This document shows positions 1-64,000 of a DNA stretch of 64,000 nucleotides, in pieces. The position numbers and the translations under genes were made by a program. The DNA comes from a virus. The notes under the pieces are model-generated. The model saw only the letters and a list, made by a program, of their open reading frames with translations. It was not told the origin of the DNA and did no database searches. Positions within the stretch are counted from its first letter, which is position 1; each line of letters begins with the position of its first letter. Location of the stretch: the IMG/VR virus record IMGVR_UViG_3300045988_142974, positions 108,868-172,867 of that record. The stretch is one strand, 5' to 3'.

Positions 1-810
1 GAAATTGGAAAGTCAGTTGCAATGACAGGTGATGGTGTAAATGATAGTCCTGCTTTAAAGAGAGCTGATGTTGGTTTTGGTATGCAAGGTGGATCAGATG
101 TTGCAAAAGAAGCTTCAGACATTGTATTGACAGATGATAATTTTGCAAGCGTAGTAAAGGCAGTAGAACTTGGAAGAACATTTATGCACAATATTATGAT
201 GTTCCTTGAATTCCAGTTACCTATCAATATTTCACTTCTAATTCTCAGCGTTATCTATCCAATGATTGCAACGGGCGCATTACTCGCATCGGTTCAGATT
301 CTGATTGTAAATATCATTATGGATTCCCTTAATTCACTATCATTCGGTGGCGAACCTCCAAAGGATGAATACATGACAGAGAAACCTATTAAAAAGGGTT
401 CTGGTTTATTCATCAGAGGAGCAAAGAAACGTATTGCAATAAGTACAGTAGCTTTTATTGCACTTTATGGAATTATTACATTCAGTCCTATTGCAAATAT
501 GTTTGCATCTGAAACAGAAGCTATGACAGCGAGATTCGCATTGTTATGCTTTATGGCAGTATTTAATGGATTTAATATTCGTACAGAACACATTAATTTA
601 TTCAATGGTATTGGGAAGAACAAACTGTTCTCAGCCATTGCAATCGGAATTTTTGTAATGACTTTTGCTCTTTGCAACTTTGCAGAAAATCTTATTAAGG
701 TTACAGCTTTAGATTTCAAACATTGGGTAGTAGTTGTAATTCTAGCGTTTATGGTTATTCCAATTGATCTTATTAGAAAGATTATTGAGAAGAAAAGAGA
801 GAATAAGTAA
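1..810 (+). CDS. P-type cation-transporting ATPase, C-terminal part (PMCA/SERCA-like Ca2+ pump); 5' end outside window
   Basis: Frame open from base 1: EIGKSVAMTGDGVNDSPALKRADVGFGM (GDGxND hinge motif), DIVLTDDNF, then several hydrophobic helices; stop 808-810. Confidence 0.9.
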   Translation, partial: EIGKSVAMTGDGVNDSPALKRADVGFGMQGGSDVAKEASDIVLTDDNFASVVKAVELGRTFMHNIMMFLEFQLPINISLLILSVIYPMIATGALLASVQILIVNIIMDSLNSLSFGGEPPKDEYMTEKPIKKGSGLFIRGAKKRIAISTVAFIALYGIITFSPIANMFASETEAMTARFALLCFMAVFNGFNIRTEHINLFNGIGKNKLFSAIAIGIFVMTFALCNFAENLIKVTALDFKHWVVVVILAFMVIPIDLIRKIIEKKRENK

Positions 811-826
811 TTGAGGAGATGAGAAC

Positions 827-1036
827 ATGGTAATGAGAGATAAAAGTTATAAAACAGTAGAGATTATTACTCTTATATGTTTTTCAATTAGTGTTATTAC
901 AGTATGTATTACACGCTTTATTCCATTTATTTTTCTGACATTACTCACATTCCCAATTTCTTTTAAATTATTAAAAGGGAAGGTTGACAGCCTTCCCAAG
1001 AATAAGGAGGACAAAAAAATATGTCAATTAGTTTAG
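827..1036 (+). CDS. small membrane protein, unknown function
   Basis: ATG 8 nt after GAGGAG; two hydrophobic helices; overlaps next start by 16 nt; no family recognised. Confidence 0.35.
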   Translation: MVMRDKSYKTVEIITLICFSISVITVCITRFIPFIFLTLLTFPISFKLLKGKVDSLPKNKEDKKICQLV

Positions 1037-1599
1037 TTAAAGGTCAGAAGATTGACCTTACAAAATGCAATGCAGGTTTAAACAAAGTCGTATTTGGTCT
1101 TGGATGGGACACAAATAGATACGATGGTAATGCAGATTTCGATTTGGATGTATCAGCATTTTTTACTGATGATTCAGGAAAGGTAACAGGCGAACAGGAT
1201 TTTGTATTTTATGGTCAGCCACAGCATCCAAGCGGAGCATTGATTTATTCTGGCGATAATAGAACAGGTGTAGGTGATGGCGATGACGAGACAATGATTG
1301 TTGAGTTAAATAAGATTCCATCTAATATTACAAAGATTAGCTTCTCAGCGACAATTTATGATGCAGAAAATCGTTTACAGAATTTTGGAATGGTTGATAA
1401 TTCGTACATTAGAGCATACAACGCTGATACAAATGAGGAACTTTTCAAATATGAACTTAATGAGGATTTCTCATTAGAGACAGGTGTTATTGCAGGTGAG
1501 TTGTATCGTAAGAACGGTGAATGGAAGTTTAATGCAGTTGGTTCAGGTTACAATGGTGGTTTAGCTGCTATTGGTAGAAATTTTGGTCTTGATTTATAA
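1021..1599 (+). CDS. TerD-family stress protein
   Basis: SLVKGQKIDL, GLGWD, DFDLD, GDNRTGVGDGDDE (TerD Ca-binding signature); AAGGAGG SD. Confidence 0.9.
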   Translation: MSISLVKGQKIDLTKCNAGLNKVVFGLGWDTNRYDGNADFDLDVSAFFTDDSGKVTGEQDFVFYGQPQHPSGALIYSGDNRTGVGDGDDETMIVELNKIPSNITKISFSATIYDAENRLQNFGMVDNSYIRAYNADTNEELFKYELNEDFSLETGVIAGELYRKNGEWKFNAVGSGYNGGLAAIGRNFGLDL

Positions 1600-1617
1600 A
1601 ATGGAAGGAGAATATAT

Positions 1618-2193
1618 ATGTCAGTAAATTTAGTAAAAGGACAGAAAATTAATTTATCTAAGGAAGTAGCAGGTGGTCTTACAAAGATTATGGTAGGACT
1701 TGGATGGGATGCTGTTAAGAAAGGATTCTTTGGTTCTAAGCCAAACATTGATTGCGATGCTTCGGCAATTATTTTAGGAAAAGATGATAAGTATCGTACA
1801 TGTGTTTATTATGGTGACAGATCAGCAGAAGACAGATGTGTGTATCATCATGGCGACAACCTCACAGGAGATGGAGACGGTGATGATGAGCAGATTACAG
1901 TTGACCTTGCGAATATTACAAATAAGGTTGAGAAGATTGTATTTGTAGTAAATATCTATGATTGTATTTCAAGAAAGCAGGATTTTGGACTTATCAAGAA
2001 TGCGTACATTAGACTTGTTGATGAGTCAACTGGTAAGGAAATTTGTAAATATAATCTTTCAGATGATTATGCTGGCAAGACAGCAATGGTATTTGCAGAG
2101 GTTTATAAGAAAGACGGAGAGTGGAAATTTAACGCCATCGGTCAGGGAACAAATGATTCAAGTGTTAGCGAATTAACAAGAAGATACAAGTAG
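1618..2193 (+). CDS. TerD-family stress protein
   Basis: NLVKGQKINL, GLGWD, DCDAS, GDNLTGDGDGDDE; SD GGAAGGAG. Confidence 0.9.
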   Translation: MSVNLVKGQKINLSKEVAGGLTKIMVGLGWDAVKKGFFGSKPNIDCDASAIILGKDDKYRTCVYYGDRSAEDRCVYHHGDNLTGDGDGDDEQITVDLANITNKVEKIVFVVNIYDCISRKQDFGLIKNAYIRLVDESTGKEICKYNLSDDYAGKTAMVFAEVYKKDGEWKFNAIGQGTNDSSVSELTRRYK

Positions 2194-2205
2194 GAGGATT
2201 TAATT

Positions 2206-2787
2206 ATGTCAGTTTCGTTAAGTAAAGGACAGAGAGTAGATTTAACAAAGGGTAGACCGTCATTAAAAAACATTCTTGTTGGACTTGGATGGGATATTAA
2301 TCATTATGACGGAGAAGCAGATTTTGATCTCGATGCCTCTGTGTTTATGACAAAAGAGAATGGTAAGGTTGGCAATGACGAGGATTTCATTTTCTATGGT
2401 AATCTTGAACATAGTTCAAAGAGTGTAAAGCATATGGGAGATAACCGTACAGGTGAGGGAGATGGAGATGATGAGGTTATTAAGATTAAACTTGATAAAA
2501 TCCCATCAGACTATGAGACTCTTGCTGTGACGGTCACAATTTATGATGCTGAGAGTAGACTTCAGAACTTCGGTATGGTTGGAAATGCATATGTGCGTGT
2601 AGTAGACGAAGAGACAGGCGAGGAACTTATTCGTTTTGATTTAAGTGAAGACTTCTCTACCGAGACTGCGTTAGTCGTAGCTGAAATATATAAACATAAT
2701 GGCGAATGGAAGTTTAAGGCTGTAGGAAGTGGCTATAACGGTGGATTAAAGGCATTATGTAATCAGTATGGAATTGATGCAGAGTAG
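2206..2787 (+). CDS. TerD-family stress protein
   Basis: SLSKGQRVDL, GLGWD, DFDLDAS, GDNRTGEGDGDDE; closest paralogue of 1021-1599. Confidence 0.9.
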   Translation: MSVSLSKGQRVDLTKGRPSLKNILVGLGWDINHYDGEADFDLDASVFMTKENGKVGNDEDFIFYGNLEHSSKSVKHMGDNRTGEGDGDDEVIKIKLDKIPSDYETLAVTVTIYDAESRLQNFGMVGNAYVRVVDEETGEELIRFDLSEDFSTETALVVAEIYKHNGEWKFKAVGSGYNGGLKALCNQYGIDAE

Positions 2788-2796
2788 GAGGATTGT

Positions 2797-3546
2797 ATGA
2801 CAAATTTTATGTTTATTATAATTGTGGTAATTGTATTAATTGCACTGATTCTTTTCTTTACTCCTTTTGGTAAACAGCTTAGAGTAAAGTTTAAAGGAAG
2901 AACAGATGAAGTAATGCGCCAGGATGCACAAACACCAGAAGGTGCTAGAGATTATTACAATGTAGCCATTAGAGAAAAGGAAGAATTTTATAACAAGGCT
3001 TCTGCTACATATGCAGAGATTTCAGGAAAGCGTGACACAGCAGAGAAAGATTTATACCAGGCGAACAAAGATATTATGCGTGTTACACAGCAGATTAACG
3101 CTTGTCTTGATGAGAACAAAGAAGATGAAGCAATGCAGTATGCAATGAAGAAGTCTACTTTGGAGAATAAGATTAATGTGCTAAAAGATACAATCGAAGA
3201 GATGAAAGAAGCACAGGCTCATCAGAAAGACATTCGTGATCAGGCAGCCGAAGAATTGCAGAAACTTAAAGAGGAAAAGGAACAGGTTCTTTTTCAGATG
3301 GAAGCTGATAGTCAGATTATCGAACTTCATCAGAGTATGGACAGTCTCAATACCAACAATGAGAGTGATAGAATGCTTGAAAGAGTTCGTGAAGGAGCAA
3401 GAAAGACAAGAGAACGTGCAGAAGGAAGTAGAATTGCATATGATTCTAGCGCACAGGCTAATGAGAGAAGACTTGCTAATTCTGAAAGAGAGCGCAATGC
3501 TCGTCAGATTCTTGATGATATGAAGAGACAGAGAGGTAATAAGTAA
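2797..3546 (+). CDS. membrane-anchored coiled-coil protein, PspA/IM30-like
   Basis: N-terminal TM helix then ~200 aa charged heptad-rich region whose layout resembles PspA; by-eye similarity only. Confidence 0.5.
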   Translation: MTNFMFIIIVVIVLIALILFFTPFGKQLRVKFKGRTDEVMRQDAQTPEGARDYYNVAIREKEEFYNKASATYAEISGKRDTAEKDLYQANKDIMRVTQQINACLDENKEDEAMQYAMKKSTLENKINVLKDTIEEMKEAQAHQKDIRDQAAEELQKLKEEKEQVLFQMEADSQIIELHQSMDSLNTNNESDRMLERVREGARKTRERAEGSRIAYDSSAQANERRLANSERERNARQILDDMKRQRGNK

Positions 3547-3638
3547 TGATTGTATTAAACATTGGAGTTTTCTTAATCTGTCTTGGTGTATGCTTTGGAG
3601 CAGGTTTTATCGTGGGAAAACGTAAGAAGAATAAATAA
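3546..3638 (+). CDS. 30-aa hydrophobic peptide (candidate)
   Basis: ATG overlaps upstream stop (TAATG); MIVLNIGVFLICLGVCFGAGFIVGKRKKNK = one TM helix plus basic tail; below ORF-track cutoff. Confidence 0.3.
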   Translation: MIVLNIGVFLICLGVCFGAGFIVGKRKKNK

Positions 3639-3774
3639 TTTAAGGGTTGGTAGGTGTTACAGCCTACTAGCTCTATCAAAGGGTAATAAAATAGACCTTT
3701 TAATTTATAAAACGGAGAATATAACATTAGAAACAATTAACAAAAATCAATATAAGAAAGAAGAGGTACAAAAT

Positions 3775-5838
3775 ATGGACGGATTTATGATGTTTAAAAA
3801 GGCTTTGCAGAAGCACTTCGATGAAATGCAGAAAGAGGCTACACATTTATTTGAGGTAAATGTAGATAAGGATGAATTATGGAATACATATCTTGATAGC
3901 TTTCCTGCCGGTACAAATGAGATTTTCAGAGAGCGTAGAGAACATGATTGCAGTTGTTGTAGACAGTTTATCAAGAATATTGGTTCTGCTGTCACCATTA
4001 AGGATAATCAGATTCACACAATCTGGGAACTGAATCTTGGTGATACAACATATCAGCCAGTATGCGATGCACTTGACGCTTTTGTAAAGGCTCATATAGT
4101 TACAGATATTTATACAACTAAGTTCCCTAAGATTGGTACAGATTTTAATTTTGAGGAAATCAATGGAAAGTCTCATAAGTGGGATCATTTCTTCTTAGAG
4201 CTTCCAAGTAAGTTTGTAAATAGAAGTAGCCGTTCCAACGAGGAAGTTAAAGGACAGTTCAGAGATACAAGAAATGTATTTAAGCGTTCTCTTGATGAGA
4301 TTACTATGGATGCACTCGATACAATTCTTGAACTTATCAACTCAAATACACTTTACAAGGGTGAAGAATGGAAGGGAGTACTCACAGAATTTAAGAAGTA
4401 TAAGAAGGAATACGATAAGCTGGCTTCTGATACTGAAAAGGATTTATATGCTTGGGAGAAGTCGGTAACGGCAGGTATGGCTATCGGTAGAATTAGAAAT
4501 CATTCTATTGGAACACTTCTTATCAATGTAAGTGAGGATATGGATCTTGACACAGCAGTTAAGAAGTATGAGCAGATTGTCGCTCCAAGTAATTATAAAA
4601 GACCAAAGGCTATTTTTACAAAGAAAATGCTTGAGGATGCAAAGAAGACCATTACAGAACTCGGTTATATGGATTCATTACAGAGAAGATTTGCTAATCT
4701 GAATGATATTACTGTAAATAATGTACTGTTCTCAAATAAGAGTGCTGCAAGAAGAATGGTAGGTGCAGATGATATTTTTGGTCAGATGGAAAAGGATGTT
4801 GCTGTAAGTCCTAAGAAGTTTTCTAAGGTTGAAGAGATTTCAGCACAGGATTTCATTGATAAGGTACTTCCAACTGCAAAGGAGATTGAAGCTTTTGTAG
4901 AGAATAAACATGAGAAGAACTTTGTTTCTATGATTGCACCTGTAAATCCAGATGCTAAGACAATGTTTAAATGGAACAATGGATTATCTTGGGCTTATTC
5001 AGGAAACATCACCGACTCTGATATGAAGCAGAATGTAAAAGCTGCTGGCGGTAATGTTGACGGTGTTCTTAGATTTTCAATCATGTGGAATGAAGGACAG
5101 AATGATAACAGCGATCTTGATGCGCATTGTAAAGAACCTGATGGTAACGAGATTTATTTCAGTAATTGTAGAAAACCAGAAACTTCAAGATGTGGAGGTC
5201 AGTTAGATATTGATATTACACGCCCTATGACGCAGATGGCAGGAAAACCTTCTGTGGAAAATATTACATGGGCAGATATGTCACGTATGAAGCCAGGTGT
5301 TTATAAGTTTTTTGTTAATCAGTTTGCAGCGAGAGGAAGTAAAGGATTTAAGGCAGAAATTGAATTCAATGGTGAGATTTTTGCGTTTGAATACAATAGT
5401 CCTGTTTCTGGTAATGTTCAGGTGGCAGAAGTTACACTTGACGAGAATGGCAACTTCTCAATTAAGGAAAAGCTGTCTGGAAGTTCATCTATTTCAAGTC
5501 GTGAAATTTGGGGTGTAAATACAAATCAGTTTGTTCCTGTATCAGTAATTAGTTACAGTCCAAACTATTTTGACGAGCAGGATGGAATTGGTCATAGACA
5601 TTTATTTTTCTTCCTGAAGGATTGTGTAAATAGCGAAGAGCCTAATGGATTCTATCTTGAGTTCCTTGATAATGATTTAATGAAGCATAAGAGAGTGTTC
5701 GAGGCTTTAGGTGCTAAGTGTCATGTAGAAGATACTGATGATCAGCTTTCAGGAATTGGTTTTTCGATGACAAAGAGAGCAGATTTAGTTGTTAAGGTTA
5801 AGGGCGCAATAGAGCGTGTAATGAAGATTAAGTTTTAA
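3775..5838 (+). CDS. 687-aa protein of unknown function; possible divergent TerD-like C-terminal domain
   Basis: Track ORF 3583-5838 trimmed to ATG 3775 (AAGAGG 8 nt upstream). HDCSCCRQF Cys cluster near N-terminus. C-terminal LRFSIMWN..DLDAHC..GGQLDIDI parallels TerD motif order. Confidence 0.7.
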   Translation: MDGFMMFKKALQKHFDEMQKEATHLFEVNVDKDELWNTYLDSFPAGTNEIFRERREHDCSCCRQFIKNIGSAVTIKDNQIHTIWELNLGDTTYQPVCDALDAFVKAHIVTDIYTTKFPKIGTDFNFEEINGKSHKWDHFFLELPSKFVNRSSRSNEEVKGQFRDTRNVFKRSLDEITMDALDTILELINSNTLYKGEEWKGVLTEFKKYKKEYDKLASDTEKDLYAWEKSVTAGMAIGRIRNHSIGTLLINVSEDMDLDTAVKKYEQIVAPSNYKRPKAIFTKKMLEDAKKTITELGYMDSLQRRFANLNDITVNNVLFSNKSAARRMVGADDIFGQMEKDVAVSPKKFSKVEEISAQDFIDKVLPTAKEIEAFVENKHEKNFVSMIAPVNPDAKTMFKWNNGLSWAYSGNITDSDMKQNVKAAGGNVDGVLRFSIMWNEGQNDNSDLDAHCKEPDGNEIYFSNCRKPETSRCGGQLDIDITRPMTQMAGKPSVENITWADMSRMKPGVYKFFVNQFAARGSKGFKAEIEFNGEIFAFEYNSPVSGNVQVAEVTLDENGNFSIKEKLSGSSSISSREIWGVNTNQFVPVSVISYSPNYFDEQDGIGHRHLFFFLKDCVNSEEPNGFYLEFLDNDLMKHKRVFEALGAKCHVEDTDDQLSGIGFSMTKRADLVVKVKGAIERVMKIKF

Positions 5839-5859
5839 TTAGAAAAGGAGATTATTATT

Positions 5860-6249
5860 ATGACAAACAACGAATTATTTATCAATGCAACAAGAGCAAA
5901 CTATCAGTTCCCATTCAGAGGAATGATTAACGTAATTGATTTGTGGGATTTATCTCTCACAAATCTGGACTCAGTGTTTAAGACACTCAATGCAGAAGTA
6001 AAGAAGTCTGAGGAAGAAAGTCTTCTAAATACCAAGTCAAAGGAAGATGAGGAGATTTCTAACAAGATTGAAATTGTTAAGTATATTGTTGACGTGAAGC
6101 TGGATGAGAAGAAGAAGAGAGAAGACGCTAAGAAAAATGCTGAGATGAGACAGAGATTGCTTGAAATCAAAGCTAAGAGACAGGATGCAGCACTTGAGAA
6201 TATGTCTGATGAGGATCTGGATAAGGCACTTGCAGAATTAAGTGAGTAA
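5860..6249 (+). CDS. acidic/lysine-rich coiled-coil protein, unknown function
   Basis: SD AAGGAG 8 nt upstream; 129 aa; no motif recognised. Confidence 0.6.
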   Translation: MTNNELFINATRANYQFPFRGMINVIDLWDLSLTNLDSVFKTLNAEVKKSEEESLLNTKSKEDEEISNKIEIVKYIVDVKLDEKKKREDAKKNAEMRQRLLEIKAKRQDAALENMSDEDLDKALAELSE

Positions 6250-6258
6250 TTGTTATAA

Positions 6259-6310
6259 ATATACCATATATAGTATTAAAAATAAACGATATATACTATA
6301 TATGGTATAT
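6259..6310. repeat. 18-bp perfect inverted repeat (hairpin, 16-nt loop); candidate terminator / module boundary
   Basis: ATATACCATATATAGTAT (6259-6276) is the exact reverse complement of ATACTATATATGGTATAT (6293-6310); followed by ATTTT. Confidence 0.8.
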
Positions 6311-6423
6311 ATTTTACATTAGAATGAATCGCACATTTCTTTATGAAATAGATAATTTAATACATATATTAGAAAAATTCAAAAAAGAATGTCCTGAGCA
6401 TATTGGAGAATGGAGATAACATT

Positions 6424-6972
6424 ATGACGAATAAAGAGCAAAATAATTTAAGCAAATACATAGCATTAATTCTTAGACACAGACCTGATGTTATTGGTAT
6501 CGCATTAGATGAACATGGTTGGGCTAACGTGTCAGATCTATTAAAAGGAATCAATAAAACTCAGACGATTACAATGAAAATGCTTGAAAAAATTGTAGAA
6601 GAAGATTCTAAACAGAGATATTCATTTAATCGAGAGAAGACGCTTATAAGAGCAAATCAAGGTCATTCTATAAAAGTTGATGTAGAATTGAAAGAGTGTA
6701 TGCCACCAGATATTTTATATCATGGAACGGGTGTCAAATATTGCTCTTCAATCAATAAACAAGGGTTAATATCCAAGAGTCGTTTATATGTCCATCTATC
6801 AAAAGATATTGAAACAGCAACAAATGTTGGCAGTAGACATGGAGAACCGTTTATTTATAAGGTTCGAGCAAAAGATATGTATAATGATGGATATAAATTC
6901 TTTTTATCTCAAAATGGGGTATGGCTTACAAAAGAAGTACCAATCTGTTATTTAGATGCGTTCTCGAAATAA
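6424..6972 (+). CDS. kptA: RNA 2'-phosphotransferase, Tpt1/KptA family
   Basis: [32 protein letters not shown] and ANQGHS, LYHGT motifs typical of KptA; start moved to ATG 6424 after GGAGA. Confidence 0.85.
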
Positions 6973-7043
6973 GGACAACAAGGACATTCCAAACTTCAAG
7001 GAACGAGTTGAAACAGATATATAAAATTTTGGAGGTTAAGACA

Positions 7044-8072
7044 ATGACAATTGAACAGATTAAGGACAAATTAAAATCAAAAGAGTATGACTTCCTGAGA
7101 ACAGATAAGAATTTGGGTAACAATATCATTATCTTAACTCTTGGTGGAAGTTATGCATATGGAACAAATAATGAGGGTAGCGATTTAGATATTCGTGGTT
7201 GTGCTTTGAATAGCAAGATGCAGATTCTTACAAATGAGAATTTTGAGCAGTTTGTAAACAATGAGACAGACACAACCATTTATGCCTTTAATAAGTTAGT
7301 AGCTTTGTTAAGTAATACAAACCCTAACACAATAGAAATGCTTGGAAATAAGCCAGAACACTATTTCTATGTATCTCCTATTGGTCAGGAACTTATTGAC
7401 AATGCGCATTTATTTTTATCAAAGAGAGCTTGTCATTCGTTTGGCGGTTATGCTAATCAGCAATTATACAGATTAAATCAGAAAGCTGCACATCAGATGT
7501 CGCAGTCTGAATTAGAGAAACATATTCTAAAGACTCTTGAATTTATGCAGACTGACTTCACAAAGAAATATACACCATATGAAGATGATTCTATGAAATT
7601 ATATATTGATAAAGCTGTGCAGGAAGGCTACGATACAGAAATCTTTATGGATATAAATCTTCATCATTACCCATTAAGAGATTATTGTTCTATGTGGAAT
7701 GAGCTTCAGAATACAGTTCGTCAATATGGAAAAATTGGTAAGAGAAATGAAAAAGCAATTGAACATGGTAAAATTGCTAAACATTCAATGCATCTTATTC
7801 GACTGTATATGATGTGCTTAGATATTCTTGAAAAAGAAAGAATAATTACATACAGAGAAGATGAGCATAATTTACTAATGGATATTCGCAATGGCAAGTA
7901 TTTGGATAGCAACGATCAGCCAATCCCAGAATTCTTTGAAATGGTAAATGATTATGAAAAGAGATTAGATTATGCGAAGAAAAACACAAGTCTTCCTGAT
8001 AATCCTAATTATAAGGCTATCAATGAATTTGTTGCTAGTGTAAATGAAAGGGTGGTAAAAGGTGAAATCTAA
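7044..8072 (+). CDS. Pol-beta-fold nucleotidyltransferase (resembles the RlaP / PF10127 RNA-repair-associated type as I recall it)
   Basis: ILTLGGSYAYGTNNEGSDLDIRG = GS-x-YG...SDxD NTase signature; start at ATG 7044 after GGAGG (track ORF 6921 overlaps kptA). Confidence 0.7.
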   Translation: MTIEQIKDKLKSKEYDFLRTDKNLGNNIIILTLGGSYAYGTNNEGSDLDIRGCALNSKMQILTNENFEQFVNNETDTTIYAFNKLVALLSNTNPNTIEMLGNKPEHYFYVSPIGQELIDNAHLFLSKRACHSFGGYANQQLYRLNQKAAHQMSQSELEKHILKTLEFMQTDFTKKYTPYEDDSMKLYIDKAVQEGYDTEIFMDINLHHYPLRDYCSMWNELQNTVRQYGKIGKRNEKAIEHGKIAKHSMHLIRLYMMCLDILEKERIITYREDEHNLLMDIRNGKYLDSNDQPIPEFFEMVNDYEKRLDYAKKNTSLPDNPNYKAINEFVASVNERVVKGEI

Positions 8073-9429
8073 TTTGAAGATTGAAATTCCATCTGGTGCA
8101 AATGAAATTATCCATAGTCTACAAAATAATGGATATGAAGCTTTCTTAGTCGGAGGATGTGTAAGAGATAGTATTCTTGGCAGACCAATTCACGATTATG
8201 ACATTACAACTTCTGCCACGCCAGATGAGATGATGGAAGTATTCAAGGACAAGAGAATTATTGAAACTGGATTACAGCATGGAACTATCACAATTTTAAT
8301 TGACGGTGAAGGATATGAATGTACCACTTACAGAATTGACGGTAATTACTCAGATAGTCGTAGACCTGATAGCGTAACATTTACACGAAATCTTAAAGAA
8401 GATTTAAAGCGTAGAGATTTTACAATTAATGCAATGGCTTACAATGATGAAGTTGGTCTTATAGATCCGTTTAATGGTATGGAAGATATTAAATACCACA
8501 AGATTAGATGTGTTGGCAGAGCAGAAGACAGATTTTCAGAAGATGCATTAAGAATTTTACGTGCCATTCGGTTTGCCTCACAGTTGGGATTTGTCCTTGA
8601 ACCTGATACAGATTGGCATATTTCTAAAATGTATAAGAATTTGGAGAATATATCTATTGAAAGGATCAATAGTGAATTTTGTAAAATTGCTGCATCGAGT
8701 GATTTCTGTGTACAAATGGTCTTATATCACGAAGTATTCTCGTTGTTCATTCCTGAAATTAAAGATATGTTTGGTTTTCAACAGAATAATCCATATCACA
8801 TGTATGATGTATGGAATCATACCGTACATGCAATAGAATATTGTGAATCCGATGATTTAGTAACAAGATTGGCAGTATTCTTTCACGATTTTGGTAAGCC
8901 ACACTGTTATCAAGATGGAGAAGATGGTATCAGACACTTTAAAGGTCATGGAAGAGTAAGTGCTGATATGACCAATGAGATTATGAAACGTCTTAGATTT
9001 GACAATGATACAAGAGAAAAGGTCATTGAATTAGTCTATTATCATGATGCTACTTTTGAGGTGGGAAAGAAATATGTCAAGAGATGGCTTAATAAAATTG
9101 GAGAAGAACAGTTCAGAAGGTTATTAAATGTTCGTAGAGCTGATATTAAAGCACAAGCAGACATGGCTCAGGAAACAAGATTACAGAAAATTGATAACAT
9201 CGAATATATTTTAGAAGAAGTCTTACAGGATGATGAATGTTTTTCTCTAAAGGATTTAGCAGTTAATGGAAAAGATGTAATGGATACAATGCTCATTAAA
9301 AGTGGAAAAGAAGTTGGCTACTGGCTCAATGAAATCTTAACTCGTGTAATAGATGGGAGATTAAAAAATGATAAAGAGGATCTTATTTATTGGATGACTG
9401 GTATTACAGATGGTTGGATAGAATATTAA
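8062..9429 (+). CDS. cca: CCA-adding tRNA nucleotidyltransferase with HD domain
   Basis: GGCVRDSILGRPIHDYDITT, RRDFTINAMA head-domain motifs; FHDFGKP HD motif; GTG start overlaps upstream stop by 11 nt. Confidence 0.85.
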   Translation: MKSNLKIEIPSGANEIIHSLQNNGYEAFLVGGCVRDSILGRPIHDYDITTSATPDEMMEVFKDKRIIETGLQHGTITILIDGEGYECTTYRIDGNYSDSRRPDSVTFTRNLKEDLKRRDFTINAMAYNDEVGLIDPFNGMEDIKYHKIRCVGRAEDRFSEDALRILRAIRFASQLGFVLEPDTDWHISKMYKNLENISIERINSEFCKIAASSDFCVQMVLYHEVFSLFIPEIKDMFGFQQNNPYHMYDVWNHTVHAIEYCESDDLVTRLAVFFHDFGKPHCYQDGEDGIRHFKGHGRVSADMTNEIMKRLRFDNDTREKVIELVYYHDATFEVGKKYVKRWLNKIGEEQFRRLLNVRRADIKAQADMAQETRLQKIDNIEYILEEVLQDDECFSLKDLAVNGKDVMDTMLIKSGKEVGYWLNEILTRVIDGRLKNDKEDLIYWMTGITDGWIEY

Positions 9430-9439
9430 CGGAGGTAAT

Positions 9440-10180
9440 ATGTACGAAAAATTAAAAGAATATATAAAAGAATCAAATAATATTGTATTCTTTGGTGGAG
9501 CAGGTGTATCAACTGAAAGTGGTATTCCTGATTTTCGTTCCAAGGATGGATTATATAATCAGCATGACGTTCAGTTTGATAAATACGAACCAGAATATCT
9601 TTTGAGTAGAGAATGTTTATATAATAATCCAAAGATATTTTATGAGTTCTATCGTCAGAAGATGGATACAAGAAATGTTGAACCAAACGTTACTCATAAG
9701 GTGCTTGCTAAGATGGAAGAAATAGGTAAGTTGAAAGCTATTGTAACACAGAATATTGATGGACTTCATCAGAAAGCTGGAAGTAAGAATGTCTTTGAGA
9801 TTCATGGAACTACTCAGAAGAATTATTGTAGTAAGTGTAAGATGAAATATCATTCTGATTTCTTGTTTAACACTAAAGATGCTATTCCAAAGTGTGAATG
9901 TGGTGGGCTGATTAGACCTGATGTGACTTTATACGGAGAGAATCTTCCTAACGAAGCTGTAAATGGAGCAATCAGAGCTATTCGAGATGCTGAAATGTTG
10001 ATTATTGGTGGCACTTCATTAAAAGTTTATCCAGCAGCTCATTATATTTCATATTTTAGTGGTAGACATTTGGTTGTTATCAATATGGAGAAAATTCAAG
10101 TGTTGTTGAATGAGGATACAGATCTGATGATTGTTGATTCGTTAGGTAATGTGTTCAGTGAAATTGATAAATGGATGTGA
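9440..10180 (+). CDS. NAD+-dependent protein deacylase, Sir2 family (canonical sirtuin)
   Basis: FFGGAGVSTESGIPDFRS, TQNIDGLH, catalytic EIHG, Zn ribbon CSKC...CECG. Confidence 0.9.
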   Translation: MYEKLKEYIKESNNIVFFGGAGVSTESGIPDFRSKDGLYNQHDVQFDKYEPEYLLSRECLYNNPKIFYEFYRQKMDTRNVEPNVTHKVLAKMEEIGKLKAIVTQNIDGLHQKAGSKNVFEIHGTTQKNYCSKCKMKYHSDFLFNTKDAIPKCECGGLIRPDVTLYGENLPNEAVNGAIRAIRDAEMLIIGGTSLKVYPAAHYISYFSGRHLVVINMEKIQVLLNEDTDLMIVDSLGNVFSEIDKWM

Positions 10181-10193
10181 GGTGAGAGAATAA

Positions 10194-10400
10194 TTGGAAT
10201 GGATTAAATGTGTCGAAGGACAAATGCCAGAAGACGACAAAAGATATGACGGTAAGAAAGTAATTAATGTACTTGTTACTACAAATCGAGGTATGGTAAC
10301 AAAAGTACAAAGGCAATACTATGATGGGACATGGTTTTGGGGAAGAATTACTGGCGGTATGAGAGCTTGGATGCCGTTGCCTGAACCATACAAAGAATAA
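10194..10400 (+). CDS. DUF551-like phage protein
   Basis: WIKC..QMPEDD...VLVTT...WMPLPEPYK pattern typical of DUF551; TTG start. Confidence 0.55.
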   Translation: MEWIKCVEGQMPEDDKRYDGKKVINVLVTTNRGMVTKVQRQYYDGTWFWGRITGGMRAWMPLPEPYKE

Positions 10401-10414
10401 GTGGGGGTTGAAGA

Positions 10415-10870
10415 GTGAAATTAAAGGATAAAATACGAGATAAATTACGTCTTTGGCTGTTAGAAGACGATTTGTTTCAAGTGGAAACAGCTAAAAAATC
10501 ATATAAGGATGCAATAGAAAAATGCAAAGATGCAGAGGATAAATATAGATACACCAATATTCAATTATCTGATGCAGCTATTACATATAAAAATTCTCAT
10601 AAATTAGTTGATGATTGTCATAAAATGATGAATTCTATGGTAGACGTTGGAACTGATGTTGGGTTTTATTCTGATGATCATTCTTGGGCAGTTGTGTGTA
10701 TCAAGGGGCATCCTGAATATGTGAAGCTTATCCCATTATCACATAGAGATGCACATGAGGTACTTGAGTTTCTAAAACATTTCAAATATTCAGATAGAGT
10801 AATTGATTCCCCTTTTGCATTTAGAGATATGGTTAATAATTGTATCATGGATAAGCCATTTGAAAAGTAG
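10415..10870 (+). CDS. hypothetical protein
   Basis: GTG after GTGGGGG SD-like; 151 aa; no motif recognised. Confidence 0.5.
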   Translation: MKLKDKIRDKLRLWLLEDDLFQVETAKKSYKDAIEKCKDAEDKYRYTNIQLSDAAITYKNSHKLVDDCHKMMNSMVDVGTDVGFYSDDHSWAVVCIKGHPEYVKLIPLSHRDAHEVLEFLKHFKYSDRVIDSPFAFRDMVNNCIMDKPFEK

Positions 10871-10935
10871 AGAATAATCTAATATAGAAGCAATTCTATT
10901 CACGGCTGATCAGCCAAATTAAGTGAGGTGATAAA

Positions 10936-11235
10936 GTGAAAAAATATTGGGAAACAGGTGAAAAGAATGATTTTGGTAAGGAATGTTATAAATTACATTT
11001 TAGTCAATTTTATGAAGAAGATGATGAAAATGTAGTAGCTGGTTTTGTACAAGATGAGATAGACGAAAACATATTTATATATGTATCAAAAGAACTAAAT
11101 GTTGAATATGATACATTGTTTGCAGACAATATAGAAGATGCAAAGCATCAAATTGAAGACATGTTAATAGACCATTGGAATGATGAGATTGATTATTTAG
11201 AAAATCGAATTAAATCATTTCAAAACGAAGAATAA
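10936..11235 (+). CDS. hypothetical acidic protein
   Basis: GTG 4 nt after GAGGTGA; 99 aa. Confidence 0.5.
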   Translation: MKKYWETGEKNDFGKECYKLHFSQFYEEDDENVVAGFVQDEIDENIFIYVSKELNVEYDTLFADNIEDAKHQIEDMLIDHWNDEIDYLENRIKSFQNEE

Positions 11236-11256
11236 TCATGTATAAAAATTTCTATC

Positions 11257-11428
11257 TTGGCGATTCAGCCAAATTTTCCAAATAAAAGTAACAAGAAATA
11301 TTTTTTCCTATGGTTTTAGCAGACGTGCAAATTCCATAGGATTTTACAACAAAATAATTAAGAAGAAAGGAATTAAGCAGTAACTCCTGGGTAATTATGG
11401 TTACGTAACCTCTGTAAAATAGTGTATT
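11257..11428 (+). promoter_or_regulatory. structured leader, copy A (homologous to 26049-26207)
   Basis: Hairpin TTGGC-gattca-GCCAA (11257-11272), GTAACAAG box, hairpin 11306-13/11334-41, AGAAAGG box, 12-bp palindrome GGTTACGTAACC (11399-11410). Confidence 0.55.
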
Positions 11429-12352
11429 TTGACAGAGAATAATGAAAAAAATAATTCTCAAGGGCTACGAGTATTAAGTTTATGTGGTGGCGTTGAAACA
11501 GGATTGTATGCGTTACAGAAGCTCGGAATACCTATAAGAGAATATCATACATATGAAATTTTGCCAGAAGCCATAGCAGTTTCTCAGTACCATTTTCCGT
11601 TTGTGGTACATCATGGCGATTTATATGAAGCGGATTTTGAAGAGTTTAAAGGATTTGATTTACTGTTGGCAGGAACTTGTTGCCAGTCACTTTCAAGAGT
11701 GCGAATTGAAAGTAAAGAGGTCAATAATGGTCTTGATGGTAAGTCAGGAATTTTCTTTAAAGCAATTGAGTGTCTTAGGGCAATTCAGCCCAAATATTTC
11801 ATGTTTGAAAATGTAATACCAAGTAGTGACGAAGATCTGAAGACAATGACAGAATGCATTGGTGTAGAACCTATTTTGATTAATTCAGGAAAATTTTCTG
11901 CGCAGAGTCGTGAAAGATATTATTGGACAAACATACCATTAGGTAAATTACCTGATAAATCTCCATTAGTTTTAAAAGATATTATGGAGAATAGTGTAGA
12001 TGAGAAATATTTCTATAAGAAAGATTTTGAAATCTTGGATATGAGTAAACGTGTATGTGCAGAGTTAAAAGTTAATTCTATGGAAATGAATAGAAGAATT
12101 TATAATCCAGATTTTAAGTGCTGCACATTAACTTGTATAAATGGTGGATATCATGAAAAGAAAGTATTAGATAGTAGCAGACCACGAAAACTTACAGAAG
12201 TTGAATATGAAAGATTACAGGGATTACCTGATAATTTTACAAAAGTTCAGCTTAATGGTCGTTGGTTATCATACTCAAAAAGATGTAGTTTGATGGGCAA
12301 TGGATGGAATGAATCTACTGTTGAATGGATCTTGAGTGGGTTAAGAGAATAA
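11429..12352 (+). CDS. DNA (cytosine-5)-methyltransferase
   Basis: LSLCGGVETG (motif I), GTCCQSLS (catalytic Cys), MFENV, QSRERYYW, GNGW. Only in-frame start is TTG 11429 with no SD. Confidence 0.85.
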   Translation: MTENNEKNNSQGLRVLSLCGGVETGLYALQKLGIPIREYHTYEILPEAIAVSQYHFPFVVHHGDLYEADFEEFKGFDLLLAGTCCQSLSRVRIESKEVNNGLDGKSGIFFKAIECLRAIQPKYFMFENVIPSSDEDLKTMTECIGVEPILINSGKFSAQSRERYYWTNIPLGKLPDKSPLVLKDIMENSVDEKYFYKKDFEILDMSKRVCAELKVNSMEMNRRIYNPDFKCCTLTCINGGYHEKKVLDSSRPRKLTEVEYERLQGLPDNFTKVQLNGRWLSYSKRCSLMGNGWNESTVEWILSGLRE

Positions 12353-12366
12353 CATAATATGAAGTT

Positions 12367-12390
12367 CGCAGGAAAGCGGAATTTCTTGTG
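12367..12390 (+). promoter_or_regulatory. dyad motif copy (consensus CACAAGAAA-N6-TTTCTTGTG)
   Basis: cgcaggaaa gcggaa tttcttgtg; 16 nt upstream of ATG 12406. Confidence 0.6.
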
Positions 12391-12405
12391 ATGAAAGGAG
12401 AAAAT

Positions 12406-13128
12406 ATGTATCCAGAATACGATGATTTTTATGAGCCAAGTGAGGGCGAAATGTTTTTTGATGAAATGAAAGAAAAGTTCAGAGAGATTTTACGTGAAGA
12501 TGTAAATTCTGAAATCAGTAGATTAACAAAAGAAAATGCAGAATTAGGACAAAAGGTTAAAGAGTATAATGATAAAAATTTAAATCTTTCTTGTAGAGAA
12601 AGAGATTTGCAGTACAAGATTGACAATTACAAGCGAGAGGTAGAGAAAGACTTTTACAATAAAACAATGGAAGAAGTTTTTGAGAAACTTTTAGAAGACT
12701 CAGAAGTGTGGTATGCAGAACGTGTTCCTCATGAGAAACCAAAATGTAATTTATGTAATGAGGAAAGAAAACTTATTGCAGTATATCCAAATGGTGAAAC
12801 TGTAACCAAGGAGTGTGAATGTTCTCGACCAGCATATATTTATGAGCCAGTAATTTCATTGAATAAAGAGATTAAATTTCATAAGGCGTATAAGCCAAGA
12901 TATAGTGATAAAAAGAAAGTCTATTTTACTAAAAATTACAAACCAAACAAGGATTATGCAGATGCATACGATTATTACAGTGAATTCAGAATAGAAAATA
13001 TTTTTGATGATTTTAATGATGATGTAATTCTATATCACAATGGAAAAAGCTATGGAGAAAAAATTGCATTCAGAAGTAAAGATGCTTGTCAGAAATATTG
13101 TGATTGGCTTAATAAGGAGAATAAGTAA
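12406..13128 (+). CDS. hypothetical protein (coiled coil plus Cys-rich region)
   Basis: ATG 12406 after AAAGGAG; track start 12388 lies inside the dyad motif. Confidence 0.55.
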   Translation: MYPEYDDFYEPSEGEMFFDEMKEKFREILREDVNSEISRLTKENAELGQKVKEYNDKNLNLSCRERDLQYKIDNYKREVEKDFYNKTMEEVFEKLLEDSEVWYAERVPHEKPKCNLCNEERKLIAVYPNGETVTKECECSRPAYIYEPVISLNKEIKFHKAYKPRYSDKKKVYFTKNYKPNKDYADAYDYYSEFRIENIFDDFNDDVILYHNGKSYGEKIAFRSKDACQKYCDWLNKENK

Positions 13129-13620
13129 ATGATAGTTGGTGTAAAAATATGTGAAGCGAAAGATACAATTAAGAAATATGAAGACCTTGGGTATAAGTTT
13201 GTTAGTGAAGAAAATGTAGGTGAAGGATATTTAAAACTTATATTCAGAGGTTCAATTGTTCCAGAAGAGAATAATATAACAGATATTCAATTCCATGAGG
13301 GCGATTTTATAGAAAATAAGGATGGGAAAATTGGATATATTTCATCCATTTGTCATTGTGATGAGTGTAAAAAACGTGGATTTTTTGAACCAACTATTAC
13401 ATATCTTGATGGAACACCAGATTACATTAGCAATTATTCTGTTAAAACTATTTCGTCTGATTATAAACAGATTGGGATTCAGAAGTTTTCAACAGAAGAT
13501 ATATTGAGAAATAAAATAGCTGCACTTGAGAAAGAGAATAAAGAATTAAAGGAAAAAGTAAATTATTTTATTAATAGAAACGAACTATTAAGGTTGTATA
13601 TAGGAAGGAATGATAAGTAA
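13129..13620 (+). CDS. hypothetical protein
   Basis: ATG abuts upstream stop, GGAGAATAAGTAAATG junction. Confidence 0.55.
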   Translation: MIVGVKICEAKDTIKKYEDLGYKFVSEENVGEGYLKLIFRGSIVPEENNITDIQFHEGDFIENKDGKIGYISSICHCDECKKRGFFEPTITYLDGTPDYISNYSVKTISSDYKQIGIQKFSTEDILRNKIAALEKENKELKEKVNYFINRNELLRLYIGRNDK

Positions 13621-14403
13621 ATGGCATATATAAAACAATATTGGCAGAATAAAGAACAAAGAGCGACAATTGCTCGTGAACACACAAAAGAGATGCGGAA
13701 TAAATATGGTCGTTGTATTCAAACTTCAATTTTGGGTACAAAAATTTATGATACAAATTCATTTAATAGGGATTTTGAAGAGAATATCGAAGATAAAGAT
13801 ACCAAGATTATTGTAGAGGATATTGATAGTGTAGGTGCTGTAATGAAATACGGCAATCCAAGTACAGCAGTTCTTAATTTTTCTTCATATAAAAATCCAG
13901 GTGGAATGTTTTTAAATGGTAGTAAGGCACAGGAAGAGTGCTTATGTCACGAATCATTCTTATACAATGTGTTGAGTCAGTTTGTATTAAAGTTTTATGA
14001 TTGGAATAATCGACATAAGAATAAGGCTTTATATTTGAATAGAGGATTATTTTCTCCCGGTGTTTGGTTCTTTAGAGAGAATAGCCATGTAGAGTGTAGT
14101 GTTATTACTTGTGCTGCTCCAAATAAGTCGGCTGCTCAGAAATATCAGAACGTGTCAGACGAAGAGAATACTAAAGCATTAAGAAGTCGAATTAAATTTG
14201 TTCTTAATATGGCGAAAGACAACAATGTGAGCACTCTTATTTTAGGAGCTTATGGATGTGGAGTATTTGGGCAAGACGCAACAGAAGTAGCGAATATATT
14301 TAAAGAATATTTAACTACTACTCATAAATGCTTCGATACTGTTGTATTTGCTGTTCCAAATGGCAGAGATGGTAACTATGAGAAGTTTGTAAAAGTATTT
14401 TAA
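13621..14403 (+). CDS. PARG-like macrodomain protein (TIGR02452-type)
   Basis: VLNFSSYKNPGGMFLNGSKAQEECLCHESFLY, ITCAAPN, LILGAYGCGVFGQD match my recollection of the TIGR02452 macrodomain family. Confidence 0.75.
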   Translation: MAYIKQYWQNKEQRATIAREHTKEMRNKYGRCIQTSILGTKIYDTNSFNRDFEENIEDKDTKIIVEDIDSVGAVMKYGNPSTAVLNFSSYKNPGGMFLNGSKAQEECLCHESFLYNVLSQFVLKFYDWNNRHKNKALYLNRGLFSPGVWFFRENSHVECSVITCAAPNKSAAQKYQNVSDEENTKALRSRIKFVLNMAKDNNVSTLILGAYGCGVFGQDATEVANIFKEYLTTTHKCFDTVVFAVPNGRDGNYEKFVKVF

Positions 14404-14420
14404 TAAAGGAGGACGAATAA

Positions 14421-14666
14421 ATGAGTATATGGATAAGTACAAAGGATCAAATGCCACCAATAAACGAGGAAGTTTTAATTTTATACAAAGATAAAAAAGA
14501 TGAACTAAAAGAAGAAAATTTATTTTACAGTGTTGCAAGTTGGATTAAAGATTCCAATTTTGGGTTTGAGAGATGGTCATATTTTATTGAGTATTCGGGG
14601 TATTACGAGGTAGTATATTGGACACCACTTGTAGATATGCCAAGAATAAAGACACAGGAAACATAG
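14421..14666 (+). CDS. DUF551-like phage protein
   Basis: WISTKDQMPPINEEVLIL ... VYWTPLVDMP; AAGGAGG SD. Confidence 0.5.
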   Translation: MSIWISTKDQMPPINEEVLILYKDKKDELKEENLFYSVASWIKDSNFGFERWSYFIEYSGYYEVVYWTPLVDMPRIKTQET

Positions 14667-14676
14667 ATTTCTTGAG
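14653..14676 (+). promoter_or_regulatory. dyad motif copy
   Basis: cacaggaaa cataga tttcttgag; 18 nt upstream of ATG 14694. Confidence 0.6.
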
Positions 14677-14693
14677 GAGTTTAGGAGGGTTTT

Positions 14694-14843
14694 ATGAGAA
14701 TATATACTGAAATGGAATGCGATATTGGTTGTGAAGATGGATATTTTTGCGAATATTACAATGAAGAAACCAAAAGTTGTAATTATCCAAATGTTTGTAA
14801 TGTTTATAAAGAAAATAAAAAGAAACATTGGTGGCAGAAATAA
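14694..14843 (+). CDS. 49-aa Cys-rich mini-protein (not in ORF track)
   Basis: AGGAGGG SD 6 nt upstream; MRIYTEMECDIGCEDGYFCEYYNEETKSCNYPNVCNVYKENKKKHWWQK; fills the gap between flanking genes. Confidence 0.45.
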   Translation: MRIYTEMECDIGCEDGYFCEYYNEETKSCNYPNVCNVYKENKKKHWWQK

Positions 14844-14874
14844 TAGAGAATAATATAACAAGAGGTGTAAATAA

Positions 14875-15288
14875 ATGCAGAATATTAGTATTAAAGGAGT
14901 TTGCGATTGTGTAGACTTAGACAGAAATATCAAATTGACAAATGGTGCAGTCGTAGTGCAGAAAGAAAATAACAATGTAATAGGTGTTTATTTAGTGATT
15001 TCGTTCAGAGATAATAAAAACAAATATGGTAGTGATAGTACATCAACATATTGTAGTTTGGTAAATCTCGACAATGGGCAATTAGCTTTTGAAGAAAGAT
15101 GTAGTCGTGCTACAACAGAGAGACGTGTTCTTAGACATCTAACAAGAGCAGGTTTTAGTTATCCTTATGATCCAAATTCTCATGAGCAGGATAGTAGGTT
15201 TTATAATATGAGAATTCAGGTTTATAACAATGGAAATTACAAAATAAATCTTGAACTTGGTGATGAATATATTATGTATGGTAGATAG
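14875..15288 (+). CDS. hypothetical protein
   Basis: AGAGGTG SD; 137 aa. Confidence 0.55.
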   Translation: MQNISIKGVCDCVDLDRNIKLTNGAVVVQKENNNVIGVYLVISFRDNKNKYGSDSTSTYCSLVNLDNGQLAFEERCSRATTERRVLRHLTRAGFSYPYDPNSHEQDSRFYNMRIQVYNNGNYKINLELGDEYIMYGR

Positions 15289-15302
15289 GAGGAATAAACC
15301 AT

Positions 15303-15593
15303 ATGAAGAAGAAAATTTTAGCAGTTGCATTAGGATTAACATTGTGTTTTGGAATGACTGGATGCACTGCAAGCGATGATTTGGCAGCCTCTAATATTCC
15401 AAATGAACAACAGTCTAAATGTGAACATGAATACAAAGAAATTGATTGGCATGTTCAGTCATATTCGGACGGTAGTAATGTTGGTTATGATATTTATTGC
15501 CCTAAATGTGAATATGAAATAAATGTTAGTTATAAAGAGTGGAATAAAATTCAAGCAGATATGGAATATAAGAAGGAAAATAAAGCACAGTAA
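15303..15593 (+). CDS. lipoprotein
   Basis: MKKKILAVALGLTLCFGMTGC signal peptide with lipobox; two CxxC pairs. Confidence 0.65.
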   Translation: MKKKILAVALGLTLCFGMTGCTASDDLAASNIPNEQQSKCEHEYKEIDWHVQSYSDGSNVGYDIYCPKCEYEINVSYKEWNKIQADMEYKKENKAQ

Positions 15594-15609
15594 ACCGAAG
15601 TTTCTTTTG
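15586..15609 (+). promoter_or_regulatory. dyad motif copy
   Basis: cacagtaaa ccgaag tttcttttg; left half contains the stop codon of 15303-15593. Confidence 0.6.
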
Positions 15610-15667
15610 AATTTTCAAGGGCAAGTCGCTCAAAAATCCAAGTAAAAGAGAATATTACAAAGAAAGG

Positions 15668-15716
15668 ATAATTAGTAGCTGGCTTTAAAGGTTGCAACCG
15701 CTTTGGTACTAATTAT
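15668..15716 (+). promoter_or_regulatory. leader hairpin enclosing palindrome GGTTGCAACC (15690-15699)
   Basis: 10-bp stem ATAATTAGTA / TACTAATTAT; 3' arm reaches first base of TTG start 15716. Confidence 0.6.
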
Positions 15717-16522
15717 TGAAACTACAAAATGATAAGTATTACACACCAATAGAATTGGCGAATTACTGTTGGGATAAGGTTTTTGAAGTTGTTGGCGAAG
15801 AAAATATATCAGAGATTATTGAGCCTAGTGTTGGGAATGGCAGTTTTCTTCATCATGCAGAGCAACTACCACATTTTGCGTATGATATTGAACCTGAGTG
15901 CGAATCTAATTTTACTCATATCTTTAAGCAGGATTATTTAAGTGCTGATATAAAGTATCTTTGGGGAAGGCTGATAATAGGAAATCCACCATACGGAAGA
16001 TGTTTAAATATGGCACAGAAATTTTTTAAGAAGTCAGTTGAAATTGCAGATACAATTGCATTTATTCTTCCTATAAGTCAATTGAATAACACAAGGTCAA
16101 TGTATGAGTTTGATTTGGTATATAGTGAAGATTTAGGTATCCAGCATTATACAGATAGAGATTTACATTGTTGCTTTAATATTTATCGCAGACCTGATAG
16201 TGGAGAATTAAATAGTAAACCAGTCGCAAAATTAAAGGATGTCACTATATATCGGCAGGATAGCAAGGGATATAACGAGAAAGATTTTGATGTTCGTATG
16301 TGCTATTGGGGTGATGGATCTGCTGGAAAGATATTAAAGGATGATGAACATTATTCGGCAGAATATAAAATCAAGATAAATAATGAAGAATTAAAAGAAG
16401 ATATTATTGAAGTGCTTACTACATTTGATTGGAAGGAATATCTAAATTGTATTGCAATGAGAAAAATACAACAATTTCACATTGTCGATGTCTTAAAGAA
16501 GAATATCAAAGGAATTAAATAA
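15716..16522 (+). CDS. N6-adenine DNA methyltransferase (gamma-type, NPPY)
   Basis: DKYYTP, EPSVGNGSF (motif I), IIGNPPYG (motif IV); TTG start, no SD. Confidence 0.8.
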   Translation: MKLQNDKYYTPIELANYCWDKVFEVVGEENISEIIEPSVGNGSFLHHAEQLPHFAYDIEPECESNFTHIFKQDYLSADIKYLWGRLIIGNPPYGRCLNMAQKFFKKSVEIADTIAFILPISQLNNTRSMYEFDLVYSEDLGIQHYTDRDLHCCFNIYRRPDSGELNSKPVAKLKDVTIYRQDSKGYNEKDFDVRMCYWGDGSAGKILKDDEHYSAEYKIKINNEELKEDIIEVLTTFDWKEYLNCIAMRKIQQFHIVDVLKKNIKGIK

Positions 16523-16541
16523 GAGAATAATACATTGAAAG

Positions 16542-16581
16542 GAGCAAGAGATTTGCTGCAGCGTTAAATCTGGATTTGCTC
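16542..16581 (+). promoter_or_regulatory. leader hairpin with apex palindrome GCTGCAGC (16555-16562)
   Basis: Nested stems GAGCAA/TTGCTC and AGATTT/AAATCT; 5' arm overlaps the only GGAG (16541-44). Confidence 0.6.
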
Positions 16582-16591
16582 TGAGTAAGAA

Positions 16592-17467
16592 ATGTTAGAG
16601 ATTAACAAAATATACAACGAAGATTGCTTTGAAGGTATGAAAAAGATTGATGATAAGTCAATAGATTTTATTTTTACGGATCTTCCTTATAATACGACTA
16701 ATAATTCTTGGGAATGTGAAATGCCGTTAAATGATTATGTCGAGTTATCAGGTCAATATTTTTATGAAACAGATTTATTCAAGTTAGCTCAAGTAACAAA
16801 TAGCAGTCTCGAATATACAAGAGATTGGTTCTACGAGAATAAGAAAGATGGCTTATGGAATCATTACAATCGAATCATCAAAGATAACGGTTGTATTGCA
16901 CTATGGGCGCAGTCACCTTTTGATAAGAAACTCGCTTGTAGTAATGAAAAGCTATATCGCTATGAATGGATTATCGAAAAAACCAAAGCAACTGGTCATC
17001 TAAATGCAAAGAAAATGCCTATGAAGGCACACGAAAATGTCTTAATTTTCTATAAGAAACTCCCTACTTACAATCCACAAATGACAGAAGGACATACACC
17101 TGTTCATTCTTATACAAAACATACAACAGATGGTAGCTGTTATGGTGCTACAAAGACTGGTATTTCAGGTGGTGGTAGTACACAAAGATACCCAAGAGAT
17201 GTTCAGCAGTTCAAGTGGGACACTCAGAAAAGTAGCTTACATCAATGTCAAAAGCCTGTTGAAGCGTGTGAGTATTTTATTAAAACCTATACTAATCCAG
17301 GAGATTTAGTTCTTGATTCGTGTGCAGGAAGTTGTACCACTGCAGTTGCAGCTTTGAATACAGGTAGAAATTACATATGTTTTGAGAAGGACAAGGATAT
17401 TTTTGAGGTTGGAAGTAAGAGAGTAGCTGAATATGCTAATCAGGATTTATTGATAAGTGCAACTTAA
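16592..17467 (+). CDS. DNA methyltransferase, N4/N6 beta class
   Basis: FTDLPYN (DPPY-type motif IV) N-terminal, DSCAGSCTTAVAA (motif I) C-terminal. Confidence 0.85.
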   Translation: MLEINKIYNEDCFEGMKKIDDKSIDFIFTDLPYNTTNNSWECEMPLNDYVELSGQYFYETDLFKLAQVTNSSLEYTRDWFYENKKDGLWNHYNRIIKDNGCIALWAQSPFDKKLACSNEKLYRYEWIIEKTKATGHLNAKKMPMKAHENVLIFYKKLPTYNPQMTEGHTPVHSYTKHTTDGSCYGATKTGISGGGSTQRYPRDVQQFKWDTQKSSLHQCQKPVEACEYFIKTYTNPGDLVLDSCAGSCTTAVAALNTGRNYICFEKDKDIFEVGSKRVAEYANQDLLISAT

Positions 17468-17490
17468 TTAAGAGAATAAGAACAATGAAA

Positions 17491-17531
17491 GGAGACGAGG
17501 TTCGTGTACACAAGAAGGAATTCCTTACTCC
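17491..17531 (+). promoter_or_regulatory. leader: GGAG / CTCC pairing enclosing palindromes GTGTACAC and AAGGAATTCCTT
   Basis: GGAG 17491-94, CTCC 17528-31; palindromes 17504-17511 and 17515-17526. Confidence 0.55.
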
Positions 17532-17540
17532 AAGTAATTT

Positions 17541-18275
17541 ATGAAATATATGGGTTCAAAATCTCGTATAGTTGATAATATTTTACCGATTATTCAAGAA
17601 AGATTGCGAGATTATAATATCAAAACATACATAGAGCCATTTTGCGGCGGCTGTAATGTAATCGACAAAGTTCAATGTGATATAAAAATCGCTTCTGACA
17701 ATCATAAATATCTTATTGAAATGTTCAAGAATCTAAATCAGATTCAAAATCTCCCAGAATTTATTACAAAAGAACATTACTCAGATGTAAGAAAGTGTTT
17801 TAATAAAGGATTATCCCAATATCCAGATTGGTATATTGGTGCAGTTGGCTTTCTTTCAAGCTATAACGGAAGATTCTTTGATGGAGGTTACTCAGGTATC
17901 GTATATACAAAAGCTGGAACTGAAAGAAATTATTACGATGAAGCTAAGAGAAATTTGTTAGAGCAGATTCCAAGGTTAGAAGATATTCAATTCCAATGTG
18001 GAGATTATAAAGAGTTATATTCTGATAAAGTTGACTGCTTATTTTATTGCGATATTCCATATAAGGGTACGAAACAGTATGGATCAAGTAAGAATTTTGA
18101 TTATGACAGATTCTGGAATTGGGCTGAGAAGATGAGCGAGAAAAATATTGTCTTAGTCAGTGAGCATGAAGCTCCTTCTGGATGGGAATGTATTTGGCAA
18201 CAGGAAGTCAAGAGAACGATTGACAATACGAAGCAAGTTAAAGCAGTAGAAAAGTTATTTGAAATTAGAGAATAA
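17541..18275 (+). CDS. Dam-like N6-adenine DNA methyltransferase (D12 class)
   Basis: MKYMGSKSRI, EPFCGG, YCDIPY. Confidence 0.85.
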   Translation: MKYMGSKSRIVDNILPIIQERLRDYNIKTYIEPFCGGCNVIDKVQCDIKIASDNHKYLIEMFKNLNQIQNLPEFITKEHYSDVRKCFNKGLSQYPDWYIGAVGFLSSYNGRFFDGGYSGIVYTKAGTERNYYDEAKRNLLEQIPRLEDIQFQCGDYKELYSDKVDCLFYCDIPYKGTKQYGSSKNFDYDRFWNWAEKMSEKNIVLVSEHEAPSGWECIWQQEVKRTIDNTKQVKAVEKLFEIRE

Positions 18276-18294
18276 ATATCTGGGAGGTGACAAT

Positions 18295-18681
18295 TTGAAT
18301 GAACCAAAGTTTTATGTACAGGAATTAATATCTACGGAATATATGGACAAAAGAGTTTTAATCCTATATCCATATGAACTTAGCAATGAGCCGATATTAA
18401 AAGACAATATTCCCAAAATGACAAAAGTGATAAGAGAATATATAAAAGAGTCTGAAATGTATAGAAAGTGTGTAGATACAATTCCAAATCTTATATGGGA
18501 TTCTCAAAAATTATCTATGCAGAATGAAGCTGATGAACATCAAAGAAAAGCTGATGAACTTGCAGAAATAATGAATGAAGGTATCAGTCCTTATGCGTGG
18601 TATGTTAAAGGTAGGTTTGATGGAGAGATAGGTGGATTTCATTACAATGTAGATAATATAGTTTATTTGGATAGAAACTAG
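18295..18681 (+). CDS. hypothetical protein
   Basis: TTG 4 nt after GGAGGTGA; track start 18259 overlaps upstream gene. Confidence 0.5.
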   Translation: MNEPKFYVQELISTEYMDKRVLILYPYELSNEPILKDNIPKMTKVIREYIKESEMYRKCVDTIPNLIWDSQKLSMQNEADEHQRKADELAEIMNEGISPYAWYVKGRFDGEIGGFHYNVDNIVYLDRN

Positions 18682-18780
18682 CAAGAAATTTTGGTTTCAA
18701 GGTTTGTCACGAAAACTATATAATATTCGGGATAAAAAAGAGAATATATCAATGTAATTACAATTAAGGAAAGGAAAGAC

Positions 18781-18820
18781 GTTCACATGTGAGTAAAGCT
18801 GCGCAGCTACTATGGTGAAC
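18781..18820 (+). promoter_or_regulatory. leader hairpin with apex palindrome AGCTGCGCAGCT (18797-18808)
   Basis: GTTCAC (18781-86) / GTGAAC (18815-20); ends 4 nt before TTG 18825. Confidence 0.6.
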
Positions 18821-18824
18821 AAAT

Positions 18825-19661
18825 TTGAAAAATACATATATTAAATCGCCTCTAAATTATGTCGGAGGCAAGTATAAGTTACTACCAATTATTGTACCAA
18901 TGTTTCCAGATAAGATAAATACTTTTGTAGATTTATTTGGTGGAGGTTTTAATGTCGGTATTAATGTAAAAGCTGATCATATTATCTACAATGATATATG
19001 TGAGCAGGTAGTTGGTTTTCTAAGATATTTACAAGGTTCAAATATTGAAGAAGTATTATATAAGATTGATTCATATATTAGTAAGTATGGATTAACGAAA
19101 GAAAACAAAGAAGGATATTTACTGTTTAGAAAAGAATATAACACAGGTATTAAAGATCCAATTAAATTCTATACGCTTTTATGTTATGCGTTCAATAATC
19201 AAATCAGATTCAATTCCAAAGGTGAATATAACATGCCTTTTGGTAAAGACAGATCCAGTTTTAATCCCACTCTTAGACAAAAATTTATAGATTTTCATAA
19301 GCAACTGAATGAAATAGATTGTAGTTTCTTAAATATTCCATTTGAGAGATTTGATTTTTCTGATTTTACGGAAGGTGATTTTGTTTATGCAGATCCACCA
19401 TATTTTAATTCTGTTGCTACATACAATGAAAACGGTGGCTGGACAGAAGAAATGGAGAATAAATTACTAGAGACTCTTGATGCTTTGAATGATAAAGGCG
19501 TTAAGTTTGCATTAAGTAATAATCTCAAATATGACAATCCATTACTTGATAAATGGAAAGATAAATACATAGTTCATTATTTAAAGCATGATTATAGTAA
19601 CTGTAATTACCAGAAAAAGGATAAGAGTGCAGATTGTGAGGTATTAATCACAAATTATTAA
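18825..19661 (+). CDS. Dam-like N6-adenine DNA methyltransferase (D12 class)
   Basis: LNYVGGKYKLL, FVDLFGGGFNV, YADPPY; TTG start, no SD. Confidence 0.85.
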   Translation: MKNTYIKSPLNYVGGKYKLLPIIVPMFPDKINTFVDLFGGGFNVGINVKADHIIYNDICEQVVGFLRYLQGSNIEEVLYKIDSYISKYGLTKENKEGYLLFRKEYNTGIKDPIKFYTLLCYAFNNQIRFNSKGEYNMPFGKDRSSFNPTLRQKFIDFHKQLNEIDCSFLNIPFERFDFSDFTEGDFVYADPPYFNSVATYNENGGWTEEMENKLLETLDALNDKGVKFALSNNLKYDNPLLDKWKDKYIVHYLKHDYSNCNYQKKDKSADCEVLITNY

Positions 19662-19666
19662 AAATC

Positions 19667-19709
19667 TCAACCTCTGAAATGCCCTAAAATCAAGGCTTTC
19701 AGAGGTTGA
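19667..19709. terminator. strong hairpin (13-bp stem); T-tract only on the minus-strand side
   Basis: TCAACCTCTGAAA (19667-79) / TTTCAGAGGTTGA (19697-709); + strand 3' flank AAAAGC, minus strand 3' flank GATTTTT. Confidence 0.6.
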
Positions 19710-19748
19710 AAAGCAAAGTAAAACCACGTTTCATTTAAGGAGGTAAAA

Positions 19749-20117
19749 ATGGAAGATATTGTAAACATTATTGAAATTAATAAATATATGTATTTTGATA
19801 AAAATTGTGGAGTATTTCGTTTAACATCAGAAGCTTCAGAAATTATCTATAGACAGAAAAAAATTATTTGCAGTTATTCAGGTGCAGATGAATGGATAAA
19901 TTTCTTCACGTTAGAAATGATGAATCTTTATACAGGTTCAAGTCCATATAATTATGTAATAAGAACTTGCGATCATCACGAAGCATTCCCAAGAATTTTT
20001 AAAGAGAATAAAAAAGGGTTAAGTGATTGGGTTGAAAAGTCTCTTACGGAAGAATGGGGAAAGAGAATGTATAAGATGATTGAAAATATTATTGATGACT
20101 TACCAGTATGTGAATAG
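19749..20117 (+). CDS. hypothetical protein
   Basis: AAGGAGG SD; 122 aa. Confidence 0.55.
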   Translation: MEDIVNIIEINKYMYFDKNCGVFRLTSEASEIIYRQKKIICSYSGADEWINFFTLEMMNLYTGSSPYNYVIRTCDHHEAFPRIFKENKKGLSDWVEKSLTEEWGKRMYKMIENIIDDLPVCE

Positions 20118-20634
20118 GAGAGTGAATTATATAGGTAAATCATTAGAATTTGTAAAAGAACGAATTGCATCAGGTCAGTGCAATGGTATGGAAAATAATA
20201 AATATGAATCCATGATTGAGCAGGATATACGAGAGTTATTTACGGTTATTACTTACACCAAAGATGAAACAATTTTAATAGATGTTCCTTATCTTAAAGG
20301 TGACAAACCTTATTTTAATGTAATTATTAAGCACGATCCAGATGCAGATTTTGAATATTTCACAATGCAGCGTTGCAATTGTGATGGAACGTTTGTATTC
20401 TTTCAAGATTTAATGGGTGAGTGCATAGATAAAATGATTCATCTTAAAACCTGTAATGTAAATAAGGAGATTCCAAAAGATTTAACTGGATATTCTATCA
20501 TCTATACTGTCGGAGATTTTGTATTGGCAGAAGAGTTTGGAAAAGAATTTGCAACTGAAGAAAAGCCTTGGATGCAGAGTAGATTCACTGCTATGTTGCC
20601 AATTAAGTTTGATATAGTAAGGAATGGAGAATAA
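20080..20634 (+). CDS. hypothetical protein (start uncertain)
   Basis: ATG 20080 gives a 38-nt overlap; alternative in-frame ATA 20131 sits 5 nt after AGGAGAGTGA. Confidence 0.5.
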   Translation: MKILLMTYQYVNRRVNYIGKSLEFVKERIASGQCNGMENNKYESMIEQDIRELFTVITYTKDETILIDVPYLKGDKPYFNVIIKHDPDADFEYFTMQRCNCDGTFVFFQDLMGECIDKMIHLKTCNVNKEIPKDLTGYSIIYTVGDFVLAEEFGKEFATEEKPWMQSRFTAMLPIKFDIVRNGE

Positions 20635-20638
20635 TAGT

Positions 20639-20890
20639 ATGGAGTTATCACAAGATGAAAGACAAAAATTTTTAGAATTAATAGATAAAGTAAGTCCATG
20701 TGCTGCAATTTCTGAAAAAGAAAATCTTGAAAAGTTTAAAGAGTGGCTGGATAGTGATAGGTCAAAAAGAGTTACATTTGTTGAAGCTCCAAAAATATTT
20801 AAAGATCAGGTTGGAAATGACAAAGTGCTTCTTATACCAACAAATGACGAAGCTATAAAGCCAATAAGAGTAATATTCGAAGGAGAATAA
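20639..20890 (+). CDS. hypothetical protein
   Basis: ATG 20639, 7 nt after GGAGAA. Confidence 0.5.
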   Translation: MELSQDERQKFLELIDKVSPCAAISEKENLEKFKEWLDSDRSKRVTFVEAPKIFKDQVGNDKVLLIPTNDEAIKPIRVIFEGE

Positions 20891-20894
20891 CAAT

Positions 20895-21173
20895 ATGAAC
20901 AAAAGACAGAAAAAGAAGTTATTTAAACAGACACTTATTAAGGTTAGAAAACTGCATCCACAGAAGGGTGATGTGATTTGTTTTCAACCAGATTTAGATT
21001 GGATTGATGCTGAAACTATGTGCCAGTTTATGAAAGTTTATTCGAATAATGATGTTTTCGGTAAATTGAAGTTAGCTTTTGTACCTGCTGATATTAAGCA
21101 GCTTAGACATAAAGGGGACGCTCAGATATATATTGATAAGTTACAGAGTATTGTAAATCAGATGGGAGAATAA
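20895..21173 (+). CDS. hypothetical protein
   Basis: GGAGAATAA junction SD. Confidence 0.5.
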   Translation: MNKRQKKKLFKQTLIKVRKLHPQKGDVICFQPDLDWIDAETMCQFMKVYSNNDVFGKLKLAFVPADIKQLRHKGDAQIYIDKLQSIVNQMGE

Positions 21174-21380
21174 ATGATTAAAAATAAGGCTTTAGCACAA
21201 ATTTTAAAGAATCAATATTTAATTTTATATTATTTACGACACTGCGAGTCTTGTAAAAATCTAATGGAGGACATTAATGAAATTACTGATAACGCATTAA
21301 TAAAAACTGAATATTTTACAGACAAATTGTTGCATAGAAGGCGAACAAGAAAGAAGCATTTCCTTCAAGTTTTTGAATGA
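21174..21380 (+). CDS. hypothetical protein
   Basis: ATG abuts upstream stop (GGGAGAATAAATG). Confidence 0.45.
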   Translation: MIKNKALAQILKNQYLILYYLRHCESCKNLMEDINEITDNALIKTEYFTDKLLHRRRTRKKHFLQVFE

Positions 21381-21423
21381 AAAGAGAGAATAAACACATA
21401 GAAAATAGAAAGAGAGGATACAT

Positions 21424-23622
21424 ATGAGAGTATTACTTTTATTAAGAGGCTCTGCTGGTTGTGGAAAATCAACTTGGATTGAGCAGAATGGATTAAAGTC
21501 ATATGCATTATCAGCGGATGATATTAGATTACTGTGTCAGAGTCCAGTATTACAACCTGATGGAACAGTAGGGATTAGTCAGAGTAATGATAAAACCGTT
21601 TGGAAGACATTGTTTAATTTACTTGAAATTCGTATGCAGAAAGGTGAGTTTATAGTAATTGATGCTACAAATTCAAAAACATCTGAGATAAACAGATATA
21701 AGCAGATGTGTGAAACATACAGATATAGGATGTATTGTGTCGATTTTACAGATATTCCAATTGAAGAAGTAAAGAAAAGAAATGTCAACAGAGAGGAATT
21801 AAAGAGAGTTCCTGATGAAGCAATCGAAAAAATGTATTCACGTTTCAAGACTCAGAAAATTCCTTCTGGTATTAAGGTAATTAAGCCAGATGAGTTAGAT
21901 TCTATTTGGATGAAGTTATTTGATTTATCTGAATATAAGAAAATTCATCATATCGGAGACGTTCATGGTTGCTATACAGCGTTAAAGAAATATATTGATG
22001 ACAATGGCGGTATTAAAGATGATGAATTTTACATCTTCTGCGGTGATTATGTAGATAGAGGTATTGAAAATGCTGATGTTGTTAAGTATCTGATTTCTAT
22101 TAAGGATAAGAAAAATGTCCTTATGCTTGAAGGAAATCATGAAAGATGGCTTTGGTTATGGGCTAATGATTGTACAAGTAAGTCTAAAGAATTTGAACTT
22201 GTAACAAAGCCACAGTTAGAAGAAGCAAAGATTGATAAAAAGGATGTACGTCAGCTTTATAGAAAATTTGGACAGTGTGCTTATTATAGATATGGAGAAA
22301 ATATTTATTTAGTAACTCATGCAGGTTTAAGTGTATTACCAGATAATCTTACATTTGTTGCAACAGATCAGATGATTCATGGAGTTGGTAATTACAATGA
22401 TTTTGAAAAAATTGCAGAGACATTTGCTGAAAAAATGCCATCAAATTATTATCAAATTCATGGTCATAGAAACACTAAACAAGTTCCAATTCGTGTGAAT
22501 GATAGAGTATTTAATCTTGAAGGAAGAGTTGAATTTGGTGGGAATTTAAGATGTGTTCAGCTTGATAAAGATGGTATGTACGAAATAGAAATTCATAATG
22601 AAGTATTCAAAACACCCGAAATGAGAGAAGAACAGAGTGTAACAAATAGTTCTGTTGCTGATGTAATTATTTCATTAAGAGCAAATAGATACATTCAGGA
22701 AAAGAAATTTGGTAATATTTCTTCTTTCAATTTTACGAACAAGGCTTTTTACGACAAGGTATGGGACGAGCAGACTACAAAAGCAAGAGGTTTATATCTT
22801 GACACATTTAAGGGAAAGGTAGTAGCAAGGGCTTATGATAAGTTCTTTAACATCAACGAGCGACCAGAAACAAAATTTGATATGCTACAGAATAAGCTTC
22901 AATTCCCTGTTACAGCATATGTAAAAGAAAATGGTTATTTAGGTATTGTAAGCTACGATGAATACAATGATGATTTATTTATTGCAAGTAAATCTACTAT
23001 TGACAGTCAGTTTGCACAATGGCTCAAAGAAGCTATTTACAATCAGATTACAGAAGAAAATAGAGAAAAAATGAAACAGTATGCGAAAGATAATAATGTG
23101 TCATTTGTATTTGAAAATGTTGATATGAAAAATGATCCGCATATTATTGAATATCTTGAAAGTAAGTTATATCTATTAGATATTGTTTATAATCAGATGG
23201 ATTTTGCTAAATATGATTATGAAACTATGTGTGATATTGCTCATCAGCTTGGATTAACTCCAAAAGAAAAAGCATTTGAGATTGCTAATTGGCAGGATTT
23301 TTATGATTGGTACTATGATATTCTTGAAGAGGATTATGAATACAATGGTAGAAAAATTGAGGGATTTGTAATCGAAGATAGTGTTGGATATATGACAAAA
23401 CTGAAGCTTGCATATTATAACTTTTGGAAGTTTATGAGAGCAATTTCACATGAAGCTATTAGAAATGGATATATTAAAAAGACATCTGCTTTAACAACTC
23501 CTATTGCTAATGAGTATTATGCATGGGTAAGAAAGTTGCATGATGTCGATGATATTGATTCAATTCCAAAAGATATTTGTACATTGAGAAGATTATTTTT
23601 TAAAGACAAATTAGGAGAATAA
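21424..23622 (+). CDS. polynucleotide kinase / metallophosphatase / RNA-ligase-like fusion (Pnkp-like RNA repair enzyme)
   Basis: P-loop GSAGCGKST; calcineurin-type GDVHG, GDYVDRG, GNHE, GH; C-terminal nucleotidyltransferase motif I YVKENGYLG (KxNG). Confidence 0.8.
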   Translation: MRVLLLLRGSAGCGKSTWIEQNGLKSYALSADDIRLLCQSPVLQPDGTVGISQSNDKTVWKTLFNLLEIRMQKGEFIVIDATNSKTSEINRYKQMCETYRYRMYCVDFTDIPIEEVKKRNVNREELKRVPDEAIEKMYSRFKTQKIPSGIKVIKPDELDSIWMKLFDLSEYKKIHHIGDVHGCYTALKKYIDDNGGIKDDEFYIFCGDYVDRGIENADVVKYLISIKDKKNVLMLEGNHERWLWLWANDCTSKSKEFELVTKPQLEEAKIDKKDVRQLYRKFGQCAYYRYGENIYLVTHAGLSVLPDNLTFVATDQMIHGVGNYNDFEKIAETFAEKMPSNYYQIHGHRNTKQVPIRVNDRVFNLEGRVEFGGNLRCVQLDKDGMYEIEIHNEVFKTPEMREEQSVTNSSVADVIISLRANRYIQEKKFGNISSFNFTNKAFYDKVWDEQTTKARGLYLDTFKGKVVARAYDKFFNINERPETKFDMLQNKLQFPVTAYVKENGYLGIVSYDEYNDDLFIASKSTIDSQFAQWLKEAIYNQITEENREKMKQYAKDNNVSFVFENVDMKNDPHIIEYLESKLYLLDIVYNQMDFAKYDYETMCDIAHQLGLTPKEKAFEIANWQDFYDWYYDILEEDYEYNGRKIEGFVIEDSVGYMTKLKLAYYNFWKFMRAISHEAIRNGYIKKTSALTTPIANEYYAWVRKLHDVDDIDSIPKDICTLRRLFFKDKLGE

Positions 23623-23626
23623 ATAT

Positions 23627-24121
23627 ATGAAGATAGAATTAATCAAATTAAAATTCAATGATACTTGTACATATAAGCATAAGCCATTCACTTATTGCTG
23701 TGATGAAATTCAAAATGATAAGGCTATTGTATTTACAGGTGAAGATTTAGTATGCAACGATACTTTTGGATTAGTAGTAAGAGATTCAGATGATAATATA
23801 ATTCCTCAATTTTGTACTTCATATACTGAAACATTTACCTCTTGGGGAGATGAATACGAACAGACAGACAATTATCCAATTCAGTTTTGTCCTCATTGCG
23901 GAGAGAAGATTGAAATTTCTGTTATAGAGGAGATTGATGTGTCTGATAAGTACAATGAACTGACTAAGCAACGTGAAGAATTATGGAAGAAGTGTCAGAG
24001 AACGGATAGTAAGAAGAAAGAATTTGAATTAAGAGAGCAGGTTGAAAAACTTGATAAACAGATTGATAGTTTCTATTGGTTAGATGAGTGGAAAGGAGAA
24101 TATTACTATGGCAGTATTTAA
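23627..24121 (+). CDS. hypothetical protein with Zn-ribbon-like CPHCG
   Basis: GGAGAATAA junction SD; 164 aa. Confidence 0.5.
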   Translation: MKIELIKLKFNDTCTYKHKPFTYCCDEIQNDKAIVFTGEDLVCNDTFGLVVRDSDDNIIPQFCTSYTETFTSWGDEYEQTDNYPIQFCPHCGEKIEISVIEEIDVSDKYNELTKQREELWKKCQRTDSKKKEFELREQVEKLDKQIDSFYWLDEWKGEYYYGSI

Positions 24122-24383
24122 AAATTTCAAAGATGATGAGTTAATCGTAAGCTGTAAATGTGGATGTGATAAAGGTATTCACCTTAAGATTCATGACTAT
24201 GAAGATGGGGATTATGCTTTCTTAACATATACAAACGGTAATTTTTATACTCAGCAAAGACCATTCTTTGAGAAGTTGAAGAAAATTTGGGCGATTATTT
24301 GTAATAAGGATTTCTATTATTCTGATGTTGTAATGACAAAGGATGATTTTAAAGAGTTTAAGGAATGGGTAAATAGAAAGTAG
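24108..24383 (+). CDS. hypothetical protein
   Basis: ATG 24108 after AAAGGAG. Confidence 0.5.
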   Translation: MAVFKNFKDDELIVSCKCGCDKGIHLKIHDYEDGDYAFLTYTNGNFYTQQRPFFEKLKKIWAIICNKDFYYSDVVMTKDDFKEFKEWVNRK

Positions 24384-24386
24384 AGT

Positions 24387-24410
24387 CACAGTAAATTCAG
24401 GTTTCCTTTG
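24387..24410 (+). promoter_or_regulatory. dyad motif copy, abutting 14-bp palindrome CTTTGTATACAAAG (24406-24419)
   Basis: cacagtaaa ttcagg tttcctttg; starts 4 nt after stop 24383. Confidence 0.6.
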
Positions 24411-24489
24411 TATACAAAGAGAAAAATTAAAGCAATGATAAAATCAATGATTTTTATTAACTATAAAATATAAGAGAGGTGAACGATTA

Positions 24490-25119
24490 ATGTCTTTAGC
24501 ATATAAAAATGACACGTACAACAACTATAATGGCGAATATGAAATGGGTTCATTAAATAAATTTGCACAAGCAGAAAGAAGATTGTCAACAAAGAAACAA
24601 GTATTGGATGATATGAAGAATGAATATGACCTTATTGAACAACAAACATTTCGCATTTATAAAGAGAATATTCAGTATATGCTACTTGATCAGCCATCTA
24701 CTATTAAAACGTGTAGAGAATGGTTAAATATGTTATCAAAGAATCAGGATACTGATGGTAACAAGCTTGATAAAAGAAAGAAGTATAAAGAAAAGGAAAC
24801 ATATGATTGGTATATTAATTATATTAAAAAGCTTCTTGATATTGAGTATATGAATGATGTTAAATTCATTGATTTTAATTTCGGTCAAGCTACTAATATT
24901 CAGTTTGAATATAAAGAGCATAATTGGTGTTTAGAAATTCCTCATATTAAAGCTATCAAATTAGATGCATATAAGAATTATGGTGGTAGTGTATTTAAAC
25001 TTGCGTTAGTACACAATGATACAGAATATAGTTGTAGTTGGTCGCAGTTTGGCTCTACATATGAGGAAGATGAATTAAGAGATATTATGACACAAGGTAT
25101 TGAGAAATATTGTAATTAG
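24490..25119 (+). CDS. hypothetical protein
   Basis: AGAGGTGA SD; 209 aa. Confidence 0.55.
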   Translation: MSLAYKNDTYNNYNGEYEMGSLNKFAQAERRLSTKKQVLDDMKNEYDLIEQQTFRIYKENIQYMLLDQPSTIKTCREWLNMLSKNQDTDGNKLDKRKKYKEKETYDWYINYIKKLLDIEYMNDVKFIDFNFGQATNIQFEYKEHNWCLEIPHIKAIKLDAYKNYGGSVFKLALVHNDTEYSCSWSQFGSTYEEDELRDIMTQGIEKYCN

Positions 25120-25178
25120 TGGGTGATAACTTCACAGGAAAGCAACATATCATCCGATTTAAGAAAGGACAAGTACAA

Positions 25179-25658
25179 ATGAATTTGAATAAAATTAGAA
25201 GTGAAGATTTGATTTTTAGTAATGAAATTGAAGACGATAGAACTAATACATATCTTACACTAAATGATTATGATTGGATGAATTATAATCTGTCTACTCG
25301 TTTTAGAACAGAAGAGATGGGTGTATTAGAAGTCGAGTTTGAATTTTGTGGTTTTTCTACTTCACAAATGAATGTAAAACAGACATTAAATGGTAAGGTT
25401 CAGGAAATTACATATGAATATCCAACAGATATTTTCAGTAAAAATTTGATTAGGTTCTTAGAAAAACATATCAGATACTGGAATGAAAAATACGCATTTA
25501 ATGGCGAAGAAGAAGTTATAGATTTCTTTAATGAAGTTCTCGATAAAGGGACTGTCAAAGATGTTGCTGAAATCAATAAAAATGACAACAGACCACAATG
25601 CTGCATAGATCACGATAAGTATTTTTCAACATGTGACACTTGTGAGTTTGGAGAATAA
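25179..25658 (+). CDS. hypothetical protein (start 25119 GTG or 25179 ATG)
   Basis: AAAGGA 9 nt before ATG 25179. Confidence 0.5.
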   Translation: MNLNKIRSEDLIFSNEIEDDRTNTYLTLNDYDWMNYNLSTRFRTEEMGVLEVEFEFCGFSTSQMNVKQTLNGKVQEITYEYPTDIFSKNLIRFLEKHIRYWNEKYAFNGEEEVIDFFNEVLDKGTVKDVAEINKNDNRPQCCIDHDKYFSTCDTCEFGE

Positions 25659-25686
25659 CAAAAAATTATAAAGGAGAATATTAAAC

Positions 25687-25998
25687 ATGGAAACAATTTT
25701 AAGATTATTAGCAGAGAACCCAGAAAGTTTAGGAGAGGTAGTAAAGACATACATTACAAAGTATAAAGAGCCTGTATATGATGTTCTGAAGGAACTCATG
25801 ATTATTGCAAAGGATTATTCTGAGAATACTGAATATCCTGCAATTCAGGCGAGAACCAAGAAGAATATGTTTGATGCATATGTAAGTGTTGGTTTTACAG
25901 AGGATCAGGCATTAGCACTTATGATTAACGATAATATTCAGCTTATGAAGAACATTCAGAAGTCAGTTAATAATACTTCCGTAAAGAAGAGTAAGTAA
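25687..25998 (+). CDS. hypothetical protein
   Basis: AAAGGAG SD; 103 aa. Confidence 0.55.
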   Translation: METILRLLAENPESLGEVVKTYITKYKEPVYDVLKELMIIAKDYSENTEYPAIQARTKKNMFDAYVSVGFTEDQALALMINDNIQLMKNIQKSVNNTSVKKSK

Positions 25999-26004
25999 TG
26001 GTTT

Positions 26005-26028
26005 CGCAGTAAACCAATCTTTCTTTTG
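26005..26028 (+). promoter_or_regulatory. dyad motif copy
   Basis: cgcagtaaa ccaatc tttcttttg; 7 nt after stop 25998. Confidence 0.6.
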
Positions 26029-26048
26029 AAAATTTTTAATCATATCTA

Positions 26049-26207
26049 AGCCATTCGGCTATGGGAATCCCAGTAACAAGGAAAAATAATATTTTCTTAT
26101 AGTGGTTGCAAACACTAGGAAAATCAATAATTTTATAATACAGAAAGGTATAAATAGTAAACCTATAGGTAATTTAGATTGCGCAATCTCTATGTAAATA
26201 AGAGATT
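26049..26207 (+). promoter_or_regulatory. structured leader, copy B (homologous to 11257-11428)
   Basis: Hairpin AGCC-attc-GGCT, GTAACAAG box, TAGTG/CACTA hairpin around TTGCAA, AGAAAGG box, palindromes ACCTATAGGT (26161-70) and AGATTGCGCAATCT (26176-89). Confidence 0.55.
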
Positions 26208-27257
26208 ATGAACAATGAAAATAAAAATACTAATTCATCAGAGTTTAAACATACAAAAGACGATTTGGCTCGTCTTATGAGTATGTCTCTCAATGAAAAA
26301 GTTGGTGTCACACAAGCACGAACTATGGAATGGTATGTCCATTATAATAAAAAGTGTTATGTGTCATTTTCAGGTGGCAAGGATAGTACAGTTCTTGCAT
26401 ACATAGCTGCACAAGTTTGTTACTTATTTAAGTGTAAGCTTGTTCTTTGGTTTTCTGATACAGGATTGGAATTTCCTGAATTAAGAGAACATGTCAAAAC
26501 TTATGGAGATTGGTTGATGAAACAATTTCCTGGTTCAGAAGGTTTTCCACCATTAGTAGTTGAAACAATTATAGATCCACCAAAAGACAGAAAAGGAAAG
26601 AGAATAGTATTTAAGGATGTGATTCTTAATCAAGGATATCCAATTCTTAGTAAAAATATCAGTAGACAGATTGGTGATGTCCAGAGATTAGGACAAGACT
26701 GTTGGGCTGCAAGATGTTTCGATGGCAGAGAAACAGGAATGTATGACATGAGAAAGTGGAAATTTGTCATAGATGCACCATTTAAAGTATCAAATAAATG
26801 TTGTGACATTATGAAGAAACGACCAGCTCATCGTTTTACAAAAGAGTCTGGACTTATGCCATTAGTTGCAACAATGACTTGTGAAAGTAAGCAGAGAAAA
26901 ACAGAGTGGTTACATAATGGATGTAATGCATTTGATAAGAAAAATCCAAGCAGTCAGCCAATGAGTTTTTGGACTGAGCAAGATGTACTTAAATTTATAG
27001 TGAGATACGACCTTCCTTATCCATCTGTATATGGTGAGATAAAGCAGAATGAAAAAGGAGAATATTATACTACAGGATATAGTCGTACAGGCTGTATGTT
27101 CTGTGCATATGGTTGTCATTTAGAGAAAGAACCGAATAGATTTCAGATGCTAAAGCAGACACATCCTAAGATTTGGGAGTATTGTATGAAACCTGTATCC
27201 GAAGGTGGGCTTGGAATGAAAACAGTCTTGGAATTTATTGGTGTTAAGTTCGAGTAA
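26208..27257 (+). CDS. PAPS-reductase-family PP-loop protein (DndC/IbrA-like)
   Basis: VSFSGGKDSTVLAYIA PP-loop; C-terminal Cys cluster TGCMFCAYGC; no SD at start. Confidence 0.8.
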   Translation: MNNENKNTNSSEFKHTKDDLARLMSMSLNEKVGVTQARTMEWYVHYNKKCYVSFSGGKDSTVLAYIAAQVCYLFKCKLVLWFSDTGLEFPELREHVKTYGDWLMKQFPGSEGFPPLVVETIIDPPKDRKGKRIVFKDVILNQGYPILSKNISRQIGDVQRLGQDCWAARCFDGRETGMYDMRKWKFVIDAPFKVSNKCCDIMKKRPAHRFTKESGLMPLVATMTCESKQRKTEWLHNGCNAFDKKNPSSQPMSFWTEQDVLKFIVRYDLPYPSVYGEIKQNEKGEYYTTGYSRTGCMFCAYGCHLEKEPNRFQMLKQTHPKIWEYCMKPVSEGGLGMKTVLEFIGVKFE

Positions 27258-27270
27258 AAAGAGGTGCAAT

Positions 27271-27456
27271 ATGAAAAGATATGAACTTTATATTACTGGT
27301 AAAAGAACTATCGACTTAGAAGATTATAAAGATATTGGCGAGTATGTAAATAATATCATTGAAGGAAATGGCGAAGAAGATGGATATCAGGATTTAGACG
27401 AACTTTTGGATGATATGGAATACGAGACATTAAACTATAGGAAAATTGTTTGTTAA
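27271..27456 (+). CDS. hypothetical acidic protein
   Basis: ATG 27271 after AGAGGTG. Confidence 0.5.
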   Translation: MKRYELYITGKRTIDLEDYKDIGEYVNNIIEGNGEEDGYQDLDELLDDMEYETLNYRKIVC

Positions 27457-27468
27457 ATATTAAAATTT

Positions 27469-27492
27469 GGCAAGAAATTTTTCTTTCTTGGG
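27469..27492 (+). promoter_or_regulatory. dyad motif copy
   Basis: ggcaagaaa tttttc tttcttggg (7-bp perfect arms CAAGAAA/TTTCTTG); runs into GGAGGTGA SD. Confidence 0.65.
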
Positions 27493-27503
27493 AGGTGATT
27501 AAT

Positions 27504-27686
27504 ATATTTCATAGAGAGAGAACTAAAGTCGAAAATGGATGCGATTGTTGGGGAAAACCGGAATATGATGATGTATATGAAGTTTATTATAATGATGAAT
27601 TTGTATGTCGTATGTCAAGTGATCCAATAGTATTGGTGGATAAGATAAATGATGTTTTAATTAATTATAGGAGAATGACTATATAG
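27504..27686 (+). CDS. hypothetical protein; candidate ATA start (track ORF 27450-27686)
   Basis: Track TTG 27450 would read through the dyad motif and SD. In-frame ATA 27504 lies 5 nt after GGAGGTGA (27491-98). No in-frame ATG until far downstream. Confidence 0.4.
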   Translation: MFHRERTKVENGCDCWGKPEYDDVYEVYYNDEFVCRMSSDPIVLVDKINDVLINYRRMTI

Positions 27687-27732
27687 GATAGCTAATTGAT
27701 AAAACAGTATTATGAAAATCGGAGGGAAAAGA

Positions 27733-27936
27733 ATGAAAAGAGGAGATATTATTGAATTAATTGAGGATACAACATTTTATAAAAAAGGTAAGAAGGCTTA
27801 TTTTATTGGTAGATCGAATTTTAATCCTAATAATATCGAAATTGTTTGGGTTGGTGAAGAACAAGCTTATAAAGATGGCGATATAGATGAATTTCCAGCT
27901 AGATTGTTTAAGCAGGTGGAACATGGCGATAGGTGA
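27733..27936 (+). CDS. hypothetical protein
   Basis: ATG 27733 after GGAGGG. Confidence 0.5.
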   Translation: MKRGDIIELIEDTTFYKKGKKAYFIGRSNFNPNNIEIVWVGEEQAYKDGDIDEFPARLFKQVEHGDR

Positions 27937-28210
27937 TGGAAGAAAAACATATTCCGACAGTACATTAAAATCTATAACAAAAGATAAACTGATTGATATT
28001 ATTCGCTGCTTAGAAAGTAATCTCAGAAATGCTTATGAGACAAATGATATTCAGTATGAGCATTGTAAGAGGTTACTGAGTGAAGAGAAGAATAAAACTC
28101 TTGATGAAGTTCTAAAGGCTTGTGACATTGAATGTGGACTTTATAGTGGTGATGTTAAAAATCTTACAAGACATGTTTTGATGAGAGTATTAGATAGATT
28201 GAGAGAATAA
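27923..28210 (+). CDS. hypothetical protein
   Basis: ATG 27923 after AGGTGGA. Confidence 0.5.
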   Translation: MAIGDGRKTYSDSTLKSITKDKLIDIIRCLESNLRNAYETNDIQYEHCKRLLSEEKNKTLDEVLKACDIECGLYSGDVKNLTRHVLMRVLDRLRE

Positions 28211-28239
28211 ATGTAAATAAAATAGAAAGGATATAGAGT

Positions 28240-28971
28240 ATGTATACAGAGCAGAACAGAGGGTTTACTGTGATAACAAATTTTGGATGTGATTGCCATT
28301 GTAAATATTGTATTACAAAGCATCATCCAATTTTGCAAAATGCGGTAACTGATAAAAATAAAATAGATTGGGAGCATTTAGAGAAGTGTATTTCTGAATC
28401 AAATGCACCTACTGTTAATTTATCAGGTGGTGGAGATCCATTTTATGATTGGCAGAATAATATTGATTTTTACAATCATATGTATGAACTGGCTACAAAA
28501 TATGGAAAGAAGCTAGATATACATACTCGTATTCTTCCTACAGATATGGATTTGATTAAAAAGTTTAGAAAGATTGCCTTAAGCATTGAGCCTTACGATA
28601 CAAGAGCAATGGAACGATTGCAAGTCATATTACCTGAGATTGAGAAAACTACTAAGTTGAGAGTTATTAATGTACTAAATGAAAGAATGACTACAGAAGA
28701 TTGTCTTGATTATATAAACAAGATGCACAATATTGGTGTTAAGCAGATTACGTTTAGACAGATGTTTGGTAATAAAAATGCATATCAGAACTTCTTAAAT
28801 ATCAAAAACACCATCAATATTCCAGGTGTTATGTTCCTACCAGATGGTGAATATCATCATTACTATTTCACAACCAATAACAAGCTTTATCCATATTTCT
28901 TTGGTTATACAGAGAATGATAGAAAGGTGTGGATGAAGAAATATGAAGAAATTGAACAATATTGTGGTTGA
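28240..28971 (+). CDS. radical SAM enzyme (small, unassigned subfamily)
   Basis: NFGCDCHCKYC gives CxxxCxxC (C17,C21,C24); LSGGGDP glycine-rich SAM motif. Confidence 0.75.
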   Translation: MYTEQNRGFTVITNFGCDCHCKYCITKHHPILQNAVTDKNKIDWEHLEKCISESNAPTVNLSGGGDPFYDWQNNIDFYNHMYELATKYGKKLDIHTRILPTDMDLIKKFRKIALSIEPYDTRAMERLQVILPEIEKTTKLRVINVLNERMTTEDCLDYINKMHNIGVKQITFRQMFGNKNAYQNFLNIKNTINIPGVMFLPDGEYHHYYFTTNNKLYPYFFGYTENDRKVWMKKYEEIEQYCG

Positions 28972-29371
28972 TCCATATCTTAATGATGATATGTGTATAG
29001 ATCGCTTGGTTGAAAATTGGAAACTACACAATGGAATAATAATTGCATTTGATTTTGATAATACAATTTTTGATTACTATGACAAAGGATATAGGTATGA
29101 CAAAGTTATTACTCTATTAAGAGAATGTAAAGATATGGGATGTACATTGATTCTCAGTACATGTTGTGACGAATCAAAATTTGAATTTATGGAGAATAAA
29201 TGTATAGAGGTTGGAATTCATATTGATTACATAAATGACTCACCACCTTATATCCCTTTCACTGGCAATAAAATCTATTACAACATTATGTTAGACGATA
29301 GAGCTGGTTTGAGTGCAGCTTATAAAATTTTGTATGAGACAAAGGAGAGAATTAAAAATGAAACATTTTGA
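28943..29371 (+). CDS. HAD-superfamily phosphatase (nucleotidase-like)
   Basis: IAFDFDNTIFD (DxDxT motif I), MLDDRAG (motif IV); overlaps both neighbours. Confidence 0.65.
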   Translation: MKKLNNIVVDPYLNDDMCIDRLVENWKLHNGIIIAFDFDNTIFDYYDKGYRYDKVITLLRECKDMGCTLILSTCCDESKFEFMENKCIEVGIHIDYINDSPPYIPFTGNKIYYNIMLDDRAGLSAAYKILYETKERIKNETF

Positions 29372-30335
29372 ATTAGTAAAAGAGTACGCATATCCAAGTG
29401 GTAGTGTTTATGTTCTTTATAATAAAGAAAAGAATTTCTACATTGAAACTACTTCTATGCAGGATGTAAATACAAAAGGAAAATCTCAGGAAATCATTAT
29501 GACAGATGATGCAGATTTGATTAAAAAGAATCTCGTTCCGTTTGAGGAAAAGTGGCTTACAGCGATTAGTACACAGTACGGATGTCCACAGCATTGTCAG
29601 TTCTGTTTAGTACCAGAGTTAGGATTTCACGGAAATCTTTCTACAGAAGAAATGTGGGAACAGCTTGAATTTGTATTTAATCAGCATCCACAGGTCACAA
29701 AGAGCGACAAGATTAAAGTGGGCTTTGCACGTATGGGAGAACCACAATATAACTGGAAAAATATTTTACAGGTAATGAGAGATATGAAAACTTATAGAGA
29801 AGGATTTACTTTCTTGCCTTGCTACAACACAATTCTTCCTAAAGTGAAAGTATTTGGTAAGAGTCCAGTTGATGTTCTGAAGGACGAAGTTATGTCTGTA
29901 AAAGAGTATCTTGACGGATTTATGCACATTCAAATTTCAACAAATAGCACAAATGAAGATGAGAGAAAGTATCTGTTTGGTGGTGCTGATGTTGTAACTA
30001 TCGAAGAGATGAAGAAAGAATTTAATAATATGCCGAATAACAATAGACTTATCACTCTGAATTTTATTTGTGGAGCAGGATGGGAACTTGATCCAAACAA
30101 GTTATATGGTCTTGATCCGAATGTGTTTTGTGTTAAAATTACACCTCTTAATACAACGACAGCTACTAAGGAGCATGGTCTTGAAGATGCAATTCAGTGG
30201 AATTGGGAGAATATGAATAAGATTAAAGAAAAGGTTGAGAGTTGTGGTCTAAAGGTAGTTGTAGATGTAGCTGCTAAAGCAGAATTACCATTATGCTGTG
30301 GTAACTTGGTTCAGGATTATAAAAAGAATAGATAG
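29358..30335 (+). CDS. RlmN/Cfr-like radical SAM methyltransferase homologue
   Basis: ISTQYGCPQHCQFCLVPELGFHGNLSTEEM, ARMGEPQYN, IQISTNSTNEDER, KITPLNT, LPLCCGNL parallel E. coli RlmN blocks as I recall them; ATG 29358 after AAGGAGAG. Confidence 0.7.
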   Translation: MKHFELVKEYAYPSGSVYVLYNKEKNFYIETTSMQDVNTKGKSQEIIMTDDADLIKKNLVPFEEKWLTAISTQYGCPQHCQFCLVPELGFHGNLSTEEMWEQLEFVFNQHPQVTKSDKIKVGFARMGEPQYNWKNILQVMRDMKTYREGFTFLPCYNTILPKVKVFGKSPVDVLKDEVMSVKEYLDGFMHIQISTNSTNEDERKYLFGGADVVTIEEMKKEFNNMPNNNRLITLNFICGAGWELDPNKLYGLDPNVFCVKITPLNTTTATKEHGLEDAIQWNWENMNKIKEKVESCGLKVVVDVAAKAELPLCCGNLVQDYKKNR

Positions 30336-30357
30336 GAAGAAAGATTCGTTTCTTGTG
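30334..30357 (+). promoter_or_regulatory. dyad motif copy
   Basis: aggaagaaa gattcg tttcttgtg; left half overlaps stop 30333-35. Confidence 0.65.
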
Positions 30358-30409
30358 AAAATCTAAACAGAGAATATATCTATAGATTAAATGTTTGGAG
30401 GAAAAGACA

Positions 30410-31063
30410 ATGGCATACATATATAGGTACACTGATTTAGTGGATAACATAATCAAATATGTTGGAATAGTATGGTCTGACAACAGAAGTTTAGAAGATA
30501 GACTGTATGAACATGAATTAAGAGATGACTGGTGTAGAACAAGAAAATGGAAAATTGAATACTTAACAGAGAATATTACAACAAGAACTGATGCTGAGTA
30601 TTTTGAAGCACATTACATTAGTTTGTATCAAACAGATAAATATTTTAATGTTTCTAAAGCAGGTTGGGGTGTAAGTTCATTTTTACCAAATAGAGAAAAT
30701 GATTGGGTAGAATTTATACAAAAGCCAATTGCATTAAAACAGAATTTGTCAGATTTGAGACTAACAATAATGGAAGAAAAGCGTAAGCTCAATAAACTTC
30801 AGTTTGAGATCGAGGATAAGAATAAAGAGTTGGATAAGCTTGCGTGTAATATAAATTACTGTCTTGATTCATCTAATAATTTCACTCTTAACTCTAGTGA
30901 ATTAATAAAAAGATTAGATGAGAAAAGAGCCACGTATGAAGATTTCCAATATGGAATTACAAGTAAATCCTCGATTAATAAATGGATATATAGAGAAGAA
31001 GGAATTAGAGCTGCAATTTCGATAGTAAAAGAATATCTTTTGGATATGAAGTGTGCAGTTTAA
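30410..31063 (+). CDS. GIY-YIG domain protein (possible free-standing homing endonuclease)
   Basis: YIYRYTDLVDNIIKYVGIVWSDNRSLEDRLYEHE fits the GIY-(10)-YVG...R...E pattern; coiled-coil C-terminus. Confidence 0.5.
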   Translation: MAYIYRYTDLVDNIIKYVGIVWSDNRSLEDRLYEHELRDDWCRTRKWKIEYLTENITTRTDAEYFEAHYISLYQTDKYFNVSKAGWGVSSFLPNRENDWVEFIQKPIALKQNLSDLRLTIMEEKRKLNKLQFEIEDKNKELDKLACNINYCLDSSNNFTLNSSELIKRLDEKRATYEDFQYGITSKSSINKWIYREEGIRAAISIVKEYLLDMKCAV

Positions 31064-31085
31064 GAAGAATTATCGGTTTCATGTG
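31062..31085 (+). promoter_or_regulatory. dyad motif copy (weaker)
   Basis: aagaagaat tatcgg tttcatgtg; runs into GGAGG SD of 31097. Confidence 0.45.
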
Positions 31086-31096
31086 GAGGTAAAAAG

Positions 31097-31645
31097 ATGA
31101 CAATAGATGAGAGAATAGAGTTCTTGAAAACATATATCAATGAGTTTGAAAAGACTAGCCAATATGGTTATGGATATAGAGCAAATGAATATTTAAAGAC
31201 TTGTGAAAAGCTAAAAGCGTTGGGATTCAATTGGGGAGATAAAATTGATTTTGAAGATTTTAGAATCTACAAAGGTCATAATATCTCAAATTCATCTACT
31301 AACTATAAAGGTAATGACGATGATTATTATATTCATTGGGATAATGGCAATGTTGGTTGTCTGATGTTTGTTAATAGTGAAAATTGGGATTTAGCACAGG
31401 ATGATTACAATGAGTTTTTAGAGAAATTAAGATCTTATGGTGCTGTAGATTGGGATGATTTTAATGCACATATTATTTTTGACATTGAACATGGTAAAAA
31501 ATTACTTGAAGACTATCCAAAAATCAGACAAGAGACTGCTGATAAAATAAAAAAGAAGTTGAAAAATGAAGAGTTAGCCAAAGCAAAAAGAAAGTATGAG
31601 CAACTTTTAGCTGAGTCAGGAGGTGAAATTTCAAATGACTTGTAA
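31097..31645 (+). CDS. hypothetical protein
   Basis: GGAGG SD; 182 aa. Confidence 0.55.
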   Translation: MTIDERIEFLKTYINEFEKTSQYGYGYRANEYLKTCEKLKALGFNWGDKIDFEDFRIYKGHNISNSSTNYKGNDDDYYIHWDNGNVGCLMFVNSENWDLAQDDYNEFLEKLRSYGAVDWDDFNAHIIFDIEHGKKLLEDYPKIRQETADKIKKKLKNEELAKAKRKYEQLLAESGGEISNDL

Positions 31646-32003
31646 GTATCCAATAACTAGTAGAAGTTATAAATTTTGTATAGGCTGTAGTGATATAGGT
31701 TGTTGCGAAGATGCTGTTACTTCTAATATACCTATGCCAGAAGTTCAGCCGCCAAAGAATGTTATTCCGTCTGCATCCGAAGCAAATAAGATGACAAACA
31801 ATGTAATTGATAGTTGCACTACACAGCAATTAGCAGAATTATTTAAATTAATTAGAGATGCGATTGCAGATGGCAAATTTTTAATCAGTGAAGATGGTTC
31901 TTTGAAGCCTGAAACACGAAAGAAATTAGAGGAACTTGGTTATAAAGTCGAGACTGGTACTCAGGACAATGAGCCATATTACAGTATCAGTTGGAAGGAG
32001 TAA
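31635..32003 (+). CDS. hypothetical protein (N-terminal Cys cluster)
   Basis: ATG 31635 after AGGAGGTGA. Confidence 0.5.
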   Translation: MTCKYPITSRSYKFCIGCSDIGCCEDAVTSNIPMPEVQPPKNVIPSASEANKMTNNVIDSCTTQQLAELFKLIRDAIADGKFLISEDGSLKPETRKKLEELGYKVETGTQDNEPYYSISWKE

Positions 32004-32005
32004 AT

Positions 32006-32257
32006 ATGGCATACGGAGTAAAAGTAGGAATTAAAGCAAAAGATATTTATGATAGATTAACACTTGCTGAAAAAGAAAGATTTGAAGAGGTCATTATTTC
32101 AGACGTGAACAAAACAGAAGATGAAGTAATTATTACTGCAATTGCTATTGAAAAACATAATTATGATGAAAATAAATATAAGGAACTTGTAAAAAAGGAG
32201 TCTTGGGCTATGCAAAACATTGGGAAAATAAGTAGTTGTCCAAAGATATCTTTGTAA
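32006..32257 (+). CDS. hypothetical protein
   Basis: ATG 32006 after GGAAGGAG. Confidence 0.5.
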   Translation: MAYGVKVGIKAKDIYDRLTLAEKERFEEVIISDVNKTEDEVIITAIAIEKHNYDENKYKELVKKESWAMQNIGKISSCPKISL

Positions 32258-32261
32258 AAAT

Positions 32262-32285
32262 CGCAGTAAATTTCGATTTCTTTTG
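32262..32285 (+). promoter_or_regulatory. dyad motif copy
   Basis: cgcagtaaa tttcga tttcttttg; followed at once by GGAGAATATAAT. Confidence 0.6.
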
Positions 32286-32317
32286 GAGAATATAATTATA
32301 GAAAGAGAGGTACATAT

Positions 32318-33175
32318 ATGCCAGTGCATGATGATTTAGGCGTTAGGATGAAGACATTTTATGAGCAGATTTCAAAGATAAAACTGATGAGAAGGTGTCC
32401 GGTTGCTATCAGAATTGATGGAAAAGCGTTCCACACATTCACAAGAGGATTTCAGAAGCCATTTGATGAAGTGCTAATTAAATCAATGCAGGAAACAATG
32501 AAATACTTATGTGAGAATATTCAGGGCTGTGTTCTTGGCTACACGCAGTCAGATGAGATTACATTAATCCTTGTTGATTATAAGAAGCTCACATCTTCAG
32601 CATGGTTTGATTACGAGGTACAGAAGATTTGCAGTATTGCGGCGAGTATGGCTACGATGGCATTTAATAAAGCTTTTGTAAAAGAAGTTAAAAAATATTC
32701 TTTTGAACTTAGTATGGGAATTCATACAGATGAAGAAAGAAGATTATTAGATATTTATCATAAAGCTATAGACAAAGGTGCAATGTTCGATGCTCGTTGT
32801 TTCAATATTCCAAAAGAAGAAGTAACAAATCTTTGCTATTGGAGACAATTAGATGCTTCTCGTAACTCAATTCAGATGGTAGGTCAAGCCAATTTCTCAC
32901 ATAAAGAATTACAGAATAAGTCATGTAATGATATTCAGGATATGCTTATGAGTCAGAAAGGTATTAACTGGAACGATTTGCCTACTTATCAGAAGAGAGG
33001 AAGTTGCTGTGTAAGGAATAAGATTATCATTGAATCTGATGGTGTTATGGCAACTGCACAATTAAGAGACACTTCTAGGTCTGAAAATGAGTGGATTATT
33101 GATACAGATATCCCTATTTTCAAAGGTGAAGGTAGAGAATATATTGATAGATTAGTTTTTGTTGGTGAAGAGTAA
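32318..33175 (+). CDS. Thg1-like protein (tRNA-His guanylyltransferase family, 3'-5' polymerase)
   Basis: VAIRIDGKAFHTFTRGFQKPFD, GYTQSDEITLIL, FDARCF, YWRQLDASRNS match Thg1/TLP blocks. Confidence 0.85.
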   Translation: MPVHDDLGVRMKTFYEQISKIKLMRRCPVAIRIDGKAFHTFTRGFQKPFDEVLIKSMQETMKYLCENIQGCVLGYTQSDEITLILVDYKKLTSSAWFDYEVQKICSIAASMATMAFNKAFVKEVKKYSFELSMGIHTDEERRLLDIYHKAIDKGAMFDARCFNIPKEEVTNLCYWRQLDASRNSIQMVGQANFSHKELQNKSCNDIQDMLMSQKGINWNDLPTYQKRGSCCVRNKIIIESDGVMATAQLRDTSRSENEWIIDTDIPIFKGEGREYIDRLVFVGEE

Positions 33176-33199
33176 GTAAATATAAAGGAGAATATATAT

Positions 33200-33556
33200 A
33201 TGAATGAAACAATTAAAAATGAAGAAGCGTTGGAAGAAGTTAATCCAGTTGATGAGTATTTAAAAAACTATAAGGAACAGAAACTTGCAGAGTTTTGTGT
33301 TCAGAAGGACAAAGAGATTGAGAACCGTAAGGAAGAAAAACAGAAACTCATGGAACAGATTACAGATATGAAAGTTACGGTTAAGCAGCATGACGAAACA
33401 TGGAAGAATATGGATAGTTTGTATGCCAAGATTAAGAAATTATCTGTAAATGATTATTTGAAGTTATATCATATGATAAATAACGATATTGCAGGAAATT
33501 ACTCAACAATTACAACTGTACTTCCTAGTCATGTTGGTATTAATGGCAATTGGTAA
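33200..33556 (+). CDS. hypothetical coiled-coil protein
   Basis: AAGGAG SD. Confidence 0.55.
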   Translation: MNETIKNEEALEEVNPVDEYLKNYKEQKLAEFCVQKDKEIENRKEEKQKLMEQITDMKVTVKQHDETWKNMDSLYAKIKKLSVNDYLKLYHMINNDIAGNYSTITTVLPSHVGINGNW

Positions 33557-33603
33557 AATAAGAGTACATGAATCTGACATTTCTTGGTTGTGGAGGTGAG
33601 ATT

Positions 33604-33864
33604 GTGAAATACAACATTAAAACAGTAAGAACATTAGTAACAGATAATAAGAAAAGCTTTAGAGTTGGTGAAGATATTGCATTTATGTTATTCAATAAAG
33701 TGGCAAATCATCACGACCACTACATAGGACATATTATAGAAATGACAGACACTTCTATTAAAATTTCTAATATTGAAATTGATAGATGTCATGAAGATGG
33801 CGAAATGATTATTGACTTAGAAAATATTGAATCCAATAGCTGTAATTATGTGTATTATGATTAA
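33604..33864 (+). CDS. hypothetical protein
   Basis: GTG 4 nt after GGAGGTGA. Confidence 0.5.
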   Translation: MKYNIKTVRTLVTDNKKSFRVGEDIAFMLFNKVANHHDHYIGHIIEMTDTSIKISNIEIDRCHEDGEMIIDLENIESNSCNYVYYD

Positions 33865-33895
33865 AATATAGAATATATAGTTGGAGGTAAAGAAT

Positions 33896-34288
33896 ATGAG
33901 ATTTGAAAAAGAGACAGAGAATAAAATTAGAGAAGCATTTCGTCAGGAAGATTTTCAGAACTTTATGTTTGAGGCAGTTTTTGGTGAATCAAAAGACGAA
34001 TATGATGAGTTATACAGGAATGTATATAAATGGGAACTTGAAGAGATAGAGGATAGATTAATCTATTTAGTAAAATCTCATATTCATCATAATGTTCATA
34101 TTAACAGAAATGCCATTGTTACTTTTATTCTTGAAAATATAGCAGAAGATCTTGGTGGTGATGATTTAGATTGCAAAAATATAAAATTCTTTGCTTTCTG
34201 TAACCATCTATACTACATAATTTTTGATATTGTTGCTAAGCCATATTTTATGAAAGATGTAATGGATAAAGACAAAAGACAGAATTGA
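33896..34288 (+). CDS. hypothetical protein
   Basis: ATG after TGGAGGT. Confidence 0.5.
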   Translation: MRFEKETENKIREAFRQEDFQNFMFEAVFGESKDEYDELYRNVYKWELEEIEDRLIYLVKSHIHHNVHINRNAIVTFILENIAEDLGGDDLDCKNIKFFAFCNHLYYIIFDIVAKPYFMKDVMDKDKRQN

Positions 34289-34326
34289 GATAAAACAGAG
34301 AATATATAGTTGGAGGTGAGAAACAA

Positions 34327-34674
34327 ATGAACTTACAGGAAAATGTAAATAAGTCACTAATGTTATCAAAGGTGGAACAGATGCATGATTTTAGAGGTTG
34401 GGCAAGAAAACTTCCTGCTTTTCACTTTGATAAAGAATGGGATGTGACGATTATTCCACCATTTGCAGGTGCGATTATCAGATTTGTAATTGATTATAAT
34501 GGAAAGCATGTGTCGGTATATTTTGATGCGTATTCAGAACTTGGATGGATGTATGATGAAGATGAGCAGCCAATTCCATATTTTGAATATTATGATGGTG
34601 AAGATACTCATAGATATTATCTTGATGAGTCAGAACAGATGATGACTGATATTAGAAATTTCTTAAACAATTAG
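34327..34674 (+). CDS. hypothetical protein
   Basis: ATG 7 nt after GGAGGTGA. Confidence 0.55.
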   Translation: MNLQENVNKSLMLSKVEQMHDFRGWARKLPAFHFDKEWDVTIIPPFAGAIIRFVIDYNGKHVSVYFDAYSELGWMYDEDEQPIPYFEYYDGEDTHRYYLDESEQMMTDIRNFLNN

Positions 34675-34716
34675 TCTTAGCAATTCAGCTAACAATTTTC
34701 AAAAAATAAGAGAATA
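34669..34716 (+). repeat. post-stop intergenic module, copy 1 (AATTAGTCTT, hairpin with ATTCA loop, A/T tract, GAGAATA)
   Basis: aattagtctTAGCaattcaGCTAacaattttcaaaaaataagagaata; compare 36249-36306. Confidence 0.6.
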
Positions 34717-34736
34717 AAAGTAAGAGGTGAGAAATT

Positions 34737-35060
34737 ATAGAATACGATTTTGAAGGAAAAGAAAATGCTATCACGGCAGAACATTTAAGAAATGGTCAAA
34801 CTTGTAAAGTGGTTGGATTTGGTCAGTCAATGACACCAATACTTAAATCAGGTCAACCAGTAATTTGTAAGCCTGTGACAGAAGATACAGAGTTAAAAAA
34901 GAATGATATTGTACTCTGTAAGGTTAAAGGTAATTATTATTTACATAAAATTTCAGCAATTAAAAATGGTGTCAGTTACCAGATTTCAAATAATCATGGT
35001 CATATCAATGGCACAATTACAAGAAGCAATATCTTTGGTGTTGTTGTTGAAATCCTTTAA
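34737..35060 (+). CDS. stand-alone S24 (LexA/UmuD-type) peptidase domain; candidate ATA/ATT start
   Basis: GQSMTP (Ser), LHKISA (Lys), GDIV-like NDIVLC. In-frame TGA at 34728 then ATT 34734 / ATA 34737 just after GAGGTGA. Track start GTG 34809 has no SD. Confidence 0.5.
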   Translation: MEYDFEGKENAITAEHLRNGQTCKVVGFGQSMTPILKSGQPVICKPVTEDTELKKNDIVLCKVKGNYYLHKISAIKNGVSYQISNNHGHINGTITRSNIFGVVVEIL

Positions 35061-35172
35061 GACTCATTTGAGTTACAATTTCCAATAAAAATGAAAATCG
35101 AATAGAGAATAAGTAAGTGAAAGGAGTTCAGTGGAAATCACTGTTTCATTCGGATTTTGAGGAGGTGAGAAA

Positions 35173-35790
35173 GTGCCAACAGGTTATACAGCATATATAA
35201 AAGATGGAGATATTACAACAGGAAAAGACTTTTTAAAGCTTTGTCTTAGAAATTTTGGTATAGCTATTAATATGAGAGATGAGCCATTATCAAAACCAGT
35301 CCCAACTCAGTTTGAACCAAATCCTTATTACAAGAAAGATTACGAGAAAACTGTTGATGTTCGTAATAAATATAGACAAATGACTTTTGATGAAGCGAAG
35401 AAAGAGCTTATTGATAAGCATAAAAAAGATATGGAATCAGCAAAAAAGTCTCTCGATGAATTTATTGCAGAAGATGAGCGATATATGAAAGTTAGAGATG
35501 AAATTGAAAAGTGGATTCCACCAACATCTGAACATGAAAATGTTAAGAAGTTCGCATTAAATCAAATTGATATATCGCTAAATACAGATATGAGAGAATA
35601 TTGTAATAAGGAATTAAAAAAAGATTTAGACATTAGCGATGAAGCAGTTCATTTATATATGAATGAGATTAATGAGTTTTATGAAAACAGTGTTACTAGA
35701 GCATATAAAAAATGGCAGGAAGAATTAAAGAGAACTGCTGATAAAAATATGTGGATGAAACAATTCTTAGATAGTTTAGAGAATATATAA
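35173..35790 (+). CDS. hypothetical protein
   Basis: GTG 4 nt after GAGGTGA; 205 aa. Confidence 0.55.
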   Translation: MPTGYTAYIKDGDITTGKDFLKLCLRNFGIAINMRDEPLSKPVPTQFEPNPYYKKDYEKTVDVRNKYRQMTFDEAKKELIDKHKKDMESAKKSLDEFIAEDERYMKVRDEIEKWIPPTSEHENVKKFALNQIDISLNTDMREYCNKELKKDLDISDEAVHLYMNEINEFYENSVTRAYKKWQEELKRTADKNMWMKQFLDSLENI

Positions 35791-35803
35791 GTGAGGTGAG
35801 AAA

Positions 35804-36247
35804 GTGGCAGATTTTAGATTTAATGAAGATTTTGCAAATAATTGGAAGTCAGGTCAGATAGTTATTTGTGAAGAAAAAGAAGGTGGTTATTTAATTGATA
35901 AAGCTGCACTTATTGAAAAGGACGAACTTTTAAAACATGGTGAATTTATCACAATGAATGTTCAGATATTGGGACATATGCAATCAAATGGTGTAGATGA
36001 TTTATTCATGTACGATAGAGATTTCAAGCCAGGAGACACAGTAAAACATTTCAAAGGTGGTTTCTATAAGATTGTTGCCATTGGAACTAATACAGAAACA
36101 GAAGAAAAGATGGTTGCGTATCAGAATTTAAAGGATCAGAGAGTATGGATTAGACCATATGATATGTTTATCAGTAAAGTGGATAGAGAGAAATATCCAA
36201 ATGCTTATCAGCCATATAGATTTATCAAAGTAAAGATTACTGCTTAG
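35804..36247 (+). CDS. protein with C-terminal DUF1653-like domain
   Basis: VKHFKGGFYKIVAIGTNTETEEKMVAYQNL..VWIRPYDMF resembles DUF1653. Confidence 0.5.
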   Translation: MADFRFNEDFANNWKSGQIVICEEKEGGYLIDKAALIEKDELLKHGEFITMNVQILGHMQSNGVDDLFMYDRDFKPGDTVKHFKGGFYKIVAIGTNTETEEKMVAYQNLKDQRVWIRPYDMFISKVDREKYPNAYQPYRFIKVKITA

Positions 36248-36248
36248 T

Positions 36249-36306
36249 AATTAGTCTTGAACGATTCAGTTCAAAAATTCCAAAAATCAAAACTGAATAG
36301 AGAATA
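36249..36306 (+). repeat. post-stop intergenic module, copy 2
   Basis: aattagtcTTGAACgattcaGTTCAAaaattccaaaaatcaaaactgaatagagaata. Confidence 0.6.
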
Positions 36307-36480
36307 TAAATATGGGTGGAAGAACAGCATACCCTTGGGTTTTTATACTCAAAAATCACTGTTGAAGATAGATTTTGCATAAATTTATTTTCTGTGTTCC
36401 GTCCATCTGGGCGTTTAGATAGATTGTTTTATTAACAATATTTACATAATTTTTTTTAATTTTAAGGAGGACATTTTTAA

Positions 36481-37374
36481 ATGGCAGAGACAACAACAAA
36501 GGAAACAAATTTAAGACAGGCAAATGCAAAGGCAACAGCAGTAGGTGTAGTTAGTGAGAAGGATCTGAAGATTGTAACAGAGGATGGAAAGAATAAGGTA
36601 ACAGGTCATATTACAGTCAAGACTTCTGATGTGAATTTCGTTAAGTACAACGTCAATGTAAATGAGAAGACTAAAGCTGGTACTGATAACAAAACTTATG
36701 CAGGCATTCAGACAGTAATGAACGAGTACAAGTCTATTGCAGAAGTTGGTGAGGAAGAGGCTACAAAGGTTAGAGTAACTGGTGATATTAGTCCATTCAC
36801 AGGTAAGAATGGTGAGAAGATTGTATCTTACAAGAGCAATTTCTTCAATAGATTAAAGGCTGGCGAGGATTATGATCCACACGCAGAGTTCGCAATTGAG
36901 GTATTCATTTCTGGTATCAATCCTGAACTTGATACTGACGGTGTTGAGACAGGAAGAATCGTAGTAAGCGGATGGATGCCTACATATAACGGAATTGAGC
37001 CAATCGACCTTGTGGCAGAGGGTGAAGTAGGACAGGCTGTTGATTCAGGATTTGAGGTAGGACAGACAGTAGAATTCTACGGAGACATTATTAATAACAG
37101 AATTGAGACTGTAACAGAGATTCCAGTTAAGATTGGTAAGCCAAGAAAGAAGGTATCTGTAGAGATTAAGAGTGATCTTCTTATCACAGGTGCGTCTGAA
37201 GCATATGAGGAGGGCATTACACCAGAGCTTCCATATGTCGCTGAAACAATTCAGGCTGCAATTCAGGAGAGAGCAAATCGTCTTGAGGAAGCAAAAGCTA
37301 AAGCTCAGAGTGGTGCAAAGGCATCTACTGCAAAGCCAAGTGGTGCAGCACATGGTAGAAGTTTAGGTTTCTAA
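36481..37374 (+). CDS. abundant early protein, putative ssDNA-binding protein
   Basis: Strongest SD in window (TAAGGAGG). Heads the replication module. Ala/Lys/Ser-rich flexible tail ending in hydrophobic LGF. Function inferred from position only. Confidence 0.4.
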   Translation: MAETTTKETNLRQANAKATAVGVVSEKDLKIVTEDGKNKVTGHITVKTSDVNFVKYNVNVNEKTKAGTDNKTYAGIQTVMNEYKSIAEVGEEEATKVRVTGDISPFTGKNGEKIVSYKSNFFNRLKAGEDYDPHAEFAIEVFISGINPELDTDGVETGRIVVSGWMPTYNGIEPIDLVAEGEVGQAVDSGFEVGQTVEFYGDIINNRIETVTEIPVKIGKPRKKVSVEIKSDLLITGASEAYEEGITPELPYVAETIQAAIQERANRLEEAKAKAQSGAKASTAKPSGAAHGRSLGF

Positions 37375-37461
37375 TCTAACTTTGTTGTAGGTACGAATGA
37401 AATAGTTTGAAATATGTACCATTTTTATAAAAAAATATTTTTAAAAATAAAGGAGAATTAC

Positions 37462-38451
37462 ATGAACGAATTAGATATTTTTAATCCACAGGTCAGCACA
37501 GTAGCAAAAGGTTTAGAGGGCAAGGTTATTCTTGTCTATGGTGGAAATAACTTAGGAAAGACTAAACAGGCAACTCGTATGAAGAAGCCATTCTATCTTC
37601 CATTCGAGGCAGGTCTTAATGCCATTCCTGGTGTTCCATATTGTCCTATTACAAAGTGGTCTGACTTCATTAAGATTAACAAGCAGCTTACAGATCCTGC
37701 AACAGTAGAGAAGGCAAGAGAAATGTATTCAACAATTATCTTTGATGAGATTGAAGCGGCTGCAAATTACTGTCAGGAATTTATTTGCCAGAAGTATAAA
37801 GCTCCTTCAATCGGAGAAGGAAACGGTGGATATGGACTTTGGAAAGAGTATGAGACTGAGTTCTGGAAGCAGATTAACAAGTTACTTGGTGCTGGATATT
37901 GCTGTTACTTTATTGCACATGCACAGGAGAAGGATGGATACATTTCACCAAAGGCTGATAAGAGAGCGTTAGCACCTATCATTAATAATACAGACTTATG
38001 TGTTTATGTTCGTTCTAATGGTGTTGATAAAGACGGTAAGGTTGTTAAGTCTTCTGGTTTCTTAGCACAGACAGATGAGTTCTTTGCTCGTTCTCGTTTC
38101 GATTATCTTCCTACTACTTATATTGAGGAGTTCACTGCTGAAGCTCTTGAAGATGTAATTATTAAGGCTATTGAGATTCAGGAGAGAGAAGAGGGAATCA
38201 CAGCAGTTACATATGAGGAGCAGAAAGCACAGAGAACAGTTGATGTTAAATCATATGATGACCTCATGGACGAGCTACAGAAACTTGGAGAGAAGCTTGC
38301 TGATAATGGATATCTTGAGGATTTACAGACAATCGTTGCAAATCAGTTAGGCGAAGGTAAGAAGGCTAGTGATCTGAAGAAAGGTCAGGAACAGCTTATT
38401 GAAGCAATCATTTATGATATTGAGAGTTTCATTGAGGAGAATAACTTATAA
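37462..38451 (+). CDS. RecA-fold ATPase, AAA_24 / Sak4-like
   Basis: VILVYGGNNLGKT Walker A, IIFDEIE Walker B. Confidence 0.65.
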   Translation: MNELDIFNPQVSTVAKGLEGKVILVYGGNNLGKTKQATRMKKPFYLPFEAGLNAIPGVPYCPITKWSDFIKINKQLTDPATVEKAREMYSTIIFDEIEAAANYCQEFICQKYKAPSIGEGNGGYGLWKEYETEFWKQINKLLGAGYCCYFIAHAQEKDGYISPKADKRALAPIINNTDLCVYVRSNGVDKDGKVVKSSGFLAQTDEFFARSRFDYLPTTYIEEFTAEALEDVIIKAIEIQEREEGITAVTYEEQKAQRTVDVKSYDDLMDELQKLGEKLADNGYLEDLQTIVANQLGEGKKASDLKKGQEQLIEAIIYDIESFIEENNL

Positions 38452-38462
38452 GAGGTTGATAC

Positions 38463-39053
38463 ATGGCAGCTCGAAGAAAATGCGTAATATGCAATGAGCC
38501 AATTGTAGATGAGGATGGCGTTCCATACAAGGGACGCTATGCTCATAAAAAATGTTTTAATATTGCAATCAAGACATTGCAGAAAGATAAAACTGAACAG
38601 ATAGATAAAGTTGCTACAAAGAAAAAAGTCGGTAGAAAGGCTAGACCTCAAGCTGAATTGAAAGAAGCATTGTCCGAAGAGGAATATGCAAAAAAGCAAC
38701 AGTATTATAAGTATTTAAGAAGTCTCATCGAAGGAGAAGAATTAAGTACAAAAGTATATGCCTTAACAGAAGATTATATCAAGCGTTATGGTTTTACATA
38801 CGAAAGCATGTATAAGACTCTGGTTTATCTGCATGAAATCATTGAAAAGGATTTAACTGGTGATGTAATTGGTATTGTTCCATATTATCACACAGAAGCA
38901 ATGCAGTATTATGAGTCGGTTGATAAATTGGAAGAACATAATGAAAGTATTGATATTTCAAATATGTACAAAGAAAAGACCATTATTGTTCAACCTAAAA
39001 GGAGAAAAATAAAACAGATTGATATTCAGTCAATTGGGAAAGGGGTGAAATAA
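38463..39053 (+). CDS. Zn-finger protein, unknown function (possible helicase loader or initiator by position)
   Basis: CVICNEP...HKKC; AAGAGG SD. Confidence 0.5.
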   Translation: MAARRKCVICNEPIVDEDGVPYKGRYAHKKCFNIAIKTLQKDKTEQIDKVATKKKVGRKARPQAELKEALSEEEYAKKQQYYKYLRSLIEGEELSTKVYALTEDYIKRYGFTYESMYKTLVYLHEIIEKDLTGDVIGIVPYYHTEAMQYYESVDKLEEHNESIDISNMYKEKTIIVQPKRRKIKQIDIQSIGKGVK

Positions 39054-40681
39054 TGGCACATGAAGGACTTGTAGACAAAAGAGCATATTTGAATACGATT
39101 GGTTGTTTAATACAAGATTCTTCCTTAATAGATGATATTGATAGACCATTAGATAGAACTGATTTTAATACAGAGAACTTCTATGAATTGCTATTTGTTG
39201 CAATTTACAATCTACATATGCAAGGTTGCACCACAATTGATGAATTTAGTATAGATTCATATCTAAGCAATTACAAAGAGCAGTATTCAATTTTTCAGGA
39301 GAATCAAGGTATAGAATATCTTTCAAATGCAAGAGATATAGCTACCATTGAGAACTATGATTATTATTATCACAGATTAAGAAAATACGCATTGCTTAGA
39401 TATTATGAGCAAAAAGGTCTTGATACAAGATTTATTTTTGACAGTACCATTGCAGATACCTCAAAGATGGAAGCTGAACAAATTAAGTTTGACAATTATA
39501 CTGAGCAAGACATTATTGAAATGGTTGAAGCGACATTTGTTATTAATCCCAATATGAAATATTGTACCAATACACTAAGTACAGATGTTCAGGCTGGTGA
39601 TGGCATGACAGATTTGGTAAATGAATTGATGGAAGTTCCTGATGTTGGTTTAGCCTTGAATAACGAGGGATTGAACACTGTATCAAGAGGTGCGAGATTA
39701 GGATGTTTATTTATGAGATCATGTCCTCAAGGTGGTGGTAAAACTCGTATGGCTGCTGGTGATGCTTGTAAAATTGCAGTTCCGTATTTTTATGATGTTG
39801 TATCAAAGCAGTATGTGTATACAGGAAATTGTGAGCCGACTACTATTTTCTCAACTGAGATGCCAGTAGATGAAATACAGACATTATTAATTGCAGCCGT
39901 TAGTAAAGTAAATGAGGAACATATTCTATATGGTACATATGAACAAGGAGAATTAGAAAGAGTTCAACAAGCCATTTCTTATATCGAATCTAGTCCATTA
40001 TATATCGTACATATTCCTGATTTTTCCATTGAAGACATTAAAAACCAGATAAAAAAATACAACCGAGAATTTTCTGTTAGGTATTTTTTCTTTGACTATA
40101 TTCATACCTCATTACGTTTAATGGCAGAAGTAAATAGTAAATCTGGAATGGGATTGAAAGAGCATCAGTTATTATTGGTATTTGCAACTGAATTAAAGAC
40201 GATTGCTCAACAGTTAGATGTGTTTATTTATACTGCTTCTCAGTTAAATGGTGAAGCACAAAATGCACAGTATAAGGATCAGAATTTGTTGGCTGGTTCA
40301 AAAGCATTAGCGAATAAATTGGATATGGGTGTTATTTCAATGGCTCCCACCAAAGCAGAGAAAAAGAAAATCGAATCAGTGTTACATAAAATGGTTAATA
40401 TGCCTGTACCTAATATGTGTCATTGGGTATACAAAGTCAGACGAGGAAGATTAACACGAATCATTATTTGGACAAAAATTGATTTGGGTACTATGACAGA
40501 ACAGTGTTTGTTTGTAACGAATTATGATTTTGAGTTAATTGATATGGATTTTACAAAGATTGAGCAGGTAGAAGAGAAGATTAAGGAACATTCTGTATTG
40601 CTATCTCAAGTACCTGATAATCCGATTGATGAAGAACAGGAAGAAGAACCAACTGATAAGAAGAGTTGGGGAAATTGGTAA
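39053..40681 (+). CDS. dnaB: DnaB-family replicative helicase
   Basis: DnaB-like N-domain, Walker A CPQGGGKT, FFFDYIH, ASQLNG. Confidence 0.8.
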   Translation: MAHEGLVDKRAYLNTIGCLIQDSSLIDDIDRPLDRTDFNTENFYELLFVAIYNLHMQGCTTIDEFSIDSYLSNYKEQYSIFQENQGIEYLSNARDIATIENYDYYYHRLRKYALLRYYEQKGLDTRFIFDSTIADTSKMEAEQIKFDNYTEQDIIEMVEATFVINPNMKYCTNTLSTDVQAGDGMTDLVNELMEVPDVGLALNNEGLNTVSRGARLGCLFMRSCPQGGGKTRMAAGDACKIAVPYFYDVVSKQYVYTGNCEPTTIFSTEMPVDEIQTLLIAAVSKVNEEHILYGTYEQGELERVQQAISYIESSPLYIVHIPDFSIEDIKNQIKKYNREFSVRYFFFDYIHTSLRLMAEVNSKSGMGLKEHQLLLVFATELKTIAQQLDVFIYTASQLNGEAQNAQYKDQNLLAGSKALANKLDMGVISMAPTKAEKKKIESVLHKMVNMPVPNMCHWVYKVRRGRLTRIIIWTKIDLGTMTEQCLFVTNYDFELIDMDFTKIEQVEEKIKEHSVLLSQVPDNPIDEEQEEEPTDKKSWGNW

Positions 40682-40694
40682 GTGAGGTGAGAGT

Positions 40695-41861
40695 ATGTAT
40701 TTAGACAAGGATGCAATTCTTAACTCACTTACTAAGGAAGATATAATAACAATTGTTACTTATTTTGGCTCTAGTTATCCAAAAACAGATAGTAATGGCG
40801 ATTTAATATTCCAATCGGTATGTCACGGATCAGATTCGTGGAAATTGTATTATTATCACGAACCAAATGAGGATAAAGGGTACAAAGGAAGAACTTTTCA
40901 TTGTTACTCTAAATGTTCAGATAGTTTTAACGTTGTTGAATTAGTAATTAGAGCCAATAGAGTTAAAGGAAAGACAGTTACATGGTATAAAGCGTTGCAT
41001 TTTATTGGGCAACTTACAGGAAAGTTAGCTGTTACAAGTGCTGATGAGATTGAGAAAGAAAAGAATCGTATTAATGATTTTGAATGGATTAATCGTTTGA
41101 AGTCAGTAAAAAAGAATAGACGTGAAGTACCTACATTGTCTGAAATTAGTGAAAATATCTTAGACACATTCTACTATGCACCTCATGAAGATTGGTTAAA
41201 TGACAACATTTCTCGTGAAGCTTTGAGCAGGTATGAGATTGGTTATTATGGATTGACCAATCAAATCGTAATTCCACATCGGGACAAAGACAATCGGTTG
41301 ATTGGAATTAGAGGTCGTTATCTTGATGAATCTGATATTGAAAGAGTAGGAAAGTATGTTCCGCTTCAAATAAGTGGGAAGTTTCTTAGTCATCAATTAG
41401 GTTCAAATCTATATGGAATCAATGTTACCCAAAACAAAATTAAATCAATACGAAAAGCAATGCTGCTTGAGTCGGAAAAAGGATGTATGCAAAATTATTC
41501 GTACTTTGGAGAAGATTCATTTGCAGTAGCAACTTGCGGAAGTAATATTACTGTCACTCAGCAAAAATTATTGTTGCAATATCTCAAATGTGAAGAAGTG
41601 ATTGTGGCTTTTGATAGAGAATACCAGGATGCACATTCTTTCGAGGCAGAGATTTATTATAACAAACTTGTAAAAAAAGTAGCAGGATTAGTGCCATATT
41701 GTAAAGTTTGTTTGTTATTAGACAGTGAGAATAGATTGCCTTATAAAGCCAGTCCTACAGATATGGGGAAAGAAACATTGTTGGAATTATTAGATGAGAA
41801 GATTGTTATCACAATGGATGAAGTTAATAGAGTGTTGAAAGAATCAAAGAAGGAGAAGTAA
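40695..41861 (+). CDS. dnaG: DNA primase (CHC2 Zn finger plus TOPRIM)
   Basis: SVCHGSDSWKL..FHCYSKCSDSFNVVELV; LLESEKG and VAFDREYQD TOPRIM acids. Confidence 0.75.
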   Translation: MYLDKDAILNSLTKEDIITIVTYFGSSYPKTDSNGDLIFQSVCHGSDSWKLYYYHEPNEDKGYKGRTFHCYSKCSDSFNVVELVIRANRVKGKTVTWYKALHFIGQLTGKLAVTSADEIEKEKNRINDFEWINRLKSVKKNRREVPTLSEISENILDTFYYAPHEDWLNDNISREALSRYEIGYYGLTNQIVIPHRDKDNRLIGIRGRYLDESDIERVGKYVPLQISGKFLSHQLGSNLYGINVTQNKIKSIRKAMLLESEKGCMQNYSYFGEDSFAVATCGSNITVTQQKLLLQYLKCEEVIVAFDREYQDAHSFEAEIYYNKLVKKVAGLVPYCKVCLLLDSENRLPYKASPTDMGKETLLELLDEKIVITMDEVNRVLKESKKEK

Positions 41862-42833
41862 TTGCAAGAATTAAAAGATAGAGTAAGACCTGTAACTGAT
41901 AAGGACAAAGGTTTACCTACATTTTCATATAGTAAAATTGAGGTTTTCAAAAATTGTCCTCTTCAGTATAAGTTTAAATATATGGATAAGAAGTATTCAC
42001 ATGATACTTCAATTGCACTTGAGTTGGGTAGTCTGTGTCATTATGTTTTGGAACAGAAGGGCAGGATGATTGCTTCTGGTCAAGCAGTAGATTATGACAA
42101 GTTAAATAATATTCTACAGAATGGAGTGACCGAAACAGACGAAAAAACAAAAGAAGAATTATTAGGTGTAGCACAACTAAGAAGAAAATATTTCGAAGTA
42201 TGGCACGAAGCTGATAATGCGAGTGGTGCTTCATATGAAGAAAAAATAAAACTATTTGACAAAGTGTTACACGAAGAAATGGAAGATACTACTTGGCAGC
42301 CTACATATTTTGAAAAACCTTTTGAATTTGTATGGGATAATAAAGTTATTTTAAAAGGTTTTATTGACCGAATTGATGTAAAGGATGGTCAGTATAGAAT
42401 GGTTGATTATAAGACTTCCAAGAAAATATATGATCAGAGTAAATTGGCAACTTCATTACAGTTTGGAATTTATGCCTTGGCAATTTTAAACGAATTTGGT
42501 GAATTGCCTATTGAATCGCAGTATAGATTCATCCTTATAGATGATGAACAATATGCTCTTACAAAAGGATGGGAAAAACGTTTAATCAAAGCACTTGATA
42601 AAGTGTTTGGTGATATTGAAGCAAGTGAGAATAAAAATCTGTTTATTCCGAAACCCACGCCATTGTGTCATTGGTGCAATTTCTGCACAACAAATCCAGA
42701 AGCAACTATTTATAAAAATGAATGTGAATATTATTCAAAGTGGACACCAACTCAAAAGACATTTGAAGTCAATAAAAAGTGGAATGCTTTGGAGAATAAT
42801 AATACAGAGAAGAAAAGAAAGTTGGTATTTTAA
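41862..42833 (+). CDS. PD-(D/E)xK exonuclease, Cas4/RecB-like with C-terminal Fe-S cysteines
   Basis: FSYSKIEVFKNCPLQYKFKY, GFIDRIDV..MVDYKTSKK, CHWCNFC. Confidence 0.8.
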   Translation: MQELKDRVRPVTDKDKGLPTFSYSKIEVFKNCPLQYKFKYMDKKYSHDTSIALELGSLCHYVLEQKGRMIASGQAVDYDKLNNILQNGVTETDEKTKEELLGVAQLRRKYFEVWHEADNASGASYEEKIKLFDKVLHEEMEDTTWQPTYFEKPFEFVWDNKVILKGFIDRIDVKDGQYRMVDYKTSKKIYDQSKLATSLQFGIYALAILNEFGELPIESQYRFILIDDEQYALTKGWEKRLIKALDKVFGDIEASENKNLFIPKPTPLCHWCNFCTTNPEATIYKNECEYYSKWTPTQKTFEVNKKWNALENNNTEKKRKLVF

Positions 42834-42899
42834 TGACAGAAGAAAAGTTGAAAATGATTGAGCCTATTTATGACTCGTTTGAATAAAAGGAGGATTTGA

Positions 42900-45800
42900 G
42901 TGAGTTTTTTTGGAGTACATAACCATAGTGCAGAGGGAAGCAATTTAAGACTTCGAGATTCTATAAATAAAGTGCCTGAAATGATTGAGTATGCTCACTC
43001 ATTAGGTCATGCTGGTATTTGCTTTACGGAACATGAATCTATCACTTCCTCTTTAGATGCACTTAAATACTATGATAGTCACAAGGATTTAGAAGGATGG
43101 GAGAATTTTAAAGTTGTTCTTGGTAATGAGATATATTTGTGTACAGAAGATGTAACTGCCGAGAATAAATTTAATAATAGATATCCTCATTTTATTTTAG
43201 TAGCATTAAATGCTCATGGGCATCAAGGCATTAGAGAATTAAGCACAAAAGCTTGGACTAAGAACTCTTTTATGCATGTCATGATGCGAGTTCCTACCTA
43301 TTATAGTGATCTTGAAGAAATGATGGCAAACTATAAAGGAGATATTATCGGAAGCTCGGCTTGCCTCGGGGGAGCATTACCACATAGACTTTTACAGTTT
43401 CAGGATTTAGAAAGAGCAAATCCAAAGGAATATGAAAAAATATGGCAATCTTGTAAAGATTGGATTGCATATATGAATGAGATATTTGGTGAAGGATACT
43501 TCTTTTTAGAGTTGCAACCTTCTCATATGTTGGAACAAATCTATGTCAATCACAAGTTAATTCAGTTATCAGAAGAGACAGGTACACCATATATCATTAC
43601 AACGGATGCTCATTATCTTAAAAAAGAAGATAGACAGATACATAAAATCTTTTTGGAATCTCAAGACGGCGACAGAGAGGTGGATGATTTTTATTCTACC
43701 ACTTATATTATGAGTGAAGATGAAATTCATGAATATATGGACGAATACTATGGTCACGATGTAGTTCAAAAAGGATTAGATAATACAATGCTTATATATG
43801 GAAAAGCAGAGTATTACAAACTCACAAAAGACCTCGATATTCCGTACATTCCATTAAATACTTCTGAACCGAACAAAGAATTGTATGAAAAGTTTAAGAA
43901 TCAAATCCCTTTATTAAGTGAGTTTTATCATTCTGAATACGATTGTGATAGGCATTTAGTAAGAGATATTGTTGCTTATATTGACACAGATCCTTATTAC
44001 CAAACAGACGAAGCTTATGAAAAAATAAACGAATGTCTTCATTATATAAAGGATTCATCCGAAAAAATGAAGGTTCGTTGGTCTAAATATCTTCTTCAGA
44101 TTGCTATTGATGTACAAATTGCTTGGAGTGCAGGTACATTAGTAGGGGCTGGTCGAGGTTCTGGTGTAGGTTTCTGTCTATTAAATATTCTTGGTATCAC
44201 ACAGATTAATCCATTAAGAGAAAAAACAAAGACATATCCTTGGAGATTCTTGAATCCAGAACGTGCTTCTGTTTTGGATATTGATATTGATATATGTGGT
44301 TCAAAGCGTGAAGCAGTTATTCAGGCTATGAAAGATACATATGGAGAAGATAGAGTTAGTAAGGTTATGACATTATCAACTGAAAAGAGTAGAAGTGCTA
44401 TCTTAACAGCAGCTCGTGGTTTGAAGATTGATAATGATATAGCTCAGTATATTAGTTCATTGATTGTAGCTGATAGAGGTCAATTAAGAACTTTATCACA
44501 AATGTATTATGGTGATGATGATAACCCACCTGTACAAGAATTTGTTACAGAAATGAATAAATATCCTGAATTATGGGAAGCTGCACAGAAGATAGAAGGA
44601 CTTGTCAATGGTGTAGGTTCACATGCAGGTGGAATTATCTTAGTTGATAGACCATTTACAGATACAACAGCACTTATGAAAACAAATTCAGGTGATGTTA
44701 TTACTCAGTTTGATTTACATATGTGTGAAGATTGTTCTCTTATTAAGGTCGATCTGCTTTGTATTGATGCTTTGGATAAAATGCAAGCAGAGTTGGAACT
44801 GCTTTTGGAGAATAATGTAATAGAGTGGCAAGGTTCATTGAAAGCTACTTATGAAAAATATATTGGTGTATATACTTTGGAACGTAATGCTAAAGATATG
44901 TGGGAAATGCTTTGGAATCACAAAGTAATGTCATTCTTTCAGATGGAGAAAGAGAGTGGCGTACAGGCGGTTGCATTAGCAAAACCTGCTTCTGTCGATG
45001 AATTAGCAACCATTAACTCAGTATTGCGACTTATGGCACAGGAAAAAGGTGCTGAAACACCATTACAGAAATATGCTCGTTTTAGAGAAAATATCCAGTA
45101 TTGGTATGATGAAATGACTGAATATGGTCTGACACAAGAAGAACAAGATATTCTGAAAGATATTATTGGAGTATCATTTGGTATCTGTGAAGCCCAGGAG
45201 TATTTGGTACTTTTGACAATGCATCCGAAGATTGGCGGCTTCTCACTAGCTTGGGGTGATAGATTAAGAAAAGCGGTCGCAAAGAAGAAGCCAAAAGAGT
45301 TCTTGCAATTACAAGAAGAGTTCTTTGCTAATGCGGAAGAGAAGCATTTATCAAAGAATTTAACGACCTATGTGTGGAATGTGCTTATTTGCACTCAGCG
45401 AGGGTATGGATTCAACAAAAGTCATACACTAGCCTACTCGATTATAGGTCTTCAAGAGCTGAATTTGTGTTATAAATATAGCCCGATTTACTGGCAGACA
45501 GCGAATTTAATTGTAGATTCTGGTGCAGTAGATGAAAATGCAGGTGATTCTACCAATTATGGAAAGATGGCAATAGCAATAGCGGCTGTTCAAAAAGAGA
45601 ATGTAAAAGTAGAACTTCCACTTATCAACTCAGCAGACTTTGGTTTTAAAGCAGATGTTGAGAACAATCGTATCATTTTTGGACTAAAGGGTATCAATGG
45701 TATAGGCGATGATATTGTACAAGCAATTATTCAGAACAGACCATTTAATTCTATGGAAGATTTCGCTCATAAAATGCTTGATACAAAGCTTATTACCAAG

Positions 45801-46838
45801 TCAAAAATGGTTCAATTAATTAAAGCTGGTTGCTTTACAGAATTGCACTCATCAGATAGAAAAGAAACAATGCGTTGGTATTTAAAAAACTATGCTTTTA
45901 CTCCAAGTGACAAGATTACAATGCAACAGTTCGCAAAAATGACAGAATTGGGTATTATTCCTGAATCATTAGATTTAGCAAAACGTATGGTTAATTTCAA
46001 AAAATATGTTTTAGATGATGAAGGATTGTATGAAAAGCATATAGATGAAGGAAAGAAAATACCCAAAAGAGGATATCATGATGGTTATTATATTCTCGAC
46101 AACAATTCTCAGCCTTTCTTCAAGGAACATTTCACAGAAGACTCAGTAATTAAAATAAAAGGAGAATATTATATTGTATCAGAGAAATTATTTACCAAGG
46201 AGGTTGATAGATACATTCAGCCATTAAAGGATTGGTTTGACAATTCTGATACATTAAATCTCTACAATGGGGTTTTATTCAAAACTGTTTGGAATCAATA
46301 TGCTGATGGTACATTACCTTCTTGGTCTATGCAAGCATTGAGTTTCTATGATGGTGAGCATGAATTGGAGAATATTAATGAAGAACTATATGGCATAGTT
46401 AATTTCTTTGATTTACCAGAAGAACCAGAACCTTACGATTATTACACTCGTTATATTGATGGTTCACCAAAGAAAATACCTAAATTTAAGATTTCAAGAA
46501 TAGCAGGAACAGTTATTAATGCTGATAACTTGCATTGTATGGTCACACTTCTTACAAAATATGGTGCAGTACATGTGAAGTTTAATAAAGGTCATTATGC
46601 ATTTTATAATAAACAAATTTCAGCAAAGCTTGATCCGAATAGTGACAAGAAAACTGTACTTGAAAGAAGTTGGCTAAGTAGAGGTTCAAAGATTGTTGTG
46701 GCAGGAATCAGAAGAGATGATAGTTTCAGACCAATGATTTATAAAGACACAATTTATCAACACACAGTAAACAAGGTTCAAGAGATACATTCAGATGGCA
46801 CATTGCTACTTCAATCTGAAAGAACAAAAGTTGATTAA
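42900..46838 (+). CDS. dnaE: DNA polymerase III alpha subunit (DnaE-type, PHP domain)
   Basis: GVHNHSAEGSNLRLRDS, FTEHES PHP motifs; GSHAGGIIL; 1312 aa; GTG after AAGGAGG. Confidence 0.9.
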   Translation: MSFFGVHNHSAEGSNLRLRDSINKVPEMIEYAHSLGHAGICFTEHESITSSLDALKYYDSHKDLEGWENFKVVLGNEIYLCTEDVTAENKFNNRYPHFILVALNAHGHQGIRELSTKAWTKNSFMHVMMRVPTYYSDLEEMMANYKGDIIGSSACLGGALPHRLLQFQDLERANPKEYEKIWQSCKDWIAYMNEIFGEGYFFLELQPSHMLEQIYVNHKLIQLSEETGTPYIITTDAHYLKKEDRQIHKIFLESQDGDREVDDFYSTTYIMSEDEIHEYMDEYYGHDVVQKGLDNTMLIYGKAEYYKLTKDLDIPYIPLNTSEPNKELYEKFKNQIPLLSEFYHSEYDCDRHLVRDIVAYIDTDPYYQTDEAYEKINECLHYIKDSSEKMKVRWSKYLLQIAIDVQIAWSAGTLVGAGRGSGVGFCLLNILGITQINPLREKTKTYPWRFLNPERASVLDIDIDICGSKREAVIQAMKDTYGEDRVSKVMTLSTEKSRSAILTAARGLKIDNDIAQYISSLIVADRGQLRTLSQMYYGDDDNPPVQEFVTEMNKYPELWEAAQKIEGLVNGVGSHAGGIILVDRPFTDTTALMKTNSGDVITQFDLHMCEDCSLIKVDLLCIDALDKMQAELELLLENNVIEWQGSLKATYEKYIGVYTLERNAKDMWEMLWNHKVMSFFQMEKESGVQAVALAKPASVDELATINSVLRLMAQEKGAETPLQKYARFRENIQYWYDEMTEYGLTQEEQDILKDIIGVSFGICEAQEYLVLLTMHPKIGGFSLAWGDRLRKAVAKKKPKEFLQLQEEFFANAEEKHLSKNLTTYVWNVLICTQRGYGFNKSHTLAYSIIGLQELNLCYKYSPIYWQTANLIVDSGAVDENAGDSTNYGKMAIAIAAVQKENVKVELPLINSADFGFKADVENNRIIFGLKGINGIGDDIVQAIIQNRPFNSMEDFAHKMLDTKLITKSKMVQLIKAGCFTELHSSDRKETMRWYLKNYAFTPSDKITMQQFAKMTELGIIPESLDLAKRMVNFKKYVLDDEGLYEKHIDEGKKIPKRGYHDGYYILDNNSQPFFKEHFTEDSVIKIKGEYYIVSEKLFTKEVDRYIQPLKDWFDNSDTLNLYNGVLFKTVWNQYADGTLPSWSMQALSFYDGEHELENINEELYGIVNFFDLPEEPEPYDYYTRYIDGSPKKIPKFKISRIAGTVINADNLHCMVTLLTKYGAVHVKFNKGHYAFYNKQISAKLDPNSDKKTVLERSWLSRGSKIVVAGIRRDDSFRPMIYKDTIYQHTVNKVQEIHSDGTLLLQSERTKVD

Positions 46839-46855
46839 AAGGAAAGTGAGGACTA

Positions 46856-49108
46856 ATGGCATCAGAAAATAGAATAAAAATTATATGTAGTGTAGAGACA
46901 ATACGATTTTATAAAAATGAATTCGGAATTGCTGTTGTCTCAGTAGATAAGGTCAAAGAGGGTAAACCTAAGACCGATAAATTCAATCAAATCATAATCA
47001 AAGGTACAATGCCACAGTTGGTTGAAGGTAATCCATATGTATTAGTGGCAGATTATGTAGAAGATCCCAAATGGGGAGGACAATACAATATCATATCAAT
47101 CTATAGTGCCATTACTTTTAATGAGAATGACAAAGTTGGACAGAAGAAATTCTTGTCCACTTTGTTTACCCCACTTCAGATTGAAAATATGTATGATGCA
47201 TTGGATGATCCATTTGATTCTTTGAAGAATAACAAAGCAGAAGATTTGGTAAAGGTCAGAGGTTGTGGATTAGACACGGCTGCACGATGGATTGAAAGAT
47301 TTAATAGAAATATCCATTTAGCAAAAATCTTCTCAGAGTTGGAGCAGTATAACCTTACGAACAATATGGTGAATAGATTAATGGAACGATATAATTCACC
47401 TGACTTAGTTGTTGAAAAGGTTAAAAATAATCCATATATCTTATGTAATGAAGTAAAAGGAATTGGTTGGAAAACGGCAGACAAAATAGCTCTTGATAGT
47501 GGAATGGAAGAATTTTGTTCTCAACGTATTAGTGCTTTTATTTACAAATATCTTGAAGATTCTGGTCAGGATGGTTGTTCATGGATTACACCTGATGAGT
47601 TAATGGGGGCAATTATTGATGAACTTGGCGAAGATGTTCCTGATATGAATATTACAGAAGCAATTCATGATATGGGTGATGAGTTGTGGTGGAATGAAGA
47701 TAAGACACAGATTGGTCTTAGAAAATTCTACAATATTGAAGATAAAATTGCCAAAGAATTAATCCGATTAAGAGATGCAAAATCAGAGATTACATATGGC
47801 GATTGGGAAGATACAATCAAGCATGTCGAGCATAAGAATGGTTGGCAGTTTACAGAAGAACAGCGAATGGGTGTAAAAGAAGCTCTTGAAAATAATGTAG
47901 TTGTTATTCATGGTGAAGCTGGAACAGGTAAGAGTTCATCCGTGTCTGCTTTTCTTGAAGCATTGAAAGATTATGTATATGTACAGTGTGCTTTATCTGG
48001 TCGTGCAAGTTCTCGAATGGCTGAAATCACAGGAGAAGAAGGATATACAATTCATAGATTGCTTAAATATCCTTGTACTGATGATGGGGGCAAGAATGGT
48101 TTCACATATCATGATGAAAACCCATTGGATGTTGACATTGTAATCGTAGATGAGATTTCAATGGTTGATGCCTATCTTTTCTATTATCTTTTAAGAGCAA
48201 TCCCTTCAGGTGCAAAGCTTATCTGTCTTGGAGATATGGGACAGTTAGAGTCAATTGGGTGTGGCAACATTGCATTTGATATGATCAATTCTCCTGAGAT
48301 TCCCACTGTATATCTTAGTCAAGTACATAGACAAGCAGCAGCTTCAGCTATTGTTACAGAAGCAAGACGTATTCGTAAAGGAATACAGATTGTAGAAAAA
48401 GACTGGGTTGGTACAGAGACAAGAGGAGAATTGCAGGATTTATCACTAGATTGTTATTCAGATAAGAGTAATACTTTCTATAAAATAATGCAGAGATTTT
48501 CAGAAGCAATGAATACAGAGAACTTCAATGTTATGGAAACTCAGATACTTGTCCCTGTTAAGAAACAAGGTGATGCTTGCACTTATAACATCAATAATAC
48601 GATTCAGGATTTATATAATCCAGAAGACGACAATAAAGAACAGATTGAGGTTGTATCACAGGGTAAAGTAATTCTTCGAGAAGGAGATAAAGTTATCAAT
48701 ACACAGAATACATACAAAACCAATCCACCTATCTTTAATGGTAATCTTGGTATTATTAAAAAGGTATTTCCAGAAGATAAAGCAGTGCTTATTTCATTTA
48801 TGGGAATTGGAGAAGTATACGTAGAAGAAACACAAGTTAATAGTATTGAACTTGGTTATGCAATCACAGTTCACAAGTCTCAAGGTTCTCAGTTCGATCA
48901 TGTTATTTTCGGCATTGATTTTTCATCATATTCCCTTTTAACAAGAGAATTATTATATACAGGAATTACAAGAGCAAAGAAAAAATGTGATTTGGTTGCT
49001 CAAACTGGTGCTTTGAGAATGGCTATCAGTAAAGAAGGCGTAAGTAAGAAACAGACTCACTTACAGCAGTGTTTGTATGACACAGCTCATCCGAAGTTAG
49101 TATTTTAA
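46856..49108 (+). CDS. RecD-like SF1 DNA helicase
   Basis: HGEAGTGKSS, IVDEISMVD, GDMGQLESIG, ITVHKSQGSQFD, YTGITRAKK. Confidence 0.85.
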   Translation: MASENRIKIICSVETIRFYKNEFGIAVVSVDKVKEGKPKTDKFNQIIIKGTMPQLVEGNPYVLVADYVEDPKWGGQYNIISIYSAITFNENDKVGQKKFLSTLFTPLQIENMYDALDDPFDSLKNNKAEDLVKVRGCGLDTAARWIERFNRNIHLAKIFSELEQYNLTNNMVNRLMERYNSPDLVVEKVKNNPYILCNEVKGIGWKTADKIALDSGMEEFCSQRISAFIYKYLEDSGQDGCSWITPDELMGAIIDELGEDVPDMNITEAIHDMGDELWWNEDKTQIGLRKFYNIEDKIAKELIRLRDAKSEITYGDWEDTIKHVEHKNGWQFTEEQRMGVKEALENNVVVIHGEAGTGKSSSVSAFLEALKDYVYVQCALSGRASSRMAEITGEEGYTIHRLLKYPCTDDGGKNGFTYHDENPLDVDIVIVDEISMVDAYLFYYLLRAIPSGAKLICLGDMGQLESIGCGNIAFDMINSPEIPTVYLSQVHRQAAASAIVTEARRIRKGIQIVEKDWVGTETRGELQDLSLDCYSDKSNTFYKIMQRFSEAMNTENFNVMETQILVPVKKQGDACTYNINNTIQDLYNPEDDNKEQIEVVSQGKVILREGDKVINTQNTYKTNPPIFNGNLGIIKKVFPEDKAVLISFMGIGEVYVEETQVNSIELGYAITVHKSQGSQFDHVIFGIDFSSYSLLTRELLYTGITRAKKKCDLVAQTGALRMAISKEGVSKKQTHLQQCLYDTAHPKLVF

Positions 49109-49135
49109 GAGAATAATATAGTAGAGGTTTCTGGA

Positions 49136-49663
49136 ATGCCCATAAATAGGGCGTTTCAGAGACTCAAAAAGCCAAGGAAAGACGGATTTCATGCCGTTCT
49201 TAACACAATATATAGTGGTTGGATAAACACGCAACCGCTATATATAGTACATAATAAAGGAGATGATACTACATATATGAAATTTTATGAACGATTAGAA
49301 CACTGGTCATATTTATTAAAATCAAAAGCATTATATCATGAGCTGAAATATTATGTAAAGAAACGACAAACACACATTAAACGATTATATGGTTTTAATA
49401 GTAGAGGGATCGGTAAAACATATAATCTGATGAAGATTAGTGGTAAATATAAAATTCCTGTTATTGAACCGATGGGAAGCATGGCAGATTATGCATATAA
49501 AATGCACTTAAAATTCAATCCAATTGTACTTACACCAAGTCAGTTAAGAGAGAAAGTGCAGCCAGGAACAATTATATTGGTTGATGAAAAACAATTATTG
49601 AATGAAAATGCTAAATCTGAATTAGATAGATATATACAAGTTGGATTTGAAACAGAGAATTAA
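49136..49663 (+). CDS. hypothetical protein
   Basis: AGAGG SD; 175 aa. Confidence 0.5.
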   Translation: MPINRAFQRLKKPRKDGFHAVLNTIYSGWINTQPLYIVHNKGDDTTYMKFYERLEHWSYLLKSKALYHELKYYVKKRQTHIKRLYGFNSRGIGKTYNLMKISGKYKIPVIEPMGSMADYAYKMHLKFNPIVLTPSQLREKVQPGTIILVDEKQLLNENAKSELDRYIQVGFETEN

Positions 49664-49681
49664 ATATAAGGAGAATACTTT

Positions 49682-50242
49682 ATGAGTTCAAAAGACAATT
49701 CATATGCAAATACAGACAAAAAGACATTATTTTTATCTGATGATGTAGACAACGAATCTATTGGTAAATTAACATGGAGTATTTTACAACAGATTCGAGA
49801 AGATGATGAGAAAGATGAGAAGGAAAAAGATTATAAACGTGAGCCAATTAAACTATACATCAACTCGTATGGTGGATCTGTTTATGATATGTGGGGATTA
49901 ATTGATATTATTCTCAATAGCAAAACTCCAATCTATACATATTGTACAGGATATGCAATGAGTGCAGCTTTTAAGATTTTCTTAGCAGGTCATAAGAGAT
50001 ATTGCTACAAACATTCAACATTTATGTATCATCAGATGAGTTGTTGGAGAAGTGGTAAATATCAGGATTTGGTAGAAGACAGAGAAGAAATGGACTGGCT
50101 GAATAAAAAGATTGAAGAATATGTAATCGACAGAACCAATCTCACAAAAGATGATATTAAGGAAATTCGTGAAAAGAAGAAAGATTTTTATATTCATTCT
50201 GATAAAGCAGTCAAGTATGGAATTGTTGATGAAGTTTTGTAA
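49682..50242 (+). CDS. clpP: ClpP-family serine protease
   Basis: INSYGGSVYDMWGLID, GYAMSAAFKIFLAG (Ser), MYHQMS (His). Confidence 0.8.
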   Translation: MSSKDNSYANTDKKTLFLSDDVDNESIGKLTWSILQQIREDDEKDEKEKDYKREPIKLYINSYGGSVYDMWGLIDIILNSKTPIYTYCTGYAMSAAFKIFLAGHKRYCYKHSTFMYHQMSCWRSGKYQDLVEDREEMDWLNKKIEEYVIDRTNLTKDDIKEIREKKKDFYIHSDKAVKYGIVDEVL

Positions 50243-50280
50243 AAGTTGAATTGACGGATTTCGAAAAGGAGATGAATTAT

Positions 50281-50487
50281 ATGACATATTGTCAGAGATG
50301 TGGTGAATATTGCCAAGACCATTATACATATTGTAAGAAATGTTATTTTGAACTTGGACAACCATTTGGGAAAGCAATAGAAAGAGCTCACAAATGTAGA
50401 AAATGTGGGTGCACTATATATGGAAGATATAACTATTGTTTATCATGTGCTCAGAAAAAAGGTTTTATTAATAAATCAAATTATTAA
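50281..50487 (+). CDS. Zn-ribbon mini-protein
   Basis: CQRCGEY..CKKC and CRKCGC..CLSC; ATG 50281 (or 50272) after AAAGGAG. Confidence 0.5.
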   Translation: MTYCQRCGEYCQDHYTYCKKCYFELGQPFGKAIERAHKCRKCGCTIYGRYNYCLSCAQKKGFINKSNY

Positions 50488-50495
50488 AATGATAA

Positions 50496-50519
50496 AACAA
50501 GAATCGACAGTTTCTTGTG
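50496..50519 (+). promoter_or_regulatory. dyad motif copy
   Basis: aacaagaat cgacag tttcttgtg; 4 nt before AAGGAGG SD. Confidence 0.65.
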
Positions 50520-50543
50520 AAAATTAAGGAGGTTGTAAAGAAT

Positions 50544-50933
50544 ATGAGTTGCCCAAGACCAGGAAAAGAATGCAATGAATTTATGTGTGGAAATTCAGTA
50601 GAAGGTGTATGCCGTGAAGGATTAAAAAATTATAAAGTGATTACATTATGTGGTAGTACAAAATTTAAAGATGAGTTTATGAAAGTTCAAAAAGAACTTA
50701 CCTTAAATGGTTATATTGTGATTTCAGTTGGGTGTTTTGGTCATTCAGGCGATGTATTTACAGATGAGCAAAAGATTATGTTAGATGATATGCACAAGAG
50801 AAAAATTGATATGGCAGATGAAATTTTCGTAATCAATGTCAATGGATATATTGGAAGCTCAACAAAATCTGAAATTGAATATGCTGAAGCACATAATAAG
50901 AAAGTAAATTATCTTGTTAATATCAACAGATAA
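50544..50933 (+). CDS. nucleoside 2-deoxyribosyltransferase-superfamily-like protein with Cys-rich N-extension
   Basis: VITLCGSTKF...ADEIFVINVNGYIGSSTKSEIEYA pattern; assignment by recollection. Confidence 0.4.
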   Translation: MSCPRPGKECNEFMCGNSVEGVCREGLKNYKVITLCGSTKFKDEFMKVQKELTLNGYIVISVGCFGHSGDVFTDEQKIMLDDMHKRKIDMADEIFVINVNGYIGSSTKSEIEYAEAHNKKVNYLVNINR

Positions 50934-50939
50934 ACAGAT

Positions 50940-50963
50940 AGCAAAAATCCATTATTTCTTGTG
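50940..50963 (+). promoter_or_regulatory. dyad motif copy (good right half, weak left half)
   Basis: agcaaaaat ccatta tttcttgtg. Confidence 0.4.
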
Positions 50964-50980
50964 GAGATTAGGAGGAAAAT

Positions 50981-51410
50981 GTGTCATTAGATAAAGAACC
51001 GATGAAAGTAAGCACAGCATAAGCACAGCATTAAGAATTGCAAAACAGTATTATCCACAGGATAAATTAGAACATGCACTTAGAGTCGCTACATATGTTG
51101 CTGAAAATGAAATGATTCCATCTGAATATACAAACGAATGTGTTGCTTTAGCAATTTATTAGAAGATACAAATTATAATCCAAAAGGATTACCTGAAAAT
51201 TTTACCAATGCATTGAAGATCCTAACTAAAACAAAAGAGGTATCTTATGATGATTATTGTAAAAGTATTAAGAGTGTTTGTCATACAAACTACCGTAAAT
51301 GTGCGTATTGGGTTAAATTAGCCGATATGAAAGATCATTTGTCGCTGACAAATACACTTACAGATAGGTTAGAAGAAAAGTATCTAAGTGGATTGAGATA
51401 TTTATTATAG
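50981..51410 (+). pseudogene. disrupted gene, probably an HD/phosphohydrolase-like protein
   Basis: GTG 5 nt after AGGAGG. Frame broken by an 11-bp tandem duplication (stop 51020-22). Second frame shift near 51155-51160. Downstream ORF 51138-51410 (LLEDTNYNP...) has no SD of its own. Confidence 0.55.
51010..51031 (+). repeat. perfect 11-bp tandem duplication AAGCACAGCAT x2
   Basis: 51010-51020 = 51021-51031; removing one copy restores an ORF reading ...KVSTALRIAKQYYPQDKLEHALRVATYVAENE... Confidence 0.95.
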
Positions 51411-51422
51411 AAAGATGTAAAT

Positions 51423-51728
51423 ATGAAATTAATTAGTTTATCAAAAGTAGAAAGGATTTTAGATAGAGAGCCGATTTATCACGATGTATTAAATGATAGA
51501 TTTGATACTTTAGAAAAAATCAGGGGACTTCGTGTTATTGACACAAGTTACGATAATGAAACTTGCAAATGGGAATCTTCTAATGACGTTGACTTTTCAG
51601 AAGGCAATATATGTTTCAAGATTCAGTGTAATCACAATCCGCTTAAAACTGGAATAGTACCAAATAATTTTGCGTATGGAGATTTTAAGTTTTGCCCGTT
51701 TTGTGGAAGAAAAATTAAATGGGTTTAG
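51423..51728 (+). CDS. hypothetical protein with C-terminal Zn-ribbon half-site
   Basis: FCPFCGRK at C-terminus. Confidence 0.5.
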   Translation: MKLISLSKVERILDREPIYHDVLNDRFDTLEKIRGLRVIDTSYDNETCKWESSNDVDFSEGNICFKIQCNHNPLKTGIVPNNFAYGDFKFCPFCGRKIKWV

Positions 51729-51736
51729 GGAGAATA

Positions 51737-51901
51737 ATGAATAGAAACAGACATTTAAGATACAAACCAATCATAGAAACAAGATCATTTTTAGATGGCA
51801 TAGGGGTATCGGCAAGATGTCCTAAATGTAAAACTATGATACAAATGCAACGGTCTAAATGTAAATGTGGTTGTAGTATCAGATGGGATAATGAATGTTA
51901 A
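51737..51901 (+). CDS. Zn-ribbon mini-protein
   Basis: CPKC...CKCGC; ATG after GGGAGAATA. Confidence 0.45.
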   Translation: MNRNRHLRYKPIIETRSFLDGIGVSARCPKCKTMIQMQRSKCKCGCSIRWDNEC

Positions 51902-51910
51902 TTGGTAATT

Positions 51911-51934
51911 CACAGTAAACTAAACTTCTTTGAA
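51911..51934 (+). promoter_or_regulatory. dyad motif copy (right half shifted by 1 nt)
   Basis: cacagtaaa ctaaac ttctttgaa. Confidence 0.4.
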
Positions 51935-51978
51935 AAATAAAGAAAAATTTGACTATATAGTATAGGAAGGTGAATAAA

Positions 51979-52161
51979 ATGAAATTTCTTGTAGACGAAA
52001 TGCCATATTTTCAAGATGAATGTCCATTCTATGATATAAGTACCGGCATATGTAAATACGATAGAGATAAATGCGAACATATGTATATTTCAAGTAAAGA
52101 AAGAGGCAAACAGACAGAATGCAGATGGTTAGTCCAAAAGGAGGAGAAAAATGAAGTTTGA
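51979..52161 (+). CDS. Cys-rich mini-protein
   Basis: ATG after AGGAAGGTGA. Confidence 0.45.
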   Translation: MKFLVDEMPYFQDECPFYDISTGICKYDRDKCEHMYISSKERGKQTECRWLVQKEEKNEV

Positions 52162-52873
52162 GAATACAGAAGTTTGGGGATTTGAACATAGTCTCCGTGG
52201 GATGAGAAATCCGAAGAATAGCTGGCATAAGAGTGATAGTTTTAATTGTCTAAAAACACCATCTGGCAAACACTGTTCAGAATTTTGTAAAAATTTTGAT
52301 ACAGATAAATGTTATATATATGGAGATGATGGCGGTGAACCTTTTATTATAGGTGATAATGACATGAAACTTGCACAGACTCTCATTAAAACTGGTTCAG
52401 AACATTGCAAATTTATGAGAATGATTCATGTTGCTGTAGATGTAGATATGCCTAGATACTGGTGGTCTGAAGGTGATACTTATCATTTTAATACAAAAAA
52501 TAGTTGTTCAACCATGCACAAATTACTTAATAATGATAATCCAATTACTTTGGATATGTTTGTTTTCTGTGAGGAAGATATTGATTGGTGGACTTATACA
52601 GTAAGCAAACTTGAATCTCTTCGTTTGGAATATAAGGAAATACAGAAAACAACAAAAGATAATGAAAAAATGAACCGTCTTCTTGTTAGGGCAAAACGTA
52701 TGTTACCTGAAGGATTTGAACAAATGAGAACATGGGATACAAATTATGCAGAACTTCGCAATATGTATTTTCAGCGTAGACATCATAGACTCAAAGAAGA
52801 GTGGGTAGACACATTTTGTAAATGGGTAGAAACACTTCCATACGCAAAAGAGTTGATTATGTATGAGGATTGA
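52151..52873 (+). CDS. ThyX-fold homologue lacking the RHR signature
   Basis: LAQTLIKTGSEHCKFMRMIHVAVDVDMPRYWW parallels ThyX [33 protein letters not shown], but RHRxxS is replaced by GDTYHFN. Confidence 0.55.
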   Translation: MKFENTEVWGFEHSLRGMRNPKNSWHKSDSFNCLKTPSGKHCSEFCKNFDTDKCYIYGDDGGEPFIIGDNDMKLAQTLIKTGSEHCKFMRMIHVAVDVDMPRYWWSEGDTYHFNTKNSCSTMHKLLNNDNPITLDMFVFCEEDIDWWTYTVSKLESLRLEYKEIQKTTKDNEKMNRLLVRAKRMLPEGFEQMRTWDTNYAELRNMYFQRRHHRLKEEWVDTFCKWVETLPYAKELIMYED

Positions 52874-52877
52874 AATT

Positions 52878-53081
52878 ATGGCATTTTATATTATTTCAGG
52901 CGAAGAATATGAAGAATACAAAGAGTTAAAAAGAAAAAATAAACCAATGAGAAAATTGCTTGGCTATGATAAATGTTATTGTCCTGTATGTAACTATGTG
53001 GTTGATAATTGTGTACCAAGACAAAACTATTGTGACAAATGTGGACAAAGATTATATAAGAGATGGTATAAAAAGAAATAA
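52878..53081 (+). CDS. Zn-ribbon mini-protein
   Basis: CPVCNY...CDKCGQ. Confidence 0.45.
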   Translation: MAFYIISGEEYEEYKELKRKNKPMRKLLGYDKCYCPVCNYVVDNCVPRQNYCDKCGQRLYKRWYKKK

Positions 53082-53086
53082 AAGAG

Positions 53087-53308
53087 GTGATTAACATTAG
53101 AGATCCGAATAGACTGTATAATTTTTATAACGAAGTAACTAGATTACACATGACTTATATACCAGATTGGAGAGCGGGACAATTTTGGTTAAACTTTTTA
53201 GAGTGGTTACAGAATAAAAGGAAGGTTGATGGCTTCTTTCCAGAAGAGTCAGAAATGCTTACATACTTAAGAGAATATTGCGGAGAAAAGGAGGAAGTAA
53301 ATGAATAA
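53087..53308 (+). CDS. hypothetical protein (start GTG 53087 inside SD, or ATT 53096)
   Basis: GAGGTGA 53084-90; ATT 53096 in frame 5 nt downstream. Confidence 0.45.
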   Translation: MINIRDPNRLYNFYNEVTRLHMTYIPDWRAGQFWLNFLEWLQNKRKVDGFFPEESEMLTYLREYCGEKEEVNE

Positions 53309-55283
53309 GTTAGAAAGAATAAAACAACTTATTAAAGAGTTGAATAATGCTTCATATGCTTATTATAATCAAATTCCAATTATGCCTGATTATGAGTGGG
53401 ATAAAATGTATGATGAATTAATAAGTCTCGAAAAAGAGACTGATATTGTATTATCTAACAGTCCGACACATAACGTTGGTTATTCAGTTGCAGATGAATT
53501 AAAAGAGGTTGAACATAATCATCCTATGCTTTCACTTGATAAAACAAAATCAGTAGATGAGTTAATTGAATTTATTGGAGATAAGGATTGTTTCTTATCT
53601 GTTAAAGCTGATGGCTTAACCACGTCTCTTCATTATATTAATGGTAAGTTAATCGGTGCAGAAACTAGAGGTAATGGAGTAAGAGGTACTGAATGCATTC
53701 AGAATGTACTAACAATGGAAAATGTACCAAAGGAAATTCCATATAAGGATGAACTTATCATTGATGGCGAAACAATTATTGGATGGGACACTTTTAGAGA
53801 GATCAATGATAAATTATCAGAAGATAAGAAGTATAAGCACCCAAGGAATCTTGTATCTGGATCATTACAATTACTCGATAGTAAGGAAGCTGCAAATAGA
53901 AATATGAGATTTGTTGCTTGGAGAGTAATTAAGGGATTTGAACATAAAACGCCAAGTAAAGATTTATTCAAGGCTAAAGATATTGGATTTGAGATTATAC
54001 CAATATTAAAATCAACTAGAATTAACCAGAAAGAAGAGTTGGCAATCTTATTAAATCGAATAAGAGAATCAGCAGACTCACATAATATTCCTTATGATGG
54101 AGCTGTTATGGCAGTTGATGATTATAAAATTGCAGAGTCAATGGGGCGTACAGATAAATTCTTTCGACATTCAATGGCATATAAATATGAAGATGAATTA
54201 TTTGAAACTGTTCTTACAGATATTGAATGGAATACTTCAAAGACGGGTTTGATTAATCCTGTAGCAATCTTTGAGCCAGTTGACTTAAATGGAGCAATAA
54301 CAACAAGAGCAACTCTTCACAATATTACATATATTAAAGACATGATGCTTGGGGTTGGAGATAGAATTAGAGTTTATCGGTCTAACATGGTTATTCCTAA
54401 AGTATATGATAGTATTGACAAGAGTGGTAATTTTATTATTCCTAGCAAATGTCCTATTTGTGGTCAGCCTACAAGAATTATTAAAGAGAACGACTCTGAG
54501 GTACTTATATGCGAAAATCCAGACTGTAAAGGTAAACTTTTAGGCAAATTAGTTCATGCAGCAAGTCGAAATGCGTTGGACATAGAAAATCTTTCAGAAT
54601 CTACAATCGAGAAATTCATCAATCTTGGTTGGTTGAATTCCATTAAGGATATTTATCACTTATCAGATCATGAAAATGAAATGAAAGATTTGGAAGGATT
54701 TGGTAAAAGATCTGTTGAAAAACTTCTTAACTCTATTGAAGAGTCTCGTAAGACAAGTCTTGAGCGTTTCCTTTATAGTTTATCCGTTCCTTTACTCGGC
54801 AAATCAGCAAGTCAGGATATTGCTGAAAATTGTACAATAGAGAATACTTCAAGTATAGGTAATTTTATGCAAATTATGATTACTGATGGCGCAGAACATT
54901 TTAGAAGTATATCAGGTATAGGAGATAGCCTTATAAATTCTTTAAATTCGTATTTCAATATACATTGCTCAGAAATATTTGAACTATCAAAAGAGTTTAA
55001 ATTTGAATCACCTAATATAGTCTTAGATGAAATGCCAAAAACATTACAAGGTAAAACATTTGTTGTAACTGGTTCAGTTCATCATTATAAAAACCGTGAT
55101 GAATTAAAAGCCGATATAATTGTTCATGGTGGTACAGTTGTAGGTTCTGTAAGTTCTAAAACATCGTATCTTATTAATAACGACATCAATTCAACAAGCT
55201 CTAAGAATCAGAAAGCAAAATCGCTTAATATTCCAATTATTTCAGAAGAAGAATTTTTACAAATGATTAAAGTAATTCAGTGA
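53301..55283 (+). CDS. ligA: NAD+-dependent DNA ligase
   Basis: VKADGLTTSL (KxDG), CPICGQP..CENPDCKGK Zn finger, HhH region, BRCT (GKTFVVTGSV). Confidence 0.9.
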   Translation: MNKLERIKQLIKELNNASYAYYNQIPIMPDYEWDKMYDELISLEKETDIVLSNSPTHNVGYSVADELKEVEHNHPMLSLDKTKSVDELIEFIGDKDCFLSVKADGLTTSLHYINGKLIGAETRGNGVRGTECIQNVLTMENVPKEIPYKDELIIDGETIIGWDTFREINDKLSEDKKYKHPRNLVSGSLQLLDSKEAANRNMRFVAWRVIKGFEHKTPSKDLFKAKDIGFEIIPILKSTRINQKEELAILLNRIRESADSHNIPYDGAVMAVDDYKIAESMGRTDKFFRHSMAYKYEDELFETVLTDIEWNTSKTGLINPVAIFEPVDLNGAITTRATLHNITYIKDMMLGVGDRIRVYRSNMVIPKVYDSIDKSGNFIIPSKCPICGQPTRIIKENDSEVLICENPDCKGKLLGKLVHAASRNALDIENLSESTIEKFINLGWLNSIKDIYHLSDHENEMKDLEGFGKRSVEKLLNSIEESRKTSLERFLYSLSVPLLGKSASQDIAENCTIENTSSIGNFMQIMITDGAEHFRSISGIGDSLINSLNSYFNIHCSEIFELSKEFKFESPNIVLDEMPKTLQGKTFVVTGSVHHYKNRDELKADIIVHGGTVVGSVSSKTSYLINNDINSTSSKNQKAKSLNIPIISEEEFLQMIKVIQ

Positions 55284-55316
55284 ATTTAATGAGAGTGAGG
55301 AGGTGAATGTGAAAAT

Positions 55317-55544
55317 TTGTACTATAAAGCGAAACAACTAAAAGAGATTTTCTCTAAGATTCCTGACAACACATATGTTACGGTTGGAACAAAAGAGAAT
55401 AATGAAGTAGAAGAAATCAAAAAAGAATACGGCATTGTTGAAGCAAAATTAAAGCCTATTGGATTTGATAATTCTAATGAAAAATATTTGAAATTGTATA
55501 CGAAAAAATATGAAGAAAGTGGGTGTATGAGATTCATACGTTGA
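55317..55544 (+). CDS. hypothetical protein
   Basis: TTG start 13 nt after GAGGAGGTGA; weak. Confidence 0.4.
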   Translation: MYYKAKQLKEIFSKIPDNTYVTVGTKENNEVEEIKKEYGIVEAKLKPIGFDNSNEKYLKLYTKKYEESGCMRFIR

Positions 55545-56218
55545 AAAGAAGTATTACAAAAACAGTATTTTTAAGTGCTGTTATTTGTGTCGCCCCATTG
55601 TGGGCAGCAAATAATAAACAATTAACTGTAGCTGCAACAGTACAAGAAGAAAAAGCAGAAATATATTCTCATATTTATAAAAAATATAGAACATATTACG
55701 AACAACAAAAAATGATAGCAGTTGAAGAAATTGTAGAGAATATTGAATTAGAAGATGAGCTAGAGGAAATTGAAGAAAATCTTACTTTTACAGATTGTAA
55801 CGTTCCATCTGGCAAGCTGTTTAAAAGCTATATGGATGCTCGACATATCACCAATAAAAACTCACAACAATACAGGTTAAAAAGTGAATATGTATTAGAT
55901 GAAACAGGCATATACAAGGTCAACAATAGATTCTGTTGCGCAATAGGTTCATACTATACAACCCAAATTGGAACATATTTTGATATCGTGATGAAAAACG
56001 GTGAAATAATTCCTTGCATTCTTGCAGACTGTAAAGCCGATGAGCATACAGATAATTTGGGACAATATACAATAAGTAATGATTCTATCGTAGAATTTGT
56101 TGTTGATACTTCTACATTGATTCCAAATATATCAAACCGATGGGGTAATACAGGCGATGTGTCTACTTTAGGTGGTATTTTTGACGGCGAAATATCTTAT
56201 ATAAGAATCTATGAATAA
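55523..56218 (+). CDS. secreted protein, unknown function
   Basis: N-terminal signal-like helix VFLSAVICVAPLWA; family not recognised. Confidence 0.5.
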   Translation: MYEIHTLKRSITKTVFLSAVICVAPLWAANNKQLTVAATVQEEKAEIYSHIYKKYRTYYEQQKMIAVEEIVENIELEDELEEIEENLTFTDCNVPSGKLFKSYMDARHITNKNSQQYRLKSEYVLDETGIYKVNNRFCCAIGSYYTTQIGTYFDIVMKNGEIIPCILADCKADEHTDNLGQYTISNDSIVEFVVDTSTLIPNISNRWGNTGDVSTLGGIFDGEISYIRIYE

Positions 56219-56231
56219 AGAGAGGAAAGAA

Positions 56232-56480
56232 ATGGAAGAAACATTAGTAACTATTCGTTTGGATACAATTAGAAAAGTGCATGATTTTGTTGAGATTGTA
56301 ACAAAATTTGATGAAGAAATTACAATTAAAAGTCATAGATATGAGATTGATGCAAAATCAATCATGGCAATTTTTAGTTTAAACTTGCTTGAACTAATTA
56401 CATGTTGTCTGTACTCAAATGACAAAACTGTTCAGGCAAAATTTCTAAATCAAATTAAAGATTACGTGGAAGGAGAATAA
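56232..56480 (+). CDS. HPr-like fold protein
   Basis: IDAKSIMAIFSLNL resembles the HPr DAKSIMgimsL block; no obvious His15. Confidence 0.45.
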   Translation: MEETLVTIRLDTIRKVHDFVEIVTKFDEEITIKSHRYEIDAKSIMAIFSLNLLELITCCLYSNDKTVQAKFLNQIKDYVEGE

Positions 56481-56484
56481 ATTG

Positions 56485-57024
56485 ATGAGTATTTGCTTGG
56501 TTGGTAAGTCTTGTAGTGGTAAAGACACGATTGCAAGAGAATTAGTAAAATTGGGATATGAAAGAATTTTAACTTACACTACACGTCCAGCAAGATCTAA
56601 TGAACTTGATGGTGTAGATTACCATTTTGTAACCGAAAATGAGTTTAAAGATATGATTAAAAACAAGGAATTTTTGGAGTGGAGAAGTTATCAGACCAAC
56701 GAAGGTACTTGGTACTACGGTAGCCGATTGGCAGATTTCTATGATTATAATAGAAAAAAAGTTGTAATTCTAACGCCTGACGGATTAGAACACTTAAATG
56801 ATCTGTTTGACTCATACATTTCTATTTACTTAACTGCCAAAAATTCAATTTTAAAAAAGCGAATGAAAAAGAGACCAAACAAGAAAGAATCTAAACGTAG
56901 ATATAAGGCAGATAAAGTTATGTTTGATGGAAAGGAAGATAACTTTGATTATCTCGTTAAAAATTACGACAGACCAGTCGAAGAAGTTGCTTCTGTGTGT
57001 AAATTTTTCGATGAAACGGCATAA
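56485..57024 (+). CDS. guanylate-kinase-family nucleotide kinase
   Basis: GKSCSGKDT P-loop, TYTTRPARSNELDGVDYHFV, FLEW. Confidence 0.75.
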   Translation: MSICLVGKSCSGKDTIARELVKLGYERILTYTTRPARSNELDGVDYHFVTENEFKDMIKNKEFLEWRSYQTNEGTWYYGSRLADFYDYNRKKVVILTPDGLEHLNDLFDSYISIYLTAKNSILKKRMKKRPNKKESKRRYKADKVMFDGKEDNFDYLVKNYDRPVEEVASVCKFFDETA

Positions 57025-57036
57025 AGTGTGATAAAA

Positions 57037-57210
57037 ATGAGAGAAAATAAGAAAAGAATGTATTGTGCTAATCGCAATTGTTCATCTTTAGATTGTGTTC
57101 GACATGATAAAAATATTCCGTTCAATATTCTTATACTAAGAGAGAATTATAAAGTGGACAGTAACGGTAATTGTAAAAACAAAATATTAAATTGGGAGGA
57201 TGATAAATGA
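57037..57210 (+). CDS. Cys-rich mini-protein
   Basis: No clear SD; start uncertain (57028 GTG / 57037 ATG). Confidence 0.4.
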   Translation: MRENKKRMYCANRNCSSLDCVRHDKNIPFNILILRENYKVDSNGNCKNKILNWEDDK

Positions 57211-57635
57211 AAGATTTTCAGATTTATTTAGCAGGTAAAACTGGCGGATTAACTCAAGTAGAAGCTAATGGTTGGAGAAACAATGTAAAAAATATACTCG
57301 AAAATTATGAATCAAAAAGATTTGGTAATATTAGAGTAATTAATCCGAATGATTTTTTTAATTACTATAAAACTTTACATAAGACCCATAAACAAATCAA
57401 ACGGTTTTTTATGAATCAAATTGACAAAAGTGATTTGGTAATTGTTAATTTAAATAACTCTAATAGTTCTGTAGGGACAGGGCAAGAGTTGGAACACGCT
57501 CGCATGAAAGGAATTCCTATTATTGGATATGGAACAAAAAATGTATATCCATGGGAATCTGAGGAAGACTGCGATGTTGTTTTTGACACAGAAGAAGAAT
57601 GTGTTGAATATGTTTTAGATTATTATTTGCGCTAA
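57207..57635 (+). CDS. nucleoside 2-deoxyribosyltransferase / DNPH1-like protein
   Basis: QIYLAGK, SVGTGQELEHARMKGIPIIG. Confidence 0.6.
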   Translation: MKDFQIYLAGKTGGLTQVEANGWRNNVKNILENYESKRFGNIRVINPNDFFNYYKTLHKTHKQIKRFFMNQIDKSDLVIVNLNNSNSSVGTGQELEHARMKGIPIIGYGTKNVYPWESEEDCDVVFDTEEECVEYVLDYYLR

Positions 57636-57651
57636 ATTAAGGAGGATTTTT

Positions 57652-57819
57652 ATGAATAATGATATGAATTATGATGAAATTACTGTTGGTGATTGCTTAG
57701 AACAGTTTGAATACAAGAACGAAACTGTTTTACTCAATGACGGCAAAGTTGCTGAATTTGTAAAAAATGAAGAAAAAATTGGTGATTTTAAAAAGGGGGT
57801 GTTCTCGCAGATCGCATGA
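57652..57819 (+). CDS. 55-aa protein (not in ORF track)
   Basis: AAGGAGG 6 nt upstream; MNNDMNYDEITVGDCLEQFEYKNETVLLNDGKVAEFVKNEEKIGDFKKGVFSQIA. Confidence 0.45.
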   Translation: MNNDMNYDEITVGDCLEQFEYKNETVLLNDGKVAEFVKNEEKIGDFKKGVFSQIA

Positions 57820-57845
57820 ATACTGGGTTTGCGAGGCTAAAAAAG

Positions 57846-57869
57846 CACAAGAAAGGTTGATTTCTTATG
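57846..57869 (+). promoter_or_regulatory. dyad motif copy (best palindrome)
   Basis: cacaagaaa ggttga tttcttatg; 23 nt upstream of nrdD start. Confidence 0.7.
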
Positions 57870-57891
57870 AAATCGAGAAAGGAGATAAAAT

Positions 57892-60081
57892 TTGTACAAT
57901 GTAATAAAAAAGGATGGTACTATAGAGCCTTATAATGAGCAGAAGATTATTGATGCATGTAACAAAGCTGCTAGACGTGCCATGTATGAGTTATCAGACA
58001 ATGATTATGCACAGATTTTAAACGATGTATTAGCAAAAATAGATGAGAGTTATGACGAAGATACGGATATTGAAATTTACGATATGCATAACATTGTAGA
58101 ATCTGTTTTGGAAGAAGATTTTCCAACAGTTGCAAAAATGTATAAAGAATATAGAAACTACAAAAAAGACTTTGTACACATGATGGACAAGGTATATGAA
58201 CGTAGTCAGTCTATTAGATATATTGGAGATAAAAGCAACGCTAATACAGACTCAGCATTAGTAGCAACAAAAAGAAGTCTTATTTATAATGAATTAAGTG
58301 GAGAATTATATAAGAAGTTCTTTTTAACTCACGATGAGAAACAGGCTGCAAAAGATGGATATATTTATATTCATGATAGAAGTGCAAGACTCGATACATT
58401 TAATTGTGATTTGTTTAGAGTAGGCGAAGTTATGAAGGGCGGTTTTGAAATGGGTAATATTTGGTATAATGAACCAAATTATCTTGATACTGCTTTTGAT
58501 GTAATGGGAGATATCATTCTTTCTACTGCCGCACAACAATATGGAGGATTTACAGTTCCAGAAGTAGATAAAATTCTTGAACCATATGCAGAAAAATCAT
58601 ATAAAAAATATGTCAATGAATATAAAGAAAATGCTAAAGAATTACTGAGAGAATTGCACATCTCATTTGTAGAAAAAGCATTTAATCCTATTATTGATAA
58701 ACTTGCAAATAAAAACTCAACAAACAAAGTTCAGCGTGACTTTGAACAAGGGTGGCAGGGTATTGAAATGAAGTTAAATTCTGTTGGATCAAGCCGAGGG
58801 GACTATCCTTTTGTCACGATGACAATTGGTTTAGCCACATCTACTCTTGGTAAAATGGCTGCTATTTCTCTTCTTAATGTTCATTCAGAAGGACAGGGTA
58901 AGAAAGGGTTTAAACGTCCTGTATTATTTCCTAAGATTGTATTTTTGTATGACAAAAATCTTCATGGAGATGGTTCAGCTAAATATCCAAGTGCAGACGT
59001 ATTTAATGCTGGTCTTGATTGTAGCAGTAAGACAATGTATCCAGATTGGTTATCATTAACAGGTGATGGATATGTTGCAGAAATGTATAAGAAATATGGG
59101 AAAGTAGTATCTCCAATGGGCTGCCGAGCTTTCTTATCTCCATGGTATGAAAAAGGTGGTATGCATCCAATAGACGAAAATGATAAACCAATATTTGAAG
59201 GACGTTTTAATCTTGGTGTTGTTTCTCTTCATCTTCCTATGATTCTTGCAAAGGCTCGTAAGGAGTCTAAAGATTTCTATGAAGTTCTTGATTATTATCT
59301 TGAGTTAATTCGTGGATTACATAAAAGAACATATGATTATATTGGTGAATTAAGAGCAAGCGTAAATCCAGTTGCCTTCTGTGAAGGTGGTTTGCTTGGA
59401 GGTAATTTAAAGCCAACAGATAAGATTAAAATGATTCTTCCACCAATGACAATGAGTTATGGCATTACTGCGTTAAATGAATTACAGAGACTTTATAATG
59501 GTAAATCTATTCGTGAAGATGGACAGTTTGCATTAGAAGTTATGCAATATATCAACGATTATACAAACCGAATTAAAGAGGAAGACCATATTTTATATGC
59601 AATTTACGGCACGCCTGCCGAATCGTTGTGTGGTCTTCAGATTGAACAGTTCCGCAAGATTTATGGAATTATTGAGAATGTATCAGACAAGCCTTATGTA
59701 AGTAATTCATTCCATTGCCATGTTTCGGAACAGATGTCACCTATTGAAAAACAGGATAAAGAAGGACGTTTCTGGAATTTATTTAATGGTGGAAAGATTC
59801 AGTATTGCAGATACAATCTCGGATATAACAAAGAAGCTATTAAAACACTTATTCTTCGAGCAATGGATAAAGGTTTTTATGAAGGAGTAAATCTTGCTAT
59901 GTGCTACTGTGAAGATTGCGGATATCAGCAAGTAGAAATGGATACATGTCCTAAATGTGGTAGCAAGATGATTACTAAAATTGACAGGATGAACGGATAC
60001 TTGGGATTTACAAGAGTACATGGCGAAACAAGATATAACGAAGCTAAGAATGCAGAAATTGCGGATAGAGTTTCAATGTAA
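57892..60081 (+). CDS. nrdD: anaerobic ribonucleoside-triphosphate reductase
   Basis: ATP-cone N-terminus, C-terminal Zn site CEDCGY..CPKCGS and glycyl-radical region; 729 aa; TTG start. Confidence 0.9.
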   Translation: MYNVIKKDGTIEPYNEQKIIDACNKAARRAMYELSDNDYAQILNDVLAKIDESYDEDTDIEIYDMHNIVESVLEEDFPTVAKMYKEYRNYKKDFVHMMDKVYERSQSIRYIGDKSNANTDSALVATKRSLIYNELSGELYKKFFLTHDEKQAAKDGYIYIHDRSARLDTFNCDLFRVGEVMKGGFEMGNIWYNEPNYLDTAFDVMGDIILSTAAQQYGGFTVPEVDKILEPYAEKSYKKYVNEYKENAKELLRELHISFVEKAFNPIIDKLANKNSTNKVQRDFEQGWQGIEMKLNSVGSSRGDYPFVTMTIGLATSTLGKMAAISLLNVHSEGQGKKGFKRPVLFPKIVFLYDKNLHGDGSAKYPSADVFNAGLDCSSKTMYPDWLSLTGDGYVAEMYKKYGKVVSPMGCRAFLSPWYEKGGMHPIDENDKPIFEGRFNLGVVSLHLPMILAKARKESKDFYEVLDYYLELIRGLHKRTYDYIGELRASVNPVAFCEGGLLGGNLKPTDKIKMILPPMTMSYGITALNELQRLYNGKSIREDGQFALEVMQYINDYTNRIKEEDHILYAIYGTPAESLCGLQIEQFRKIYGIIENVSDKPYVSNSFHCHVSEQMSPIEKQDKEGRFWNLFNGGKIQYCRYNLGYNKEAIKTLILRAMDKGFYEGVNLAMCYCEDCGYQQVEMDTCPKCGSKMITKIDRMNGYLGFTRVHGETRYNEAKNAEIADRVSM

Positions 60082-60086
60082 GGAGT

Positions 60087-60656
60087 GTGGTTCATATCAA
60101 TTATCATAATATTACACATGATGATATGAACAATGGTGACGGTTTGAGAGTCGTTTTATGGCTCTCAGGCTGCTCTCACCATTGTTATAATTGTCAAAAT
60201 CCTCAAACGTGGAATCCTGATAGTGGCATTCCATTTGACGAATTAGCAAAACAGGAGATATTCAACGAACTGTCTAAAGACTATATATCAGGCATTACTT
60301 TCAGTGGTGGCGATCCACTATACGAAAATAACCTTGATGAAGTCCTCAAATTAGTCAAACAAATCCGTATTTCTTTTCCTGAGAAAACCATTTGGTTATA
60401 TACTGGCTTTTGTTGGAATGACATTATGTGTTCTTTTGCAGGATTACAAGCTGATTATGTTGTTTTAGATAAAAAAGACATTGAAGCGTGGGAAAAGAGA
60501 AGAGAGATAATTTCTAATGTAGATGTTCTCGTTGATGGAGAATATATAGATGAACAACGGGATATTACATTAAAGTGGCGAGGCAGTTCAAATCAACGTG
60601 TGATTTCAGTTGTCGATTCTCTGGCTCAAGGAAAAATTGTTTTGTATTGTGATTAA
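60087..60656 (+). CDS. nrdG: anaerobic RNR activating radical SAM protein
   Basis: NGDGLRVVLWLSGCSHHCYNCQNPQTW, FSGGDP. Confidence 0.85.
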   Translation: MVHINYHNITHDDMNNGDGLRVVLWLSGCSHHCYNCQNPQTWNPDSGIPFDELAKQEIFNELSKDYISGITFSGGDPLYENNLDEVLKLVKQIRISFPEKTIWLYTGFCWNDIMCSFAGLQADYVVLDKKDIEAWEKRREIISNVDVLVDGEYIDEQRDITLKWRGSSNQRVISVVDSLAQGKIVLYCD

Positions 60657-60669
60657 GGGAGAATGAACA

Positions 60670-60768
60670 ATGGTAAATTTTATTATTGGTATATTAACTG
60701 GTACTTTTATTGGATTTCTAATTTCATCATTGCTGATAGCAACAAAAGGGAGTTCTCGTGATGACTAA
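60670..60768 (+). CDS. 32-aa hydrophobic peptide (candidate, not in track)
   Basis: AGGGAG SD; MVNFIIGILTGTFIGFLISSLLIATKGSSRDD. Confidence 0.3.
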   Translation: MVNFIIGILTGTFIGFLISSLLIATKGSSRDD

Positions 60769-61036
60769 AGAAGATATTAAAAAAGGAACTGTCGTATATT
60801 TTGCTCGTATATTACCAAGAGTGGGGATATACGATTTGTGTGAATTAAAAATTAGAACGGTAGAAAATACTTATTTTTGTGGTTCTGATAAGCATGATAA
60901 ACATGCATATTTGTTCGGTTATAACAGTTTAAATAATACAATTTTTACAGACAGAAAAGAATGTCTTGAAACTATTCGTATTGCTGAAGAAAAAGCACCT
61001 AAAATAAGTAGCGAAACCGAATACGAAGAATATTGA
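60761..61036 (+). CDS. hypothetical protein
   Basis: ATG 60761 after AAAGGGAG. Confidence 0.5.
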   Translation: MTKEDIKKGTVVYFARILPRVGIYDLCELKIRTVENTYFCGSDKHDKHAYLFGYNSLNNTIFTDRKECLETIRIAEEKAPKISSETEYEEY

Positions 61037-61064
61037 ATTAGAAGGTGGTGATAACACGAGCTAT

Positions 61065-61691
61065 TTGATTGATAAATTTAAAGGTATATATAGATTGAAA
61101 TGCGATTATGATTTGAGAACAAATGATTATAATCGTAAATTAAACGGTACGCTCGAAGATATGGATATATATGTTACATGTCAATACGGTAATAAAGTAT
61201 TCCACTATGGTAGAGATGTTCTACAAGCATATATACCATCATTACAGCGTGGGCATAACATTATTAAAACAATTCAACAGATTGAGCCTAATATTATATT
61301 TAATATAGAAGAAACTGATTCAGAAGTCTTATTTCGTTTCAAATATGTCAATTTCAACAAGATTATTCCATTATTAAAACCTAAAACAAATGGTGCAAAT
61401 ATTAGTCCGTTCAGTTCAAAGAATTTGCCTAAAAATAAAGACTTTAAAATTCCCGAAGAAGAATTAGTGACATATAAACAAATCGTTCAAAGAGTACCTA
61501 AAGAACGCATTTTAACTCTAACACATAGCACAAATGATTTTATTAAGTCATTGGCAACAAAAAAGAATCCAATAGAGAATATTAAAGCAGATATGAAATT
61601 AAAAGGATTAAAAGGTAAGGAGTATATTTACTCGATTGGCAAATGGAATGAATACTTGAACTTTTTATATAAAATAATTTCCCAAATGTAG
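61065..61691 (+). CDS. hypothetical protein
   Basis: TTG start, SD spacing long; 208 aa. Confidence 0.5.
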   Translation: MIDKFKGIYRLKCDYDLRTNDYNRKLNGTLEDMDIYVTCQYGNKVFHYGRDVLQAYIPSLQRGHNIIKTIQQIEPNIIFNIEETDSEVLFRFKYVNFNKIIPLLKPKTNGANISPFSSKNLPKNKDFKIPEEELVTYKQIVQRVPKERILTLTHSTNDFIKSLATKKNPIENIKADMKLKGLKGKEYIYSIGKWNEYLNFLYKIISQM

Positions 61692-61723
61692 ATAAATTTA
61701 GAGTAAAAGGTGGGGTAAATATT

Positions 61724-62032
61724 ATGAAACTTGTAAAGAATATTACAGCCAAAAAATTAAAAGATTGTGGTTTTCACTATGTTGAGCATGGAAATTACAG
61801 ATATTATTCTTCCATGTATAAGTCAAACAACAAAACAGTAATCTATGCTTATTTTTATGTAAATATAGATGAAAACTATTTTTCATACGAGATTCAATCT
61901 AATGGAACAACTTATTATCCATATTATCACAAGGATAATAAAAGTATTGTAAATGAAATTGTTTCTATGAATATTAGTAAAGAAATTAGAAATTTAGTCA
62001 AGAAAGGAATTTTAGAAGATGAAAATGATTAA
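61724..62032 (+). CDS. hypothetical protein
   Basis: AAGGTGGGG SD. Confidence 0.5.
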   Translation: MKLVKNITAKKLKDCGFHYVEHGNYRYYSSMYKSNNKTVIYAYFYVNIDENYFSYEIQSNGTTYYPYYHKDNKSIVNEIVSMNISKEIRNLVKKGILEDEND

Positions 62033-62468
62033 TATTAAGAAAACAAATGAGAATGCAAAAACCCCTACATATGGCAGTGAATTTGCAGCAGGAGCAGATT
62101 TATATGCAGTTGTACATAATGAAGAAAACAAAGTAGAGATTCTTCCTGGTGAAACAGCTTTTATCGACACAGGGGTTGTAATGGAAATACCTAATGGATA
62201 TGTTGGTCTTATTTATGCCAGAAGTGGATTATCTTGCAAACAGGGACTTGCGCCAGCAAATAAGGTTGGATTGATTGATTCGGACTATCGAGGAAATATC
62301 ATGGTTGCACTGTATAATCAGAGTAATGGGACAAGGATTATATCTGAAGGAGATAGAATCGCACAGATTATTATTCAGCCAGTAGAACAGTTCGGGTTTA
62401 ATGTAAAAGAAAATCTTAGTGATACAAAAAGAGGTGAAGGTGGATTTGGAAGCACAGGGAAAAGATAA
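62019..62468 (+). CDS. dut: dUTP diphosphatase
   Basis: AAGADLYA, GLIDSDYRGNI, RGEGGFGSTG. Confidence 0.9.
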   Translation: MKMINIKKTNENAKTPTYGSEFAAGADLYAVVHNEENKVEILPGETAFIDTGVVMEIPNGYVGLIYARSGLSCKQGLAPANKVGLIDSDYRGNIMVALYNQSNGTRIISEGDRIAQIIIQPVEQFGFNVKENLSDTKRGEGGFGSTGKR

Positions 62469-62631
62469 AAAATTATTGTCTGTGAAGGAAACTTGTGATT
62501 ATCTTGGTATTGGACAAACCAAATGTCGAGAACTGCTTCGTGGAAGAAATGGATTTGGAGTTCAAATAGGTAATCGTTGGTATGCTAATAAAGAAAGACT
62601 TGATAAATGGATAATTAATAAAACTAAATAA
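62446..62631 (+). CDS. xis: excisionase-like helix-turn-helix protein
   Basis: LSVKETCDYLGIGQTKCRELL HTH; directly upstream of integrase; start TTG 62446 or GTG 62440 after GAGGTGA. Confidence 0.55.
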   Translation: MEAQGKDKKLLSVKETCDYLGIGQTKCRELLRGRNGFGVQIGNRWYANKERLDKWIINKTK

Positions 62632-62657
62632 CATTTTATTTACACCAATACTTGATA

Positions 62658-62709
62658 AAAAGAAGTACATAAGATATTATATTTATATGTAATATCTTTG
62701 TACTTCTTT
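62658..62709 (+). terminator. long imperfect hairpin between xis-like gene and int
   Basis: AAAAGAAGTACA (62658-69) / TGTACTTCTTT (62699-709) plus inner AGATATTA/TAATATCT; followed by a T-rich tract. Confidence 0.55.
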
Positions 62710-62737
62710 CCTATTTTCTTAAAAGGAGGAAATTTTA

Positions 62738-63919
62738 ATGGGTAAATCATTAAATGGGAAAGAACTTGGACAAGGCATATCTCAAAGAAAGGATGGACTT
62801 TATCAAGCAAGGTTTACTAATAGGTTTGGAAAGAGACAAACTATATATTCAAAATCAATAACAGAACTCAGAGCAAAATTAAGAGATAAGCAATATGAAG
62901 ATTCTAATGAGTTGAATGTAATTAATAATGAAATTACATTAGATGAGTGGTTTGATAAGTATATGAAAGTACATTCACCTTCATATAGACCTAATACAAT
63001 ATCCAATTATATTGGTGGTTATAATCGTATTAAGGTTGATCTTGGTTGGAGAGTTATGAAAGATATCAATGTTATAACTTTTCAAGAATCATTCAATAAA
63101 CTAACATCGGATGCCAGTAGAAAAAACACCAAAAAAGTGTTAATGAATCTTTATAAATATGCTTTAGATTGTAATGTTGTTAAAACCGTTAACCCTATTC
63201 AACAGGTTAAGACGAAATTAACCGATGTTGGAGTCAAAATAAGAGTTTTAACAAGAAAAGAAACAGAACTATTCTTAGAAAACGGTGAAGGTATTGCACA
63301 TTTTCCATTATTTGAATTAGCACTTGAGACAGGTATGCGTATTGGAGAAATATGTGGACTTCAATGGGAGGACATAGATTTTGATCATAGAATGATACAT
63401 GTAAGACATACTTTAACATATGCTAAACAAGATGGTTTGTGGGGATATAAGTTCCAGTTAAATGAACCTAAAACTGAAAATGGAATAAGAAAAATTCCTA
63501 TGACCAAGAAAGCTGAAGAATTATTAAGTGAACAAAAAATCAGATGGGAAAAAGTTAATGATAGATGTGTTGCGACAGTTGGGTATGAAAATTTGGTATA
63601 CGTCACAAAAAGAAACACCCCTATCTGTACTAGAAATACAACTGTTTCAATAAGAAGAATAGAAGAAAGAATTAAGGCTAAGGGAATTGATTTTGAACCT
63701 ATAACACCACATACTTTAAGACATACATTTGCAACTCGTTGCTTAGAGAATGGTATGAATGTAAAAACACTTCAAAGAATTCTTGGACATGCTGATATAA
63801 GAACAACAATGAATACTTATTGTCATGTTACAGATGATGAATTATATTCGGCAATGAATGTGTTTGAACAAAAAGGAATTTTAAACACTAATACTCCAAA
63901 TGGTGTAAAAGTGGTGTAG
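62738..63919 (+). CDS. int: tyrosine recombinase / phage integrase
   Basis: ETGMRIGE, HTLRHTFATRCLENG, LGHADIRTTMNTYCH (R..HxxR..Y). Confidence 0.9.
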   Translation: MGKSLNGKELGQGISQRKDGLYQARFTNRFGKRQTIYSKSITELRAKLRDKQYEDSNELNVINNEITLDEWFDKYMKVHSPSYRPNTISNYIGGYNRIKVDLGWRVMKDINVITFQESFNKLTSDASRKNTKKVLMNLYKYALDCNVVKTVNPIQQVKTKLTDVGVKIRVLTRKETELFLENGEGIAHFPLFELALETGMRIGEICGLQWEDIDFDHRMIHVRHTLTYAKQDGLWGYKFQLNEPKTENGIRKIPMTKKAEELLSEQKIRWEKVNDRCVATVGYENLVYVTKRNTPICTRNTTVSIRRIEERIKAKGIDFEPITPHTLRHTFATRCLENGMNVKTLQRILGHADIRTTMNTYCHVTDDELYSAMNVFEQKGILNTNTPNGVKVV

Positions 63920-63940
63920 TAAACAAAAAAGATAGCTGAT

Positions 63941-63963
63941 AAACCCAGTGTTTATGCGGGTTT
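63941..63963 (+). terminator. hairpin after int
   Basis: AAACCC (63941-46) / GGGTTT (63958-63), then TTTAAAG. Confidence 0.45.
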
Positions 63964-64000
63964 AAAGATATGATATTACATTCCATGATAGAATGTAATC

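Follow-up and report, generated by a model that had tools for sequence, protein, structure and literature searches.

Structured leaders with perfect palindromes before the DNA methyltransferase genes of a phage: a candidate family of translational-control elements

Five DNA methyltransferase genes and one PAPS-reductase-like gene are preceded by structured leaders in the window, i.e. the whole stretch of 64,000 nucleotides analysed here (positions 108,868 to 172,867 of IMG/VR record IMGVR_UViG_3300045988_142974). The leader is present at 5/5 methyltransferases compared with 1 of about 90 other genes. The leaders of two methyltransferases, M2 and M3, represent one modular element, consisting of GGAG, a junction, an 8-14 bp GC-rich palindrome (P1), a 12-bp palindrome (P2) and CUCC positioned 10±1 nt before the start. 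This modular element was found in many IMG/VR phages and in genomes of Lachnospiraceae/Clostridia, and the genes behind it are mostly methyltransferases that belong to unrelated families. Related phages and Clostridia genomes with the leader number in the hundreds. The architecture, conservation, covariation, spacing and gene association of the leader are direct observations. As to function, we lean towards a portable family of translational-control leaders that sequester the Shine-Dalgarno (SD) sequence, with hairpin bridging in M1 and M4. Judged from the sequence, the leader probably limits translation by acting on RNA, but it could equally enhance translation, much like a split ribosome-binding site, rather than repress it.

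The source virus of the window is a large SPbeta-like gut phage. All six leader genes are located on the + strand: the C5 cytosine methyltransferase (11429..12352, PF00145, TTG start), the N6-adenine methyltransferase-like M1 (15716..16522, TTG start), the N6_N4 methyltransferase M2 (16592..17467, PF01555, ATG start), the D12-class N6-adenine methyltransferases M3 (17541..18275, PF02086, ATG start) and M4 (18825..19661, PF02086, TTG start), and the PAPS-reductase-like gene (26208..27257, PF01507, PAPS_reduct, ATG start). A Pfam search with M1 gave no match; the protein contains an NPPY motif. The six start codons, TTG in three cases (C5, M1 and M4), are forced, as the frames are open only 1-2 codons upstream, and conserved N-terminal motifs are found just 3' of them.

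Using heuristic gene calls, an SD of at least four nucleotides was found 3-12 nt upstream in 76/95 genes of the window. The remaining 19/95 have no such SD or only a stem-embedded one, and these include the six leader genes, in agreement with the original prediction that nearly all genes carry a close SD and the methyltransferases do not. No usable SD was found within 20 nt of the six starts, with the exception of M4, where the predicted absence has to be modified: GGTGA sits 6 nt before TTG, buried in the 3' arm of a stem. An SD-like box, GAAAGGA(G) or GAAAGGT, is located 45-60 nt upstream of the start in 6/6 leader genes, and the sequence from box to start is self-complementary in each of them; the box expected before the methyltransferases was thus recovered in all six leaders, the GAAAGGT variant included. 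GAGAATA had also been taken for an element of these leaders. It does occur upstream of M1 (15648..15654), M2 (16523..16529, directly abutting the M1 stop codon and forming a module boundary in relatives), M3 (17472..17478) and M4 (18740..18746), all on the + strand, but it is a generic intergenic motif, with 79 copies on the + strand of the window versus 4 on the - strand, and is found at many ordinary gene junctions. The C5 and PAPS genes, which had been grouped with M1-M4, resemble them in lacking a close SD and in having the SD-like box and palindromes; GAGAATA is missing from both leaders.

The M1 hairpin (15669..15715) has the arms TAATTAGTA (15669-77) and TACTAATTA (15707-15) with the palindrome GGTTGCAACC (15690-99) at the apex. 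It takes up exactly the gap between the SD-like box GAAAGGA (15662..15668) and TTG 15716, and is conserved at homologous loci. The M2 leader (16537..16591), which we denote scaffold A, consists of GAAAGGAG (16537-44), a junction, P1 GCTGCAGC (16555-62), GTT, P2 AAATCTGGATTT (16566-77), G, CTC (16579-81) and a 10-nt spacer before ATG 16592; GAGCAA (16542-47) pairs with TTGCTC (16576-81). The M3 leader (17487..17540) is a scaffold A variant with GAAAGGAG at 17487-94, P1 GTGTACAC (17504-11), P2 AAGGAATTCCTT (17515-26), CTCC (17528-31) and a 9-nt spacer before ATG 17541. An upstream ORF of 19 codons begins at ATG 17485, and its stop codon, TGA 17542-44, overlaps the M3 start (ATGA). In the M4 leader (18768..18824), GGAAAGGA (18768-75) is followed after 5 nt by GTTCAC (18781-86), which is paired with GTGAAC (18815-20); the stem holds the palindromes TCACATGTGA (18783-92) and AGCTGCGCAGCT (18797-808), its 3' arm contains GGTGA (18814-18), and 4 nt separate it from TTG 18825.

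The two remaining leaders belong to scaffold C. In the C5 leader (11365..11428), GAAAGGA (11365-71) is paired by CTCCT (11384-88), followed by GGGTAATT, the palindrome GGTTACGTAACC (11399-410) and, at the 3' end, a hairpin burying TTG 11429. In the PAPS leader (26143..26207), the AGGT of GAAAGGT (26143-49) pairs with ACCT (26161-64), and the palindromes are ACCTATAGGT (26161-70) and AGATTGCGCAATCT (26176-89). An alternative hairpin AATCTCT/AGAGATT adjoins the ATG, and an upstream ORF extends from TTG 26179 to TGA 26209-11, overlapping ATG 26208. An extra GC-rich palindrome, GGCTGATCAGCC (10904..10915, + strand), lies 21 nt before gene 10936, which retains a normal GAGGTGA SD. As the six leaders use at least three architectures, one mechanism may not fit all of them.

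The window contains seven perfect palindromes that are 10 bp or longer and have six or more G/C, and five of these are in the intergenic DNA, which makes up 6.7% of the window. Each of the five ends 17-21 nt before a start. Shuffled intergenic DNA had a mean of 0.8 such palindromes and none of 300 shuffles reached five, so the predicted enrichment between genes was upheld by the shuffling test. The palindromes named in the original prediction are all present at the positions it gave, and the stems named for M1, M2, M3 and M4 appear in the minimum-free-energy folds. The stability of the single-sequence folds is unremarkable when compared with shuffles (z-scores of -1.8 to +0.5). The M2 SD has an opening cost of 4.9 kcal, beyond the 95th percentile of ordinary genes, and opening the start codon costs 5.3-6.2 kcal in C5, M1 and PAPS versus a median of 2.5. 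The SD-like boxes of M4 and C5 are predicted to be accessible, which, like the ordinary fold stability, counts against the translational-control reading. Overall, the hairpins and palindromes stand, with corrections for the specificity of GAGAATA and the missing SD of M4, and with folds that are not unusually stable.

In the pattern scans the letters GGAG, GAG, TTT, AAA, TTT and CTC were fixed, and their conservation therefore carries no weight; no constraint was placed on P1 or on the inner part of P2. P1 was perfect in 63 of the 65 distinct IMG/VR scan matches, giving a clean split. The genome scan resulted in approximately 62 palindromic matches, mostly on contigs labelled Lachnospiraceae or Clostridia and, where an ORF could be called, with a start 8-13 nt downstream in most, together with approximately 58 non-palindromic chance matches, mostly from other taxa. 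At gene-oriented loci all regular expression matches were on the same strand as the following gene, and in strand-blind scans an ORF was found behind nearly all true elements. CTC and the start are 10 nt apart in 80/144 leaders and 9-11 nt apart in 115/144; the leader sequences compared are related, and such counts are therefore not independent.

The scaffold is shared by D12, N6_N4, C5, NPPY and SNF2-fused methyltransferases and by PAPS-reductase-like genes, and these leaders are also found in front of sigma-factor-like, Myb-like and zinc-ribbon genes. Conservation of the leader covers the whole stretch between GAGAATA and the start codon, and the gene upstream is a different one in more than 10 contexts. 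Elsewhere, some homologues of M2 and M4 lack the leader and start behind an ordinary SD, which indicates that the leader is an additional regulatory part that does not belong to the enzyme itself. No family in Rfam 15 matched the leader element.

The GGAG:CUCC helix covaries. The base after GGAG and the base before CTC form T:A 60 times, C:G 43 times, T.G 11 times and C.A 5 times; CTC is followed by C or T in 150/153, and the column closing P1 has a purine opposite U in 123/126. Paired cells amount to 96.8% versus 68.3% in shuffles, none of 500 shuffles reached 96.8%, and shifting the partner columns by 1-3 positions abolishes the signal. Scaffold C also covaries (AGGA:TCCT, AGGT:ACCT and GGAATTT:AAATTCT). 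P1 and P2 vary freely, with at least 23 P1 and at least 36 P2 sequences within one scaffold, and yet they are perfect to the central dinucleotide and change by symmetric double substitutions, whereas palindromes in the coding regions of the same genes decay among homologues. Imperfect palindromes are nearly all of the G.U type when read on the sense strand, with 15 or more distinct cases compared with a single A.C case.

In the mechanism we propose, the strong SD GAAAGGAG would be held at its usual distance from the intergenic GAGAATA box, and 40-50 nt of self-complementary RNA would be inserted between this SD and the start codon. In the M2/M3 type, GGAG:CUCC pairing (CUCC 10±1 nt before the start) would close a junction with the palindromic hairpins P1 and P2. 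In the C5/PAPS type, a nearby anti-SD would pair with the SD and a second hairpin would cover the start codon, while in the M1/M4 type the hairpin would span the gap from SD to start in the manner of a split ribosome-binding site. The net effect would be that the start codon, often a weak UUG, is reached by ribosomes rarely or conditionally. The helix might breathe, the hairpin might bridge the gap, or ribosomes might reinitiate once they have translated a short upstream ORF. Sequestration of the SD, one of the mechanisms considered originally, is favoured for M2, M3, C5 and PAPS by the pairing (GGAG:CUCC, AGGA:UCCU, AGGU:ACCU), the covariation and the cost of opening the M2 SD. Bridging from SD to start, another of them, is geometrically plausible for M1 and M4 only and misfits the M2/M3 type because the SD core is itself in a helix.

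We consider it rather doubtful that all leaders are split ribosome-binding sites, in which the structure loops out RNA, places the distal SD at a working distance and promotes translation. The M1 hairpin (15669-15715) does span the gap from GAAAGGA to TTG exactly, the 49 nt from SD to start in M4 are shortened to 5+4 nt, and the helix base of scaffold A lies at a typical SD spacing, 10±1 nt from the start, with GAAA(G) 5' of the helix; in T4, a spacing of 22 nt becomes 5 nt and one of 27 nt becomes 11 nt (PMC3014915). However, the SD core of scaffolds A and C (GGAG, AGGA) is itself paired to CUCC or UCCU and covaries, the helix of a GGAGG subclass leaves no purine run outside, the effective spacing in M1 would come to about 0 nt if the A-U stem did not fray, and the weak UUG starts point to low expression. 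Coupling to an upstream ORF seems about equally doubtful. Here the distal SD would drive a short ORF starting 8-9 nt downstream (UUG/GUG/AUG), with reinitiation at the SD-less methyltransferase start. TTG is found 8-9 nt past GGAG in 127/144 scaffold A leaders, the PAPS and M3 upstream ORFs end in an ATGA overlap with the main start, and TTGA overlaps end many scaffold C homologues as well as loci L102 and L103. Against this, the stop codon of most such ORFs in scaffold A lies some 27 nt ahead of the start, with just 33% of the ORFs ending at a distance of ±12 nt or less, the TTG is lost in five P1 types whose first base is C, T or A, an in-frame TAA is absent in about a third of the leaders, and chance stop codons are frequent in AT-rich leaders. 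A somewhat less improbable alternative, still unlikely in our view, is that leader and GAGAATA mainly serve as a homology linker by which methyltransferase cassettes are shuffled between co-infecting phages, similar to the PeSL promoter/stem-loop motifs of T4-type phages (PMC2839356, PMC4122927). The same leader and gene follow a wide range of upstream genes, joined at TAA-GAGAATA, the same leader precedes different methyltransferases, one C5 family uses three scaffold types, and there is free recombination between P1 and P2 (GTCCGGAC as well as GTGCGCAC is combined with many different P2 sequences). SD:anti-SD covariation, a constant distance of 10 nt to the start and perfect palindromes are all unnecessary for a homology linker, and hypervariable cores lower homology rather than raise it. 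The linker reading does not exclude translational control.

Two further explanations place the palindromes at the DNA level, and both appear very improbable. In the methylation-sensing version, which the original prediction had included, the methyltransferase encoded downstream recognises them as its sites, or binds them as operators, and regulates itself in this way. Type II methyltransferases with their own site in the promoter have reportedly been reviewed in the literature, CfrBI being an example. Like type II sites, the palindromes are perfectly dyad-symmetric up to and including the centre, the association with methyltransferase genes is strong, GCTGCAGC is constant in M2-family leaders, M4 relatives of at least 68% identity have a TGCGCA core in two different scaffolds, and decayed variants are mostly C-to-T at CpG (CCGG to CTGG, GCGC to GTGC), as expected for 5-methylcytosine sites. 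But M3 proteins that are 93% identical, with an unswapped target-recognition region, have TGTGCGCACA or TGTACGTACA as P1, C5 enzymes about 95% identical to that of the window have GGTTACGTAACC or GGTTATATAACC (..ACGT.. or ..ATAT..), and those about 81% identical have ACGT or GTAC cores. Conversely, the same P1+P2 (CTGCGCAG + AAATCATGATTT) precedes D12, NPPY and N6_N4 enzymes, M3 and a 45%-identical paralogue share identical leaders, and the leaders before sigma-factor-like, Myb-like and zinc-ribbon genes are the same; the G.U asymmetry and the purine/pyrimidine constraints point to RNA pairing. Since the palindromes do not follow enzyme identity, own-target-site autoregulation is largely refuted and was rejected. 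In the other version the palindromes are operators for dimeric regulators (C-protein or Aca-like HTH), possibly read both as DNA and as an RNA hairpin; the HTH protein Aca2 is reported to bind operator DNA as well as an RNA stem-loop encoded by that operator. Perfect two-fold symmetry is a hallmark of dimer operators, and C-boxes are a precedent for palindromic ones (PMC2632904). The number of P1 and P2 sequences within one scaffold argues against this, as do the 7-10 different cores in the window alone and the differing cores of near-identical phages. No regulator gene was found beside each leader; the single small island ORF checked (18295-18681) has no Pfam domain.

Returning to translational control, among the closest known systems is mom of phage Mu, also a phage DNA-modification gene with a cis leader immediately upstream and a start masked by mRNA structure, which is predicted in our case. 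In Mu, a translation-inhibiting stem-loop is opened by Com, the activator of mom mRNA translation (PMC6483171), and expression of mom at the wrong time, which is toxic, is silenced (PMC3378877). For the present leaders a Com-like activator was not identified; they are modular, serve many unrelated methyltransferase families in Firmicute phages and hold two hypervariable perfect palindromes. In T4 genes 38 and 25, a hairpin between a distant SD and the start shortens the spacing (PMC3014915), which fits M1, where SD, hairpin and TTG follow without free nucleotides, and M4 (49 nt to 9 nt). In contrast to T4, the SD core takes part in pairing in leaders of the M2/M3 and C5/PAPS types, the inserts have two helices and a greater length (40-50 nt), the element is portable between genes, and expression is probably limited, not enhanced. 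PeSLs are likewise conserved intergenic stem-loop motifs that flank variable genes and mark module boundaries, but they are promoter-plus-terminator motifs (PMC2839356, PMC4122927), whereas the conserved part here is a translation-initiation leader with SD:anti-SD pairing, fixed start spacing and palindromic cores. Type II restriction-modification systems autoregulated through their own site or C-boxes (PMC2632904) share palindromic DNA directly upstream of the methyltransferase gene; here the palindromes are independent of enzyme identity, a C protein is absent and the constraints are of the RNA type (G.U tolerated, purine/pyrimidine constraints). Among the candidate structured RNAs catalogued in an IMG/VR survey, four typically lie before DNA N6-adenine methyltransferase genes, and the present leader may be one of these; the main text of that survey gives no structure, mechanism or palindrome property (PMC10690425).

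An intramolecular hairpin leaves the self-complementarity of the central four nucleotides of P1 and P2, even of the central two, unaccounted for, and it is this need for full dyad symmetry of the cores that makes the finding interesting. SPbeta-like gut phages and other mobile elements of Clostridia would, by placing structured 5' leaders before their DNA-modification genes, keep potentially harmful DNA-modifying enzymes low or delayed, comparable to the stem-loop of Mu mom.

The starts of six genes are forced. The frames of the C5 methyltransferase gene at 11429 (C5), of the methyltransferase genes at 15716 (M1, TTG), 16592 (M2), 17541 (M3) and 18825 (M4, TTG) and of the PAPS-reductase-like gene at 26208 (PAPS) open just 1-2 codons before the proposed start, and family motifs follow within a few codons in M1 (YYTP), M4 (SPLNYVGGK) and C5 (LSLCGG). 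Pfam matches were obtained for C5, N6_N4 and two D12 methyltransferases and for the PAPS-reductase domain; M1 is without a Pfam match and carries NPPY. A motif scan of the window revealed no methyltransferase beyond these five, and the small ORF 18295-18681 in the methyltransferase island has no Pfam domain.

An SD census was carried out with a simple gene caller, where an SD was defined as a 4-mer or longer found 3-12 nt upstream of the start. A nearby SD is usual in the window (76 of 95 called genes) and the six genes are among the exceptions, as the original prediction had it. Its statement that M1 to M4 have no nearby SD is correct in general, but in M4 the stem contains a GGTGA, 6 nt upstream of the TTG. 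All six genes carry instead a leader, i.e. a structured stretch between a distal SD-like box, GAAAGGA(G) or, in PAPS, GAAAGGT, and the start codon. This feature is found at 5/5 methyltransferases of the window and at 1 of approximately 90 other genes.

The stems named for M1, M2, M3 and M4 are all found in the minimum-free-energy folds, and the palindromes named with them are present at their positions. Folding-energy z-scores between -1.8 and +0.5 rule out that these are unusually stable RNA hairpins. There are seven perfect palindromes in the window that reach 10 bp and contain 6 or more G/C, and five of them are intergenic, where intergenic DNA covers 6.7% of the sequence. A conservative shuffling of intergenic segments gave a mean of 0.8 and none of 300 shuffles reached five, which confirms the expected enrichment. 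Each of the five ends 17-21 nt upstream of a start. A similar palindrome is located upstream of gene 10936, whose SD is normal.

The GAGAATA box upstream of the leaders had been listed as one of the elements preceding the methyltransferases. It is a generic intergenic motif and is missing from the C5 and PAPS leaders. In the whole window the + strand has 79 copies of (A)GAGAATA(A/T) and the - strand 4, and of these copies 22 sit 13-80 nt upstream of ordinary starts; examples are found at 10186, 14846, 18268, 21386, 34298, 34710, 35779 and 49109. The box often overlaps the preceding stop codon (TAAGAGAATAA), is placed 7-12 nt upstream of the SD of ordinary genes, and in relatives stands where shuffled modules join. 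A phage-specific promoter, a processing site and a recombination site are all possible roles for it.

At 35105-35172, a small hairpin (CAGTG gaaat CACTG) comes after GAGAATA-N7-GAAAGGAG, and a second, ordinary SD (GAGGAGGTGA) then precedes gene 35173; this is a leader-like layout retaining a working SD. A similar GAGAATA-N8-GAAAGGA is found at 8644, within ORF 8062-9429. Intergenic modules (26041-26078 and 15585-15620 / 26008-26035) are reused: atcatatctaagccattcggctatgggaatcccagtaa lies upstream of the PAPS gene in the window and precedes M1 in other phages (L212, L213), and CAGTAAACC..TTTCTTTTGAA follows the stop codons of two different window genes, with a CCGAAG/CTTCGG hairpin in some relatives.

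The window is AT-rich (approximately 32% G+C) with a strong positive GC skew, and the + strand holds all long ORFs. Its PolC-type polymerase has 38% identity to yorL of Bacillus phage SPbeta, and DnaB-like and RecD2-like helicases, an NAD-dependent ligase, an anaerobic ribonucleotide reductase and an RNA-repair set are encoded as well. Close relatives are IMG/VR contigs mostly of 90-220 kb, many with human-gut-style sample identifiers. Because of this polymerase and replication gene content and the gut-type relatives, we read the source as a probable large SPbeta-like phage of gut Firmicutes. A search for near-identical DNA gave no match among isolated phages, and a search for direct repeats across the window found nothing past short motif similarity. 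The RNA-repair set (7044-9429 and 21424-23622) comprises an RlaP-like nucleotidyltransferase, a CCA-adding or poly(A)-polymerase-family enzyme with an HD domain and a fused kinase-phosphatase-T4-type RNA ligase, which suggests a counter to host tRNA or anticodon nucleases. At 6250-6330, long inverted repeats (ccatatatagtat ... atactatatatgg) mark an AT-rich stretch within a gap of approximately 400 nt that has no convincing gene; this may be an origin or a regulatory region.

Upstream regions were compared for homologous loci of M2, M4, M3, M1, PAPS and C5. The M2 leader is kept from GAGAATA through the ATG behind more than ten different upstream genes, and eight loci have an M2 homologue with an ordinary SD and without the leader. 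The leader travels along with its gene. M2 and M3 share a single leader scaffold, here called scaffold A, with the order (GAAA)GGAG, 2-6 nt, GAG-N-TTT, P1, 3 nt, P2, N-CTC(C/T), approximately 10 nt and the start, where the core P1 is a GC-rich palindrome of 8-14 bp and the core P2 is AAA-N6-TTT. Scaffold A is also found before distant homologues of M4 (L102, L103, L106, L125) and M1 (L221, L227, L230), before a C5 enzyme, a small DPPY enzyme, and other D12 and N6_N4 paralogues.

IMG/VR and 185,579 species genomes were scanned with a pattern in which the scaffold letters were fixed and P1 and the inner six bases of P2 were free. The matches split into two clean classes. P1 is perfectly palindromic in 63 of 65 distinct IMG/VR matches, and in the genomes approximately 62 palindromic matches were found, mostly on contigs labelled Lachnospiraceae or Clostridia; where an ORF could be called behind these, the start was in most cases 8-13 nt downstream. 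The other class in the genome scan, approximately 58 non-palindromic matches mostly from other taxa and with no ORF behind, is chance background. Genes behind true elements are mostly methyltransferases (C5, N6_N4, D12, NPPY, SNF2-fused) and PAPS-reductase-like genes, together with sigma-70-like, Myb-like and zinc-ribbon genes. The observation is real and extends to a widespread, uncharacterised element.

No match to Rfam 15 was found at the gathering score in the whole window, and a search of 15590-18900 with E up to 10 gave chance matches only, all within coding sequence; a known RNA family was rejected as the identity of the leader on this basis. An IMG/VR survey describes four uncharacterised candidate RNAs upstream of N6-adenine methyltransferases, and these may overlap with the leader element (PMC10690425).

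In a Clostridia MAG contig (L402), an 868-aa C5 methyltransferase ORF behind a GTGCGCAC leader appears to be split by an intein-like insert (CSFPCF...VHNCTD) between catalytic motifs. SPbeta-type C5 methyltransferases behind leaders (L230 4746-6035 and the genome loci L362, L381, L443) begin with FCEFDKYA, their N-terminus being without motif I, and in L230 the FFSGIGAF motif is at the C-terminal end. Such an order points to a permutation or fusion, unless the boundaries are mis-called.

Pairing was counted in an alignment of 126 distinct leaders. At its three free inner pairs, P2 shows complementary bases in 99.9% of cells, and each of these positions has all four Watson-Crick types. Pairing over all columns amounts to 96.8% versus 68.3% in column shuffles (0/500 reach it), and sliding the partner columns by 1-3 abolishes it. 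A purine follows P1 in 123/126 leaders and faces a fixed U. In the basal helix, the base 3' of GGAG and the base 5' of CTC are T:A in 60 cases, C:G in 43, T.G in 11 and C.A in 5, and CTC is followed by C or T in 150/153, either one pairing with G. CTC lies 10 nt from the start in 80/144 leaders and 9-11 nt from it in 115/144. In scaffold C, the leader type of C5 and PAPS, the SD has a nearby anti-SD (AGGA:TCCT, AGGT:ACCT, GGAATTT:AAATTCT) and the start is covered by a second hairpin. An alternative long-hairpin fold, in which the junction pairs with the 5' half of P2, was rejected on its weak support (61% pairable versus approximately 54% expected).

The best-supported reading is that of a portable translational-control leader. 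The sole strong SD would stay at its usual place after GAGAATA, yet be paired to CUCC or UCCU, while the start (often UUG) would be fixed 10 nt past the helix or held within a second hairpin. We infer that the leader limits rather than enhances expression. Opening the SD of M2 costs 4.9 kcal, above the 95th percentile of ordinary genes, and opening the start costs 5.3-6.2 kcal for C5, M1 and PAPS against a median of 2.5.

Three mechanisms had been put forward, of which one is supported, one may hold for some leaders and one is rejected. SD sequestration is the supported one, as the SD and/or the start is paired in a conserved helix, the GGAG:CUCC pairing covaries, scaffold C has anti-SD pairs and the opening energies fit occlusion. 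A hairpin bridging the SD to the start, as in the split sites of T4 genes 38 and 25 (PMC3014915), calls for a single-stranded SD, a hairpin with adjacent ends and an effective spacing of approximately 5-11 nt. This geometry is found in M4 (5+4 nt) and nearly in M1 (0 nt, where an A-U stem could fray), but M2, M3, C5 and PAPS have the SD core paired. The upstream ORFs of PAPS and M3 end in ATGA overlaps, and those of many scaffold C homologues in TTGA overlaps. Short upstream ORFs may deliver ribosomes in some leaders; a universal upstream ORF is ruled out, not being present in all leaders. The third mechanism takes the palindrome as the enzyme's own target site and thereby as a means of autoregulation. 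It fails on the comparison of leaders with protein identity and target-recognition regions for M3 and C5, and on the sharing of the same leaders by unrelated enzyme families and non-methyltransferases. The M3 homologues fall into P1 classes GTGTACAC, GTGCGCAC, GTACGTAC, GTAGCTAC, GTTGCAAC and GGCAGCC. Identity within the largest class is 0.90, equal to its identity to most other classes, none of the target-recognition segments follows the P1 class, and proteins of the TGTGCGCACA and TGTACGTACA classes are 93% identical. C5 enzymes approximately 95% identical to that of the window carry GGTTACGTAACC or GGTTATATAACC, those approximately 81% identical carry GCTTACGTAAGC or GCTTGTACAAGC, and the same family has further members whose leader is of the bridging type, with GGTGCGCACC, or is scaffold A, with TGTCATGACA. 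Leaders of D12, NPPY and N6_N4 enzymes have CTGCGCAG and AAATCATGATTT in common, and the M3 leader also precedes a paralogue just 45% identical. Pointing the other way, M2 always has GCTGCAGC and M4 relatives have a TGCGCA core, which is most simply explained by shared descent of leader and gene. Control by a C-protein through a C-box is not supported either, as no HTH gene is found among the scanned proteins of the methyltransferase island and the palindromes are hypervariable.

A hexamer census over the whole window showed strong avoidance of many 6-bp palindromes (observed versus expected): ATCGAT 0 versus 8.6, CAGCTG 0 versus 9.3, CTCGAG 0 versus 5.0, GGATCC 0 versus 5.3, AGTACT 1 versus 9.3, GTTAAC 1 versus 8.4, CTGCAG 2 versus 10 and GAATTC 14 versus 31.6. 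The two CTGCAG sites are located in the M2 leader and the M2 gene. Regarding leader palindromes as rare or avoided sites gave a mixed and uninformative picture: CTGCAG is depleted, but TTGCAA, TGCGCA, TGATCA and TGTACA are near expectation.

Mu mom is a functional analogue in that it, too, is a DNA-modification gene; translation of its mRNA needs Com, and its untimely expression is toxic (PMC6483171, PMC3378877). The PeSL cassettes show a similar modular behaviour (PMC2839356, PMC4122927): upstream genes vary while leader and gene are constant, the junction is at GAGAATA, and the same leader precedes different genes. However, PeSL consist of an early sigma-70 promoter and a terminator-like stem-loop, and the leaders of the window have neither signature. 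No sigma-70-like promoters or terminator-like sites were found in the leaders, and regional promoter-like matches are below the shuffled expectation. We rate the element as a structured translational leader. What is puzzling about it is that selection appears to keep a perfect dyad symmetry without regard to sequence.

Both cores are hypervariable, with 23 P1 and 36 P2 sequences, freely combined, among the 126 aligned leaders, and both remain palindromic through the central dinucleotide. The adjacent central nucleotides are complementary in 125/126 leaders (AU, GC, CG, UA or UG, never GU), the exception being A/C. Close relatives differ by symmetric double substitutions that include the adjacent central bases (CG to TA, TA to CG), as in the changes from GTGTACAC to GTGCGCAC, TGTGCGCACA to TGTACGTACA, ..ACGT.. 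to ..ATAT.. and ACGT to GTAC. The central two to four nucleotides of an intramolecular hairpin cannot pair, and ordinary hairpin selection does therefore not predict full symmetry. In the same set of homologues, coding-region palindromes of the leader-bearing genes (TCTGCGCAGA, GAAAATTTTC, AACTGCAGTT) degenerate into non-palindromic sequence, which disfavours templated (quasipalindrome) mutation as the cause and argues for selection rather than a mutational quirk. Odd-centred cores (GGCAGCC, AAACGCAGCGTTT) are tolerated in the M3 homologues L151, L157 and L161 (L161 572-626).

The readings remaining for the symmetry are recognition of symmetric duplex DNA, intermolecular RNA pairing, or a dual reading. 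Imperfect palindromes are nearly all of the sense-strand G.U type (CTGG, GTGC, ATGT, TCATGG and GTGGCTAC among them), with at least 15 distinct cases versus one A.C case. This excess favours pairing at the RNA level. Part of it could stem from a C-to-T bias of the non-template strand that is linked to transcription, and the cases come from sequences that are not independent of one another. An intermolecular duplex of two mRNA copies, P1:P1 and P2:P2, or its variant of a dyad read twice, as DNA and as RNA hairpin, is in our opinion improbable. The palindromic dimerisation loop of retroviral RNA is the model for such leader-leader pairing. Cofolded dimer energies beat those of shuffled sequences, but trivially so for any hairpin. 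If the duplex reading is true, each methyltransferase message would sense its own concentration via a private, genome-unique palindrome.

Against restriction systems, orphan methyltransferases serve phages as a major counter-defence and, to our knowledge, little is known about their expression. The analysis defines a widespread, portable control element common to unrelated DNA-modification genes, present in hundreds of phage contigs and in Lachnospiraceae and Clostridia genomes, and its sequence signature can be used for finding such genes and module boundaries. It is also a compact, testable system. Perfect, sequence-free dyad symmetry is not what ordinary hairpin regulation predicts; should RNA dimerisation or dual DNA/RNA reading lie behind it, this would amount to a novel principle of regulation in bacteria and phages.

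Follow-up and report, generated by a model that had tools for sequence, protein, structure and literature searches.

The window, a 64-kb stretch of phage DNA, is part of a temperate prophage of about 160 to 170 kb from the gut bacterium Lachnospira, an element of the SPbeta/phiCD211-like type. A tyrosine integrase gene marks the prophage end (Table 1), and Lachnospira chromosomal genes come after the integrase in two relatives (L011 and L012). The original prediction had described a phage-borne gene for a Thg1-like protein (TLP), and its carrier is indeed a large temperate prophage. The coordinates of the TLP gene are exactly those of an open reading frame (ORF) that runs from ATG to stop and encodes 285 amino acids (aa). 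The Shine-Dalgarno-like sequence GAGAGG is located 8 nt 5' of the ATG. Conflict genes (TerD, PspA, SIR2, PARG, and four DNA methylases) abound in the accessory arm of the prophage where the gene is located, and the direct neighbors of the gene in the window are small ORFs with no assigned function. An Rfam scan of the 64-kb window gave no RNA family at the gathering thresholds.

Table 1. TLP gene, repair-related genes, and integrase in the 64-kb window
Feature	Position	Strand	Assignment and supporting matches
orf751 + orf129	3583..6249	+	orf751, phrog_1735 (DUF8224 in relatives); orf129, phrog_2018; precede KptA-RlaP-CCA
KptA/Tpt1	6403..6972	+	RNA 2'-phosphotransferase; Pfam PF01885, E=1.5e-46; PDB 7KW8, E=2.6e-45
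RlaP	6921..8072	+	RlaP-family Pol-beta-fold nucleotidyltransferase, predicted 3'-end nucleotide restoration; PF10127, E=1.2e-13; phrog_388
CCA enzyme	8062..9429	+	CCA-adding tRNA nucleotidyltransferase with HD domain (3'-CCA repair); PolyA_pol head, E=4.7e-39; tRNA_NucTran2_2; HD
SIR2	9440..10180	+	SIR2-family NAD+-dependent enzyme, travels with the RlaP-CCA module; PF02146, E=3.5e-56
PARG/Macro	13621..14403	+	Microbial PARG/Macro-domain protein, ADP-ribose derivative processing; PF10021, E=1.1e-26
Heal-and-seal fusion	21424..23622	+	732 aa; AAA_33 5'-OH polynucleotide kinase, calcineurin-like phosphoesterase (Metallophos), Rnl1/Trl1-type ligase (RNA_lig_T4_1)
TLP	32318..33175	+	Bacterial-type Thg1-like protein, predicted templated 3'-5' RNA nucleotidyltransferase
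Tyrosine integrase	62738..63919	+	Marks the prophage end

The original prediction called this ORF a clear Thg1/TLP homologue, and profile and sequence searches agreed. Pfam Thg1 (PF04446) matched over profile positions 3 to 130 of 130 with E=5.1e-31 and 107.7 bits, above the gathering cutoff of 29.2 bits, and PHROG 4717 ("tRNA-His guanylyltransferase") matched with E=5.5e-89. All four motifs quoted in the prediction are present: RIDGKAFHTFT (aa 32 to 42), SDEITL (78 to 83), FDARCF (157 to 162), and YWRQLDASRN (174 to 183). In a phmmer search against PDB, the best match was the TLP of Bacillus thuringiensis (BtTLP; 4KGK, E=9.5e-63), which is 50% identical to the phage protein over 229 aligned residues. 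Archaeal TLP (5AXK, 2.3e-13), yeast Thg1 (5XOX, 1.7e-12), and human THG1 (3OTB, 1.7e-8) matched far more weakly. Because of this difference, we assign the ORF, on the basis of its sequence, as a bona fide bacterial-type TLP and not a eukaryotic-type Thg1. Megablast of the TLP region against GenBank phages gave no match, and an identical-protein look-up found no entry on record identical to protein P0001.

The predicted active site is intact. Three carboxylates serve two-metal catalysis in the Thg1/TLP superfamily, and the predicted ones in the phage TLP are D34, D79, and E80, which align to D30, D75, and E76 of BtTLP and to D29, D76, and E77 of human THG1. Predicted nucleotide-binding residues are E16, K20, R32, F38, H39, K47, K103, R160, and R176. 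When the functional residues catalogued for BtTLP (PMC3701042, Hyde et al. 2013) were compared, E12, R28, D30, F34, H35, K43, D75, E76, K99, R131, R147, and M158 (BtTLP numbering) were identical in the phage protein, the one substitution being R16 to K. M158 corresponds to M187 of the phage TLP. This is the TLP-type Met, shared by 67 of the 68 aligned clade sequences; eukaryotic Thg1 has Asn at this position (N161 in yeast Thg1). The eukaryotic HINNLYN-type motif is absent from the phage TLP, and the HMMER alignment places ASRNSI opposite THINNLYN of yeast Thg1. The carboxylates are kept in 102 to 105 of 108 diverse relatives and the catalytic residues in 66 to 68 of the 68 clade sequences, and the other functional residues are near-invariant across both sets.

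An AlphaFold (AF2) model of the TLP (pLDDT 92, pTM 0.87) has the polymerase-like palm fold of the Thg1/TLP superfamily. The best Foldseek match was 4KGM (target-normalized TM 0.92, rmsd 2.4 A), and all 32 PDB matches at E<=1e-3 were Thg1/TLP structures. The model contains a long helical hairpin at approximately aa 121 to 154 and a low-confidence loop of about 13 residues at aa 243 to 256. We considered whether the hairpin, which appears as an insertion of about 34 residues when compared with BtTLP, is a distinctive feature. This was rejected, as the hairpin is hypervariable and common to most relatives, BtTLP being the short variant.

The gene is under purifying selection. The median dN/dS among the clade relatives was 0.18. 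Of the 80 clade loci, at least 67 retain an intact reading frame, and close relatives are encoded on 318 IMG/VR stretches. The flanks of the gene are highly mosaic in the clade, with a single shared neighboring ORF found in 33 of the 80 loci. The conserved downstream gene for a 118-aa protein was dismissed as a TLP partner, since it was present in only 7 of the 80 clade loci, all from close relatives, and in none of 80 genome loci.

The same arm of the prophage contains a set of predicted RNA repair genes (Table 1). KptA/Tpt1 enzymes remove the 2'-phosphate at a ligation junction in an NAD+-dependent manner, and the PARG/Macro protein is a plausible partner of this chemistry. The fusion protein unites kinase, phosphoesterase, and ligase domains, a heal-and-seal set like that of T4 Pnkp/Rnl1, in a single polypeptide, which is matched over its full length by phrog_8238. 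The best PDB matches of its ligase domain are fungal Trl1 tRNA ligases (9QW7, 3.1e-14; 6N0V, 2.3e-10), and homologues of the fusion are found in SPbeta-like, Staphylococcus, and Fusobacterium phages. The ORFs scanned gave no match to a 2H-family cyclic phosphodiesterase domain. The products of orf751 and orf129 are candidate additional members of the module. PADLOC returned no defense-system match for the TLP, KptA, RlaP, SIR2, PARG, the ligase fusion, or orf751/orf129. The ligase fusion is separated from the TLP gene by 8.7 kb and the KptA-RlaP-CCA cluster by 23 kb.

These assignments revise the three-site tRNA repair kit of the original prediction, in which the TLP was joined by a CCA enzyme and a Pnkp-like ligase. 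Both partners, together with KptA, are encoded in the same arm, but the inventory was too short, since RlaP, SIR2, and PARG/Macro belong to it too. The ligase was correctly placed; the gene at 6.4 kb, however, is that of KptA, the cca gene is the one starting at position 8062, and RlaP is encoded between them. The prediction further credited such a phage with the ability to repair all known classes of tRNA cleavage. This is overstated: none of the defense tRNases found produces a 5'-truncated tRNA, the substrate of a TLP. Other sites of cleavage by known defense tRNases are the T-loop, the D-loop, the anticodon arm, and, 6 to 7 nt from CCA, the 3' acceptor strand. Nor can the kit be called new or easily overlooked. 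A TLP is annotated in each of 164 phage records of GenBank, a 2010 study predicted that bacterial homologues of Thg1 have a tRNA repair role (PMC2904730, Anantharaman et al. 2010), and a kit of ligase, PNK, phosphoesterase, RlaP, CCA enzyme, and Thg1 was published for jumbo phages (PMC7824862, Iyer et al. 2021). The window thus presents another member of a described family and a described idea, and no new principle.

The linkage between TLP and repair genes is closer in related loci than in the window. RlaP adjoins the TLP in relatives L134, L148, L153, L157, L160, and L161, being located 79 bp 3' of it in L153. In L134, L148, and L157, TLP, RlaP, and CCA are contiguous, and in the first two of these SIR2 follows CCA. 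In L159, orf751-orf129 directly precede the TLP and a PARG/Macro homologue is found at +5.3 kb. Among 80 GTDB loci from more distant genomes, 51 had at least one end-healing or end-sealing neighbor of the TLP. The neighbors were Metallophos families (22, 13, and 6 loci), AAA_33 kinase (9), RNA ligase (7), HD (7), RlaP (6), NADAR (6), and PARG/Macro (6, at a median of 91 bp), and all of them share the TLP strand. They were closer to the TLP than other ORFs (median 1.8 versus 3.8 kb; Mann-Whitney p=1.5e-6), a comparison in which those other ORFs, from TLP-bearing loci, were the only background. TLP and the ligase fusion also occur in one genome in Fusobacterium phage Fnu1, and in mycobacteriophage Bombitas the TLP gene is about 600 bp from PNK. 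Many TLP-bearing phages, Bcp1 for example, have no obvious repair partner nearby, and a comparison of host-genus counts across deposited phages showed largely different distributions for the four repair-kit genes. Repair genes are the commonest neighbors of the TLP in the 80 genomes and adjoin it in the relatives named above, which supports a role in RNA repair and is in line with published inference (PMC2904730, PMC7824862).

We consider it probable, by analogy with characterized homologues, that the TLP is one member of a shuffled phage RNA repair module and would rebuild 5'-truncated tRNA acceptor stems; the same estimate jointly covers the catalytic competence predicted from its sequence. 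BtTLP favors templated N+1 addition to 5'-truncated tRNAs 5- to 160-fold over -1 addition, and it is neither G-biased nor confined to tRNA-His (PMC3061083, Rao et al. 2010/11). Such a preference in templated 3'-5' addition is known for BtTLP and archaeal TLPs only. By homology, the phage enzyme would use ATP or GTP to activate an RNA end bearing a 5'-monophosphate, and then add Watson-Crick-templated nucleotides in the 3'-5' direction with the 3' acceptor strand as template, so that truncated stems are rebuilt. The 5'-phosphate could be supplied by the kinase domain of the fusion, while its phosphoesterase and ligase domains may heal and seal internal breaks. Junction 2'-phosphates would be removed by KptA with PARG/Macro, and 3' nucleotides restored by RlaP and the CCA-adding enzyme. 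The likely purpose would be to keep the tRNA pool usable under attack by ribonucleases of the host or of competitors. No anti-phage or toxin nuclease yielding 5'-truncated tRNA was found in the literature checked, so the natural lesion of the TLP is hypothetical. Literature searches likewise found no biochemical or genetic test of a phage TLP. The contiguous TLP-RlaP-CCA genes may point to a more specific division of labor, with TLP, working 3' to 5', filling the 5' strand, RlaP filling the 3' strand, and CCA being added last, but this we regard as doubtful.

Phage homologues are usually annotated in databases as tRNA-His guanylyltransferase. The TLP could accordingly add or restore G-1 on tRNA-His of the host or the phage, for instance on a phage tRNA-His processed without G-1. 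BtTLP can add a templated G-1 opposite C73 and weakly complements yeast thg1 (PMC3061083), and Fnu1 carries a tRNA-His within a cluster of five tRNAs. Around the present gene, no tRNA gene was detected in the window by ARAGORN or Rfam, nor in approximately 20 kb of flanks in relatives, a search that covered about 84 kb of the 160- to 170-kb phage. Near TLPs, tRNA-His accounted for 3 of 126 tRNAs in the 80 genomes and 0 of 25 in the 80 clade loci (3 of 151 overall). All three of these tRNA-His genes encode G at position -1, two of them opposite C73, and therefore G-1 addition is not required for them. M187 in place of the eukaryotic Asn, and ASRNSI in place of HINNLYN, also speak against a dedicated G-1 role, which we judge quite unlikely. 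The original prediction had named such a restricted function, for a phage tRNA-His, as the outcome that would overturn it, and the data disfavor it. Alternatively, the TLP might serve the quality control or maturation of phage tRNA arrays, mending 5' ends that are mis-cut when tightly packed tRNA genes are processed, and not the countering of nucleases. Genes for tRNAs are located within 10 kb of the TLP in 25 of the 80 genome loci and in 10 of the 80 clade loci, and within 150 bp in 6 loci. Against this stand the lack of tRNA genes in the approximately 84 kb examined for the present phage and the positional data: the TLP was not significantly nearer to tRNAs than other ORFs of the same loci (9 of 25 in the nearest quartile, p=0.15). 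The neighboring tRNAs are also well paired. Among 114 distinct ones, acceptor mismatches at positions 1, 2, and 3 numbered 0, 2, and 1, respectively, in a count that allowed for encoded CCA within the tRNA sequence reported by ARAGORN. The near-zero mismatches argue for the absence of an editing-type substrate, and the related hypothesis that the TLP edits mismatched neighboring tRNAs at their 5' ends, as with the mitochondrial substrates, was rejected on the same count. We hold a role in tRNA arrays to be distinctly improbable.

A function beyond tRNA repair during lytic growth was also weighed. The TLP could adenylylate or guanylylate 5' RNA ends for the ligase, extend or cap other small RNAs or phage transcripts, or protect the lysogen from colicin/CDI-type tRNase toxins. 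A ligation-assisting function via a 5'-App intermediate was proposed (PMC2904730), the gene is located in an accessory arm rich in conflict genes, and the literature checked offers no tRNA lesion for a TLP. The substrates of all characterized TLPs, however, are tRNAs or tRNA-like acceptor stems (PMC3061083; TLP-tRNA cocrystal 5AXM). In addition to the activation-site residues, R32, R160, and K103 of the nucleotidyl-transfer site are conserved in the phage protein, which argues for full polymerase chemistry. A role of this kind is thus unlikely. Finally, the highly mosaic flanks would suit a passenger gene, one that is mobile and accessory, has no phage-specific role, and persists through drift or recent transfer. 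Such a gene would hardly show a dN/dS of 0.18, a frame that is intact in 67 or more of the 80 clade loci, catalytic residues kept in 66 to 68 of 68 clade sequences, and close relatives on 318 IMG/VR stretches, and we consider this explanation very improbable.

Ever since 5' repair by bacterial-type TLPs was demonstrated in vitro in 2010, the in vivo role of these proteins has been a standing question. Their recurrence in phages and prophages beside kinases, phosphoesterases, ligases, RlaP, and CCA enzymes places them in the arms race over tRNA. To this the window adds a well-populated clade of gut phages and a clear TLP-RlaP-CCA cassette. If the repair function were confirmed, it would imply that tRNA 5' ends are clipped by immune or toxin nucleases of a class not currently recognized. 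If the cassette indeed works as outlined above, it would give bacterial-type TLPs their first biological role, and gut Firmicutes would be predicted to have a yet undiscovered class of tRNases cutting the 5' acceptor strand. The homologues in Bacillus, Fusobacterium, and mycobacteriophages are tractable systems for studying TLP function.

Of the systems known, BtTLP (PDB 4KGK/4KGM) is the closest counterpart. It shares with the phage TLP the fold (TM 0.92), the catalytic carboxylates, the nucleotide-binding residues, and the TLP-specific Met, and presumably also the templated 3'-5' addition that favors 5'-truncated tRNAs. The phage protein differs in originating from a gut Lachnospira prophage in its loop at aa 243 to 256, and in its longer hairpin, a variable segment whose long form most clade members share. 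The mitochondrial TLPs of Dictyostelium and Acanthamoeba carry out the kind of reaction proposed here, in that they restore the first nucleotides of the acceptor stem in a templated 3'-5' manner. Their substrates, however, carry encoded mismatches at positions 1 to 3, of which there are essentially none in the tRNAs near the relatives' TLPs.

Phages with PHROG 4717 proteins belong to the same family and include Bacillus phages G and Bcp1, Fnu1, the Lak megaphages, Caulobacter phage CcrBL9, Pseudomonas phage 201phi2-1, and Omegavirus mycobacteriophages. These phages are large and, as here, carry the TLP gene in an early or accessory region. Among the matches listed, their homologues are less than 60% identical to the present TLP, whose clade is temperate and infects gut Clostridia. 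The published phage RNA repair toolkits (PMC7824862, PMC2904730) consist of the same parts, namely RNA ligase, PNK, phosphoesterase, RlaP, CCA enzyme, Thg1, and NAD/ADP-ribose domains. They have the same proposed purpose, the reversal of tRNA-directed immunity, with T4 Pnkp and Rnl1 against PrrC as the prototype. Those toolkits are from lytic jumbo phages, whereas the present one is in a temperate prophage of 160 to 170 kb, with three domains in one 732-aa protein and a ligase domain that is nearest, among solved structures, to fungal Trl1 and is paired with KptA/Tpt1. The Trl1 and Tpt1 pathway of fungi and plants likewise combines a Trl1-like ligase domain, a polynucleotide kinase domain, and Tpt1/KptA in one genome. 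In contrast to its 2H cyclic phosphodiesterase, the phage fusion has a calcineurin-like phosphoesterase, as in Clostridium thermocellum Pnkp or lambda phosphatase.

The start codon of the Thg1-like protein (TLP) gene is preceded, 8 nt upstream, by the Shine-Dalgarno sequence GAGAGG. The gene product scored 107.7 bits against PF04446 (Pfam Thg1; gathering cutoff, 29.2) and matched PHROG 4717 "tRNA-His guanylyltransferase" (E=5.5e-89). Its best solved-structure match was the Bacillus thuringiensis homologue BtTLP (4KGK, E=9.5e-63), with weaker matches to archaeal TLP (2.3e-13), yeast Thg1 (1.7e-12), and human THG1 (1.7e-8). All four motifs quoted in the original prediction of a Thg1/TLP homologue were found, in agreement with the Pfam, PHROG, and structure matches. 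The protein is very probably an active bacterial-type TLP.

We transferred the functional residues of BtTLP (PMC3701042) to the phage protein via a HMMER alignment; the two proteins share 50% identity over 229 aligned positions. BtTLP residues E12, R28, D30, F34, H35, and K43 correspond to E16, R32, D34, F38, H39, and K47, and D75, E76, K99, R131, R147, and M158 to D79, E80, K103, R160, R176, and M187. All are identical, the sole mapped substitution being R16 to K20. M187 is the TLP state, whereas eukaryotic Thg1 carries Asn there; yeast Thg1 reads THINNLYN at the same place where the phage protein reads ASRNSI. The functional residues are nearly invariant across 108 diverse relatives (sampled from 5,636 clusters at 50% identity) and were kept in 66 to 68 of the 68 sequences from the phage's own IMG/VR clade. 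The AlphaFold model (42-sequence alignment; pLDDT 92, pTM 0.87) superposes on 4KGM with a target-normalised TM score of 0.92 and an rmsd of 2.4 A, and 32/32 significant PDB fold matches were Thg1/TLP structures. Pairwise dN/dS against clade members had a median of 0.18. Thus, by conserved residues, fold, and dN/dS, this is an intact, selected TLP gene of bacterial type. D34N or D79N occurs in one or two clade sequences and would leave the enzyme inactive, and in one further copy (L133) a stop 16 codons past the aligned start may reflect disruption or an extraction offset. Segment 121-154 (~34 residues), missing from BtTLP and modelled as a helical hairpin, was ruled out as a special trait of this phage, since most relatives have the same hypervariable region.

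All genes of the window point in the + direction, and its GC content is 30-37%. Past the integrase in two relatives (L011 and L012) come chromosomal genes whose products are identical to proteins labelled Lachnospira pectinoschiza / L. intestinalis. Identical or near-identical TLPs are borne by viral contigs of 100-206 kb from human gut samples. A replication module (AAA_24, DnaB, PD-(D/E)XK, Pol III alpha, RecD2) lies 3' of the TLP gene, and the SPbeta markers YorH and YopX are present in relatives. The best phage matches of the kinase-phosphoesterase-ligase fusion are in SPbeta-like phages, those of KptA and the CCA-adding enzyme in phiCD211-like Clostridioides phages. Together, these features identify the element as a large temperate prophage of gut Lachnospira. 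On a 515-kb contig with an identical TLP (L010, 11535-21182), minus-strand genes of glycosyltransferase and tail-fibre-like type take the place after the integrase that Lachnospira genes occupy in L011 and L012; this could reflect a different site of integration, tandemly arranged elements, or a join made during assembly.

Features of the accessory "conflict" arm (first ~36 kb, TLP last in gene order) and the integrase
Feature	Position	Strand	Remark
P-type cation ATPase, C-terminal part	22-810	+	window begins inside gene; full 866 aa in relatives
Three tandem TerD, PspA-like gene	within 1-3546, after ATPase	+	stress or membrane module on prophage
orf751 (phrog_1735; DUF8224 in relatives), orf129 (phrog_2018)	3583-6249	+	directly 5' of repair genes
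KptA/Tpt1	6403-6972	+	7KW8 match, E=2.6e-45
RlaP		+	between KptA and CCA-adding enzyme
CCA-adding enzyme	8062-9429	+	
SIR2	9440-10180	+	adjoins CCA-adding enzyme
C5 DNA methylase	11429-12352	+	before PARG/Macro gene
PARG/Macro	13621-14403	+	3.4 kb beyond SIR2
Three further DNA methylases (one N4/N6, two Dam-like D12 class)	16592-17467, 17541-18275, 18825-19661	+	
Kinase-phosphoesterase-ligase fusion	21424-23622	+	
PAPS-reductase-like protein, two weak radical-SAM/4Fe-4S proteins	26208-30335	+	
GIY-YIG endonuclease-like ORF	30395-31063	+	
TLP	32318-33175	+	ATG start, 285 aa
Tyrosine integrase	62738-63919	+	last gene of window

The original prediction combined TLP with cca and a Pnkp-like ligase into a kit mending tRNA at three sites. 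Both partners are real and present, but the gene at 6.4 kb taken for cca is KptA/Tpt1, and the set extends to RlaP, SIR2, and PARG/Macro as well. The four DNA methyltransferases within 8 kb presumably serve anti-restriction, and the PAPS-reductase-like and radical-SAM genes possibly form a nucleic-acid modification pathway. The NAD+/ADP-ribose genes (SIR2, PARG/Macro) cluster with the repair genes. In close relatives (L094, L095), the KptA-RlaP-CCA slot instead holds NAMPT/NAPRTase, NAD synthase, and nicotinamidase together with PARG, marking it as a hot spot for counter-defence cargo. The orf751-orf129 pair also stands immediately 5' of RNA-repair genes in relatives (L096, L097) and may represent unrecognised members of the repair module.

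Three independent lines, namely the clade, GTDB loci, and deposited phages, point to a functional tie between TLP and repair genes. Across 80 IMG/VR clade loci the TLP flanks are mosaic, yet TLP-RlaP-CCA-SIR2 is contiguous in L134 and L148 and TLP-RlaP-CCA in L157, RlaP lies 79 bp 3' of TLP in L153, and TLP in L159 lies directly 3' of orf751-orf129, the pair that precedes KptA-RlaP-CCA in the window. The distant sample comprised 80 GTDB genome loci, mostly from gut Clostridia, with TLPs 38-70% identical; neighbouring ORFs were clustered de novo and the clusters annotated with Pfam. The top same-strand neighbours were metallophosphoesterase families (22, 13, and 6 loci), followed by AAA_33 PNK-like kinase (9/80), RNA ligase (7/80; median distance, 218 bp), HD (7), RlaP (6), NADAR (6), and PARG/Macro (6/80; median distance, 91 bp). 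At least one such repair-type neighbour occurred in 51 of the 80 loci. In a comparison drawn within TLP-bearing loci only, repair-type genes lay at a median of 1.8 kb from TLP versus 3.8 kb for other ORFs (p=1.5e-6). Among deposited phages, Fusobacterium phage Fnu1 (L013) encodes TLP and the same fusion, and mycobacteriophage Bombitas has a polynucleotide kinase ~600 bp from TLP; no obvious repair partner was seen in Bcp1. At host-genus level, TLP, ligase fusion, KptA, and CCA had largely unlike distributions, except that TLP and CCA counts were equal in Prevotella (Lak) phages (15 and 15) and Caulobacter phages (13 and 13). An SPFH/Band-7 (prohibitin-like) membrane protein was also found near TLP in 9/80 GTDB loci (L038, L040-L042, L046, L053, L061, L066, L085; median, 1.3 kb), as well as in L095 and in Fnu1, where it is gp144, ~650 bp 3' of TLP.

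The family's usual database name implies G-1 addition to tRNA-His, which the original prediction had named as a refuting outcome if the substrate were a phage tRNA-His. The evidence argues against this role. ARAGORN and Rfam detected no tRNA in the window, nor was any present in ~20 kb of flanks in relatives. tRNA-His accounted for only 3/126 tRNAs located no more than 10 kb from a TLP in the 80 GTDB genomes and for 0/25 in the 80 clade loci; each of the three tRNA-His genes has G at -1 in its encoded sequence, facing C73 in two cases. Quality control of tRNA arrays would fit the presence of tRNAs near TLP in 25/80 loci, within 150 bp in 6, but the distance from TLP to tRNAs was not significantly shorter than that of other ORFs in the same loci (p=0.15). 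We also rejected 5'-editing of phage tRNAs: mismatches at acceptor positions 1-3 numbered 0, 2, and 1 in 114 distinct tRNAs. CCA is genome-encoded in 88 of these 114 TLP-linked tRNAs. In the TLP-linked arrays (L014-L093), a conserved ATAT/TATAT pentamer at -5 to -1 precedes most tRNA genes and may serve in processing or as a promoter. Two related arrays beside TLP genes are distinguished by a single position, which holds tRNA-Arg(tct) in L063 (18301-18377) and a CTA-anticodon tRNA in L064 (14967-15043; tRNA-Pyl according to ARAGORN). The latter may be an amber suppressor, and the L064 phage could recode TAG; although binned as a Methanobrevibacter MAG, L064 resembles the phage type of L063.

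BtTLP favours templated N+1 addition on 5'-truncated tRNAs, whatever their identity (PMC3061083). Anticodon loops are cut by PrrC, VapC, colicin E5, PARIS, and Cas13; OLD cleaves the anticodon arm, Cash the T-loop, and type I-A retrons the D-loop. Retron Eco2 cuts 6-7 nt from CCA in the 3' acceptor strand, and Cas12a3 and HEPN-MNT attack the CCA tail. None of these reported defence and toxin tRNases leaves a 5'-truncated tRNA, so there is no justification for the claim that the kit mends "every known class of tRNA cleavage".

TLP homologues occur in 164 GenBank phage records, in phages as different as Bacillus myoviruses, Lak megaphages, and 201phi2-1, and nearly all are named tRNA-His guanylyltransferase. 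A tRNA-repair role of prokaryotic Thg1 homologues was predicted by Anantharaman, Iyer, and Aravind in 2010 on the basis of genes linked to them, namely PNK, Macro, and RNA ligase genes (PMC2904730). Iyer et al. (2021) listed Thg1, RNA ligases, PNK, phosphoesterases, RlaP, CCA-adding enzyme, and PTH2 in the jumbo-phage RNA-repair repertoire (PMC7824862). PTH2 peptidyl-tRNA hydrolase, a translation-rescue gene in such inventories (PMC7824862), is encoded in the close relative L003 (3762-4175), ~6 kb 5' of TLP. In the literature we found no experimental study of phage TLPs. Overall, the original observation was borne out and its interpretation holds in part: on balance, TLP seems to act in 5'-end repair of RNA/tRNA as one element of a phage repair arsenal. 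The analysis adds a gut-phage clade of many members in which a TLP-RlaP-CCA(-SIR2) cassette is mobile, evidence contrary to tRNA-His and editing roles of TLP, and a Trl1-like ligase paired with KptA.

The closest solved relatives of the fusion's ligase domain are fungal Trl1 tRNA ligases (9QW7, 6N0V, 6N67, 6N0T). Taken with the co-encoded KptA, this similarity suggests a eukaryote-style pathway with a 2'-phosphate junction. The putative phage pathway resembles the fungal Trl1 pathway in its ligase domain and KptA/Tpt1, whereas for healing the fusion has a calcineurin-like domain in place of a 2H phosphodiesterase.
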